Origin: Eledone cirrhosa
Taxonomy: Eukaryota
Length of the DNA: 64,000 bases
Assembly (NCBI GenBank): GCA_964016885.1
Contig: OZ024764.1
Coordinates: 14,384,001-14,448,000, forward strand
Direction of reading: 5' to 3'
This document shows, in pieces, positions 1-64,000 of the stretch. Numbering within the stretch: position 1 is the stretch's first letter; each line of letters starts with the position of its first letter. Below the pieces are notes generated by a model. The model was not told the origin of the DNA. It was given only the letters and a program-made list of their open reading frames with translations, and did not search any database. Made by a program: the position numbers and the translations under genes.

Positions 1-32
1 GGATGTGGTTTTGAAGTTGTGGAGGTGGTGTA

Positions 33-188
33 GACGTGTTGATCGTGTGGTGTTGGTGGCCGTGGTGTTGGGGTAGAGGTCATGTGGTGGACATGGTGGA
101 GGTGGTGTTGACGTGTTGATCGTGTGGTGTTGGTGGCCGTGGTGTTGGGGTAGAGGTCATGTGGTGGACATGGTGGAGGTGGTGTTGA
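33..188. repeat. 77-bp GT-rich tandem duplication (2 copies)
   Basis: gacgtgttgatcgtgtgg...ggtggtgtt at 33 and again at 110. Confidence 0.85.
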
Positions 189-281
189 GGTGTTTCAGAT
201 TAAATAACTGCCACGTAGTCATGCATGAAATTATAACAGTCATTTCTTGTCATCCTCTGTTGGACACCCTCAGACACATAC

Positions 282-284
<3 letters not shown>

Positions 285-349
<65 letters not shown>

Positions 350-578
350 ATATTGGCACACAAACATATACATATATACACACACACACACACAGGTATA
401 TTGGCACACAAACATATACATATATATACACACACACACACACGCACAGGTATATTGGCACACAAACATATACATACACACACACACACACACATACAGG
501 TATATTGGCACACAAACATATACATATATATACACACACACACACACACACATACAGGTATATTGGCACACAGACATA

Positions 579-610
<32 letters not shown>

Positions 611-1315
611 TACAGGTATATTGGCACACAGACATATACATATATACACACACACACACACATACAGGTATATTGGCACACAAACATATACATATATATA
701 CACACACACACACACACATACAGGTATATTGGCACACAGACATATACATATATACACACACACACACACATACAGGTATATTGGCACACAGACATATACA
801 TATATACACACACACACACACACAGGTATATTGGCACACAAACATATACATATATATACACACACACACACACACACAGGTATATTGGCACACAAACATA
901 TACATATACACACACACACACACACGCACACACAGGTATATTGGCACACAAACATATACATATATATACACACACACACACGCACAGGTATATTGGCACA
1001 CAAACATATACATATATACACACACACACACACACAGGTATATTGGCACACAAACATATACATATATACACACACACACACACACAGGTATATTGGCACA
1101 CAAACATATACATATATACACACACACACACACACAGGTATATTGGCACACAAACATATACATATACACACACACACACACACGCACACACAGGTATATT
1201 GGCACACAAACATATACATATATACACACACACACACACATACAGGTATATTGGCACACAAACATATACATATATATACACACACACGCACACACAGGTA
1301 TATTGGCACACAAAC

Positions 1316-1360
<45 letters not shown>

Positions 1361-1515
1361 GGTATATTGGCACACAAACATATACATATATATACACACA
1401 CACACACGCACACACAGGTATATTGGCACACAAACATATACATATATACACACACACACACACACAGGTATATTGGCACACAAACATATACATATACACA
1501 CACACACACACAGGT
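285..1515. repeat. Compound VNTR: caggtatattggcacacaaacatatacatatata + variable (CA)n, unit about 55-65 bp
   Basis: Constant core repeated about 20 times, separated by CA runs of variable length. Confidence 0.95.
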
Positions 1516-1582
1516 ATGTATACATGCGCACACACACACACACACACACTTATCTCTCTCTGTCACGCACGCATACTTACAT

Positions 1583-1671
<89 letters not shown>

Positions 1672-1928
1672 CTCTCTCTCTCTCACACATGTACACATAC
1701 ATGTGCATATATACAAACTCTCACTCTGTCACGCATGTACACACATGCATACATGTACACACACACACACACTCCCCCCCCTCTCTCTCTCCAGATATTA
1801 GATACTAAACATGCTAAACCTGTTTTGAAATCAAATACATCATCATCATGGTTATCATTGGCAGGTTGTTTAACCCTAGGTCAGTCCTGATCTAACAGAC
1901 CTGTGATCAAAGATGCTCCAGTTGTGAC

Positions 1929-4900
1929 CATCCTGTCATATATACAGACACAGTGTGTCTAGGACTACATTATCTAATGTGTCCTGTCTTATATACAGAC
2001 ACAGTGTACCTAGGACTACATTATCTAATGTGTCCTGTCTTATATACAGACACAGTCTATCTAGGACTACATTATCTAATGTGTCCTGTCTTATATACAG
2101 ACACAGTGTATCTAGGACTACATTATCTAATGTCTCCTGTCTTATATACAGACACAGTGTATCTAGGACTACATTATCTAATGTGTCCTGTCTTATATAC
2201 AGACACAGTGTGTCTAGGACTACATTATCTAATGTGTCCTGTCTTATATACAGACACAGTGTACCTAGGACTACATTATCTAATGTGTCCTGTCTTATAT
2301 ACAGACACAGTCTATCTAGGACTACATTATCTAATGTGTCCTGTCTTATATACAGACACAGTGTACCTAGGACTACATTATCTAATGTGTCCTGTCTTAT
2401 ATACAGACACAGTGTATCTAGGACTACATTATCTAATGTCTCCTGTCTTATATACAGACACAGTGTATCTAGGACTACATTATCTAATGTGTCCTGTCTT
2501 ATATACAGACACAGTGTATCTAGGACTACATTATCTAATGTGTCCTGTCTTATATACAGACACAGTGTACCTAGGACTACATTATCTAATGTCTCCTGTC
2601 TTATATACAGACACAGTGTATCTAGGACTACATTATCTAATGTCTCCTGTCTTATATACAGACACAGTGTATCTAGGACTACATTATCTAATGTGTCCTG
2701 TCTTATATACAGACACAGTGTATCTAGGACTACATTATCTAATGTGTCCTGTCTTATATACAGACACAGTGTCTCTAGGACTACATTATCTAATGTGTCA
2801 TGTCTTATATACAGACACAGTCTACCTAGGACTACATTATCTAATGTGTCCTGTCTTATATACAGACACAGTGTACCTAGGACTACATTATCTAATGTGT
2901 CCTGTCTTATATACAGACACAGTCTATCTAGGACTACATTATCTAATGTGTCCTGTCTTATATACAGACACAGTGTACCTAGGACTACATTATCTAATGT
3001 GTCCTGTCTTATATACAGACACAGTGTATCTAGGACTACATTATCTAATGTCTCCTGTCTTATATACAGACACAGTGTATCTAGGACTACATTATCTAAT
3101 GTGTCCTGTCTTATATACAGACACAGTGTATCTAGGACTACATTATCTAATGTGTCCTGTCTTATATACAGACACAGTGTACCTAGGACTACATTATCTA
3201 ATGTGTCCTGTCTTATATACAGACACAGTCTACCTAGGACTACATTATCTAATGTGTCCTGTCTTATATACAGACACAGTGTACCTAGGACTACATTATC
3301 TAATGTGTCCTGTCTTATATACAGACACAGTGTACCTAGGACTACATTATCTAATGTGTCCTGTCTTATATACAGACACAGTCTACCTAGGACTACATTA
3401 TCTAATGTGTCCTGTCTTATATACAGACACAGTGTATCTAGGACTACATTATCTAATGTGTCCTGTCTTATATACAGACACAGTGTATCTAGGACTACAT
3501 TATCTAATGTGTCCTGTCTTATATACAGACACAGTGTACCTAGGACTACATTATCTAATGTGTCCTGTCTTATATACAGACACAGTCTATCTAGGACTAC
3601 ATTATCTAATGTGTCCTGTCTTATATACAGACACAGTGTACCTAGGACTACATTATCTAATGTGTCCTGTCTTATATACAGACACAGTGTATCTAGGACT
3701 ACATTATCTAATGTCTCCTGTCTTATATACAGACACAGTGTATCTAGGACTACATTATCTAATGTGTCCTGTCTTATATACAGACACAGTGTATCTAGGA
3801 CTACATTATCTAATGTGTCCTGTCTTATATACAGACACAGTGTACCTAGGACTACATTATCTAATGTGTCCTGTCTTATATACAGACACAGTCTACCTAG
3901 GACTACATTATCTAATGTGTCCTGTCTTATATACAGACACAGTGTACCTAGGACTACATTATCTAATGTGTCCTGTCTTATATACAGACACAGTGTACCT
4001 AGGACTACATTATCTAATGTGTCCTGTCTTATATACAGACACAGTCTACCTAGGACTACATTATCTAATGTGTCCTGTCTTATATACAGACACAGTGTAT
4101 CTAGGACTACATTATCTAATGTGTCCTGTCTTATATACAGACACAGTGTATCTAGGACTACATTATCTAATGTGTCCTGTCTTATATACAGACACAGTGT
4201 ACCTAGGACTGCATTATCTAATGTGTCCTGTCTTATATACAGACACAGTGTACCTAGGACTACATTATCTAATGTGTCCTGTCTTATATACAGACACAGT
4301 GTATCTAGGATTACATTATCTAATGTGTCATGTCTTATATACAGACACAGTGTATCTAGGACTACATTATCTAATGTGTCCTGTCTTATATACAGACACA
4401 GTGTATCTAGGACTACATTATCTAATGTGTCCTGTCTTATATACAGACACAGTGTACCTAGGACTACATTATCTAATGTGTCCTGTCATATATACAGACA
4501 CAGTGTATCTAGGACTACATTATCTAATGTGTCCTGTCATATATACAGACACAGTGTATCTAGGACTACATTATCTAATGTGTCCTGTCTTATATACAGA
4601 CACAGTGTATCTAGGACTACATTATCTAATGTGTCCTGTCTTATATACAGACACAGTGTATCTAGGACTACATTATCTAATGTGTCCTGTCATATATACA
4701 GACACAGTGTATCTAGGACTACATTATCTAATGTGTCCTGTCTTATATACAGACACAGTGTATCTAGGACTACATTATCTAATGTGTCCTGTCTTATATA
4801 CAGACACAGTGTACCTAGGACTACATTATCTAATGTCTCCTGTCTTATATACAGACACAGTGTATCTAGGACTACATTATCTAATGTGTCCTGTCTTATA

Positions 4901-6462
4901 TACAGACACAGTGTATCTAGGACTACATTATCTAATGTGTCCTGTCTTATATACAGACACAGTCTATCTAGGACTACATTATCTAATGTGTCCTGTCTTA
5001 TATACAGACACAGTGTATCTAGGACTACATTGTCTAATGTCTTGTCTTACATACAGACACAGTCTACCTAGGACTACACTATCTAATGTGTCTTGTCTTA
5101 TATACAGACACAGTGTATCTAGGACTACATTATCTAATGTGTCCTGTCTTATATACAGACACAGTGTATCTAGGACTACATTATCTAATGTGTCCTGTCT
5201 TATATACAGACACAGTGTATCTAGGACTACATTATCTAATGTCCTGTCTTATATACAGACACAGTGTATCTAGGACTACATTATCTAATGTCCTGTCTTA
5301 TAGACGGACACAGTGTATCTAGGACTACATTATTTAATGTGTCCTGTCTTATATACAGACACAGTGTACCTAGGACTACATTATCTAATGTGTCTTGTAT
5401 ACAGACACAGTGTATCTAGGACTACATTATCTAATGTGTCCTGTCTTATATACAGACACAGTATATCTAGGACTACATTATCTAATGTGTCCTGTCTTAT
5501 ATACAGACACAGTGTACCTAGGACTACATTATCTAATGTGTCCTGTCTTATATACAGAGACAGTGTACCTAGGACTACATTATCTAATGTGTCCTGTCTT
5601 ATATACAGACACAGTGTATCTAGGACTACATTATCTAATGTGTCCTGTCTTATATACAGACACAGTGTACCTAGGACTACATTATCTAATGTGTCCTGTC
5701 TTATATACAGACACAGTGTACCTAGGACTACATTATCTAATGTGTCCTGTCTTATATACAGACACAGTGTACCTAGGACTACACTATCTAATGTGTCTTG
5801 TCTTATATACAGACACAGTGTATCTAGGACTACATTATCTAATGTGTCCTGTCTTATATACAGACACAGTGTACCTAGGACTACATTATCTAATGTGTCC
5901 TGTCTTATATACAGACACAGTATATCTTGGACTACATTATCTAATGTGTCCTGTCTTATATACAGACACAGTGTACCTAGGACTACATTATCTAATGTGT
6001 CCTGTCTTATATACAGACACAGTGTACCTAGGACTACATTATCTAATGTGTCCTGTCTTATATACAGACACAGTGTACCTAGGACTACACTATCTAATGT
6101 GTCTTGTCTTATATACAGACACAGTGTATCTAGGACTACATTATCTAATGTGTCCTGTCTTATATAGACACAGTGTACCTAGGACTACATTATCTAATGT
6201 GTCCTGTCTTATATACAGACACAGTATATCTTGGACTACATTATCTAATGTGTCCTGTCTTATATACAGACACAGTGTACCTAGGACTACATTATCTAAT
6301 GTGTCCTGTCTTATATACAGACACAGTGTATCTAGGACTACATTATCTAATGTGTCCTGTCTTATATACAGACACAGTGTACCTAGGACTACATTATCTA
6401 ATGTGTCCTGTCTTATATACAGACACAGTGTATCTAGGACTATATCATTTAATGTGTCCTTC
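1929..6462. repeat. 51-bp satellite array I (about 89 monomers)
   Basis: Monomer cctgtcttatatacagacacagtgtatctaggactacattatctaatgtgt; 17-aa periodic ORFs. Confidence 0.98.
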
Positions 6463-6682
6463 CTTGAGAGAGAGAGTAGGTGATTCAATGAATTATTGGT
6501 GGTAGCACCAAAACAAGCACTTGATGCTCGAGCAGAGTGTATTTAGTTTTTTATTGTGTTAGGAAGGGCATCCAGCTATAGAAAGCTTGCCAAATGAGGG
6601 GTTAGGATGATCTTTCAGTTTGTGCCAAAAGACATAGCTTCTCCTCTGCACTTGATAATTGTTTCTATGTTAGGCACAAGGC

Positions 6683-7110
6683 CATTTCATTTCATTTCAT
6701 TTGAGTTTGAGTCCATGCTCAGGCCAAGTCGAAGACTCCACCCTCAGAGTCTGGTGTGGTTGCCAGGTTGGATTCTCTGTTTAATTTTGACATGTGTAGG
6801 AGCGAGTTTGAGTCAGTTTGTGCTCGTTGTGTATATCCTGGGAGATGGGGTTCATCTCTAATGGTGCTTAAGTATCTATCCAGTTGCAATTTGAATGATT
6901 CCACACTGCATCCTGATAGATTTCTGACATGTACCGGAATGGAGTTGAATAGTTGTGCCCCTTGAACCAACAGACTTGACTCTCGCAGGGTTTTTGCTGC
7001 CTGGCCAGCCTTTTTGTTGATTGGTGGTAGCTGGCAGCGTCTTCTGTGGCGCAGCGAGTGGTAGGTTTTGATACCAAAGTTCGACACCTTTTGCTCTATC
7101 AAATGTATAT
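6683..7110 (-). mobile_element. 3' fragment of a CR1/L2-group non-LTR retrotransposon (ORF2 C-terminus plus (AAATG)n tail)
   Basis: Minus-strand peptide SLLVQGAQLFNSIPVHVRNLSGCSVESFKLQLDRYLSTIRDEP resembles CR1/L2-group ORF2 ends; (catt t)-type pentamer tail at 6683-6702. Confidence 0.7.
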
Positions 7111-7174
7111 AATTCGGTATCGCTCAAATCTTCTTTCTATTGAGTACATCTTCAAGGTTTTGAGTCTTTGCCAG

Positions 7175-7305
7175 TAAATACCCAGTACATTACTGGTACT
7201 TTATTTTATCGACCCCGTAAGGATGAAGGGCAAAGTTAACCTCAACGGGATTTGATCTCAGACCATAATGGGACGTAACTATGCTAGAAAGCATGGCGTC
7301 CAGAC
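7175..7305 (-). mobile_element. SINE family B copy (partial)
   Basis: Reverse complement matches the full copy at 48290-48478. Confidence 0.8.
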
Positions 7306-7389
7306 TGCGCGTAAGAGGAATACACACATCCCTGGCCTATCTGGGAGGTCAGTAACCTCGCTACAGTTCTAATTAGGTCTGTATAAATT

Positions 7390-7530
7390 AGCCCCTGGTA
7401 AAGGTGTTGGACTTAGATTCATAATATCGTAAGTTCAAATCCTCAACTGGGTAGCATGTTGTGTTCTCGAGCAAAACACTTAATTTCATTTTGCTCCAGT
7501 ATACTCAGCTGAAAATGAGTAGCAGCAATA
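7390..7530 (+). mobile_element. tRNA-derived CORE-like SINE (family A) head and core
   Basis: B box gttcaaatcc followed by CORE-like tgtgttctcgagcaaaacacttaatttc...ctcagctgaaaatgagta. Confidence 0.7.
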
Positions 7531-8727
7531 GCTGGGGGTTTAACCCTGCAATGGACTGGCGTCCTGTCCAGGGGGAAGTCTTTTATTCTTAGTCGCTTCA
7601 CACCATGAAACCAGGATAAGTACCAGCAATAGCTGGGGGTTTAACTTTGCAATGGACTGGCGTCCTGTCCAGGGGGAAGTCTTTTATTCTTAGTCGCTTC
7701 ACACCATGAAACCAGGATAAGTACCAGCAATAGCTGGGGGTTTAACCCTGCAATGGACTGGCGTCCTGTCCAGTGGGAAGTCTTTTATTCTTAGTCGCTT
7801 CACACCATGAAACCAGGATAAGTACCGGCAATAGCTGGGGGTTTAACTTTGCAATGGACTGGCGTCCTGTCCAGGGGGAAGTCTTTTATTCTTAGTCGCT
7901 TCACACCATGAAACCAGGATAAGTACCAGTAATAGCTGGGGGTTTAACTTTGCAATGGACTGGCGTCCTGTCCAGGGGGAAGTCTTTTATTCTTAGTCGC
8001 TTCACACCATGAAACCAGGATAAGTACCAGCAATAGCTGGGGGTTTAACTTTGCAATGGACTGGTGTCCTGTCCAGGGGGAAGTCTTTTATTCTTAGTCG
8101 CTTCACACCATGAAACCAGGATAAGTACCAGCAATAGCTGGGGGTTTAACCCTGCAATGGACTGGCGTCCTGTCCAGGAGGAAGTCTTTTATTCTTAGTC
8201 GCTTCACACCATGAAACCAGGATAAGTACCAGCAATAGCTGGGGGTTTAACCCTGCAATGGACTGGCGCCCTGTCCAGGGGAAGTCTTTTATTCTTAGTC
8301 GCTTCACACCATGAAACCAGGATAAGTACCAGTAATAGCTGGGGGTTTAACTTTGCAATGGACTGGCGTCCTGTCCAGGGGGAAGTCTTTTATTCTTAGT
8401 CGCTTCACACCATGAAACCAGGATAAGTACCAGCAATAGCTGGGGGTTTAACTTTGCAATGGACTGGCGTCCTGTCCAGGGGGCCGTCTTGTAGTCTGTC
8501 GCTTCACGCCATCAAACCGGGATAAGTACCAGCAATAGCTGGGGGTTTAACCCTGCAATGGACTGGTGTCCTGTCCAGGGGGAAGTCTTGTACTCTGTCG
8601 CTTCACGCCATGAAACCGGGATAAGTACCAGCAATAGCTGGGGGTTTAACCCTGCAATGGACTGGTGTCCTGTCCAGGGGGAAGTCTTGTACTCTGTCGC
8701 TTCACGCCATGAAACCGGGATAAGTAT
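7515..8727. repeat. 101-bp minisatellite (about 12 copies) continuing the 3' part of the adjacent SINE
   Basis: gctgggggtttaac recurs at 7531, 7632, 7733 and onward; the array starts directly after the SINE core. Confidence 0.92.
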
Positions 8728-8804
8728 TGGCCTGACAAGACTTCAGCTTACGGCAGACCCTAGAAACTCGTCCAAACCTTGCTAGCAGGGAAAGTGGACA
8801 GCAA

Positions 8805-8992
8805 ATAATAATAATAATTGTTTCTACTTTAGGCACAAGGCCAGCAATTACCCAGTGCATTACTGGTACTTTATTTTATCGACCCCGTAAGGATGAAAGG
8901 CAAAGTCAACCTCGGCAGGATTTGAACTCAGATCGTAAAGGGACGTAACTATGCTGGAAAGCATGGCGTCAAACCCTCTACCGATACTGCCA
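8805..8992 (-). mobile_element. SINE family B copy with (TTA)n tail
   Basis: Reverse complement matches 48300-48478 including A-box (tggcagtatcggtagag) and B-box (gttcaaatcc) regions. Confidence 0.85.
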
Positions 8993-9159
8993 TAATAATA
9001 ATGATGATGATGATGATGATGATGATATACATACCCCCCCCCCCCCTCCCCCATACCCCTCAGGTATTTAATAGGTGGAGATAGTTGATGGCTTTGTTTA
9101 CAGACACAAACCAGACCTGCTGAAGATTGAATATATGCAGGAAACTATGTATCTGTCTA

Positions 9160-9600
<441 letters not shown>

Positions 9601-9663
9601 CATACATACACACCCAGCTATTCAGTTGGTTGGTGTTTTTGCTGCGTAAAAATGTTATACATT

Positions 9664-10670
9664 CCACTACCACCACTACTACTACCACCACCACTACTAC
9701 TACCACCACCACTACTACCACCACCACTACTACTACCACCACCACTACTACTACCACCACCACTACTACCACTACCACCACCATCACTACTACCACCACC
9801 ACTACTACCACCACCACTACTACTACCACCACCACTACTACAACCAACACCATTACTACCACTACCATTACTAGCACCACCACTACCGCCACCACTACCA
9901 TCAACACTACTACAACCACTACTACAACTACCAATACTACTACAACCACCACCACCACTACTACCATTACTAGCACCACTACTATCATAACTAGCACCAT
10001 TACCACCACCACCACTACTACCATAACTAGCACCACTACCACCACACTACTACCATGAACACCACCACCACTACCATCAACTCTACTACAACCACTACTA
10101 CAACTACCAATACTACTACAACCACCACCACCACTACTACCATTACTAGCACCACTACTATCATAACTAGCACCATTACCACCACCACCACTACTACCAT
10201 AACTAGCACCACTACCACCACACTACTACCATGAACACCACCACCACTACCATCAACTCTACTACAACCACTACTACAACTACCAATACTACTACAACCA
10301 CCACCACCACTACTACCATTACTAGCACCACTACTATCATAACTAGCACCATTACCACCACCACCACTACTACCATAACTAGCACCACTACCACCACACT
10401 ACTACCATGAACACCACCACCACTACCATCAACTCTACTACAACCACTACTACAACTACCAATACTACTACAACCACCACCACCACTACTACCATTACTA
10501 GCACCACTACTATCATAACTAGCACCATTACCACCACCACTACTACCATTACTAGCACCATTACCACCACCACTACTACCATAACTAGCACCACTACCAC
10601 CACACTACTACCATGAACACCACCACCACTACCACCAACTCTACTACAACCATCACACCACCACCACCAG
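9664..10670. repeat. (ACC/ACT)n triplet repeat with 176-bp higher-order unit
   Basis: Near-identical ORF ends at 10036, 10212 and 10388 (period 176). Confidence 0.92.
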
Positions 10671-10762
10671 ACATAACAAGACAATGAACCAGTGTAAAGT
10701 ATGTAGCATATACCTTGCCAAATCTACAACAACAACATCAGCAACACTGAACGTAATATTAG

Positions 10763-10802
<40 letters not shown>

Positions 10803-10928
10803 GTAAGTGAGTGAAGGAGGGGGAGAAAGAGAACGAAAATGCCATGTTTAAAGCATTAGTTAGTAAACAAAAGATATTCCAGCTGTGACCATCCTGCCTA
10901 TTATTATTCAGACACAATCTGAATATTG

Positions 10929-13900
10929 TCACAGTATACCTAGGACTACATTATCTAATGTCTCCTGTCTTATATACAGACACAGTCCACCTAGGACTAC
11001 ATTATCTAATGTGTCCTGTCTTATATACAGACACAGTGTACCTAGGACTACATTATCTAATGTGTCCTGTCTTATCTACAGACACAGTGTATCTAGGACT
11101 ACATTATCTAATGTGTCCTGTCTTATATACAGACACAGTGTATCTAGGACTACATTATCTAATGTGTCCTGTCTTATATACAGACAGTGTATCTAGGACT
11201 ACATTATCTAATGTGTCCTGTCTTATATACAGACACAGTGTACCTAGGACTACATTATCTAATGTGTCCTGTCTTATATACAGACACAGTGTATCTAGGA
11301 CTACATTATCTAATGTGTCCTGTCTTATATACAGACACAGTGTATCTAGGACTACATTATCTAATGTGTCCTGTCTTATATACAGACACAGTGTCTCTAG
11401 GACTACATTATCTAATGTGTCCTGTCTTATATACAGACACAGTGTACCTAGGACTACATTATCTAATGTGTCCTGTCTTATATACAGACACAGTGTATCT
11501 AGGACTACATTATCTAATGTGTCCTGTCTTATATACAGACACAGTGTATCTAGGACTACATTATCTAATGTGTCCTGTCTTATATACAGACACAGTGTAC
11601 CTAGGACTACATTATCTAATGTGTCCTGTCTTATATACAGACACAGTGTACCTAGGACTACATTATCTAATGTGTCCTGTCTTATATACAGACACAGTGT
11701 ATCTAGGACTACATTATCTAATGTGTCCTGTCTTATATACAGACACAGTGTACCTAGGACTACATTATCTAATGTGTCCTGTCTTATATACAGACACAGT
11801 GTATCTAGGACTACATTATCTAATGTGTCCTGTCTTATATACAGACACAGTGTACCTAGGACTACATTATCTAATGTGTCCTGTCTTATATACAGACACA
11901 GTGTATCTAGGACTACATTATCTAATGTGTCCTGTCTTATATACAGACACAGTGTATCTAGGACTACATTATCTAATGTGTCCTGTCTTATATACAGACA
12001 CAGTGTATCTAGGACTACACTTATCTAATGTGTCCTGTCTTATATACAGACACAGTGTATCTAGGACTACATTATCTAATGTGTCCTGTCTTATATACAG
12101 ACACAGTGTATCTAGGACTACATTATCTAATGTGTCCTGTCTTATATACAGACACAGTCTATCTAGGACTACATTATCTAATGTGTCCTGTCTTATATAC
12201 AGACACAGTGTATCTAGGACTACATTATCTAATGTGTCCTGTCTTATATACAGACACAGTCTATCTAGGACTACATTATCTAATGTGTCCTGTCTTATAT
12301 ACAGACACAGTCTATCTAGGACTACATTATCTAATGTGTCCTGTCTTATATACAGACACAGTCTACCTAGGACTACATTATCTAATGTGTCCTGTCTTAT
12401 ATACAGACACAGTCTATCTAGGACTACATTATCTAATGTGTCCTGTCTTATATACAGACACAGTCTATCTAGGACTACATTATCTAATGTGTCCTGTCTT
12501 ATATACAGACACAGTCTATCTAGGACTACATTATCTAATGTGTCCTGTCTTATATACAGACACAGTCTATCTAGGACTACATTATCTAATGTGTCCTGTC
12601 TTATATACAGACACAGTCTACCTAGGACTACATTATCTAATGTGTCCTGTCTTATATACAGACACAGTCTATCTAGGACTACATTATCTAATGTGTCCTG
12701 TCTTATATACAGACACAGTCTACCTAGGACTACATTATCTAATGTGTCCTGTCTTATATACAGACACAGTGTATCTAGGACTACATATCTAATGTGTCCT
12801 GTCTTATATACAGACACAGTGTATCTAGGACTACATTATCTAATGTGTCCTGTCTTATATACAGACACAGTCTACCTAGGATTACATTATCTAATGTGTC
12901 CTGTCTTATATACAGACACAGTCTATCTAGGACTACATTATCTAATGTGTCCTGTCTTATATACAGACACAGTCTATCTAGGACTACATTATCTAATGTG
13001 TCCTGTCTTATATACAGACACAGTGTATCTAGGACTACAATATCTAATGTGTCCTGTCTTATATACAGACACAGTATATCTAGGACTACATTATCTAATG
13101 TGTCCTGTCTTATATACAGACACAGTCTACCTAGGACTACATTATCTAATGTGTCCTGTCTTATATACAGACACAGTGTATCTAGGACTACATTATCTAA
13201 TGTGTCCTGTCTTATATACAGACACAGTCTACCTAGGACTACATTATCTAATGTGTCCTGTCTTATATACAGACACAGTCTACCTAGGACTACACTATCT
13301 AATGTGTCCTGTCTTATATACAGACACAGTGTATCTAGGACTACATTATCTAATGTGTCTTGTCTTATATACAGACACAGTATATCTAGGACTACACTAT
13401 CTAATGTGTCCTGTCTTATATACAGACACAGTGTATCTAAGACTACATTATCTAATGTGTCCTGTCTTATATACAGACACAGTCTACCTAGGACTACATT
13501 ATCTAATGTGTCCTGTCTTATATACAGACACAGTCTACCTAGGACTACACTATCTAATGTGTCCTGTCTTATATACAGACACAGTGTATCTAGGACTACA
13601 TTATCTAATGTGTCCTGTCTTATATACAGACACAGTGTATCTAGGACTACATTATCTAATGTGTCCTGTCTTATATACAGACACAGTCTACCTAGGACTA
13701 CATTATCTAATGTGTCCTGTCTTATATACAGACACAGTCTACCTAGGACTACACTATCTAATGTGTCCTGTCTTATATACAGACACAGTGTATCTAGGAC
13801 TACATTATCTAATGTGTCCTGTCTTATATACAGACACAGTGTATCTAGGACTACATTATCTAATGTGTCCTGTCTTATATACAGACACAGTGTATCTAGG

Positions 13901-16900
13901 ACTACATTATCTAATGTGTCCTGTCTTATATACAGACACAGTGTATCTAGGACTACATTATCTAATGTGTCCTGTCTTATATACAGACACAGTCTACCTA
14001 GGACTACATTATCTAATGTGTCCTGTCTTATATACAGACACAGTGTATCTAGGACTACATTATCTAATGTGTCCTGTCTTATATACAGACACAGTATATC
14101 TAGGACTACAATATCTAATGTGTCCTGTCTTATATACAGACACAGTATATCTAGGACTACAATATCTAATGTGTCCTGTCTTATATACAGACACAGTGTA
14201 TCTAGGACTACATTATCTAATGTGTCCTGTCTTATATACAGACACAGTCTACCTAGGACTACATTATCTAATGTGTCCTGTCTTATATACAGACACAGTC
14301 TACCTAGGACTACACTATCTAATGTGTCCTGTCTTATATACAGACACAGTGTATCTAGGACTACATTATCTAATGTGTCCTGTCTTATATACAGACACAG
14401 TGTATCTAGGACTACATTATCTAATGTGTCCTGTCTTATATACAGACACAGTGTATCTAGGACTACATTATCTAATGTGTCCTGTCTTATATACAGACAC
14501 AGTGTATCTAGGACTACATTATCTAATGTGTCCTGTCTTATATACAGACACAGTCTACCTAGGACTACATTATCTAATGTGTCCTGTCTTATATACAGAC
14601 ACAGTGTATCTAGGACTACATTATCTAATGTGTCCTGTCTTATATACAGACACAGTCTACCTAGGACTACATTATCTAATGTGTCCTGTCTTATATACAG
14701 ACACAGTGTATCTAGGACTACATTATCTAATGTGTCCTGTCTTATATACAGACACAGTGTATCTAGGACTACATTATCTAATGTGTCCTGTCTTATATAC
14801 AGACACAGTGTATCTAGGACTACATTATCTAATGTGTCCTGTCTTATATACAGACACAGTGTATCTAGGACTACATTATCTAATGTGTCCTGTCTTATAT
14901 ACAGACACAGTGTACCTAGGACTACATTATCTAATGTGTCCTGTCTTATATACAGACACAGTGTATCTAGGACTACATTATCTAATGTGTCCTGTCTTAT
15001 ATACAGACACAGTGTATCTAGGACTACATTATCTAATGTGTCCTGTCTTATATACAGACACAGTGTATCTAGGACTACATTATCTAATGTGTCCTGTCTT
15101 ATATACAGACACAGTGTATCTAGGACTACATTATCTAATGTGTCCTGTCTTATATACAGACACAGTGTATCTAGGACTACATTATCTAATGTGTCCTGTC
15201 TTATATACAGACACAGTGTATCTAGGACTACATTATCTAATGTGTCCTGTCTTATATACAGACACAGTGTATCTAGGACTACATTATCTAATGTGTCCTG
15301 TCTTATATACAGACACAGTGTATCTAGGACTACATTATCTAATGTGTCCTGTCTTATATACAGACACAGTGTATCTAGGACTACATTATCTAATGTGTCC
15401 TGTCTTATATACAGACACAGTGTATCTAGGACTACATTATCTAATGTGTCCTGTCTTATATACAGACACAGTGTATCTAGGACTACATTATCTAATGTGT
15501 CCTGTCTTATATACAGACACAGTGTACCTAGGACTACATTATCTAATGTGTCCTGTCTTATATACAGACACAGTGTATCTAGGACTACATTATCTAATGT
15601 GTCCTGTCTTATATACAGACACAGTGTATCTAGGACTACATTATCTAATGTGTCCTGTCTTATATACAGACACAGTGTATCTAGGACTACATTATCTAAT
15701 GTGTCCTGTCTTATATACAGACACAGTGTATCTAGGACTACATTATCTAATGTGTCCTGTCTTATATACAGACACAGTGTATCTAGGACTACATTATCTA
15801 ATGTGTCCTGTCTTATATACAGACACAGTGTATCTAGGACTACATTATCTAATGTGTCCTGTCTTATATACAGACACAGTATATCTAGGACTACATTATC
15901 TAATGTGTCATGTCTTATATACAGACACAGTGTATCTAGGACTACATTATCTAATGTGTCCTGTCTTATATACAGACACAGTGTATCTAGGACTACACTA
16001 TCTAATGTGTCCTGTCTTATATACAGACACAGTCTACCTAGGACTACATTATCTAATGTGTCCTGTCTTATATACAGACACAGTCTATCTAGGACTACAT
16101 TGTCTAATGTGTCCTGTCTTATATACAGACACAGTATATCTAGGACTACATTATCTAATGTGTCCTGTCTTATATACAGACACAGTGTACCTAGGACTAC
16201 ATTATCTAATGTGTCCTGTCTTATATACAGACACAGTGTACCTAGGACTACATTATCTAATGTGTCCTGTCTTATATACAGACACAGTGTATCTAGGACT
16301 ACACTATCTAATGTGTCCTGTCTTATATACAGACACAGTCTACCTAGGACTACATTATCTAATGTGTCCTGTCTTATATACAGACACAGTCTATCTAGGA
16401 CTACATTGTCTAATGTGTCCTGTCTTATATACAGACACAGTGTATCTAGGACTACATTATCTAATGTGTCCTGTCTTATATACAGACACAGTATATCTAG
16501 GACTACATTATCTAATGTGTCCTGTCTTATATACAGACACAGTCTATCTAGGACTACATTATCTAATGTGTCCTGTCTTATATACAGACACAGTGTATCT
16601 AGGACTACATTATCTAATGTGTCCTGTCTTATATACAGACACAGTCTACCTAGGACTACATTATCTAATGTGTCCTGTCTTATATACAGACACAGTCTAT
16701 CTAGGACTACATTGTCTAATGTGTCCTGTCTTATATACAGACACAGTATATCTAGGACTACATTATCTAATGTGTCCTGTCTTATATACAGACACAGTCT
16801 ACCTAGGACTACATTATCTAATGTGTCCTGTCTTATATACAGACACAGTATATCTAGGACTACATTGTCTAATGTGTCCTGTCTTATATACAGACACAGT

Positions 16901-19900
16901 ATATCTAGGACTACATTATCTAATGTGTCCTGTCATATATACAGACACAGTATATCTAGGACTACATTATCTAATGTGTCCTGTCTTATATACAGACACA
17001 GTGTATCTAGGACTACATTATCTAATGTGTCCTGTCTTATATACAGACACAGTGTATCTAGGACTACATTATCTAATGTGTCCTGTCTTATATACAGACA
17101 CAGTCTATCTAGGACTACATTGTCTAATGTGTCCTGTCTTATATACAGACACAGTCTACCTAGGACTACATTATCTAATGTGTCCTGTCTTATATACAGA
17201 CACAGTGTATCTAGGACTACACTATCTAATGTGTCCTGTCTTATATACAGACACAGTGTACCTAGGACTACATTATCTAATGTGTCCTGTCTTATATACA
17301 GACACAGTGTATCTAGGACTACACTATCTAATGTGTCCTGTTTTATATACAGACACAGTTTACCTAGGACTACATTATCTAATGTGTCCTGTCTTATATA
17401 CAGACACAGTCTATCTAGGACTACATTGTCTAATGTGTCCTGTCTTATATACAGACACAGTCTACCTAGGACTACATTATCTAATGTGTCCTGTCTTATA
17501 TACAGACACAGTGTATCTAGGACTACATTATCTAATGTGTCCTGTCTTATATACAGACACAGTGTACCTAGGACTACATTATCTAATGTGTCCTGTCTTA
17601 TATACAGACACAGTGTATCTAGGACTACATTATCTAATGTGTCCTGTCTTATATACAGACACAGTGTATCTAGGACTACATTATCTAATGTGTCCTGTCT
17701 TATATACAGACACAGTGTATCTAGGACTACATTATCTAATGTGTCCTGTCTTATATACAGACACAGTGTATCTAGGACTACATTATCTAATGTGTCCTGT
17801 CTTATATACAGACACAGTGTATCTAGGACTACATTATCTAATGTGTCCTGTCTTATATACAGACACAGTGTATCTAGGACTACATTATCTAATGTGTCCT
17901 GTCTTATATACAGACACAGTATATCTAGGACTACATTATCTAATGTGTCCTGTCTTATATACAGACACAGTGTATCTAGGACTACATTATCTAATGTGTC
18001 CTGTCTTATATACAGACACAGTGTATCTAGGACTACACTATCTAATGTGTCCTGTCTTATATACAGACACAGTCTACCTAGGACTACATTATCTAATGTG
18101 TCCTGTCTTATATACAGACACAGTCTATCTAGGACTACATTGTCTAATGTGTCCTGTCTTATATACAGACACAGTATATCTAGGACTACATTATCTAATG
18201 TGTCCTGTCTTATATACAGACACAGTGTACCTAGGACTACATTATCTAATGTGTCCTGTCTTATATACAGACACAGTGTACCTAGGACTACATTATCTAA
18301 TGTGTCCTGTCTTATATACAGACACAGTGTATCTAGGACTACACTATCTAATGTGTCCTGTCTTATATACAGACACAGTCTACCTAGGACTACATTATCT
18401 AATGTGTCCTGTCTTATATACAGACACAGTCTATCTAGGACTACATTGTCTAATGTGTCCTGTCTTATATACAGACACAGTGTATCTAGGACTACATTAT
18501 CTAATGTGTCCTGTCTTATATACAGACACAGTATATCTAGGACTACATTATCTAATGTGTCCTGTCTTATATACAGACACAGTCTATCTAGGACTACATT
18601 ATCTAATGTGTCCTGTCTTATATACAGACACAGTGTATCTAGGACTACATTATCTAATGTGTCCTGTCTTATATACAGACACAGTCTACCTAGGACTACA
18701 TTATCTAATGTGTCCTGTCTTATATACAGACACAGTCTATCTAGGACTACATTGTCTAATGTGTCCTGTCTTATATACAGACACAGTATATCTAGGACTA
18801 CATTATCTAATGTGTCCTGTCTTATATACAGACACAGTCTACCTAGGACTACATTATCTAATGTGTCCTGTCTTATATACAGACACAGTATATCTAGGAC
18901 TACATTGTCTAATGTGTCCTGTCTTATATACAGACACAGTATATCTAGGACTACATTATCTAATGTGTCCTGTCATATATACAGACACAGTATATCTAGG
19001 ACTACATTATCTAATGTGTCCTGTCTTATATACAGACACAGTGTATCTAGGACTACATTATCTAATGTGTCCTGTCTTATATACAGACACAGTGTATCTA
19101 GGACTACATTATCTAATGTGTCCTGTCTTATATACAGACACAGTCTATCTAGGACTACATTGTCTAATGTGTCCTGTCTTATATACAGACACAGTCTACC
19201 TAGGACTACATTATCTAATGTGTCCTGTCTTATATACAGACACAGTGTATCTAGGACTACACTATCTAATGTGTCCTGTCTTATATACAGACACAGTGTA
19301 CCTAGGACTACATTATCTAATGTGTCCTGTCTTATATACAGACACAGTGTATCTAGGACTACACTATCTAATGTGTCCTGTTTTATATACAGACACAGTT
19401 TACCTAGGACTACATTATCTAATGTGTCCTGTCTTATATACAGACACAGTCTATCTAGGACTACATTGTCTGTGTCCTGTCTTATATACAGACACAGTCT
19501 ACCTAGGACTACATTATCTAATGTGTCCTGTCTTATATACAGACACAGTGTATCTAGGACTACACTATCTAATGTGTCCTGTCTTATATACAGACACAGT
19601 GTACCTAGGACTACATTATCTAATGTGTCCTGTCTTATATACAGACACAGTGTATCTAGGACTACATTATCTAATGTGTCCTGTCTTATATACAGACACA
19701 GTATATCTAGGACTACATTATCTAATGTGTCCTGTCTTATATACAGACACAGTGTATCTAGGACTACATTATCTAATGTGTCCTGTCTTATATACAGACA
19801 CAGTATATCTAGGACTACATTATCTAATGTGTCCTGTCTTATATACAGACACAGTGTATCTAGGACTACATTATCTAATGTGTCCTGTCTTATATACAGA

Positions 19901-20597
19901 CACAGTATATCTAGGACTACATTATCTAATGTGTCCTGTCATATATACAGACACAGTGTATCTAGGACTACACTATCTAATGTGTCCTGTCTTATATACA
20001 GACACAGTCTACCTAGGACTACATTATCTAATGTGTCCTGTCTTATATACAGACACAGTCTATCTAGGACTACATTATCTAATGTGTCCTGTCTTATATA
20101 CAGACACAGTGTACCTAGGACTACATTATCTAATGTGTCCTGTCTTATATACAGACACAGTGTACCTAGGACTACATTATCTAATGTGTCCTGTCTTATA
20201 TACAGACACAGTGTACCTAGGACTACATTATCTAATGTGTCCTGTCTTATATACAGACACAGTCTATCTAGGACTACATTATCTAATGTGTCCTGTCTTA
20301 TATACAGACACAGTTTACCTAGGACTACATTATCTAATGTGTCCTGTCTTATATACAGACACAGTGTACCTAGGACTACATTATCTAATGTGTCCTGTCT
20401 TATATACAGACACAGTCTACCTAGGACTACATTATCTAATGTGTCCTGTCTTATATACAGACACAGTGTACCTAGGACTACATTATCTAATGTGTCCTGT
20501 CTTATATACAGACACAGTGTACCTAGGACTACATTATCTAATGTGTCCTGTCTTATATACAGACACAGTGTACCTAGGACTACATTATCTAATGTCC
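10929..20597. repeat. 51-bp satellite array II (about 190 monomers), same orientation as array I
   Basis: Same monomer as 1929-6462. Confidence 0.98.
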
Positions 20598-20599
20598 TT

Positions 20600-20745
20600 T
20601 GTTGTTGTTAATCCCCAGATAAGTCTTGATGTCACAGACCTACGATCAAAGATGCTCCAGCTGTGACCATCCTGTCTTTTATTGTCACAGTGTATCTAGG
20701 ACAACATTATCTAATGTGTCCTTCCTTCTTGTTGTTGTTTAGCCC
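20600..20745 (-). mobile_element. Unamplified copy of the interspersed repeat that hosts the 51-bp satellite
   Basis: cagacctacgatcaaagatgctccagctgtgaccatcctgtc, one monomer, then ccttcctt; the same flanks bracket array I (1895-1938, 6458-6466); ttgttgtt flanks suggest a (CAA)n retroposon tail on minus. Confidence 0.65.
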
Positions 20746-20754
20746 CAGTAACAA

Positions 20755-20930
20755 TACTAATTGTTTCTACTTTTGGCACAAGGCCAGCAAATTACTCAGT
20801 GTATTACTGGTACTTTATTTCATCAACTCCATAAGGATGACGGACAAAGCTAACCTCAACGGGGGGTTTGAACTCAGAACGTAAAGGGCCACAACTCCGT
20901 GCTGGTGTCTGACGCTCTACCAATACTGTC
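20755..20930 (-). mobile_element. SINE family B copy (diverged)
   Basis: Similarity to 8805-8992. Confidence 0.75.
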
Positions 20931-21159
20931 AAAACTAATAATATTTTCTTATTTAGTAACACAGCCACAATAATAATAATAATAATGATTTCTGCTTTAG
21001 GCACAATACAACAACAACAACAACAACAACAACAGTAACAACAACAGCAGTAACAACAACAATAACATCAGTAACAACAACAAACGTCAAATGTCTTTGA
21101 CACTGTCTGAATAGCCAAGGTGGTTCTACTTGTGTTCTACTTGCTTGGAGAGAAGTTGG

Positions 21160-21168
21160 CTGTGTGTG

Positions 21169-21215
<47 letters not shown>

Positions 21216-21258
21216 GTGTGTATATATACATATATATATATATGTGTGTGTGAGTGTG

Positions 21259-21319
<61 letters not shown>

Positions 21320-21374
21320 ATATACATATATATATATATGTGTGTGTGTGTGTATATATACATATATATATATA

Positions 21375-21421
<47 letters not shown>

Positions 21422-21460
21422 ATACATATATATATATATGTGTGTATGTGTGTGTGTGTG

Positions 21461-21503
<43 letters not shown>

Positions 21504-21518
21504 ATATATACATATATA

Positions 21519-21549
<31 letters not shown>

Positions 21550-21928
21550 GTGTGTATACGTATATATATATATGTGTGTATGTGTGTGTGTATATACATA
21601 TATATATATGTGTGTGTGTGTGTATATATACATATATGTGTGTGTGTATATATACATATATATATATGTGTGTATGTGTATATACATATATATATGTGTG
21701 TGTATGTGTGTGTGTGTATATACATATATATATATGTGTGTGTGTGTGTATATACATATATATGTGTGGGTGTGTATATATATACATATATGTGTGGGTC
21801 CATGTATGTGATGTGTGTGTATATATATATATATACATATATATGTGTGTGTGTGTGTATATATACATATATATATGTGTGTGTGTGTGTATATATACAT
21901 ATATATGTGTGTGGGTCCATGTATGTGA

Positions 21929-21973
<45 letters not shown>

Positions 21974-22059
21974 ATGTGTCTGTGTGTATGTATATATATA
22001 CATATATGTGTGTGTGTGTGTATATATACATATATATGTGTGTGGGTCCATGTATGTGA

Positions 22060-22104
<45 letters not shown>

Positions 22105-22177
22105 ATGTGTCTGTGTGTATGTATTTATATACATGTGTGTCTGTGTGTGTATATATACATATATGTGTGTGTCTGTG

Positions 22178-22208
<31 letters not shown>

Positions 22209-22296
22209 ATATACATATATATATGTGTGTGTGTATATACATATATATATATATGTGTCTGTGAGTATATACATATATATGTGTATGTGTGTGTGT
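21160..22296. repeat. Mixed (TG)n/(TA)n microsatellite
   Basis: Direct reading. Confidence 0.95.
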
Positions 22297-22471
22297 ACTA
22301 AAACTATTTCTGCGTACCATCATCTGTTGCTGAGAAAAAGAAAGATAGAAAGCAGGACAGACACAAAGAGGAGGGGGGGGGGGGCAAACAGGGAGGTGGT
22401 TTTGAAGAAATGTCTTTGAGATAAATTGCTTAGTTACATCATTTGCTGTGGAGTGTATGTATGTGTGTGCG

Positions 22472-22503
<32 letters not shown>

Positions 22504-22608
22504 GTATTTACTATGGAACTAATTGTATAGCTAGTGTGTTGTTATATATGTGTGTGTGTCTGTATGTGTTATAATGAGTATTATACACATAAATGTGTGT
22601 ATATGTGA

Positions 22609-22654
<46 letters not shown>

Positions 22655-22739
22655 TCACAAACATATGTGGGTACAGATTCTGATGTCATGGATAAGTATT
22701 TTTAGTCTCAAGTATTTCTTTTGATGCAGAGCAGAATCA

Positions 22740-22837
<98 letters not shown>

Positions 22838-22931
22838 AGAAGTTGTATTAAATTTGTTGGAATTCTGACAAACATAAATGTTTATAACTGATTTAGAGCA
22901 CTCAACAGTTACTGGAGTAAATATTCCATTT

Positions 22932-23048
22932 AAAATCCCGCCGAGGTTGACTTTGCCTTTCATCCTTACGGGGGTCGATAAAATAAAAGTACCAGTAATA
23001 CACTGGGGTAATTGCTGGCCTTGTGCCAAAAAGTAGAAACAATTATTA
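22932..23048 (+). mobile_element. 5'-truncated SINE family B inserted in the H1 element
   Basis: aaatcccgccgagg...ccaaaagtagaaacaatta; absent from the homologous position at about 36330. Confidence 0.85.
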
Positions 23049-23081
23049 AATAAATGGCAACTATATTTATAAAACCTTATT

Positions 23082-23148
23082 TATTTTATTATATATATAT
23101 TTCAACAGCAACCAAGCAAACCTTGGTGCGCTTTCATCAGATAAAATA
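23082..23148 (-). ncRNA. Type I hammerhead ribozyme motif
   Basis: Minus: UAUUUUAU-CUGAUGA-aagcGCACCAAG guuug CUUGGUuGCuguu-GAA-AUAUAUAUAU-A-AUAAAAUA; perfect 8-bp stem I, palindromic stem III, AUA site. Confidence 0.72.
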
Positions 23149-23235
23149 CAAAGTTTGTTTTATAAATAAAGACATACCCATGAAGATTCAACCTTATCGG
23201 TCGGAAATTTGCTGGATAGCGAATATATATATATA

Positions 23236-23577
23236 TCATCATCATCATCATTTCATTTTACGTCCGCTTTTTTCCTGCTTGCAAGGGTGGGACGGGAACT
23301 GATTCTGGCTTGATTTCTACAGCTGGATTCCCTTCCTAACACCAACCTCATTTACAGTGAGTGCTGGGTGCTTTTTTGCCGTGGCACCTCCACGACCACG
23401 TTGCAGTGGAATGATAGGGACCCCAGTCCCTATCATCTCATTTCTACAGCTGAGTAAACTGGAGCAATGTGAAATAAAGTGTCTTGCTCAAGGAAACAAC
23501 ACATCACCCGGTCTGAGAATTGAACTCACAACCTTTCGATTGCAAGGCCAATGCTCTAACCACTAAGCCATGCACCT
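23236..23577 (-). mobile_element. Full SINE family A: tRNA head, CORE-like domain, RTE-type tail, (ATG)n
   Basis: Minus: tggcttagtggttagagc (A box), gttcaattc (B box), ccttgagcaagacactttatttcac, then cccgtcccacccttgcaagcagg...gacgtaaaatg. Confidence 0.85.
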
Positions 23578-24322
23578 CCATTGTCTCTTTCCAGGCACTA
23601 TGTTGAAAAATAATCCTTTTTTGGTCAAAAGTTCATAGGTTGAACAAGATACTCTCATGGAATGACGAAATGAAGTTTATTTTTCAACATAGAAAGAAAC
23701 AATGCAATTATTATTTCACAACTCTAGCATCACTCCTTCATAGTCAGCCTATGAACGTTTCATTTCTGCCAACCATCTTATGTGATCTAACCAGGGAGGA
23801 CTGTACATGGTAGAAATAACTGCTAGTAATAGCAGCCACAGTCGAGTAGAACTTTCCAGATAATTTTGTTTACTCTATGTTGTCTTTCTGTGGTGTGTTT
23901 TTCAAGATGGTTGGGTGGTGTGGTTAGTGGCAGGGGCTTCTGTGCTGGATGTGGTGTTGTGAGGGCGAATGTGGCTGCTATTTTTAGCAAGTCTAGGCTA
24001 TCACCTAATTGCCTCACTATTACAAAACAGTTGTATGTAGTGAATGAAGGAAATTTATCAATAAGTTGGATGACACACCACACACGCACACACGCACACA
24101 CACACATACACACCACACACGCACACACACACATACACACCACACACATACACACCACACACACACACACACACACACACACTCTCCCTCTATCTCACTC
24201 ACTCTTTCTATCTCACACACACACACTCTCTCTCTCTCTCTCTGATTATCTCTCTTTTTCACTCTCTCTCTCTCTCATCTACCAAGCTAGCTCTTTCTTA
24301 CTTTTCCTCTCAACACACACAT

Positions 24323-24400
<78 letters not shown>

Positions 24401-24543
24401 GTATGACTCTCCCCTCAGCAGTTTCAGCTTATGTGTGTGTATATATATATATATATATTTGAAGACACACATATATATATATATATATATTTGAACGCAT
24501 ATATGTATATATGTGTTCGTTTTTCTTTTTTGTTCAGTTATAC

Positions 24544-24576
<33 letters not shown>

Positions 24577-24675
24577 ATGTGTGTACATATATGTGTATAT
24601 ATATGTGTGTATGTATATGTGTGTGTATATATATTATTTTTCTTTCTATCTCATTTTCATTTGGTCTGTATATAT

Positions 24676-25130
24676 ATACTACTACTACTAGTACTACTAC
24701 CACTACCACCACCACTACTACTACTACCACCACTACCACCACCACTACTACTACTACCACTACTACCACTACCACTACTACCACTACTACTACTACTACC
24801 ACTACTACTACTACTACTAGTAGTACTACTACCACTACCTCTACTACTAGTACTACTACCACTACCACCACTACTACTACTACCACTACCACCACTACCA
24901 CTACTACTACTACCACTACTACTACTAGTACTACTACCACTACCACTACTACTACTACTACTACTACTAGTACTACTACCACTACCACCACTACTACTAC
25001 TACTACTACCACTACTACTACTAGTACTACTACCACTACCACCACTACTACTACTACCACTACTACCACTACCTCTACTACTAGTACCACTACCACTACT
25101 ACTACTACTACTACTAGTAGTACTACTACC

Positions 25131-25179
<49 letters not shown>

Positions 25180-25202
25180 GTACCACTACCACTACTACCA
25201 CT

Positions 25203-25254
<52 letters not shown>

Positions 25255-25271
25255 GTACCACTACCACTACT

Positions 25272-25321
<50 letters not shown>

Positions 25322-25330
25322 CACTACCAA
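24676..25330. repeat. (CTA/CCA)n triplet repeat
   Basis: Direct reading. Confidence 0.95.
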
Positions 25331-25644
25331 TACTACAGCAGCTAGTAGTATTAATAGTAGCTGCTCTGTCCCAGATATGTGAGCAGTACTAATGGTGGTG
25401 GTGGTGGTGGTGGCACTTCTAGCTGAGGTGATGGTGGCTGGAGGGGGGGGGGGTCATCACGATGATAGTACTAACAGTGGTGGTGATAGTAGTGGTGGTG
25501 GTGGTGGTGGTGTTGATAGCATTATTAACTGCAATAGTAGTAGTGGTGGTATATATTATCAATGGTGGTTAAGATACTACTGCCTAAATATGTGTGTATG
25601 TCATATATATATATATATATGTCATATATATATATATATATATG

Positions 25645-25682
<38 letters not shown>

Positions 25683-25844
25683 TCAGTAGGCATCTCTTAA
25701 CCAAATATACACCCCAACCCACTACCCCTACTCCACCCTCCCACTCCCACCAACACCACCCCTTTCTCTGTAAAGTTATGTTGGTACCACAACATCCAGT
25801 CCAAACTAAAGAGGTTGTGTAGGTGTCACGACAAAATAACACAC

Positions 25845-26290
25845 AGTCCACGCTGTAATGTAGCCGTGTAGGTAACACGGTAAAAACCTCCCAGTCCACG
25901 CTGTAATGTGGCCGTGTAGGTAACACGGTAAAAACCTCCCAGTCCACGCTGTAATGTAGCCGTGTAGGTAACACGGTAAAAACCTCCCAGTCCACGCTGT
26001 AATGTAGCCGTGTAGGTAACACGGTAAAAACCTCCCAGTCCACGCTGTAATGTAGCCGTGTAGGTAACACGGTAAAAACCTCCCAGTCTACACTGTAATG
26101 TAGCCGTGTAGGTAACACGGTAAAAACCTCCCAGTCTACACTGTAATGTAGCCGTGTAGGTAACACGGTAAAAACCTCCCAGTCTACACTGTAATGTAGC
26201 CGTGTAGGTAACACGGTAAAAACCTCCCAGTCTACACTGTAATGTAGCCGTGTAGGTAACACGGTAAAAACCTCCCAGTCTACACTGTAA
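25845..26290. repeat. 48-bp minisatellite (about 9 copies) inside a retroposon ending in an RTE-type tail at about 26458
   Basis: agtccacgctgtaatgtagccgtgtaggtaacacggtaaaaacctccc; low-copy versions at 54480-54535, 63935-64000 and, degenerate, 41745-41990. Confidence 0.9.
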
Positions 26291-26499
26291 ATGTGGTTGG
26301 TGTTAGGAAGGAAGGACATCCAGCCATAGAAAACCTGCCAGATAGTCCTATACGAGTGAGACACGGTCACCCGACCAATCTTGCCTCAAGTCGGACAACT
26401 CCCGTCTAACCCATGCTAGCGTGGAAGATAGACGTTAAACGATGATGATGATGATGATACATATATATATATATAAAACCTTTTAAGGAATTACACCAG

Positions 26500-27317
26500 T
26501 CCAGCTACCTGGTCGATAGAGGGCTTTACAACCTCGCTCAGAACGCGGATATAGCCATCGGTGTTCAGCGTGAGGCCCTCAGGGAAGAAGTGAGGTGGCA
26601 TGACGTCACCTTGACTGCTGACGACACCTAAGACCAATGTTGTCGCTGGAAACTTTGTCTGCATGACTCTGGGCGCGTCTTTGGATGAGACAGCGAGCCA
26701 CCTGTTGTTCTAGGAGTTGATCTTCTGGTCTTGGCAGAAGTTTTTCTCGTTGGAGTAAAACCACAGCATGTCTGGCTCCAGTGGATGTTTCAACTTGTTG
26801 ATCAGCTTCTTTGCGTGCTTCAGTTGCTTTTCTTGCATTGCCTTTGACAGAAATTGTCCTTTCCTCAGCTTGTATGAAACGTAGCGAATGTCTTCATGTA
26901 CCACCAGCCTACTGAGCTTTTCATCCACGCCTTTCTCCCTTGCAATGGCACGCATCGACTTGCTAAGTTCATTGTTGATGATATCCTGAACTTCAGCGAC
27001 GAGCTCGGGCGTTCTGAAGGCGTCAGATCGTCGATCATGTGTTTTCCTCTCTGATGTTGCTTCGTAGTCAAATCCTGAATCTTTTAATTCCTTTCTGACC
27101 TTTTCCACCATTCTCCTCCCAGCACGGATTCCAAGAAGAACTCTGTGTCTCTTCCACAAATTTGGAGGTTCAAAATTATTCATAATCAATTATTCTGAAA
27201 ATAAATAATGGAAATATAGTCACTGTTTTTATGAAGACAAGAGTGACAACGGAAGTATAAAAAATTTGCATAAAATTAGCAGTTGAAAATTGCGAACAAA
27301 TATTGCCCGCACCTGTA
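26500..27317 (-). mobile_element. Tc1/mariner superfamily transposon remnant (DD37D/maT-like), defective transposase
   Basis: Minus: TA-caggtgcgggcaat end; SMRAIAREKGVDEK HTH; WFYSNEKNF (decayed FSDEKNF); in-frame stop, then NNRWLA...LVLGVVSSQGDVMPPHFF. Confidence 0.85.
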
Positions 27318-27400
27318 TATGTATGTGTCTATGTATAGTGTATGTCATATATATTATATATATATATATGTATGTGTGCATGTATGTATAATGTATAAAC

Positions 27401-27444
<44 letters not shown>

Positions 27445-28085
27445 CATTTCCTTTCACCATCTGTCAGCTATCTCTATTCTCTGTGCTAACTCTATTGGTA
27501 TAGTATTATTCTGCAGTACTGCAGTTTAGTAGTAGTGGTAGTAGTGGTGGGGGTGGGGGTGATAGTAATAGTGGTGATGGTTGTGATAGTAATAGGGGTG
27601 GTGGTGGTGGTGATGGTTGTAATAGTGGTGGTGGTGGTGGTGATGGTTGTGATAGTAATAGGGGTGGTGGTGGTGGTGGTGGTGGTGGTGATAGTAATGG
27701 TGGTGGTGATGGTGGTAGTGTTTCACAGCCTGTGATGGTGGCTGAAGTGATGGTAGTAGTAGCGTTAGAAATGGTGGTGGTGGTAGTAGCGTTAGTAATG
27801 GTGGTGGTGGTAGTAGTATCGTTAGTAGTGGTGGTGGTGGTAGTAGTAGTGGTTGTGTTTTACAGTCTGTATAGTGGCTGAAGGGATGGTAAATGGTTAT
27901 AGAGATGGTGGTGGTGGTGGTAGTAGTGGAGATAGTATTGGCTGTGGTGATAGCTTTAGTATTGATGGCTTTGCTGTTATATGTGTGAGTGAATATGTTT
28001 GTATATATGTGTATGTATGCATATATGTGGAGTTGTATGTATGTGTGTGTGTAAATATATATATATATATAAATGTGCGTGAGTA

Positions 28086-28408
28086 TATCATCATCATCGT
28101 CATCATTTTACGTCAGCTTTCCCCTGCTTGCAAGGGTGGGACAGGTCCTCTTCAGCACAGCATCTCTCCATTCGTCACGGTCCTTTATCATCTCCTCTGT
28201 GAGCTTCAGCGATCTGGAGTCAGCTCTCACCACCTCTGCCCATGTTTTTCGTGGTCTTCCTCTACTGTGTCTTCCTTCCACCAGGATCTCTTGGCACTTC
28301 TTCACCCAGCGGTCATCTTCCATACACATCACATGGCCAACCCAACGCAGTCTTCTCGCCTGCGCACCATAGCTTATTCCTCTTATACACAGTTTCACTC
28401 TCAACTTT
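28086..28408 (-). mobile_element. RTE-clade LINE 3' fragment
   Basis: RRLRWVGHVMCMEDDRWVKKC...RSRGRPRKTWAEVV; (ATG)n tail. Confidence 0.9.
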
Positions 28409-28540
28409 CCTGATGATTTCCTTCGAATGAAACAGTTCTAGTCTTGTAGAAGCCATTTCTATATTAAATTTGATATTCACACTCTGCGAATGTATTGAGT
28501 ACCTTACTGTGGTCACCCCCGATTGAACCTGGGACTTACA
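28409..28540 (+). mobile_element. Penelope-like pLTR remnant (family H3) starting at hammerhead core boxes
   Basis: CTGATGA (28410) tttccttcgaat GAAAC (28429); the rest is homologous to 29238-29290 and to the reverse complement of 60157-60270. Confidence 0.55.
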
Positions 28541-28571
28541 TACAGACACACACACACATATATATTCGTCA

Positions 28572-28789
28572 AGGCACGTGGCTGAGTGGTTAGAGAATTG
28601 GATTGGCAATCGTGAGGTTGTGAGTTCAATTCCTGGACCGGGTGATACATTATGTCCTTGAGCAAGACATTTTATTTCATGTGGCTCCTTCTACCTGGAG
28701 TTGCGACCGATAGATAGTATTAGCAACTGGAAAGACCAACGGAAACATTGTTTCCTCGGTCCGATTTGACAGAAGTCGATAGACTGTCA

Positions 28790-28790
<1 letters not shown>
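28572..28790 (+). mobile_element. tRNA-derived CORE-like SINE
   Basis: tggctgagtggttagag A box, gttcaattcc B box, tgtccttgagcaagaca. Confidence 0.8.
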
Positions 28791-29175
<385 letters not shown>

Positions 29176-29179
29176 AGAG

Positions 29180-29385
29180 AGAAATGACTTCTACAGATCT
29201 AGAACTGTTTCACTTGTATGAAATCATCAGGACATTCCTGATGATTTCATATGAATGAAACAGTTCTAGTCCTGTAGAAGTCATTTCTATATATAATAAA
29301 TCTCTTTACTCTACCAACATTTTCGGTTGCTTTTTTAACTATGGTCACCTCCGGGGCATACATCCGAAATCCACCTACAATTAAG
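29180..29385. mobile_element. Fold-back element family H3 with hammerhead core boxes in both arms
   Basis: Arms about 29180-29232 / 29236-29288; CTGATGA 29238, GAAAC 29257. Confidence 0.65.
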
Positions 29386-29540
29386 TGTATGTGTTGTAGT
29401 GATGTCATCCCCCCACCCCCCACCTCTACCCAACCCCACCTCTACCCAACCCCCACCCCCACACACTGATAACAATGAATGACTCACTATAGTCACATTG
29501 ACTTTTTCACTTTAAATAGTTGCTATATACTACAATTTAT

Positions 29541-29605
<65 letters not shown>

Positions 29606-29606
29606 T

Positions 29607-29662
<56 letters not shown>

Positions 29663-29913
29663 ACATATATACATATATATACACACACACATGCACACAC
29701 ACACAAATATATATATATACGCACACAGCACACACATATATATATATGTATATATACACACAGACATGCACACACACAAACATATATATACACACACAAT
29801 TATTTATGTGTATGTGAGTATGTATATATATATATATGTATATATATGTATACACACAAACAGCTGTTCACAAGGCATGAAATAAATGTTCTACATACAT
29901 AGAGATTTTCCTA

Positions 29914-29950
<37 letters not shown>

Positions 29951-30112
29951 AATTAATATAGAAACAGATATATACGTATGTATATATTTGTGTATGTATA
30001 TATATGTATGCAGGGATGGGTTTGGCTAATATATATATATATATATACATACACACACACACATATATGTATCATGCTAGCATGGAAGATAGGCGTTAAA
30101 TGATGATGACGT

Positions 30113-30166
<54 letters not shown>

Positions 30167-30539
30167 TATATTCACACACACACATAAATATATACACACA
30201 CATATATATATATATATATTCACACACATGCACACACACATATATATATAGTCGAAGATCAAAAAGAGACAAACACAGGGATACAGTTACAGCCATATTA
30301 GTTTCATGCTTGACGGAAAAGGAATGTTTTACTGGATTAGATGTTAGTCCTTCCTCAGAAAGAGTATGGAAGGTGGAGGAAGGGGAAAAAAGTGGGAGGT
30401 GTTGCATTTCCTTGTCTCCCTATTTATGTATGTGTATATACATCAGTGTGTGTTTGTATACCGGTATTATAACTCATATATACACTATATGTACAGTCTA
30501 TATACACTATACACTATATATATATATATATATATCATT

Positions 30540-30881
30540 CATCATCATCATCATTTCATTTTACGTCCACTTTTCCCTGCTTGCAAGGGTGGGACGGGAA
30601 CCGATTCTGGCTTGATTTCTACAGCTGGATGCCCTTCCTAACGCCAACCTCATTTACAGTGAGTGCTGGGTGCTTTTTTGCCGTGGCACCTCCACGACCA
30701 CTTTGCAGTGGAATGATATGGACCCCAGTCCTCTATCATCTCATTTCTACAGCTGAGTAAACTGGAGCAATGTGAAATAAAGTGCCTTGCTCAAAGAAAC
30801 AACACATCACCCGGTCTGAGAATTGAACTCACAACCTTTTGATTGCAAGCCCAATGCTCTAACCACTAAGCCATGTGCCTC
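30540..30881 (-). mobile_element. Full SINE family A
   Basis: Near-identical to 23236-23577. Confidence 0.85.
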
Positions 30882-31083
30882 TATATATATATATATTAAA
30901 ATAACAGATTAAAGTTTAAGCAAAGAATTGCTGCTTTCACCCTTAACGGGATCTTCTGAAACTAAAAAAGTCAATCTGTGAATGCAGAAGTACAATACAT
31001 AGAGCACTCTTTTTTCCTTTACCTTTTCTACGGAAATACTGAACACACAAGAGCTAGTGAAAATATATGATATTATCTGAAAT

Positions 31084-32225
31084 AGTGGATTGGCAGTATC
31101 GGTAGAGGGTCGGACGCCATGGTAGGGCGGTGGATTGGCAGTGTCGGTAGAGGGTCGGACGCCATGCTAGGGTGGTGGATTGGCAGTATCGGTAGAGGGT
31201 CGGACGCCATGGTAGGGCGGTGGATTGGCAGTATCGGTAGAGGGTCGGACGCCATGCTAGGGTGGTGGATTGGCAGTATCGGTAGAGGGTCGGACGCCAT
31301 GGTAGGGTGGTGGATTGGCAGTATCGGTAGAGGGTCAGACGCCATGTTAGGGTGGTAGATTGGCAGTATCGGTAGAGGGTCGGACGCCATGGTAGGGTGG
31401 TGGATTGGCAGTATCGGTAGAGGGCCGGACGCCATGGTAGGGCGGTGGATTGGCAGTATCGGTAGAGGGTCGGACGCCATGCTAGGGTGGTGGATTGGCA
31501 GTATCGGTAGAGGGTCGGACGCCATGTTAGGGTGGTAGATTGGCAGTATCGGTAGAGGGTCGGACGCCATGGTAGGGTGGTGGATTGGCAGTATCGGTAG
31601 AGGGTCGGACGCCATGGTAGGGTGGTGGATTGGCAGTATCGGTAGAGGGTCAGACGCCATGTTAGGGTGGTGGATTGGCAGAGTCGGTAGAGGGTCGGAC
31701 GCCATGGTAGGGTGGTGGATTGGCAGTATCGGTAGAGGGTCAGACGCCATGTTAGGGTGGTGGATTGGCAGTATCGGTAGAGGGTCGGACGCCATGGTAG
31801 GGTGGTGGATTGGCAGTATCGGTAGAGGGTCAGACGCCATGTTAGGGTGGTGGATTGGCAGTATCGGTAGAGGGTCGGACGCCATGGTAGGGTGGTGGAT
31901 TGGCAGTATCGGTAGAGGGCCGGACGCCATGTTAGGGTGGTGGATTGGCAGAGTCGGTAGAGGGTCAGACGCCATGCTAGGGTGGTGGATTGGCAGTGTC
32001 GGACGCCATGTTAGGGTGGTGGATTGGCAGTATCGGTAGAGGGTCAGACGCCATGTTAGGGTGGTGGATTGGCAGTGTCGGACGCCATGTTAGGGTGGTG
32101 GATTGGCAGTATCGGTAGAGGGTCGGACGCCATGTTAGGGTGGTGGATTGGCAGAGTCGGTAGAGGGTCAGACGCCATGCTAGGGTGGTGGATTGGCAGA
32201 GTCGGTAGAGGGTCAGACGCCATGC
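31084..32225 (+). repeat. 45-bp minisatellite (about 25 copies) made of the SINE family B head
   Basis: Unit gggtggtggattggcagtatcggtagagggtcggacgccatggta; the array runs on into the SINE body and B box (32226-32276). Confidence 0.92.
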
Positions 32226-32656
32226 TTTGACGCATAGTTACGGCCCTTTATTGTCTGAGTTCAAATCCTGCCAAGGATTGGTGGTGTGGTGGAACGGTGG
32301 AGTGGAGTGTAGTGGCGTGGTGTGGAGTGGAGTAGAGTGGTGGAGTGGAGTGGTGGTGTTGTGGTAGTGGAGTGGTGGAGTGGTGTGGTGTGGTGGAATA
32401 ATGGTGATTTCTATTCTTTTTTGAAATCTCTAGAAGGAATTTACTAATTATAAGTTCCTTCTGGAGGAATGTTGAGAGATGTGTAGGTGGTGGTGGTGGA
32501 GTGTGTAGGTGGTGGTGGAGTGTATGGAGGGGGGGGGGCTTGTCTTATTGTCTCCTCCCCACCCCCCTGTCTGTCCCTGTCCCCTTTCCTACACACTGCT
32601 CCTCCACTTCACCCTCCTCTCATAATCTTCACCTAGTTCATTTCTATCTCCAGCTC

Positions 32657-33300
32657 TGTGTGTGTCTATTTGTGTGTGTGTCTATTTGTGTGTGTGTGTG
32701 TCTATTTGTGTGTGTGTCTATTTGTGTGTGTGTCTATGTGTGTGTGTGTGTGTGTGTGTTTATTTGTCTGTCTGCATGTGTGTGTGTGTCTATTTGTCTG
32801 TCTGTGTGTATGTGTCTATTTGTCTGTGTGTGTGTGTGTGTGTTTATTTGTCTGTCTGTGTGTGTGTGTCTATTTGTCTGTGTGTGTGTGTCTATTTGTC
32901 TCTGTGTGTGTGTGTGTCTATTTGTCTGTGTGTGTGTGTTTATTTGTGTGTGTGTGTGTGTGTGTCTATTTGTCTCTGTGTGTGTTTATTTGTCTGTGTG
33001 TGTGTGTGTGTGTCTATTTGTCTGTGTGTGTGTGTTTATTTGTCTGTGTGTGTGTCTATTTGTCTGTGTGTGTGTCTATTTGTGTATGTTTATTTGTCTG
33101 TGTGTGTGGGTGTTTATTTATCTGTGTGTGTGTGTGTTTGTGTGTGTTTATTTGTCTGTGTGTGTGTCTGTCTATTTGTCTGTGTGTGTGTGTTTATTTG
33201 TCTGTCTATTTGTCTGTGTGTGTGTGTGTGTGTTTATTTGTCTGCCTGTGTGTGTGTATGTCTATTTGTCTGTCTGTCTGTTTGTTTCAGTGTGTGCGTG
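32657..33300. repeat. (TG)n/tatttgtc compound microsatellite
   Basis: Direct reading. Confidence 0.9.
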
Positions 33301-33734
33301 TCATAAAGGGTCATAACTCTATGCCACCTTGCCTCAAATTGGGAACTCCCGTCTAACCCATACTAGCATGGAAGATGGACGTTAAACGATGATGATGATA
33401 CAAACTACTTTAGGAAGGACTTTGTTATATCATCATCATCATCATCACCGTTTTACGTCCGTTCTTCCACGCTAGCATGGGTTAGACGGGTTGTCCTGTT
33501 GTGGGCAGTGTCTGGTCGGCTGACCATGCCTTGCTCATACAGGAACTGATCTGGCTTGATTTCTACAGCTGGATGCCCTTCCTAACACCAACCTCATTTA
33601 CAGTGAGTGCTGGGTGCTTTTTCGTGGCACCTACACGTCCACTTTACAGTGTGGGCTGGGTGCTTTTTTGCCGTGGCACCTCCACGACCACCTTGCGGTG
33701 GGGGGGGGGGGGGCATATTGTTTATATGCTTCAG

Positions 33735-34534
33735 CATGTACCCATGGGAGGTCGGGTACCCTGTATTACTGCGTGACGCCAGAAGTCACGGTCGTGTGTC
33801 ATTGACTTTGAGAGGTGTAGTTGGGTAAGGTCGGCTCTTATCACCTCATCCCAAGTCATCTTGGGTCTCCCCACTCCGCGGTTTCCATCAACTTCTAGTG
33901 CTCTGCACCTTTTTATGCAGCTGTCATCCTTCATACGCATCACATGTCCATACCAGCGTAACCGCCTCTCCTGCACGCAGCATTTGATTCCTCTTATGCT
34001 CAGTCTCTCTCTCAATTCATTTATGCTTTGTCGTTCACGTATATTACTGTTACACATCCATCGGAGCATGCAGGCTTCGTTTCTCTCTAATCTACGTAAG
34101 TCTTCCACCTTCAGCGCCCAGGTCTCACTACCATGCAACATCGCTGTTCGGATACACGCATCATACAGTCTGCCTTTCATTCTGAGGGAGAAGCCTTTTG
34201 CAGCTAGCAGTGGTAGTAGTTCCCTAAACTTCTTCCATCCCGTTCTTACCCTAGTTATTGTACTTTCTGAGCACCCACCTCCGTTGCTAATTCGGTCACC
34301 TAGGTAGCAGAAGCTGTCTACTGTTTCTACAGGGCCCTCCCAGAGATTGGTGGTACTTGTTTCCTGTGGCTGTTTGCTTGCTGTTTCAGCACAGCTGCTG
34401 CATGTGAATCCTACATTCTTAATTAAGCTTCCTGAGATCCCGCTACATCTCTTGTGTACCCATTGTTTGCATTTGGGGCAAAGAATGGAGTTCCTACCTA
34501 CACCTTTCCTACATACTGAGCAAGGCCATTTCCT
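33735..34534 (-). mobile_element. RTE-clade LINE fragment with a PHD-type zinc finger before the RT C-terminal region
   Basis: KWPCSVCRKGVGRNSILCPKCKQWVHKRCSG...FTCSSC, then VDSFCYLG, LYDACIRTAMLHGSETW and RRLRWYGHV. Confidence 0.88.
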
Positions 34535-35140
34535 ATATATATGGTGCTACTGGTAACATGTATCCCAATACAACCTGTCTCATGGTCGGGTCGTTGGCGA
34601 CTAAACTGACAACGCCACCAAGGTTTCTTGGTGAGGAGGGTGACTTTGGACATCCTTCAGGACTAAAAACAAAACCTGTCAAAGGGCAAAGGAGCTCTTA
34701 AGAGTCAATGGCCATCCAAAATTACCGGAAGAGATGACCCCTTAGCCTTTGTCAAGGCAGAATTCTAGAAGAAGGAAAACTCTGATATAACACCTGCAAC
34801 CCTCATGGTATCCAATGATGTTGACATGTTCTTCTTTTTGGTAAATATCATCTTGGTTAAGAGAGTGGGACTGGCTTTGTGCAGTGCCTTTGCTCACTAT
34901 AAAAGCTTCACGGCACAGGCATTGCTTTATATCTGGAGATCTCTCTGCATTTGTCGTCACATGGTACCAAGGGCCCTGCACTATGTGTCAATAATTGTCA
35001 CAAGTGTAGTGTTTGTACCAGAGTTTTCAAGTCGCTGGCTGGACTAAAAAGTCACACTCGTTCAGCGCATCAGTAGGGGTTCTCCTACATGGATATAAAG
35101 TAGTGGCCATACTCGAAAACGAGTTGGCAGCCACCATGTG

Positions 35141-35173
<33 letters not shown>

Positions 35174-35955
35174 GTATATATATATATGTATATCAAAGAC
35201 CTCCCTAAAGTAGCTTGGTTCAATCAGCCACCCAACATCCAGTGACTTCCACATCTGGTTACAGTTTTTAACCTCCTTCCCTGCTCCCCCTATCTCTTTC
35301 TCTCAGCCCCTTCCCTCACCCTACCTTCCACCATCTATACCACCACCACCACCATCCATATCAGCACCCACCCCATTTCCACCACTTCACATCATTGAGT
35401 CATTTTATTCATAAGTTGTGAGGTTGTAGTAGTAGTTTTGGTGGTGGTGGTGGTAGTAGTAGTGTTGGTGGTAGTGTTAGTGGTGGTGGTGGTGGTGGTA
35501 GTGTTGTTAGTGGTGGTAATAGTAGTGGTGGTGTTGGTAGAAGTTGTGGTAGTAGTGTTGGTGGTGGTTGTAGTAGAAGTGGAAGTAGTGGTGTTAGTAG
35601 TAGTAATATTTGTAGAGGAAATAGTAGTAGTACTTGTTGAAGTGGTAGTAGTAGTAGTAGTAGAAGTGACAGTAGTAGTATTTGTAGTGGTAGTAGTAGT
35701 GCTAGTTGGAGCAGAATAATTACCTCCCCTGGGCTGATAGATTTTTACCTCAAAGACTTTGACTGAATATACACACATATATGTATATCAAAACCGTTTG
35801 GCGTCGCTGTCGGGATTTTACACACACGCGCGCGCACACACGCACACACACAGATACACACACACACACACAGATAATACATTTTACTATAGAAATGACT
35901 TCTACATGACTAGAAGTGTTTCATTCATAAGAAATCATATAAATATATATATATA

Positions 35956-36148
35956 ACGAAGGAAGTGTGGTAAGGAACCAGGTGGACCATAACGCACCAA
36001 AGTACTCAATACTTAGGGTAGTAGAGTGGGTAATAGGAACGAGTAGGACCCCAACGGCTGAGCTCAAGCCGTTTCGACGGCTAATTCTGTCCAGAATTAG
36101 CCGTCGAAACGGCTTGAGCTCAGCCGTCGGGGTCCTACTCGTTCCTAT
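35956..36148. mobile_element. Fold-back element family H4, copy 2
   Basis: Arms about 36033-36089 / 36092-36148; flanked by TA runs. Confidence 0.7.
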
Positions 36149-36181
36149 ATATATATAATTTAACGTCCATTTTCCATGGTA

Positions 36182-36238
<57 letters not shown>

Positions 36239-36371
36239 GGAAGGGATATTTAATTTGTTGGAAATTCAACAAATATAAATGTTTATAACTGATTCAGAGC
36301 ACTCTACAGGTTTCTGGAGAAAATATTCAATACTATTAAAGGAATGGAAACTATATTTATAAAACCATATT

Positions 36372-36433
36372 TATTCTATTATATATATTTCAAGGGTACC
36401 AAAAACTTTGGTACGCTATCATCAGATAAAATA
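36372..36433 (-). ncRNA. Type I hammerhead ribozyme motif (mirror copy)
   Basis: Reverse complement of 36566-36627. Confidence 0.7.
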
Positions 36434-36565
36434 CAAAGAGTGTTTTATAAATTTTGACATAGCCAAGGAAAACATACCTTATCAGTTGAATATACGACCC
36501 AACAAAAATTAAACCGATAAGGTATGTTTTCCTTGGCTATGTCAAAATTTATAAAACACTCTTTG

Positions 36566-36627
36566 TATTTTATCTGATGATAGCGTACCAAAGTTTTTGG
36601 TACCCTTGAAATATATATAATAGAATA
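36566..36627 (+). ncRNA. Type I hammerhead ribozyme motif
   Basis: UAUUUUAU-CUGAUGA-uagcGUACCAAA guu UUUGGUACccuu-GAA-AUAUAUAU-A-AUAGAAUA; 8-bp stem I with one GU pair; predicted cut after 36619. Confidence 0.72.
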
Positions 36628-36667
36628 AATATGGTTTTATAAATATAGTTTCCATTTCTTTAATATC

Positions 36668-36732
<65 letters not shown>

Positions 36733-36775
36733 GCAGAAGTATGTTGTTTATATATATATTTTGTTGCAGAAGTGT

Positions 36776-36818
<43 letters not shown>

Positions 36819-36825
36819 TAATCAG

Positions 36826-36885
<60 letters not shown>

Positions 36886-37351
36886 CACATACACATATAT
36901 ATATATATATATATCTGTGTGTGTGTGGCTCTCTCTTTATATATAAATCTGATTACTCAACCGTTTCATGTCACAGTTGAGGGGAGATAATTACTGATTT
37001 CCTTTGTCATTGTTGTGGGTTACCTTTCCCTGGTATAACGATTTCAGAAACGTCACACACACAGAAATATAAATATATCGACTGCATCTCCGCCCTGCTT
37101 GTGTATGAGATATAGCCCTCACTTACACCAGATTTGTATTGTGCATTCTTACGCCCAATCTCATCTTATTGTGAAGGTGGTTTTGTTTATACAGCTCCTC
37201 ACCCCATATATATATATATATATATATATAAACACGTGCATATGTTACTGTGATAGATAAGTCCCACTCCTATTGTATATACAATGTTTTGGCATCCATT
37301 CAGTCATATATAAGCCACATGATGCTATCTGTAAAAATAAAAATAACTAAC

Positions 37352-37555
37352 TTAACCCTTTAGCATTTAAACTGGCCATTTCTGTTCAAACTGGCTGTAA
37401 CTGGTTGCTCGTACAGATGTTAAAGTATTGTTCTCAAAATAAATAATATCGAAATCTTATAGCTTCAATATTATGTGAAATAATTATGTAAGGTAAAGCA
37501 TTTACCACGAAAATTCAATAGTATATATAGAGTAATATGAATGCTTAAAGGTTAA
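37352..37555. mobile_element. piggyBac-like MITE
   Basis: TTAA-ccctttagcatt ... atgcttaaagg-TTAA; further partial copies at 37921-38079 and 46765-46934. Confidence 0.7.
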
Positions 37556-38079
37556 ATTACGTTTATGTTAAATAAAACAACAACAAAAATATAACTCTTT
37601 TAGCTAGAATAATCCCCATCACTGACAATACAGCCTGGAATGATACATATCATAATGTATTTCTAGGATCTTTTTCTCATTGTAAAAAATAACTAACTTC
37701 AATTGTGTTTGCATTTAAAAACAAAAACAAATTTAGCTGAATTAATCCTAACCCTTGCCAATACAGTCTGGAACAGTAGATATTATAACAATGTATTTCT
37801 AGATTTCTAGGATTTTTTCAACTATATTTTATGACTTGAGTATAATACCACCCCTGTTTCTGAAGCCAAAAACAGAAAGGAGGGGGGGGGGTTTGGAAAC
37901 TAACCCCATTTTTTGTTTATTTAACCCTTTAGAATTTAAACCGGCCATATCCGGCCAGAATTCTCTCACCTCTTTCTGTTAGAACTGGCCATAACTGGCC
38001 CCTCATACCGACTTTAAGGTATTGTTCTCAAAATAAATAATATCAATCTCATAGACTCGATATTATGTGAGATATTATG

Positions 38080-39543
38080 TGGAACAAGCTACCTCCATCA
38101 GTTGTTAGCTGTCGAGACACTGCATCCTTTAAAACCTCCATGGAACAAACTACCTCCATCAGTTGTTAGCTGTCGAGACACTGCATCCTTTAAAACCTCC
38201 ATGGAACAAACTACCTGCATCGGTTGTTAGCTGTCGAGACACTGCATCCTTTAAAACCTCCATGGAACAAACTACCTACATCAGTTATTAGCTGTCGAGA
38301 CACTGCATCCTTTAAAACCTCCATGGAACAAACTACCTGCATCGGTTGTTAGCTGTCGAGACACTGCATCCTTTAAAACCTCCATGGAACAAACTACCTA
38401 CATCGGTTGTTAGCTGTCGAGACACTGCATCCTTTAAAACCTCCATGGAACAAACTACCTACATCAGTTGTTAGCTGTCGAGACACTGCATCCTTTAAAA
38501 CCTCCATGGAACAAACTACCTACATCAGTTGTTAGCTGTCGAGACACTGCATCCTTTAAAACCTCCATGGAACAAACTACCTACATCAGTTGTTAGCTGT
38601 CGAGACACTGCATCCTTTAAAACCTCCATGGAACAAACTACCTACATCAGCTGTTAGCTGTCGAGACACTGCATCCTTTAAAACCTCCATGGAACAAACT
38701 ACCTACATCAGTTGTTAGCTGTCGAGACACTGCATCCTTTAAAACCTCCATGGAACAAACTACCTACATCGGTTGTTAGCTGTCGAGACACTGCATCCTT
38801 TAAAACCTCCATGGAACAAACTACCTGCATCAGTTGTTAGCTGTCGAGACACTGCATCCTTTAAAACCTCCATGGAACAAACTACCTGCATCAGTTGTTA
38901 GCTGTCGAGACACTGCATCCTTTAAAACCTCCATGGAACAAACTACCTACATCAGTTGTTAGCTGTCGAGACACTGCATCCTTTAAAACCTCCATGGAAC
39001 AAACTACCTGCATCAGTTGTTAGCTGTCGAGACACTGCATCCTTTAAAACCTCCATGGAACAAACTACCTGCATCAGTTGTTAGCTGTCGAGACACTGCA
39101 TCCTTTAAAACCTCCATGGAACAAACTACCTACATCAGTTGTTAGCTGTCGAGACACTGCATCCTTTAAAACCTCCATGGAACAAACTACCTGCATCAGT
39201 TGTTAGCTGTCGAGACACTGCATCCTTTAAAACCTCCATGGAACAAACTACCTCCATCGGTTGTTAGCTGTCGAGACACTGCATCCTTTAAAACCTCCAT
39301 GGAACAAACTACCTGCATCGGTTGTTAGCTGTCGAGACACTGCATCCTTTAAAACCTCCATGGAACAAACTCCCTGCATCAGTTGTTAGCTGTCGAGACA
39401 CTGCATCCTTTAAAACCTCCATGGAACAAACTACCTGCATCAGTTGTTAGCTGTCGAGACACTGCATCCTTTAAAACCTCCATGGAACAAACTACCTGCA
39501 TCAGTTGTTAGCTGTCGAGACACTGCATCCTTTAAAACCTCCA
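38080..39543. repeat. 61-bp minisatellite (about 24 copies)
   Basis: tggaacaaactacctgcatcagttgttagctgtcgagacactgcatcctttaaaacctcca; low-copy parent at 54620-54860. Confidence 0.95.
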
Positions 39544-40139
39544 TACTTCCTGAGATTCGCCAACACTACACCTAATGTTCCCGCTCCATACACACACACA
39601 CATGTATATCATTACTCATACACTGTTCACTTCCCTGACATTTGTATATTATTCTATGTACTATACATGCACCTTTGACGAGTTGTAGTGCACCTGAGCA
39701 CTGTACACAATAATTTCATTGTTATTATTATTATTTTATATATATATATATATATATACCCCGTTCAACCTATGAAAGCATGGAAAGGCGGATGTAAAAA
39801 CGATAATGATGAAGATCCCTAAAAATATAATTGTACTGTATTGTATGTCAAACCCTCTTCCCTATTTTCATTTATCTATCCAATGTCTGTGATTTGCATT
39901 CAGCCCTCGTAGAGATTGTTATGTAGTAGTAAAATGTTCTGACCCTGTCTCTCTCTTTCTCCCCCCCCCCACCTCTCCCCCCCCCCCCCTCTCTCTTCTC
40001 TATCCATCTGTCTACCTATCTCTCTCTCTCTCTTTGTCCTCATTGCTTGCAGTGGATCTTGAAATGTATAACAGGTATATATATATATCCATACATACAT
40101 CTTTACAAACAAACAAACATACATACATACATATGTGTA

Positions 40140-40169
40140 TATATATTTATATATACATATATATTCATA

Positions 40170-40204
<35 letters not shown>

Positions 40205-40422
40205 TTATATATATATATATATTTATTTATATATATATATATATTTATTTATATATATATATATATTTATTTATATATAATATATATATTTATTTATATA
40301 TATATCTATTTATATATATATTTATTTATATATATATATATTTATATATATATATATTTATATATATATTTATTTATATATATATATATTTATTTATATA
40401 TATATATATTTATTTATATATA

Positions 40423-40495
<73 letters not shown>

Positions 40496-40534
40496 TTATT
40501 TATTTATATATATATATTTATTTATTTATATATA

Positions 40535-40581
<47 letters not shown>

Positions 40582-40709
40582 TTATATATATATATATATA
40601 TTTATTTATTTATATATATATATTTATTTATTTATATATATATATATATTTATTTATTTATATATATATATTTATTTATTTATATATATATATTTATTTA
40701 TATATATTT

Positions 40710-40750
<41 letters not shown>
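40140..40750. repeat. (TA)n/(TTTA)n microsatellite
   Basis: Direct reading. Confidence 0.95.
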
Positions 40751-40763
<13 letters not shown>

Positions 40764-41244
40764 CATACATACATGCTTACATACGTACATATATCTTGCA
40801 GTTTATATTTTGTTTCGTTGTCTGCATGGTCATCATTTGTGATCTTGTAATCTTATATATATATATTTCTTCTATTTTTCTGCATGTTTCTTCAAATTTT
40901 CCTCACTTAAATATTGCCATATTGTCCTAAACTTTACTATTACTTTTATTATTATTATTATCATTTCTTTGCCCAACTTCTAAAGCTGGAGATGTATTAC
41001 AGTGTTAGCTGTTCACTGCCAGTGAACTGAGGTAACACCCTTTATTTTTCGAGTACCCTCCAGAGTATTCATGGTCCCTAAATCCCTTACTTCTTTTATC
41101 AAAAGACTTGGGATCCAAAACTTCATAGGCAGTGCCCAAATTTCTACCTTCACTAATACTGTCAGAACCGTACACAATATATTGAGCCTCTCAGATCAGG
41201 GACTGATCTGAGGCCAATTAACACACTCTACCTAGCAACCAATA

Positions 41245-41642
41245 TACGAGGGTAATCCCAAAAGTAAGGTCTCCAAAGCGATGGGGACGCAGAGAAACTG
41301 TTCGTACGGCTGTTGGCAACACTGTTGTGATTGGTGCTTCCTTCACTCCCAAACAAGCATGCGCGCGCTTCGCTGGGATGCTCAATCTTGGCTTGGCAGC
41401 TGTTAAGAATGGAGTTTCCGTTGAATGCTACCACCAAGTGCAAATTTTGCGCAGATATTATATATGAGGGCAATCCCAAAAGTAAGGTCTCCTTCCGAGG
41501 AAAACATGTGTAAAGATCGGCAGATCACTCTGGATGCTCTCTGCGTTTTGGTTCCTGAGGTTTCCCGAAGCACCATCCACAGGATTTTAACGGAAAAGTT
41601 GCAATGTCGGAAGGAGACCTTACTTTTGGGATTGCCCTCATA
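41245..41642 (+). mobile_element. Mariner remnants: two left TIRs, one right TIR, transposase fragments
   Basis: TIR tacgagggtaatcccaaaagtaaggtctcc at 41245 and 41463, inverted at 41613-41642; DRQITLDALCVLVPEVSRSTIHRILTEKL resembles the second mariner HTH. Confidence 0.85.
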
Positions 41643-42710
41643 TATATATATACATCCCACACCCTACTCCATCCTCCAACTTCCACCCACACCTCCCTTT
41701 CTCTGTAAAGTTCTGTTGGTACCACAGAACATCCAGCTCACACTGTAAAGTTATCATGTAGGTGTCAACAAAAAGTACCCAGTACACACAGTAAAGTGTT
41801 AGTGTAGGTGTCACAACAAAAAGTACCCAGTCCACACTGTAAAGTAGTCGTGTAGGTGTCACGACAAAAAGTACCCAGTCCATACTGTAAAATAGTCATG
41901 TAGGTGTCACAACAAAAAGCACCCAGTCCACAGTGTAAAGTGGTCATGTAGGAGACACGGTAAAAAGCACCCAGCACTCACTGTAAATATGGTTGTTGTG
42001 GTGACTACATAGTTTGTTGCAGTGACCTTTTTAGTCTTTCTGAGCATGGTCTTCTCTGGTGCTGGTGCCACAACAAAATACACCCAGTACACTCTGTAAA
42101 ATGATTGTAGTGACTACCTAGTGTTTGTTGTGACTTTTTTGTCTTGTCAAAGACATGACAACCTTTCTGGTGCTGGTACCACAGCAAAGTGCACCTAGTA
42201 CACTCTGTAAAGTGATAGTAGCCACTATGTAGTTGGAGTGGTGACATTGTTGTCTTGTCAAGGACATGACAACCTTTCTAGGGCTGGTAAAATACACCCA
42301 GTACACTCTGTAAAGTCACAGTTGACATGGAAATTAGAAACATACCCCCCCCCCCCTCTCTCTCCCCCTTTCTCCCTCCCTTTAGTCCTCGCGATTTTGT
42401 CATCTTGACCATGCCCCCTTCCCCAAACAAGTTATATGTATCTAATTTCAGTTTGATATGCATGAACGCCACCTAATCAGGCCTGATGTTGTATAAGCAT
42501 GTTATGTATGTATGTATGTATATATGCATGTGTATGTGTGTACATACAAAAATGTATATGTATTTTTATGGAGTATGACATGCTACATGCTAGGCCTTCA
42601 CTCAGTTTCTTTCTCATACACACACACAAACATATCTAGACATACACACACACACACATATAATATTGCTTTTTGCCCATATATATATAAAATACATAAA
42701 TATATAATAC

Positions 42711-42761
<51 letters not shown>

Positions 42762-42803
42762 TTTCAGAAGATCCCGATTGACGTGAAAGCAGAAATTCTT
42801 TGC

Positions 42804-43029
42804 TTAACCCTTTGGCATTTACATTACTCTATATTTACTATTGTATTTTCATGGTAAAGGCTGAATCTCATGATTATCTCACATAATATCAAATCTATGA
42901 GATTTTGATATTATTTATTTTGGGAACAATACCTTAACAAAAGTATGAGCAGCCGGTTACAACCGGTTTAACAGAAAGAGACAAGAGAATTCTGGCTGGA
43001 TATGGTCGGTTTAAATGCTAAAGGGTTAA
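42804..43029. mobile_element. piggyBac-like MITE with TTAA target-site duplication
   Basis: TTAA-ccctttggcattta ... taaatgctaaaggg-TTAA; empty-site paralog at 30901-30963 (minus). Confidence 0.85.
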
Positions 43030-43086
43030 ACTTCAATCTGATCTCATAATAAATATTTGGTCGACGGGTTTATATATATATATTAT

Positions 43087-43353
43087 ACAATTAACAACAA
43101 AGAGCGCTTAGAACATAGGTATATCTTTAATTGCTAACAGTGTTTCGTCCACACTAGAAGTGGGACTCTTCAGAGCTTTATGCTCTGAAGAGTCCCACTT
43201 CTAGTGTGGACGAAACACTGTTAGCAATTAAAGATATACCTATGTTCTAATCGCTCTTTGTTGTTAATTGTTTTACGGCTCTGTCCTCTGACATTGAGCT
43301 AACCATATACTGCCTATTTGATAAGTGGAGTGTTACACACTCCCAATTCTCTC

Positions 43354-43357
<4 letters not shown>
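43087..43357. mobile_element. Fold-back element family H2 in (TA)n, 90-bp arms, hammerhead core in each arm
   Basis: Arms 43087-43176 / 43182-43271 (one mismatch seen), 5-nt spacer; right side extends to (TA)n at 43357. Confidence 0.75.
43176..43233 (+). ncRNA. Type I hammerhead ribozyme motif
   Basis: CUUUAUGCU-CUGAAGA-GUCC cac uucua gug u GGAC-GAA-ACA c UGU-U-AGCA au UAAAG; complete core, canonical G10.1-C11.1 pair, GUU site (cut after 43222). Confidence 0.82.
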
Positions 43358-43390
<33 letters not shown>

Positions 43391-43679
43391 TATATATACA
43401 ACCCTTATCGAGACATCTTCGGATTTTGGTCCTTGTATTTATTATTACTATATATATATATATATATATATATATTGGGCAAATTTTTTCTGCTCTGGAT
43501 GAAATGTCCGCTAATTAATAATATATATTATCATGGCTGATTAATGTATGTTTCTCTCTCTATCGCTTTATCTATATATATATATATATATTTTTCTTCT
43601 TTCAATCTGTTTCACCTTAGCTAACGAACCTCACCACTAATATATTACTTTCGCAATCTTATATTTTCGCTTCATATAT

Positions 43680-45070
<1,391 letters not shown>

Positions 45071-45074
45071 TGTT

Positions 45075-45323
45075 AGTATAAAGAAAGTGCTCAAGTGTAG
45101 AAATGCTATAAAGATATCTTATAAAATAGGGTGAAGAGCCTTCTGAAATGGATATAGATGTTGCCATTGGCTGCTATAAGGAATTGAACTCCCTAATTTC
45201 TTTGTAGTGGCTAGAAGGTACCTGGGAGATATGGTAACTTCTTTTTCCGTCTTTCAAGGGTCTTCACCCTATTTTATAAGCTATCTTTATAGCATTTCTG
45301 CATTTGAGCACTTTCTTTATACT
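45075..45323. mobile_element. TA-flanked inverted-repeat element (63-bp arms, about 123-bp spacer), unclassified
   Basis: agtataaagaaagtgctcaa...gggtgaaga / tcttcaccc...gcactttctttatact. Confidence 0.6.
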
Positions 45324-45495
<172 letters not shown>

Positions 45496-45834
45496 TATAG
45501 AATGTACAAGGCCATATGTATGTATCTATGTATTTTCATTTTTAAAATATATATATTTGCTTTTTCAACATTTTTCTATTATTGAATTTGAAGTTTATTA
45601 AAACCTTTAATGTCCTGTACCACATGAAACTGCATTATTAAAACATAATTGAAAAGTATTAAACACCACCACGACTATATCACATTAAATATTGAAGTTT
45701 TTACTGCAATATTTCAAATTTTCATAACAATTTGTCCAATAGTAAAGATACTATCAACATTTAGTATAAAACAACACAATGACTATATCACATTATTGTT
45801 TTTACTGTAATATTTCAAATTTTCACAACAATCG

Positions 45835-46648
45835 TCCACCAGTAAAGATACTATAAACATTTAGTCCACCAGTAAAGATACTATAAACATTTAGTACAAA
45901 ACAACACTATGACTACATCACATTAAATATTAAAGTCTTTACTGTAATACTGTAAATTTTCACAACAATCTGTCCACCAGTAAAGATACTATAAACATTC
46001 AGTACAAAACAACACTATGACTACATCACATTAAATATTAAAGTCTTTACTGTAATACTGTAAATTTCCACAACAATCTGTCTACCAGTAAAGATACTAT
46101 AAACATTTAGTACAAAACAACACTATGACTACATCACATTAAATATTAAAGTCTTTACTGTAATACTGTAAATTTCCACAACAATCTGTCTACCAGTAAA
46201 GATACTATAAACATTTAGTACAAAACAACACTATGACTACATCACATTAAATATTAAAGTCTTTACTGTAATACTGTAAATATTCACAACAATCTGTCCA
46301 CCAGTAAAGATACTATAAACATTTAGTACAAAACAACACTATGACTACATCACATTAAATATTAAAGTCTTTACTGTAATACTGTAAATATTCACAACAA
46401 TCTGTCCACCAGTAAAGATACTATAAACATTTAGTACAAAACAACACTATGACTACATCACATTAAATATTAAAGTCTTTACTGTAATACTGTAAATATT
46501 CACAACAATCTGTCTACCAGTAAAGATACTATAAACATTTAGTACAAAACAACACTATGACTACATCACATTAAATATTAAAGTCTTTACTGTAATACTG
46601 TAAATATTCACAACAATCTGTCCACCAGTAAAGATACTATAAACATTA
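45835..46648. repeat. 108-bp AT-rich minisatellite (about 7 copies)
   Basis: cagtaaagatactataaac at 46086, 46194 and onward; older diverged units at 45660-45835. Confidence 0.92.
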
Positions 46649-46980
46649 ACATTTGAATTAACAATGAATGCAGAGCTAACAATAAATATATTTCATGTAA
46701 TAATAACAATGAATTTGATATTAATTTAAAATGTCATCGACAAAGACTTTTTGAAGCAAATATTTATTTAAACCGGCTGAATCCGACCACAATTCCCCCA
46801 CATACCTGGCCACTCATACTGATGTTAAGGTATTGTTCTCAAAATAAATAACATCAAAATCTCATAGCTTCAATATTATATGGAATAATTATGTGAAGTA
46901 AAGCCTTAGAGTAATGTAAATGTTAAAGGGTTAAGTTAAAAGTTTTGTGGACAATAACTAATATGTCTCTCTGTTAACAG

Positions 46981-47092
46981 ATGGCAGCAAACCCGAAGCC
47001 TTCTGGTCTAAAAATACCCTCCAAAATAGCCAAACCATCAGGATTGCCTCATCCCAAGTCTGGGATACCACCACCAACTCCTAAACACCAAA
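46981..47092 (+). CDS. CLIP1: Probable first coding exon of a CLIP-170/CLIP1 (restin, CAP-Gly linker protein)-like gene
   Basis: Branch-like actaat and tctctctgttaacAG acceptor, ATG, open frame MAANPKPSGLKIPSKIAKPSGLPHPKSGIPPPTPKHQ, donor A|GTAAGT (phase 1). KPSGLKIPSKIAKP resembles the recalled vertebrate CLIP1 start MSMLKPSGLKAPTKILKP. No CAP-Gly exon is seen in the window. Confidence 0.68.
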
Positions 47093-47346
47093 GTAAGTGA
47101 AACTCCTTTCTTTTCTTTTTATCTCGTTTAGTTTTCTTCATTTTCTTGTCTTGTCTTCTTTTTCTTTTCTTCTTTGTCGCCTTCTTCTGTCTCCTTCTTC
47201 TGTCTCCTTCTTCTGTCTCCTTCTTCTGTCTCCTTCTTCTGTCTCCTTCTTCTGTCTCCTTCTTCTGTCCCCTTCTTGTCTTCATTTGTCTTCTCTCTTG
47301 CAGACCTAAAACACTCAAGACATATAGATTCTATCCATCAATTTAT

Positions 47347-47725
47347 TTAACCCCCATTTCACCCAACATTTTAACCCCCAATTTTACTTTAACCCCCATT
47401 TCACCCAACATTTTAACCCCCAATTTTACTTTAACCCCCATTTCACCCAACATTTTAACCCCCAATTTTACTTTAACCCCCATTTCACACAACATTTTAA
47501 CCCCCAATTTTACTTTAACCCCCATTTCACCCAACTTTTTAACCCCCAATTTTACTTTAACCCCCATTTCACCCAACTTTTTAACCCCCAATTTTACTTT
47601 AACCCCCATTTCACCCAACTTTTTAACCCCAATTTTACTTTAACCCCCATTTCACACAACATTTTAACCCCCAATTTTACTTTAACCCCCATTTCACCCA
47701 ACATTTTAACCCCCAATTTTACTTC
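47347..47725. repeat. 42-bp C-rich minisatellite (about 9 copies)
   Basis: ttaacccccatttcacccaacattttaacccccaattttact. Confidence 0.93.
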
Positions 47726-47913
47726 AACCACCATTTAAAGCCCTTAGGTCCACGAATGACCATGGGATTTGCACCTAGAAAGTTCCCCTCCGAGGCACAA
47801 GTCCGGGCAAGGTTGATTAAGGAAGACCAGGAGTCACCCATGTATATCAGCCTCCTCTCTCCATGCCAGTGATGATGTCCAAGGGAAAGGCAGCTTGGCA
47901 CCAGTGATGTGAC

Positions 47914-47953
<40 letters not shown>

Positions 47954-47958
<5 letters not shown>

Positions 47959-48190
47959 AACGAGTAGGACCCCGACGGCTGAGCTCAAGCCGTTTCGACG
48001 GAAAATTCTGGACTAAAAAAAAAATTTTTGAAAAAATCATTTTTTTTTTTAGTCCAGAATTAGCCGTCGAAACGGCTTGAGCTCAGCCGTCGGGGTCCTA
48101 CTCGTTCCTATTACCCACTCTACTACCCTAAGTATTGAGTACTTTGGTGCGTTATAGTCCATCTGGTTCATTACCACATTTCCTTCGTTA
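47954..48190. mobile_element. Fold-back element family H4, copy 3 (opposite orientation)
   Basis: Same arms with an A/T-run spacer; long arm to the right; TA flanks. Confidence 0.7.
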
Positions 48191-48246
48191 TATATGTATA
48201 TATACATACATTATATACTCACTATATATACAGTATATATATATAA

Positions 48247-48478
48247 GGGCGGTGGATTGGCAGTATCGGTAGAGGGTCGGACGCCATGGTAGGGCGGTGG
48301 ATTGGCAGTATCGGTAGAGGGTCGGACGCCATGCTTTCCAGCATAGTTACGTCCCTTTACGATCTGAGTTCAAATCCCGCCGAGGTCGACTTTGCCTTTC
48401 ATCCTTACGGGGTCGATAAAATAAAGTACCAGTAATGCACTGGGTAATTGCTGGCCTTGTGCCAAAAGTAGAAACAAC
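48247..48478 (+). mobile_element. Full SINE family B with a duplicated 45-bp head
   Basis: A box tggcagtatcggtag (twice), B box gttcaaatccc, body gtcgactttgcctttcatccttacggggtcgataaaat, end ccaaaagtagaaacaa. Confidence 0.88.
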
Positions 48479-48587
48479 TATATATACAGTATATACACTA
48501 TATTTAGACTATATATACACTAAACTACATATGATGTTGTCCAAGGGAAAGACTATGGCTGATACAGCTTGGCACCATTGACATAAC

Positions 48588-48665
<78 letters not shown>

Positions 48666-48672
48666 GTATGTA

Positions 48673-48749
<77 letters not shown>

Positions 48750-48849
48750 GTTATTAAAAATATTAATAAATAAATGAATACGTTCACATAATCAAAATAT
48801 ATGTTTTATTATATATATTTTGGAGGTACTGTGCTGTTTTTTCAGTACG

Positions 48850-48889
<40 letters not shown>

Positions 48890-48891
<2 letters not shown>

Positions 48892-49360
48892 AAGGCGGGT
48901 AAAATTCCCGAGATCCATGGACGAGTTCTCTCCAGCGGTCTCTGTCCCTCATTATCGCTGCCATATCCTGCGTCTCCAACAGACCAGTGTCTGTCCTTAG
49001 GGCATCAACATATGTTAACCTTGGGCTTCCTCTTCCAGTGTGTCCATGCAGGGGCTCCCACAGGAGCACTGAGTGCAATGTCAATTCGAGATGTCGGTGA
49101 GCATGTCAAGCCAAACCCCAGTCTCCCCTGTGTCACTCCTGAGCCGACCCCTGGGAGGCTCCCATACAGCTCCGAGCCCCTCATCCTCAGTGTATACTGA
49201 TTAATGTTCAGAGCCATCCTCAGCATTCTCGTGTAGCACCCATCCACCATCTGAGTGAGTTTCTTGGTCAGTGTCCAAGTCTCGGACCCATACAGCAGCA
49301 CAGACTCCACTACAGCATTGAAGAGGCGGATTTTTATATATATGAAAATCCGCCTCTTCA
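48890..49360 (-). mobile_element. RTE/RTEX-like LINE fragment (second subfamily)
   Basis: KIRLFNAVVESVLLYGSETWTLTKKLTQMVDGCYTRMLRMAL; LLWEPLHGHTGRGSPRLTYVDAL. Confidence 0.85.
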
Positions 49361-49465
49361 TATATATATATATGTGTGTGTGTGTGTTTAGTGGTAGCTA
49401 TGGTGCTTCCATAGGCGGTATGCCAGTTGAGCACCCTATGTTCTTACAGAGCAGAGTGTGATATA

Positions 49466-49667
49466 ATATAAAACGAAAAATCAGTGATGCATCTAGACTC
49501 AGTTTATTGTGTGTTACAATTGTTTCGCTGGCAGATAGCTCGAGACACAATCAGTGTGTGGATCTGTCTGATTCTAGAACTGCGGGTTCTTCGGACAGAT
49601 GCAATGCTTTTGGAGTTCCGAAAGCATAAACTGAGTCTAGATGCATCACTGATTTTTCGTTTTATAT
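49466..49667. mobile_element. Inverted-repeat element with 42-bp perfect arms and a possible degenerate hammerhead inside
   Basis: Arms 49466-49507 / 49626-49667. Confidence 0.6.
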
Positions 49668-50108
<441 letters not shown>

Positions 50109-50954
50109 AGTCTATACTATATATATATAGATATATAGTATAGACTTACTATATATACACTACGTAAACCTTATACTGTTTTTACAGTATATATATACAT
50201 TATATATGATGATGTCGAAGGGAAAGGCAATGGCTGATACAGCTTGGTCACAGCTCATTCCTACAGCTGAGTAAACTGGAGCAACGTGAAATAAAGTGTC
50301 TTGCTCAAGGAAACAATGCATCACCCGGTCTGAGAATTGAACTCACAACCTTCCAATTCCAGGCCCAGTGCTCTAACCACTAAGCCAATGCGCCTTCACT
50401 ACCTAAATAGAATAGTCTCTACATAAAGGGCTCACTAAATTAAAAGGTCCTTAAATAGGAGCTGGTGACTCTGTGTGTGGTTGTGTTGCTGTGTGTGGCT
50501 GTGTTCCTTTGTTTATGACTGTGTGTGTGGGTGGCAGTATGTGTGTGTGTGTAGTTGTTGCTGTGTGTGTGTGGAGGGGGTTTTGAGCCCAACAACCAAA
50601 AGGGTGCTTTTAATGGCCTTATAAGGGAATCAGCTGGGACTTTGGTGGTGGTGGTGTGTTTTGTGTTGTTTGAGAAAGATGGTAGTGTGGTAGGGTAGTG
50701 TGGTGAGCTGTTTGTGTTAGTCTTTGTATTGATGGTGGTAGTGGTGGTGGGGTTGATGGGGGGGTTTGTGTGTAGTGGTGTTGGTGATGGTATTGACAGA
50801 GGGTGCTGGTATGGTTGGTAAGGAGATGTTAGCTGTGGTGGTGGTGGTGGTGGTGGTGTTGATGGTATTGATATGGTGGTGGTGGTGCTGGTATGGATGG
50901 TAGTGGGGGTTGGTAGGGAGATGTTAGCTGTGGTGTGGTGGTGTTCAATCACAT

Positions 50955-51007
<53 letters not shown>

Positions 51008-51516
51008 CACAGCTGGATTAGTAGCACCCCTGTGTGTGTGTGTGTAGGAAGAGGGGGATGGGGGTGAGTGTTAAGGCCCAGGGATGTTGAATATTACTGC
51101 CACCCCCCACACCACCACCACCACCACCCTCGTGTCCCTATCATCTGCCTAAACCTGACAGATGCGCAGACACCAATCTGGGGCACCCTTCTGTGTTGGT
51201 AGGAAGGGGAAACTGGGTGGAGGGGCAGGCAGAGATGTTTTATACAACAATCTACCCTAACACCCCCCCACTCCACTCATTCAGAATGTAAGTGTGCATG
51301 TCATGTTAGGGTGGGGGGGGGGGACAGACCCTTTACCCCCCCCCCCCCGTGCTACATCATCATCGCCACCACCACCACCAATGCCATCACCTCTGCACTG
51401 TTTGGTGGACATGCTAGAAATAGCAGCCAAATCGTTCACAAAATCTCCACACAGACACACACACAGCATATATGAAGGATGTAGTGGTGGTAGGGAGCAA
51501 GGGGTACCCATTCCCT

Positions 51517-52861
51517 CCACCACTACCATCACTAACACCACCACTACCACCACCAACACTACCACTACCATCACTGACACCACTACCAGCACCACCACCA
51601 CCACTAGCATCACAAACACCACCACTACCACTACCACCACCACCACTACCACTACCACCACCAACACTACCACCACCACCACTACCATCACTAACACCAC
51701 TACCACAACCAACACTACCACTACCATCACTAACGCCACCACCACTACCATCACTAACACCACTACCATCACCATCACTACCACTACTACCACCACCACC
51801 ACCACTACCATCACTGACACCACTACCACAACCAACACTACCATCACTAACACCACTACCATCACTACCACTACCATCACTACCATCACTACCACTACCA
51901 TCACTACCACCACCACCACTACCATCACTACCACAACCAACACTACCACTACCATCACTAACACCACCACCACTACCATCACTAACACCACTACCATCAC
52001 CATCACTACCACTACTACCACCACCACCACCACTACCACAACCAACACTACCATCACTAACACCACTACCATCACTACCACTACCATCACTACCATCACT
52101 ACCACTACCATCACTACCACCACCACCACTACCATCACTACCACAACCAACACTACCACTACCATCACTAACACCACCACCACTACCATCACTAACACCA
52201 CTACCATCACCATCACTACCACTACTACCACCACCACCACCACTACCACAACCAACACTACCATCACTAACACCACTACCATCACTACCACTACCATCAC
52301 TACCATCACTACCACTACCATCACTACCACCACCACCACTACCATCACTACCACAACCAACACTACCACTACCATCACTAACACCACCACCACTACCATC
52401 ACTAACACCACTACCATCACCATCACTACCACTACTACCACCACCACCACCACTACCACAACCAACACTACCATCACTAACACCACTACCATCACTACCA
52501 CTACCATCACTACCATCACTACCACTACCATCACTACCACCACCACCACTACCATCACTACCACAACCAACACTACCACTACCATCACTAACACCACCAC
52601 CACTACCATCACTAACACCACTACCATCACCATCACTACCACTACTACCACCACCACCACCACTACCACAACCAACACTACCATCACTAACACCACTACC
52701 AACACTACCACCACCATCACTAACACCACCACTACCATCACTAACACTACCACTACCATCACTACCACTACCATCACTACCACCACCACTACCACCACCA
52801 CTACCACCGCCACCACCACTTCCATCACTACCACAACCAACACTACCACTACCATCACTAA
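51517..52861. repeat. (ACC/ACT/ATC)n triplet repeat with 210-bp higher-order unit
   Basis: Identical blocks at 51841, 52051, 52261 and 52471. Confidence 0.93.
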
Positions 52862-53116
52862 CGTAGTAGTAGTAGTAGTAGTAGTGATAGTGATGGTGGT
52901 GGTGGTGGTAGTATTAACAGTAGTAGTAGTAGTAGCAGCTGTAGTAGTAGTAGTAGCTGCAGTGGTAGTGGTAGTGGTAGTAGTAGCAGTAGTAGTAGTA
53001 TGTCATGGTGTTGACAGACTGTGTTTATCTTGGTGCAGGGTTTTTTTTTATTTTTACAAAAATATTTTTGTAATTTTGACAATTGGCAGCATTTAAAAAG
53101 AATTTGTTGGTAACTG

Positions 53117-53760
53117 GCGGTGGTGGTGGTAGAGGTGGTGTTGGTGGTGGTGGTGGTGGTGGTGATAGAGGTTGTGGTGCTGGTGTTGCTAGTGATAGAG
53201 GTGGTGGTGGTGGTGGTGGTGCTGGTGGTGGTGGTGGTGATAGAGGTGGTGGTGGTGGTAGTGATAGAGGTGCTGGTGGTGGTGGTGGTGGTGGTAGAGG
53301 TGGTGGTGGTGGTGTTGGTGGTGGTGGTGGTGATAGAGGTTGTGGTGCTGGTGTTGCTAGTGATAGAGGTGGTGGTGGTGGTGGTGGTGGTGGTACTGGT
53401 GTCAGTGATGGTAGAGGTGGTGGTGGTGGTGGTGGTAGAGGTGCTGGTGGTGGTGGTGGTGGTGGTGATAGAGGTGCTGGTGGTGGTGGTGGTGGTAGCG
53501 ATAGAGGTGCTGGTGGTGGTGGTGGTGTTGGTAGTGATAGAGGTGCTGGTGGTGGTGGTGATAGAGGTTGTGGTGCTGGTGTTGATAGAGGTGGTAGTAG
53601 TGGTGGTAGTAGTGGTGGTGCTGGTGCTGGTAGTGATAGCGGTGTTGGTGGTGGTGGGGGTGCTGGTGCTGGTAGTGATAGAGGTTGTGGTGGGGGTGCT
53701 GGTGCTGGTAGTGATAGAGGTGGGGGTGATGGTGGTGATAGAGGTGGTGTTGGTGGTGCG
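53117..53760. repeat. (GGT)n-rich triplet repeat
   Basis: Direct reading. Confidence 0.92.
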
Positions 53761-53899
53761 GGGAGAGAGGTGGAGATGTGAAGGTGAGGGAGTGACATTG
53801 ACCCAGGAAGGGAAGAGGTGGTAGAGGTGAAGAGGGTGGAGGATTACAGCATGGGGTGATATTTAATGCTAAAGCGTGTATGGTATAAATATATATATA

Positions 53900-54100
53900 C
53901 AGGGCGGTAGATTGGCAATATCATCGGATACTATGCTATGTGGCATAGAGTTATGGCTTTTTACACTTAAGTTCAAATCCCACTGAGATTAGCTTTGCCG
54001 TTCACCCTTACAGGGTCGATGAAATGAAGTACCAGTAATGTACTGGGATCAACTTAATCGATTTTCTTCTCCCCCCAAATTGTTGGTTTTGTGCCTAAAG
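53900..54100 (+). mobile_element. SINE family B copy (diverged)
   Basis: gggcggtagattggcaatatc...gttcaaatccc...gggtcgatgaaatgaagtaccag. Confidence 0.75.
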
Positions 54101-54125
54101 TACTAACCATATGTATGTATGTGTG

Positions 54126-54184
<59 letters not shown>

Positions 54185-54931
54185 CAGACCCAGAAAAACC
54201 TGGGACGAGCTGATAAACTCCGACCTCACACACTTACACCTCACCAAGACAATGTCACTGGACCGAGACCTTTGGCGGTACTCAGTAATAGAGAAGACCT
54301 GCCTTACCTAAATACAAAGTAAAACCTACTACAGTCAGTAGGCATCTCTAACAAAATACACCCCCGTCCCACCCACCCCACCCCATCCACACCGCCCCCT
54401 TCTATGTAAAGTTATGTTGGTGCCACACCATCCAGGCCGAAACAAATGAGATCGTGTAGGTGTCACGACAAAAAAACACACAGTCCACGCTGTAATGTGG
54501 CCGTGTAGGCAACACGGTAAAAACCTCCCAGACCTACATGGGCATGCCTACAAAGTCAGAAAACAGCACAGCTCCCATAACTTTCGGAAACATTTTTTTC
54601 ATGTTTAGAGTTGCTGAAGCATGGAACAAACTACCTGCATCAGTTGTTAGCTGTCGGGACACTGAATACTTCAAAACTTCCATGCTTGCTGAAATTTGCC
54701 AACACTACACCTGATATTCCCCCTCCATACATATGCACGCATCTGTGTAATCAGTTGTTAGCTGTCGAGACACTGCATCCTTTAAAACCTCCATGCTTCC
54801 TGAGATTCGCCAACACTACACCTAATATTCTCCCTCCATACACACGCACACATGTAAAATTATAAATATATATATATATTAGATTAGTAAACAAAAGCTT
54901 AAGCTTTGTATCATATATATATATATATATA

Positions 54932-55352
54932 TCATCATCATTTTATGTTCGCTTTTCCCTGCTTGCAAGGGTTGGACGGGTCCTATTCAGCACAGCATCT
55001 CTCCACTTGTCACTGTCCTTCGTCATCTCCTCGGTGAGTTTCAGCGATCTGAGGTCTGCTCTCACCATCTCTGCCCATGTTTTTTGTGGTCTTCCTCTAC
55101 TGCGTCTTCCCTCCACTGGGACTTCCTGGTACTGCTTTACCCAGCGGTCATCCTCCATGCACATCACATGTCCATACCATCTCAGCCTTCTCTCCCGCAC
55201 ACCACAACTTATCCCTCTTATACCCAGTCTATTATACCTTGTCTATGCTTGGTCGTTCACGCACATTGACATTGCACATCCAACGGAGCATGCTTGCTTC
55301 ATTTCTCTCCAGCCGTCGCATATCCTCTGCAGTTGCTGCCCATGTCTCACTA
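54932..55352 (-). mobile_element. RTE-clade LINE 3' fragment
   Basis: RERRLRWYGHVMCMEDDRWVK...RPTLASREKRT* with (ATG)n tail. Confidence 0.9.
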
Positions 55353-55409
55353 CTGTATTGTTTTCCCACATTGACATTTTTGCATACTCACACACATACA
55401 AGAATGTGT

Positions 55410-55627
55410 ATCATCATCATTTCATTTTACGTCCGTTTTTTCCCTGCTTGCAGTGGAATGATATGGACCCCAGTCCCTATCATCTCATTTCTACAGCTGA
55501 GTAAACTGGAGCAATGTGAAATAAAGTGTCTTGCTCAAGGAAACAACACATCACCCGGTCTGAGAATTGAACTCACAACCTTTCGATTGCAAGGCCAATG
55601 CTCTAACCACTAAGCCATGTGTCTCCA
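55410..55627 (-). mobile_element. SINE family A, internally deleted
   Basis: Head and core as in 23400-23577, joined directly to the terminal RTE-type tail. Confidence 0.8.
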
Positions 55628-55632
55628 TATAT

Positions 55633-56185
55633 AGAATAAGGACGGGTTGGAAGAAGTTTAGGGAGCTGCTTCCTCTGTTGACGAAAAAGGGTTTCTCCCT
55701 GCGTACGAAAGGCCGGTTGTATGATGCCTGTGTGAGGAGCGCGATGCTGCATGGTAGTGAGACATGGGCAGCAACCGCAGAAGATATGCGACGGCTGGAG
55801 AGAAATGAGGCAAGCATGCTCCGTTGGATGTGCAGTGTAAATGTGCGTGAACGACCCAGCATAAATGTGTTGAGAGAGAAACTGTGTCTGAGAGAGATAG
55901 AATGTAGTGTACGGGAGAGGAGACTGAGGTGGTATGGACATGTGATGCGCATGGAGGATGACCGATGGGTGAAGAAGTGCCAGGAAATGCCAGTTGAAGG
56001 AAGACGTGGTAGAGGTAGACCACGAAAAACATGGGCGGAGGTGGTGAGAACAGACCTCAGATCATTGAAGCTCACGGTGGAGATGACGAGGGACCGTGAC
56101 GAGTGGAGAGATGCTGTGCTGAATAAGACCCGTCCCACCCTTGCAAGCAGGGAAAAGCGGACGTAAAATGATGATGATGATGATA
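55633..56185 (+). mobile_element. RTE-clade LINE 3' fragment with intact frame
   Basis: RIRTGWKKFRELLPLL...LYDACVRSAMLHGSETW...RRLRWYGHV...GRPRKTW...KRT* then (ATG)n. Confidence 0.93.
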
Positions 56186-56597
56186 TACACACACACACAC
56201 ATTCGTAATCAATATATATACATGTATATATTGTGTGGTTCATTCAATAAAAATAACCAGCACACGCCCTGACTCGGGAATGCAACCCAACATGAGATGG
56301 TCCTTGTAACAGTATTGAGTGCGTCGAATGCTGAACTGCCTGTAACTATAGCTACACACTCAACTGACATGTGTGTATATAAATATGTGTGTGTCTGTGT
56401 GTAAATGTGTGTGTGTGTATATATATATATATGTATATATGTGTGTGTGTGTGTATAAATATGTGTGTGTGTAAATATGTATATATATATATGTGTGTAT
56501 AAATATGTGTGTGTGTAAATATATATATATATATAGTTATGTGTGTGTGTGTGTGTGTAAATATATATATATATATATATGTCTGTGTGTAAATATG

Positions 56598-56630
<33 letters not shown>

Positions 56631-56818
56631 AAATATGTGTCTGTGTGTGAACATATATGTATCTGTGAATGTGTGTGTGTGTGTGTGTAAATATATGTGT
56701 CTGTGTGTGAACATATATGTATCTGTGAATGTATGTGTGTGTGTAAATATATATATATATATAGTTGTGTGTGTGTGTAAATATATATATATATATAGTT
56801 ATGTGTGTGTGTGTGTGT

Positions 56819-56850
<32 letters not shown>

Positions 56851-57055
56851 CTGTGTGTAAATATGTATATATATATGTGTGTGTGTGTGTGTAAATGTCT
56901 GTGTGTGAACATATATGTATCTGTGAATGTGTGTGTGTGTGTGTATATTTAATAAAGGTTTAACATTATATATCCTGAAAGAAAAAGCATGCACTACAAG
57001 CAGCCGGGCTTCTTACTGTAAATGATATATAAACGTGTGTGTGTGTGTGTTTGTA

Positions 57056-57086
<31 letters not shown>

Positions 57087-57141
57087 TGTAAATATTAAGA
57101 ATCAGAATATAAAAGGGAGTGGTGGTATTGTTGTGGTAGTG

Positions 57142-57176
<35 letters not shown>

Positions 57177-57659
57177 ATTGTTAAGTAAGTGCTGTTGAGT
57201 CACACAGACATCACACAAACCAACCGACCGACTAACTAACTAACCAGGGAAGAAAGAAACTTTTAGTATCTGAGATTTTTTTGGATTTAAGAGCAGCAGG
57301 GAAAAAAAAGGAAGCCCCATTAACTTTCAACTTTAACCATCTCCTCCATCACCAATCCCACCACCATCAATAGGATCATCATCATCATCACCACCACCAG
57401 TAACAGCCTCTATATCAACACCAACATGGACCTTAAGAAGGTACTAGTTAGAGCAATAGTTGTACTTGTACCACTAATGGCTCTTAAAACACTTTGAAAG
57501 CTTTCGTGACTTTTTCTTTTCAAATATGTTACTCAATTTCACTTAACTTAATGAAGAATTTTGAGGGTTTTATTTACTAAAATTATTAATTATTTAATAA
57601 CTAGGATAGTAACTTAACACATGGTTTAAATTTAAATAAGTACTCTGTGTTTCATTTAA

Positions 57660-57775
57660 TTAATTGTTTCTACTTTTGGCACAAGGCCAGCAATTACCCA
57701 GTACATTACTAGTACTTTATTTTATCGACCCCGTAAAGATGAAAGGCAAAGTTAATCTCGGTGGGATTTGAAATT
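57660..57775 (-). mobile_element. SINE family B 3' part
   Basis: Reverse complement matches 48370-48478. Confidence 0.8.
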
Positions 57776-57832
57776 AATTAATGAAGAACTTTGAGGAATT
57801 TGCTCAAATTATTTCATTACTAAGATATTAAC

Positions 57833-58919
57833 TTCACCCTTTAGTATTTACATTACTCTATATATACTATTGTATTTTCACAGTAAAGGCTTTACCTCAC
57901 ATAATATCTCACATACCATTTACATTTCTCTATATTTACTATTGTATTTTCACAGTAAAGGCTTTACCTCACATAATATCTCACATACCATTTACATTTC
58001 TCTATATTTACTATTGTATTTTCACAGTAAAGGCTTTACCTCACATAATATCTCGCATAACATTTACATTTCTCTATATTTACTATTGTATTTTCACAGT
58101 AAAGGCTTTACCTCACATAATATCTCACATAACATTTACATTACTCTATATATACTATTGTATTTTCACAGTAAAGGCTTTACCTCACATAATACCTCAC
58201 ATAACATTTACATTACTCTATATATACTATTGTATTGTCACAGTAAAGGCTTTACCTCACATAATATCTCACATAACATTTACATTACTCTATATATACT
58301 ATTGTATTTTCACAGTAAAGGCTTTACCTCACATAATATCTCACATAACATTTACATTACTCTATATATACTATTGTATTTTCACAGTAAAGGCTTTACC
58401 TCACATAATATCTCACATAACATTTACATTACTCTATATATACTATTGTATTGTCACAGTAAAGGCTTTATCTCACATAATATCTCACATAACATTTACA
58501 TTACTCTATATATACTATTGTATTTTCACAGTAAAGGCTTTACCTCACATAATACCTCACATAACATTTACATTACTCTATATATACTATTGTATTGTCA
58601 CAGTAAAGGCTTTACCTCACATAATATCTCACATAACATTTACATTACTCTATATATACTATTGTATTTTCACAGTAAAGGCTTTACCTCACATAATATC
58701 TCACATAACATTTACATTACTCTATATCTACTATTGTATTTTCACAGTAAAGGCTTTACTTTACATAATTATTCACACCGAATCTATGAAATTTTGATGA
58801 TATTTACTTTAAAAACAATACCTTGACATCAGTATGAGTGGCTAGATATGGTCAGTTTGAACAGAAAGAAGTGAGAGAATTTTGGTCAGATATGGCCGGT
58901 TTAAATGCTAAAGGGTTAA
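57833..58919. mobile_element. piggyBac-like MITE expanded by an internal 72-bp tandem array (about 57845-58770)
   Basis: ccctttagtattta start, aaatgctaaagggTTAA end; unit matches the 5' interior of 42804-43029. Confidence 0.8.
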
Positions 58920-59174
58920 CATATGGTTCTTATATAAAATTATGTTGGAAGATTTAAATTTAAACTGATACACTGTATTTTAGTTAATTTATGAAGAATT
59001 TTGGGGGATTTACTTAAATTATTATTTCATTACCAAGACAGTAACTTAATATATAGTTCTTATATAGAATTATGTTGGTAGATTTTAATTTAAATAGGAA
59101 CACTGTATTTGAATTAATGAAGAATTTTGAAAGATTTACTAAAATTATTAATTATTTCATTACTAAGCTAGTAG

Positions 59175-59393
59175 CTAACCCTTTAGCATTTACATTACTT
59201 TATACATACTATTGTAATTTCATGGTATAGGCTTTAACTTACATAATTATTTCACATAATGTTGAATCTATGCGATTTTGATACTATATATTTTGAGAAC
59301 AATACCTACACATCAGTATGAGTGGCCAGTTTGAACAGAAAGAGGTGAGAACATTCTGGCCAGATATGGCTAGTTTAGATGCTTAAGGGTTAA
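59175..59393. mobile_element. piggyBac-like MITE
   Basis: taaccctttagcattta ... atgcttaagggTTAA. Confidence 0.78.
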
Positions 59394-59880
59394 CACATGG
59401 TTTAAATTTAAAGGAAACACTGTATTTCAATTAAGTAATGAGAAATTTTTGAGGAATTTATTTTAAGATAGTAACTTAATATATAGTCCTTATATAAAAT
59501 TATGTTGGTAGATATTAATTTATATAGGAACACTGTATTTTAGTTAATGAAGAAATTTTAAAGATTTATTAAAATTATTAATTACTTCATTACTAGCACA
59601 ACTTAGCACATGATTTAAACGGATTTTTTTTAAATTCACATACCACCATTGCGAAACGGATTTGGGTTTCGAGGTTCAAATTCGTCTACAGAACAGGTTT
59701 GGATTTTGAAATTTAAATCTGTCCAGGAATCATGGCAGTTGCCAATATAAGCTTGTCTTTATTGACTAATATCGAGACAGACAAATTGTAGTCACTTTAA
59801 ATAGTTTATTTCATTAATAGCTGACTGTCTGTTGCAATGCAAACACGTTTTGTGTTTATCATATATTTTAATGTATTTTA

Positions 59881-59924
<44 letters not shown>

Positions 59925-59932
<8 letters not shown>

Positions 59933-60009
59933 AGATCAAAAGATGGTTAAAAGAGTTCCAAGGATAAAATACTTGGAACTCTTTTAACCATCTTTTGATC
60001 TTATATTAT
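59925..60009. repeat. 38-bp perfect inverted repeat, 9-nt spacer, in a TA-flanked insert (to about 60092)
   Basis: ataatataagatcaaaagatggttaaaagagttccaag / cttggaactcttttaaccatcttttgatcttatattat. Confidence 0.9.
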
Positions 60010-60090
60010 TTATACTCCAGTCCTATAAACTGTGGAGTGCTACTTATCCGATATTTGCATTGCTTTATTGTGCTACAATAAAACTCACCT

Positions 60091-60156
<66 letters not shown>

Positions 60157-60157
<1 letters not shown>

Positions 60158-60335
60158 GTAGGTCCCGGGTTGAGTCGGGGATAACCACAGTAAGTAAGGT
60201 ACTCAATACATGGCAGAGTAAAATTTTTTTATTTTATAGAAGGAGCTTCTACAGGACTAGTACTGTTTCATTCATTCTTGAAGATTTCATCTGAATGAAA
60301 CAGTACTAGTTCTGTAGAAGCTCCTTCTATAAAAT

Positions 60336-60340
<5 letters not shown>
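60157..60340. mobile_element. Fold-back element family H3 in (TA)n
   Basis: Arms about 60226-60274 / 60292-60340; tTGAAGA tttcatctgaat GAAAC a GTA. Confidence 0.65.
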
Positions 60341-60378
<38 letters not shown>

Positions 60379-60612
60379 TCAACATTTAACGTCTATCTTC
60401 CATCATCATTTTACGTCCTCTGTGTGTATATATGTATATATATATAATGTATATATGTATGTATGTGTATATGTATATAAACACATGTATATCTGTCCCC
60501 AACCATCCCGCTATACATGTATATCTCAAGAGTTGACAAACAACCTTTTGTTTCAGCTGAGTTTATAATTTGTTGTTGGTTGTTGTTATAGTTTTTATAG
60601 AGTACAGGATTG

Positions 60613-61028
60613 GTGTTGTGTGGTGTGGTGTGGTGTGGTGTGGTGTGGTGTAGTGTAGTGTGGTGTAGTGTGGTGCTTAGAGGTGTGGTGTAGTGTGGTG
60701 TGGTGCTTAGAGGTGTAGTGTGGTGTGGTGTAGTGTGGTGTGGTGTGGTGTGGTGTGGTGTGGTGTAGTGTAGTGTGGTGTGGTGTGGTGTGGTGTGGTG
60801 CTTAGAGGTGTGGTGTGGTGTAGTGTAGTGTGGTGTGGTGCTTAGAGGTGTAGTGTGGTGTAGTGTAGTGTGGTGTGTTGTGGTGTGATGTAGTGTGGTG
60901 TAGTGTACTGTAGTGTGTAGTGGTGTAGTGTAGTGCATGGTGGTGTAGTGTAGTGTAGTGTGGTGCATAGTGGTGTAGTGTGGTGTGATGTAGTGTGTTA
61001 TGGTGAGGTGTAGTGTAGTGTGGTGTGG
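60613..61028. repeat. (GTGTG/GTGTA)n pentanucleotide repeat
   Basis: Direct reading. Confidence 0.92.
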
Positions 61029-61229
61029 TCTTGTGTTGTACAACGGTATAATATGGTGTCAGTAATTAACATAAACTATAGGGTTCTTCTTATGCAAACC
61101 ATATCAATCACAAATTGTGCATATTTGTTCATATATCCAGTAATCCTGGTATATATGACATACCAAGTGTCGGTAATCAACATAAACTATAGGGTTTCTC
61201 TTATGCTGGACTCCAGATATTAAATACAT

Positions 61230-62535
61230 TCAATGAATGTCTGATAATGTTGGCCATGTTTGATATGTTTCGTAATATTTGATGAATGTCTGATGATGTT
61301 GGTAATGTTTAGTTATGTCTGATAATGTTGGCCATGTTTGATAACGTTTTGTAATATTTGATGAATGTCTGATGATGTTGGTAATGTTTAGTTATGTCTG
61401 ATAATATTGGCCATGTTTGATAATGTTTTGTAATATTTGATGAATGTCTGATGATGTTGGTAATGTTTAGTTATGTCTGATAATGTTGGCCATGTTTGAT
61501 AACGTTTTGTAATATTTGATGAATGTCTGATGATGTTGGTAATGTTTAGTTATGTCTGATAATGTTGGCCATGTTTGATAACGTTTTGTAATATTTGATG
61601 AATGTCTGATGATGTTGGTAATGTTTAGTTATGTCTGATAATATTGGCCATGTTTGATAATGTTTCGTAATATTTGATGAATGTCTGATGATGTTGGTAA
61701 TGTTTAGTTATGTCTGATAATGTTGGCCATGTTTGATAACGTTTTGTAATATTTGATGAATCTCTGATGATGTTGGTAATGTTTAGTTATGTCTGATAAT
61801 GTTGGCCATGTTTGATAACGTTTTGTAATATTTGATGAATGTCTGATGATGTTGGTAATGTTTAGTTATGTCTGATAATATTGGCCATGTTTGATAATGT
61901 TTCGTAATATTTGATGAATGTCTGATGATGTTGGTAATGTTTAGTTATGTCTGATAATGTTGGCCATGTTTGATAACGTTTTGTAATATTTGATGAATGT
62001 CTGATGATGTTGGTAATGTTTAGTTATGTCTGATAATGTTGGCCATGTTTGATAATGTTTCGTAATATTTGATGAATGTCTGATGATGTTGGTAATGTTT
62101 AGTTATGTCTGATAATGTTGGCCATGTTTGATAACGTTTTGTAATATTTGATGAATGTCTGATGATGTTGGTAATGTTTAGTTATGTCTGATAATATTGG
62201 CCATGTTTGATAATGTTTCGTAATATTTGATGAATGTCTGATGATGTTGGTAATGTTTAGTTATGTCTGATGTTGGTCATGTTTGATAATGTTTTGTAAT
62301 ATTTGATGAATGTCTGATGATGTTGGTAATGTTTAGTTATGTCTGATAATATTGGCCATGTTTGATAATGTTTCGTAATATTTGATGAATGTCTGATGAT
62401 GTTGGTAATGTTTAGTTATGTCTGATAATGTTGGCCATGTTTGATAATGTTTGGTAATATTTGATGAATGTCTGATGATGTTGGTAATGTTTAGTTATGT
62501 CTGATGTTGGTCATGTTTGATAATGTTTTGTAATA
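61230..62535. repeat. 79-bp minisatellite (about 16 copies) built from about 20-nt subrepeats
   Basis: gtaatatttg at 61351, 61430 and onward; subunits atgtctgatRatgttgg. Confidence 0.93.
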
Positions 62536-62544
62536 CACACACAC

Positions 62545-62770
62545 ACATACACATATACACACACACATGCAGACATATCCACACAGACTGACACACACAC
62601 ACACACACATGCAGACATATCCACACAGACTGACACACACACACACACACATGCAGACATATCCACACAGACTGACACACACACACACACACATGCAGAC
62701 ATATCCACACAGACTGACACACACACACACACACATGCAGACATATCCACACAGACTGACACACATACAT
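62545..62770. repeat. 42-bp CA-rich minisatellite
   Basis: atgcagacatatccacacagactg + (AC)n, 5 copies. Confidence 0.9.
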
Positions 62771-63209
62771 ACTCACACACATATCTACAAATGTCAAAAT
62801 ACAGTTCTTGACATTATGTAAAGAGGCACCCTCCCTTTCTCTCTCTCTCTATCTGCCCCTCTCACTCCCTCACCCCACCCCTCACTCTATCTCTCCATCA
62901 GCACTCACATAGTGTTGTTGTTGTTGTTGTTGTTGTTGACTCATTTGCTCACACCCCCTCTCTAGATATATATGTATATATGTGTATGTATATATATATA
63001 TGCATGTATGTGTGTGTGTGTGTGTATATATATATGCATGTGTGTGTATGTATATATATATATGCATGTGTGTGTATATATATATATGCATGTATGTGTG
63101 TGTATATATATATATGCATATATGTGTGTGTATGTGTATATATATATATATATATGCATATGTGTGTATGTATATATTATATCTATATATATATATATGC
63201 ATATGTGTT

Positions 63210-63249
<40 letters not shown>

Positions 63250-63252
63250 TGC

Positions 63253-63295
<43 letters not shown>

Positions 63296-63311
63296 TGCAT
63301 GCATATGTATG

Positions 63312-63355
<44 letters not shown>

Positions 63356-63388
63356 TATATGCGTGTATATATATATATATTTATATAT

Positions 63389-63428
<40 letters not shown>

Positions 63429-63491
63429 GCATATATGTACATATATATATATATATATATATATACATACATACATATATATATATATATT

Positions 63492-63524
<33 letters not shown>

Positions 63525-63782
63525 ATGTGTGTGTGTTCACCAGCTGACTGCTCCCAACACCCCCAAACCCCACCCCACCAGTCACACCAGTTGTAAAACC
63601 TGCTTCACCAGTCTGCCAGTTTTAAAACACTTGACTATTTCAATAATAACCAATCTTTCTATTTGAAAATGTTTGCTAACAAAATACACTAATTTTTTAA
63701 ACTAACGAACTGCACTGGTTAGTCATTAGAGCTGTGGGATGGAATTTTTGTAGTGTCGGCCTTGGTGTTGGTCTTCCCTGCA

Positions 63783-64000
63783 ATCATCATCATCGTTTAA
63801 CGTCCGTGTGCCACGCTTGCATGGGTTTGGACGGGAGTTTTCCCACTTGAGGCAAGAGTGGTTGTCCTGCTCGTACAGGACTGTCTGGCGGGTTTTCTAC
63901 GGCTGGATGCCCTTCCTAACACCAACCACATTTGCAGTGTGGGGCTGGGAGGTTTTTACCGTGTTGCCTACATGGCCACATTACAGCGTGGACTGTCTGG
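63783..64000 (-). mobile_element. Retroposon 3' end with RTE-type tail (same family as 25680-26458)
   Basis: catcatcatcgtttaacgtcc...gctggatgcccttcctaacaccaacc plus one 48-bp unit. Confidence 0.7.

What the first reader, a model, noticed from the sequence alone, without database searches (positions are those of the whole stretch)
36235..36676. H1 hammerhead with an (AU)n stem III and compensatory changes between two copies
Copies at 36566-36627 and 23082-23148 keep CUGAUGA, GAAA and an 8-bp stem I while stem II covaries (GUACCAAA/UUUGGUAC versus GCACCAAG/CUUGGUuGC). Stem III and the cut site are themselves a TA repeat (8 versus 10 nt), which is palindromic, dimer-capable and identical to the microsatellite the element sits in. 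Inference: selection acts on the fold, and the ribozyme cut site may be linked to TA targeting.
Basis: partly seen in the sequence, partly recalled or inferred. Interest (0 to 1): 0.72.

Follow-up and report, generated by a model that had tools for sequence, protein, structure and literature searches.

The report
Hammerhead of a TA-targeting Penelope retrotransposon
This is a short mirror-image leftover of an abundant Penelope-type jumping gene that sits in TA repeats and carries a predicted self-cutting RNA fold kept intact across its subfamilies, but its copies almost never start or end at the predicted cut site, so the cut likely does not aim the insertion.

Summary
The hammerhead is real: type I core at 36566-36627(+), mirrored at 36372-36433(-) in a 169-nt inverted repeat, plus a copy at 23082-23148(-). 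It lies in the terminal repeat (pLTR) of a Hydra-clade Penelope-like retrotransposon. The same motif follows an RT/GIY-YIG frame in 8 of 10 loci examined, and thousands of copies occur in the genome. Stem II covaries between subfamilies (5 two-sided changes A vs B, 1 plus a bulge A vs C) around a C·C mismatch kept in all, so selection on the fold is supported. The 10-nt TA run of copy 2 looks like private slippage; 8 nt is the norm. The link between cut site and TA targeting fails. Copies end in (TA)n about 54 and 144 nt downstream (2065 and 704 pattern matches). Only 16 end at stem III (control 11), and 12 start at the cut (control 38). Hammerheads, palindromic stem III and (TA)n insertion are published for this clade. 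The scan noted two-armed, two-fixed-end Penelope footprints on other DNA of this genome. Verdict: new family of a known kind; cleavage untested.

The parts
36235..36491 (-). Long arm: 5'-truncated pLTR of a Hydra-clade Penelope-like element, from -111 to about +144 relative to the predicted cut
   Evidence: the +55..+144 part lies upstream of the ORF start (ATG at +199, TATA-like word at +145) in L060
36372..36433 (-). Type I hammerhead, left arm (identical to the right-arm one)
36235..36325 (-). About 90-nt 'tail' between the two preferred 3' end points (+54 and +144), present on one arm only
36492..36507 (.). 16-nt spacer at the head-to-head junction of the two arms
36508..36676 (+). Short arm: pLTR from -112 to about +54, running into (AT)n
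36566..36627 (+). Type I hammerhead: stem I 36566-73/36620-27, core CUGAUGA 36574-80, stem II 36581-36607 (U·U at 10.1/11.1, C·C mismatch at pair 4), GAA 36608-10, palindromic stem III 36611-18, predicted cut after A36619 (AUA triplet)
36183..36234 (.). (TA)26 target microsatellite, left flank
36673..36729 (.). (AT)n target microsatellite, right flank
22835..23223 (-). Single-arm pLTR copy of subfamily C, starting next to a TA run and ending at the +144-equivalent site in (CA)n then (TA)n
23082..23148 (-). Subfamily C hammerhead with private decay (basal 3' strand UGUU instead of CCUU; AT run 10 instead of 8)
22930..23041 (-). 112-nt insertion of another repeat (SINE-like; label recalled, not tested) inside copy 2
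   Evidence: the same sequence abuts other loci

Best explanation
The stretch is a two-armed, 5'-truncated insertion of the terminal repeat of a Hydra-clade Penelope-like retrotransposon in a (TA)n tract, likely made when the element's GIY-YIG endonuclease nicked both target strands and its reverse transcriptase copied uncut RNA from two internal start points (+54 and +144). Both cDNAs would have stopped near -110 to -125 and been joined head to head. The hammerhead is under structural selection in the active lineages and is predicted to work as a weak, dimer-dependent ribozyme through its palindromic stem III. It likely has no part in choosing or priming the target; targeting is likely protein-directed. 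This particular copy is likely inert, because a read-through transcript folds into a 169-bp hairpin that buries both hammerheads. Shown: sequence, family, linkage to the ORF, covariation, end positions, flanks. Inferred: nicking, priming, RNA state, dimer, cleavage.
For: ORF link: the same hammerhead lies on the coding strand downstream of an RT/GIY-YIG frame in 8 of 10 long-frame loci, upstream in a ninth and absent from the tenth. Distance CRH to hammerhead was 987-1332 nt in 6 loci and 2135 in one. Clade motifs: RWR, DKT, YRDD, CxCX5C, VVYxC/YVGxT, CxxC and CxH, matching the Hydra definition (PMC8557442 section 11) and, by eye, Hydra-1_Obim. 979 homologues at E<=1e-10 among 7997 candidates scored, best hits 33-46% identical, none with an informative name. 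Ends: 52 of 57 hammerhead-spanning hits in 40 loci end in two clusters, +47..62 (25) and +139..155 (27); genome patterns give 2065 and 704. Inverted pairs: 36 of 43 have one long and one short arm. Arms of a pair share their source: 1.3 vs 11.5 discordant common alleles, and 21 of 37 pairs vs 11.7% of random pairs share a rare allele. Cut site not enriched: 16 vs control 11 at 3' ends; 12 vs control 38 at 5' starts; no pile-up among 30 ORF-start copies; 4795 exact read-throughs. Covariation: 97.3% of 656 cells paired, and 4 of 6 scored stem II pairs have two-sided changes; majority pair table. The published in vitro work on a lizard Penelope found two internal RT start sites, extension of both strands, and unprocessed RNA as the main template (PMC11167929). 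Whole-insertion hairpin -264 kcal/mol.
Against: No cleavage or RNA data exist here. None of the 10 long-frame loci holds an unbroken ORF (longest stop-to-stop 531 aa). Pfam gave no significant match for 4 ORF pieces and Rfam no hammerhead match. No tree with published Hydra proteins was built. The covariation rests on few independent events: the count of two-sided pairs (4) was reached by 143 of 500 shuffles, and B and C rows were picked by patterns that fix some stem letters. 45 copies have a long TA run directly before the cut site; 24 of 30 inspected lack the upstream hammerhead by my reading. These include stem III letters, so they fit microhomology on uncut RNA, but a small share of cut templates is not excluded. 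A fold-back of one cDNA, or later conversion between arms, would also explain matching arms. The unit (about 3.4-3.7 kb, estimated) is longer than the '<3 kb' typical of Hydra.
Confidence: 0.85

Rival explanations
1. One reading: self-cleavage leaves an RNA ending in (AU)4A that anneals to the nicked (TA)n target and primes insertion.
For: The predicted 5' product does end in an AU repeat. 16 copies run from stem III straight into long TA; most of the 16 do not resume the element afterwards.
Against: 16 vs 4795 read-throughs. An unrelated TA microhomology 22 nt downstream gives 11. The main ends lie 54 and 144 nt past the cut. 0 of 25 listed Hydra hammerheads have an AU-repeat stem III although 26 of 27 listed families insert in (TA)n.
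Confidence: 0.04
2. The fold is kept as an RNA pairing or protein-binding scaffold rather than for cutting: two pLTR copies of one transcript, or two RNAs from one locus, pair through the AU palindrome and feed a dimeric RT that makes the two arms.
For: Integrated copies come from uncut RNA. The stem III 'loop' letters are kept, and the only recurrent change (A to G) still pairs as G·U in a dimer. The C·C mismatch is kept while its neighbours covary. One long plus one short arm in 36 of 43 pairs.
Against: The catalytic core is also fully kept, which fits cutting. No pair mixes subfamilies A, B and C (the one A/B label is a B/B pair misclassified). A-to-G is common in TA runs anyway (inference).
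Confidence: 0.12
3. The stem II covariation comes from DNA-level template switching in a quasi-palindrome, not from selection on RNA.
For: Hairpin-perfecting mutagenesis is a known process (recalled), and few independent events are seen.
Against: The C·C mismatch inside the stem survives in every subfamily seen (126/141 A, 28/30 B, 31/35 C, 4/4 D), and C gains a bulge. Template switching would tend to erase both. The core and stem I are also kept while loop II and the flanks diverge.
Confidence: 0.06
4. A MITE, microRNA precursor or non-LTR retrozyme.
For: Long inverted repeat; Rfam MIR169_2 hit of 56 bits at 36447-36552; thousands of short non-coding copies.
Against: The arms are unequal, and the junction varies between loci. 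The sequence continues into a Penelope ORF in long copies. No tandem array of hammerhead units. The MIR169 hit follows from the near-perfect hairpin (inference).
Confidence: 0.05

Closest known systems
Hydra clade of Penelope-like elements, including Hydra-1_Obim (Craig et al. 2021, PMC8557442; passages, section 11 whole, supplement part 2 of 59 and supplement search hits read)
   Same: Single RT plus C-terminal GIY-YIG frame with DKT, CxCX5C, CxxC and CxH; canonical type I hammerhead near the 3' end; palindromic stem III; U·U at 10.1/11.1 is common in that table; (TA)n insertion; inverted 5'-truncated copies; optional tail.
   Different: A different family: the hammerhead shares no stem with Hydra-1_Obim. 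Stem III starts A-U-A-U (AUA triplet) where all listed Hydra motifs start A-C. Long stem II with a fixed C·C mismatch; predicted extended stem I; 3' UTR about 1.1 kb; tail about 90 nt rather than 30-40; RWR for RWK.
Minimal and palindromic PLE hammerheads (Cervera and de la Pena 2014, PMC4209133, parts 1-2 of 4 read; Lunse et al. 2017 seen only as cited in review PMC6765202 passages)
   Same: Type I motif in pLTRs, short palindromic helix III predicted to need a dimer, consensus families with covariation, dual motifs on opposite strands 100-700 bp apart.
   Different: No G10.1-C11.1 in subfamilies A and C (A-U, G·U or U·U); the palindrome is a pure AU repeat; stem I is 8 bp or more.
Poseidon PAc of Anolis carolinensis (Frangieh et al. 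2024, PMC11167929, parts 1-2 of 4 read)
   Same: Two RT start sites that bound the tail; both target strands extended; AT-rich target; uncut RNA as main template; no RNA reads ending at the hammerhead cut.
   Different: Other clade; there the start sites lie inside the ORF start, here in the 5' UTR upstream of the ATG, about 90 nt apart; here the evidence is genomic only.
Metazoan non-LTR retrozymes (bioRxiv 10.64898/2026.07.22.740005, part 1 of 5 read)
   Same: Type I hammerhead related to PLE pLTRs; short non-coding copies.
   Different: No tandem array of hammerhead units; the sequence is the pLTR of a coding element.

Membership tests
Type I hammerhead ribozyme | CUGANGA and GAAA core around three helices, ends in stem I | tested here: met
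   stem I 98% and stem II 95% of cells paired; stem III 2 bp as a monomer
Type I hammerhead ribozyme | NUH cleavage triplet | tested here: met
   AUA at 36617-36619; NUH rule recalled
Type I hammerhead ribozyme | Paired 10.1-11.1, usually G-C | tested here: inconclusive
   window copy U·U; subfamily A: A-U 78, G·U 39, U·U 22 of 141; B: G-C 16, G·U 12 of 30; U·U is frequent in published Hydra motifs
Type I hammerhead ribozyme | Match to an Rfam hammerhead model | tested here: not met
   a library match, not a structural requirement
Type I hammerhead ribozyme | Self-cleavage | not testable with these tools
   needs an in vitro assay or RNA-end data
Hydra-clade PLE | One ORF, RT followed by C-terminal GIY-YIG | tested here: met
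   L060-L062, L068: YRDD precedes VVYxC/YVGxT; about 750 codons, interrupted in every locus seen
Hydra-clade PLE | DKT in place of DKG | tested here: met
   KSDKTNN
Hydra-clade PLE | N-terminal RWK motif | tested here: inconclusive
   RWR at the same place (compared by eye)
Hydra-clade PLE | CxCX5C linker; CxxC and CxH flanking the conserved E and N | tested here: met
   CNCRIKSNC, CKLCIE, CRH
Hydra-clade PLE | No CCHH motif in the endonuclease | tested here: inconclusive
   none seen on reading the translations; no profile alignment made
Hydra-clade PLE | Canonical hammerhead in the pLTR, sense strand | tested here: met
   8 of 10 loci downstream of the ORF
Hydra-clade PLE | Insertion into (TA)n | tested here: met
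   152 of 177 ending arms meet a TA run first; 21 none, 3 CA, 1 GA
Hydra-clade PLE | Phylogenetic placement of the RT | not tested
   published Hydra proteins were only read in the supplement
Naiad PLE | N-terminal GIY-YIG and no canonical hammerhead | tested here: not met
Non-LTR retrozyme | Non-coding tandem units each with a hammerhead | tested here: not met
   linked to an ORF; no array in the window or in the loci read

The most novel reading that the evidence does not exclude
The AU palindrome and the long covarying stem II with its fixed C·C mismatch act as an RNA dimerisation and loading signal, like a retroviral dimer signal, rather than mainly as a cutter. Two pLTR copies from one source pair up, and a dimeric Penelope RT primes one at +54 and the other at +144 from opposite target strands, giving the one-long-one-short two-armed insertions. 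This would give Penelope hammerheads a non-catalytic role and explain their inverted insertions.
Probability: 0.12. Interest if true: 0.7.

Novelty: new member of a known kind. Interest (0 to 1): 0.33.

Why it matters
What Penelope hammerheads do is an open question. This family gives several thousand insertions showing that the copied RNA was uncut at the ribozyme and that two fixed start points about 90 nt apart are used one per arm. That extends an in vitro result from one lizard element to a distant clade. It also offers ready natural variants (a covarying stem II around a fixed C·C mismatch; AUAUAUAU versus AUAUGUAU stem III) for testing dimer cleavage. It does not show a new targeting mechanism.

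Tried and rejected
Rfam: no hammerhead; MIR169_2 hit rejected as a product of the near-perfect hairpin. Pfam: nothing significant on 4 ORF pieces. Sequencing runs: no RNA holder listed, so no reads were laid. Cut site as 3' junction or 5' start: rejected against controls. Inverted joins within about 7 nt per arm of the cut: 28 loci, with no matched control, so used only as a rough bound. An early hint that a full-length copy began at the cut (L062) did not generalise. The first arm-versus-other identity test (second part) ignored gaps and was uninformative; one search replaced it. The 5'-end mapping in the second half was confounded by references that held inverted arms and was discarded. Mixed-subfamily pairs were sought and not found; L004 and L282 differ between arms at a few variant sites only. 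Lunse et al. 2017 could not be read. Six literature searches listed no paper on an AU-repeat stem III or on this family; subscription papers, Repbase/Dfam and bioRxiv supplements were not searchable, so the family may already be catalogued.

Full report
Observation. The described hammerhead is present at 36566-36627(+) with the predicted cut after A36619, and at 23082-23148(-). The finding's interval is a 169-nt inverted repeat (36323-36491 / 36508-36676, 97%, 16-nt spacer). Its left arm runs 88 nt further and holds an identical hammerhead on the minus strand; the five arm differences lie outside the ribozyme. Both flanks are (TA)n. The single-strand MFE is not the hammerhead. A scored dimer with an 8-bp intermolecular stem III is favoured over two monomer hammerheads in all five motifs tried (window copy -23.8 vs -11.2 kcal/mol). 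Rfam has no hammerhead match.

What it belongs to. The own genome (3.0 Gb) gave 2403 candidates; the 40 scored are 94-100% identical. The host is octopus-like by inference only (recalled SINE look, likeness to Hydra-1_Obim, an earlier scan note). Upstream of one copy lay a GIY-YIG fragment. Searching with it, I took 10 of the 150 listed places, chosen for long open frames. Eight carry the same hammerhead on the coding strand downstream of an RT/GIY-YIG frame, one has it upstream, one lacks it. The frame (about 750 codons, interrupted in every locus seen) has RWR, DKT, YRDD, CxCX5C, CxxC and CxH. These are the marks of the Hydra clade (PMC8557442 section 11), whose families carry canonical hammerheads and insert in (TA)n (26 of 27 listed). 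The published Hydra-1_Obim has a different hammerhead, so this is another family. No tree was built. The sequence past the hammerhead is also the 5' UTR: TATA-like word at +145, ATG at +199.

Covariation. The two window copies represent subfamilies A (4795 exact matches) and C (2904). A third, B, dominates a pattern with 1748 matches that also holds some A and C variants. Majority pairs from 141 A, 30 B, 35 C and 4 D motifs, with 9 left unclassified, are. A vs B differ at five stem II pairs, all on both sides (A-U to G-C twice, G-C to A-U, C-G to U-A, A-U to G-C). Ten changes falling as five whole pairs of nine has P = 0.003 before asking for complementarity. A C·C mismatch at pair 4 is kept in all four classes and in most of the unclassified motifs, which include two more stem II types. 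On a 46-row alignment 97.3% of 656 cells pair, and 0 of 500 shuffles reach that or the covariation score. But 143 of 500 reach the count of four two-sided pairs, and relatedness inflates such tests. B and C rows were picked by patterns that fix some stem letters. Within subfamilies the departures are mostly one-sided, as expected for decaying insertions. Copy 2's basal UGUU and 10-nt run are such decay: runs of 8 in 114 of 133 A, 28 of 30 B and 16 of 17 C motifs, with one 10 in B (part of A was selected on an 8-nt pattern). The one recurrent stem III variant is AUAUGUAU (15 of 35 C; also seen in A, B, D), which would still pair in a dimer by G·U. Stem I is predicted to extend by 10 or more pairs in each motif tried, though these flanks are AU-rich.

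Cut site versus target. In 40 loci taken in order from the pattern list (the first 40 places or pairs on one contig), 52 of 57 hammerhead-spanning hits end in two clusters, +47..62 and +139..155. Genome-wide junction patterns give 2065 ends at +54 and 704 at +144, against 16 at stem III and 11 at a non-ribozyme TA microhomology near +22. Starts at +1 merging with TA number 12, against 38 at +9. Thirty copies with the ORF start show no pile-up at the cut. Against this reading: 45 copies have a long TA run directly before the cut site, most without the upstream hammerhead, and 28 inverted joins fall within a few bases of it. Many keep stem III letters, which needs uncut RNA, but a minor cut route is not excluded. 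These pattern counts are exact matches with different degeneracy, so only their order of magnitude is meaningful. Of 177 ending arms, 152 meet (TA)n first. None of the 25 distinct Hydra hammerheads in the published table has an AU-repeat stem III, and the pLTR is 74% AT, so the likeness of stem III to the target is plausibly compositional.

How it likely arose. In 36 of 43 head-to-head pairs one arm carries the tail and the other does not. Arms share a source (37 of 51 pairs scored, B pairs and short arms left out). Many 5' ends fall at -100 to -127 (29 of 58; single reference, so some are alignment stops), near a small hairpin and an initiator-like word (recalled consensus); this may be a transcript start or an RT stop. 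The pattern fits the lizard Penelope, where RT starts at two internal sites on both nicked strands and uses unprocessed RNA (PMC11167929). A fold-back of one cDNA is not excluded. A transcript through the window copy would form a -264 kcal/mol hairpin, so this copy is likely inert.

Novelty and verdict. Hammerheads in pLTRs, palindromic dimer-type helix III, covarying families and opposite-strand pairs are in PMC4209133. (TA)n insertion and inverted truncated copies are in PMC8557442. Six searches listed no description of this family or of an AU-repeat stem III; repeat databases could not be checked. A recent Octopus repeat paper has no 'ribozyme' hit in its main text (PMC13282606 passages). 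Earlier scan notes report two-armed, two-fixed-end Penelope footprints for other families in this genome; none matched this sequence. Verdict: real, a new member of a known kind; covariation confirmed, targeting link not supported, cleavage untested. Interest 0.33.

Noticed in passing
window 28410-28448(+), 29192-29230(-)/29238-29276(+), 43128-43173(-)/43185-43230(+): Three more hammerhead-like loci of two other families, two of them as head-to-head pairs in TA or GA repeats; likely other Penelope pLTRs.
   Followed up: no
stem II pair 4 (window 36584 and 36604) and all subfamilies: A C·C mismatch kept while neighbouring pairs covary; a candidate tertiary or protein contact.
   Followed up: partly
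L004 and L282 (G000:C1:77981050-77981900): Inverted pairs whose arms differ at recurrent variant sites; weak candidates for two-template insertions.
   Followed up: partly
L022 (about 1500-1900), L111, L090, L154: Copies of different subfamilies lie directly next to each other, suggesting repeated insertion into the same TA tract or into earlier copies.
   Followed up: no
window 35959-36150 and 28821-29020: Another repeat family with a long internal palindrome, flanked by TA; it also abuts many loci of this family.
   Followed up: no
-100 to -127 from the cut (window about 36491 and 36508; 23223): Cluster of 5' ends near a small hairpin; possible transcript start or RT stop.
   Followed up: partly
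window 1931-20595: About 18.7 kb dominated by a 51-nt tandem satellite at 96-97% identity, interrupted by a 101-nt array and simple repeats.
   Followed up: no
window 30816-30873(-): tRNA-like match (31.6 bits), probably the head of a SINE.
   Followed up: no

What the first reader, a model, noticed from the sequence alone, without database searches (positions are those of the whole stretch)
43087..43357. Canonical hammerhead at the apex of a 90-bp near-perfect hairpin
The plus strand 43176-43233 has a complete core (CUGAAGA, GUCC/GGAC stem II, GAAA, ACA/UGU stem III with a 1-nt loop, GUU site) and a bulged stem I (UGCU/AGCA plus CUUUA/UAAAG). The inversion breakpoint falls inside the 5' strand of stem I, so the mirror copy keeps only 3 bp. 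A 1-nt loop III is sterically poor, which suggests dimeric cleavage as described for minimal PLE hammerheads. A read-through transcript would instead form the long duplex and mask the ribozyme (inference).
Basis: partly seen in the sequence, partly recalled or inferred. Interest (0 to 1): 0.75.

Follow-up and report, generated by a model that had tools for sequence, protein, structure and literature searches.

The report
Head-to-head stub of Penelope-like retrotransposon
The hairpin and its self-cutting RNA motif are real but are an ordinary, very short leftover of a known kind of jumping gene (a Hydra-type Penelope-like element), likely made by copying the same RNA twice from two fixed start points, each of which lies just before a small conserved RNA hairpin that may be the signal that positions the copying enzyme.

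Summary
Observation confirmed: 89 of 90 bp pair around a 5-nt loop, and a complete type I hammerhead core lies at 43176-43233 (+), with the cut predicted after 43222. It is the 3' terminal repeat (pLTR) of a young Penelope-like family (at least 289 exact matches to a 24-mer). Its long copies encode RT plus a C-terminal GIY-YIG nuclease with Hydra-clade motifs. The apex is unique in the genome, so the 'ribozyme at the apex' is a one-off insertion by-product, not a conserved switch. Head-to-head PLE copies, a one-sided tail and dimer-type hammerheads are all published. Beyond print as far as my searches reached: 36 of 38 head-to-head pairs join one arm ending at site 1 with one ending at site 2, about 90 nt further on. 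Either arm can be the longer, which argues for two cDNAs rather than fold-back. Each site lies a few bases before a bulged hairpin (GCUC-stem-UU-GAGC), and a second Hydra family repeats this layout. This scan noted the twin hairpins before on other DNA (e1-8673755, e1-9191373). Evidence that the ribozyme cuts in vivo is inconclusive, and this copy came from uncut RNA.

The parts
43071..43086 (.). Left part of the (TA)n target site; the last 2 bases are shared with the inverted arm (microhomology)
   Evidence: Sequence; the blastn match of the arm extends to 43085
43087..43176 (-). Short ('S') arm: inverted, 5'-truncated pLTR copy whose 3' end is at site 1 (+89 from hammerhead C3) and whose 5' end is at -3
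   Evidence: same end as 69 of 148 arms
43133..43176 (-). Mirror hammerhead: complete core from 43173 down, stem I cut to 3 bp
   Evidence: (14.9 bits)
43176..43176 (.). Junction of the two arms, 1-bp overlap; hairpin loop 43177-43181
   Evidence: apex found at 1 locus only
43176..43363 (+). Long ('L') arm: 5'-truncated pLTR copy from -9 to site 2; 3' end 43356-43363, blurred by TA microhomology; 2 substitutions in the first 176 nt against full-length copy L062
43176..43233 (+). Type I hammerhead motif; core 43185-43222; predicted cut after 43222; 7-nt self-complementary helix III (43215-43221)
43274..43356 (+). PLE tail: the stretch between site 1 and site 2, present on the long arm only
   Evidence: continues into the ORF in 7 read-through copies
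43277..43300 (+). Bulged hairpin 1 (GGCUC / 4-bp inner stem / UU bulge / GAGCU), 3-4 nt after site 1; its twin follows site 2 in full-length copies and is not copied here
43357..43398 (.). Right part of the (TA)n target site

Best explanation
This is a young, heavily 5'-truncated, head-to-head insertion of a Hydra-clade Penelope-like retrotransposon in a (TA)n tract, and the hairpin likely arose because both cut target strands primed reverse transcription on the element's RNA, one at site 1 and one at site 2 about 90 nt downstream, after which the two short cDNAs were joined at their 3' ends. Shown: family membership, the two fixed 3' ends, the one-short-one-long pairing, scattered 5' ends, and the bulged hairpin after each site. 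Inferred: a dimeric RT-nuclease loads on one RNA at the two hairpins, nicks both strands of AT-rich DNA and extends both. In this copy both cDNAs stopped early (175-188 and about 90 nt), within 6 nt of each other, which puts the hammerhead's 5' edge at the apex by accident. The hammerhead is the family's ordinary pLTR ribozyme, predicted to need a dimer or protein help. Here it was copied from uncut RNA and is probably inert: there is no upstream element sequence, and any read-through RNA would form the 90-bp duplex.
For: Family: 40 best hits 98-99% identical; 203 and 289 exact matches to a 32-mer and a 24-mer, controls 0. [quoted passage not shown] Motifs RWR, DKT, CxCx5C, one Cys between GIY and YIG, CxxC, CxH and (TA)n targets match the Hydra definition. 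Ends: of 148 arms, 69 end at site 1, 71 at site 2, 7 read into the ORF and 1 ends elsewhere. 36 of 38 head-to-head pairs are S+L (binomial p 5.5e-10 for 36 of 37 two-class pairs). S reaches further 5' in 18, L in 17, and only the window is within 20 nt. A second Hydra family (49% aa identity in the RT) repeats this: of 34 arms, 20 end within 10 nt of hairpin 1 and 12 within 12 nt of hairpin 2; 8 of 9 pairs are S+L; its hairpin 1 carries a G-C to A-U change. In vitro, an anole PLE protein nicks and extends both strands, starts RT at two internal sites that bound the tail, uses uncleaved RNA and is modelled as a dimer (PMC11167929, main text read).
Against: The window is the one symmetric case: two independent stops within 6 nt have about 0.8% chance from the pair table, and its 5-nt loop with a 1-bp overlap is what a cDNA snap-back would leave. 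Arm lengths are correlated (rho 0.48, p 0.003), so the two stops are not fully independent. Arm lengths are locus distances through low-complexity repeats. The arm set is a sample (first-listed places, mostly contigs 1-4) and holds a few duplicated loci. No clade tree was built. The tail is 83-90 nt, not the published 30-40 nt. A role for the hairpins is untested, and TA microhomology blurs the start points by several bases.
Confidence: 0.8

Rival explanations
1. Fold-back at this locus: one cDNA from site 2 stopped at -9, snapped back on a 1-bp match over a 5-nt loop, copied itself, and was cut or joined to the target at site 1 (self-priming, as proposed for palindromic PLE junctions).
For: The arms end 6 nt apart with a stable 5-nt loop. 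Palindromic junctions and self-priming are discussed for rotifer Penelope (PMC3846280, passages). L071 also looks centred on one point.
Against: It cannot be the family's general route: in 18 of 36 S+L pairs the short arm reaches further 5' than the long arm, by up to kilobases, including tiny ones (S -38 with L +47; S -9 with L +28). The window's S end is the same as in those pairs.
Confidence: 0.12
2. The junction marks a real boundary of the RNA (transcription start, splice acceptor or RT stop) at the 5' edge of hammerhead stem I, so both cDNAs ran off there.
For: 4 arm ends fall in -10..+3, two of them this locus. In D. virilis Penelope an intron ends at the 5' end of helix I (PMC4209133). 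An earlier scan note reports a fixed stop inside the ribozyme for another family of this genome (e1-9525717).
Against: No second locus has its apex within the same 30-nt range. Most arms read through this point. Other short doublets stop elsewhere.
Confidence: 0.05
3. A selected RNA switch: the hairpin masks a dimer-dependent hammerhead in read-through transcripts.
For: Masking is predicted: stem I and II probability is 0.0 in the full hairpin against 0.81-0.98 in the isolated 58-mer.
Against: Single locus. It is young (1 mismatch between arms) and has drifted like any copy. Stem I is also unformed in the long arm alone (0.0) and in the family context (0.002). There is no sense-strand partner for a dimer.
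Confidence: 0.02
4. A member of a self-propagating fold-back element (MITE-like) or a retrozyme.
For: Short, non-coding, terminal inverted repeats, carries a hammerhead.
Against: Each doublet has its own junction. The termini are asymmetric. There are no tandem hammerhead repeats here. The sequence is the end of a coding PLE.
Confidence: 0.01

Closest known systems
Hydra clade of C-terminal EN+ Penelope-like elements (Craig et al. 2021, PMC8557442; passages, section 11 and supplement parts 2, 52, 53 plus two supplement searches seen)
   Same: RW[KR], DKT, CxCx5C linker, no CCHH, CxxC and CxH motifs, (TA)n targets, type I hammerhead with short palindromic helix III. Penelope-13_HM is annotated with a 5'-truncated inverted copy and a hammerhead on both strands.
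   Different: A family not among the six new consensi read; its hammerhead differs from Hydra-1_Obim. Unit 5.2-5.9 kb against 'generally <3 kb'. Helix III is 7 nt against 9-10 nt in the listed Hydra motifs. The paper passages seen do not describe the S+L rule or the twin hairpins.
EN+ PLE insertions with inverted pLTR and one-sided tail (Adineta Pen2a, PMC3846280, passages; PMC8557442 Fig. 2 legend)
   Same: Inverted 5'-truncated copy at the 5' end, extension on one end only, microhomology joins.
   Different: Tail 83-90 nt, not 30-40 nt. Here both arms are so short that the whole insertion is one hairpin. Self-priming, the published reading, does not fit half of the pairs.
Poseidon_Ac internal RT initiation (Frangieh et al. 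2024, PMC11167929; parts 1-3 of 4 of the main text; supplement search found no text, figures not seen)
   Same: Two internal start sites bounding the tail, AT-rich targets, both strands extended, hammerhead cleavage not needed, binding region 3' of the start sites.
   Different: Different clade. There, initiation is in an AC-rich stem-loop inside the ORF. Here both sites are upstream of the ORF and each is followed by its own copy of one hairpin.
Minimal PLE hammerheads (Cervera and De la Pena 2014, PMC4209133; parts 1-2 of 4 read)
   Same: Long helix II, G10.1-C11.1, palindromic helix III, solo motifs from truncated PLEs, and pairs 100-700 bp apart on opposite strands.
   Different: No unpaired base between positions 9 and 10.1. 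Stem I can extend to 9 bp with a 2-nt bulge that is kept, in a shifted form, in a second subfamily.

Membership tests
EN+ Penelope-like element | Single ORF with RT and C-terminal GIY-YIG nuclease | tested here: met
   In family copies L062, L063, L064, L090, L091, L340, by motif. All 6 carry stops or frameshifts. Pfam gave no RT or GIY-YIG hit for 3 of 3 pieces; the homolog profile hits a retron RT at E 0.0023. The window copy itself has no ORF.
EN+ Penelope-like element | Partial tandem structure forming pLTRs | tested here: met
   Two same-strand hammerheads 5.2-5.9 kb apart flank the ORF in L062, L063, L064, L090, L091
EN+ Penelope-like element | Inverted 5'-truncated copy and one-sided tail | tested here: met
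   36 of 38 pairs are S+L; tail 83-90 nt, longer than the published 30-40
EN+ Penelope-like element | Target-site duplication | tested here: inconclusive
   Both flanks are (TA)n; no duplication can be read
Hydra clade | RWK, DKT, CxCx5C linker, CxxC and CxH motifs; CCHH absent | tested here: met
   RWR (R for K), DKT, CNCRRASGC, CNLC, CPH, one Cys between GIY and YIG
Hydra clade | Insertion into (TA)n | tested here: met
   TA-type repeats follow nearly all of the 141 terminating arms listed
Hydra clade | Placement in the clade by RT phylogeny | not tested
   No named reference proteins were held as sequences; compared by eye with the published alignment only
Type I hammerhead ribozyme | Invariant core (C3 U4 G5 A6 N7 G8 A9, G12 A13 A14 A15.1, U16.1, H17) and three helices | tested here: met
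   core kept across three subfamilies. Position numbering is recalled standard knowledge.
Type I hammerhead ribozyme | Rfam Hammerhead_1 gathering score | tested here: not met
   18.4 of 34 bits; this lowers 'Rfam family member', not 'works like a hammerhead'
Type I hammerhead ribozyme | Mg-dependent self-cleavage, as monomer or dimer | not testable with these tools
   Helix III self-duplex is only -1.6 kcal/mol with a C-C mismatch; the genomic trace of cutting is inconclusive
Non-LTR retrozyme | Tandem non-coding repeats, each with a hammerhead | tested here: not met
   No tandem array at the locus; the family is coding. Definition from bioRxiv 10.64898/2026.07.22.740005, part 1 of 5 read
MITE / fold-back DNA element | One hairpin structure shared by many copies, symmetric termini | tested here: not met
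   Apex at 1 locus; asymmetric termini

The most novel reading that the evidence does not exclude
Hydra-clade PLEs carry two copies of a bulged RNA hairpin (RCUC-inner stem-2-nt bulge-GAGY) that dock the two subunits of a dimeric RT-nuclease on one RNA. Each subunit starts at a fixed point just 5' of its hairpin on one strand of the cut target, which would explain the tail, the inverted pLTR and the strict one-short-one-long rule in a single mechanism. A minority of templates may be hammerhead-cut in vivo, leaving the smallest doublets that stop at +37..+42.
Probability: 0.5. Interest if true: 0.68.

Novelty: new member of a known kind. Interest (0 to 1): 0.36.

Why it matters
As framed (a ribozyme masked by a hairpin) it does not matter: such stubs are common, and a second one lies 7 kb away in this window. 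The value is in the family. How PLEs, the sister group of telomerase, make inverted repeats and tails is an open question (PMC8557442, PMC11167929). The S+L rule and the twin hairpins give an exact cis-element to mutate. The second family has many open reading frames of about 745 aa, so an in vitro test is within reach.

Tried and rejected
Rfam at gathering: no hammerhead; the MIR169_2 hits at 36447-36552 are another head-to-head doublet. Pfam: no RT or GIY-YIG hit. 3' ends at the hammerhead cut: 1 exact match genome-wide plus a duplicate with a mismatch, so no pile-up. 5' ends at the cut: the five distinct doublets with a 10-70 nt gap all have gaps of 14-22 nt, none lie at 23-79, and four lie at 80-128 (one more at about +46/+46). 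Six insertion events end at +37..+42. Against cutting: 0 arms start at +38 after a purine, two events join at an AATT palindrome, three subfamily-B ends run 3-7 nt past the cut, and the control position +27 gave 9 hits, 8 of them point mutants. Left as inconclusive. Twin-hairpin pattern in further families: 24 hits against 1 control, but 0 of 24 had a hammerhead upstream by my descriptor and only 1 had a distant tblastn hit, so they are not counted. My first hammerhead scan of the 30 motif loci found 0 of 30 because helix II was capped at 40 nt; the wider scan found 7 of 30 full cores and 10 of 30 helix III halves against 0.53 expected. Metagenome scans for Hydra loci of other animals found none. 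Lunse et al. (dimer cleavage) was not held and is cited only through the review PMC6765202. Supplementary figures of PMC11167929 and bioRxiv supplements were not seen and could bear on the novelty of the hairpins. No RT tree, structure prediction or covariance model was made.

Full report
1. Observation. The hairpin is real: arms 43087-43176 and 43182-43271 pair at 89 of 90 positions around a 5-nt loop; z -25.6 against 200 shuffles. The + strand holds a full type I hammerhead at 43176-43233: core from 43185, 8-bp bulged stem II, 7-nt helix III, U17 at 43222, and a 9-bp stem I with a 2-nt bulge. Rfam scores it below gathering (18.4 of 34 bits; mirror 14.9). Stem I forms in the isolated 58-mer (p 0.81-0.93) but not in the long arm alone (0.0), the whole hairpin (0.0) or a family copy's context (0.002). 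Positions below are counted from C3 = 0 (43185); the cut lies between +37 and +38.

2. What it is. The right arm belongs to a young repeat family in a 3.0-Gb genome: 1234 candidates, the 40 scored at 98-99%; 203 and 289 exact matches to two probes, controls 0. Long copies read pLTR - ORF - long 3'UTR - pLTR, with hammerheads 5.2-5.9 kb apart. [quoted passage not shown] Its RWR, DKT, CxCx5C, CxxC and CxH motifs, and the lack of CCHH, are the features given for the Hydra clade (PMC8557442 section 11), which also targets (TA)n. By eye it follows the published Hydra alignment; no tree was built, and Pfam found no RT or nuclease domain. All six long copies checked are broken. Three subfamilies keep the hammerhead core. 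They differ in loop II, loop III, N7, N17 and a bulge shift that keeps 9 bp in stem I. The exact apex, or any apex within a 30-nt range around it, occurs at this locus only.

3. Anatomy of insertions. Of 148 arms found in the loci fetched (a sample, mostly contigs 1-4, with a few duplicated loci; arms ending before +74 are excluded by the anchor), 69 end at site 1 (+82..+90), 71 at site 2 (+169..+184), 7 read into the ORF and 1 ends at +105. Of 38 head-to-head pairs, 36 join a site-1 arm (S) to a site-2 arm (L); one is L+L and one is S+other. S reaches further upstream in 18, L in 17; only the window is within 20 nt (S -3, L -9; 1-bp overlap). Large cases were checked against a real long copy (for example S -2564 with L -440, and S -1992 with L -221). 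A fold-back of one cDNA cannot give a short arm with sequence the long arm lacks, so two RNA-templated cDNAs are needed (inference). Two freely chosen RNAs should give S+S and L+L about half the time, so the strict S+L rule points to two enzymes placed at two sites of one RNA (inference). This fits the in vitro anole PLE, which extends both strands, starts at two internal sites bounding the tail, uses uncleaved RNA and is modelled as a dimer (PMC11167929). Against it: the window's symmetry has about 0.8% chance under independent stops, and arm lengths are correlated (rho 0.48), so a snap-back at this one locus is not excluded.

4. Twin hairpins. In read-through copies each site is followed within a few bases by GGCUC, an inner stem, a UU bulge and GAGCU (hairpin starts +92 and +184). 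The window keeps hairpin 1 at 43277-43300. Subfamily changes fall in its loop and bulge. A second Hydra family (49% identity in the RT; 25,214 exact matches to a 36-mer; many open frames of about 745 aa) has the same layout with 90-nt spacing. Of its 34 arms, 20 end within 10 nt of hairpin 1, 12 within 12 nt of hairpin 2 and 2 elsewhere; 8 of 9 pairs are S+L; its hairpin 1 has A-U where family A has G-C. A motif pattern that excludes family A gave 388 matches against 8 for the reversed control. Among the first 30, 22 have an inner stem of 2 bp or more (shuffled mean 2.4, maximum 8), and 10 have a hammerhead helix III 28-40 nt upstream (0.53 expected). By eye, the motif is in the tail or 5' start of 4 of the 6 new published Hydra consensi: Hydra-2_Amil, Hydra-1_Ajap twice, Hydra-2_Ajap, and Hydra-1_Crog (imperfect). 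It was not seen in Hydra-1_Obim, and Hydra-1_Amil lacks the region. A search for twin hairpins in further families gave 24 hits against 1 control, but none could be tied to a hammerhead. Four literature searches listed no paper whose title or abstract start describes this hairpin or the S+L rule; supplementary figures of PMC11167929 were not seen. The scan's earlier notes report the twin hairpins in this genome (e1-8673755) and a tail hairpin in another (e1-9191373). I saw them, after my own; they are not independent support.

5. Does the ribozyme cut in vivo? This copy ran past the cut site on both arms, so its template was uncut. Family-wide the trace is mixed. Five distinct doublets with a 10-70 nt gap all have gaps of 14-22 nt, none fall at 23-79, and four fall at 80-128. 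Six events end at +37..+42, four of them whole doublets of one 40-match subfamily. But no arm starts at +38 after a purine, two doublets join at an AATT palindrome, three subfamily-B ends extend 3-7 nt past the cut, and only one exact 3' end sits at the cut. Suggestive, not shown. The helix III self-duplex is weak (-1.6 kcal/mol). That fits the published low, dimer- or protein-dependent activity of PLE hammerheads (PMC4209133; PMC6765202; PMC11167929). The mirror copy is on the other strand and cannot be the dimer partner.

6. Comparison with what is known. Inverted 5'-truncated copies with a one-sided tail are standard for EN+ PLEs. Opposite-strand hammerhead pairs 100-700 bp apart were reported in 2014. 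A Hydra consensus with an attached inverted copy and hammerheads on both strands is in the 2021 supplement. It works like, and by motifs is, a Hydra-clade PLE stub; it is not a retrozyme or a fold-back DNA element.

7. Verdict. Real, ordinary in kind: a new member of a known kind, interest 0.36. What deserves follow-up is the family-level S+L rule and the twin hairpins (probability about 0.5 that they are the RT-positioning signal; interest 0.68 if true).

Noticed in passing
window 36233-36672: A second head-to-head doublet in (TA)n, with hammerhead cores at 36574 (+) and 36425 (-) and about 90 extra nt on one side; 77% alike to the second Hydra family. Its apex gives the false Rfam MIR169_2 hits.
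   Followed up: partly
window 9120 (+), 23140 (-), 26618 (+), 28410 (+), 29230 (-) / 29238 (+): More hammerhead-like core patterns; the pair at 29230/29238 is head-to-head, and 23140 (-) has a bulged-hairpin motif about 220 nt downstream at 22918.
   Followed up: no
G000:C3:35525605-35530788 (L231) and the other loci: A very abundant second Hydra family with many uninterrupted frames of about 745 aa; probably still active and the best material for an in vitro test.
   Followed up: partly
L184, L188, L191, L198, L200: An older family whose hammerhead has a 50-60 nt insertion in helix II, followed by the same bulged hairpin.
   Followed up: partly
L212-L216, G000:C2:169702765-169703564: A 183-bp tandem array whose unit carries the bulged hairpin but no hammerhead by my descriptor.
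   Followed up: no
L071, G000:C1:211750372 (duplicate near C1:212.22 Mb): An arm whose 3' end lies at the hammerhead cut site, in a pair that looks centred on one point.
   Followed up: partly
L062:2727-4643: An asparagine-rich stretch between the RT and the nuclease; N-rich inserts were described for rotifer Penelope.
   Followed up: no
window 1931-20595, 38080-39544, 45864-46647, 57846-58777, 61237-62535: Large minisatellite arrays (51, 61, 108, 72 and 79 bp units) and a tRNA-like match at 30816-30873.
   Followed up: no
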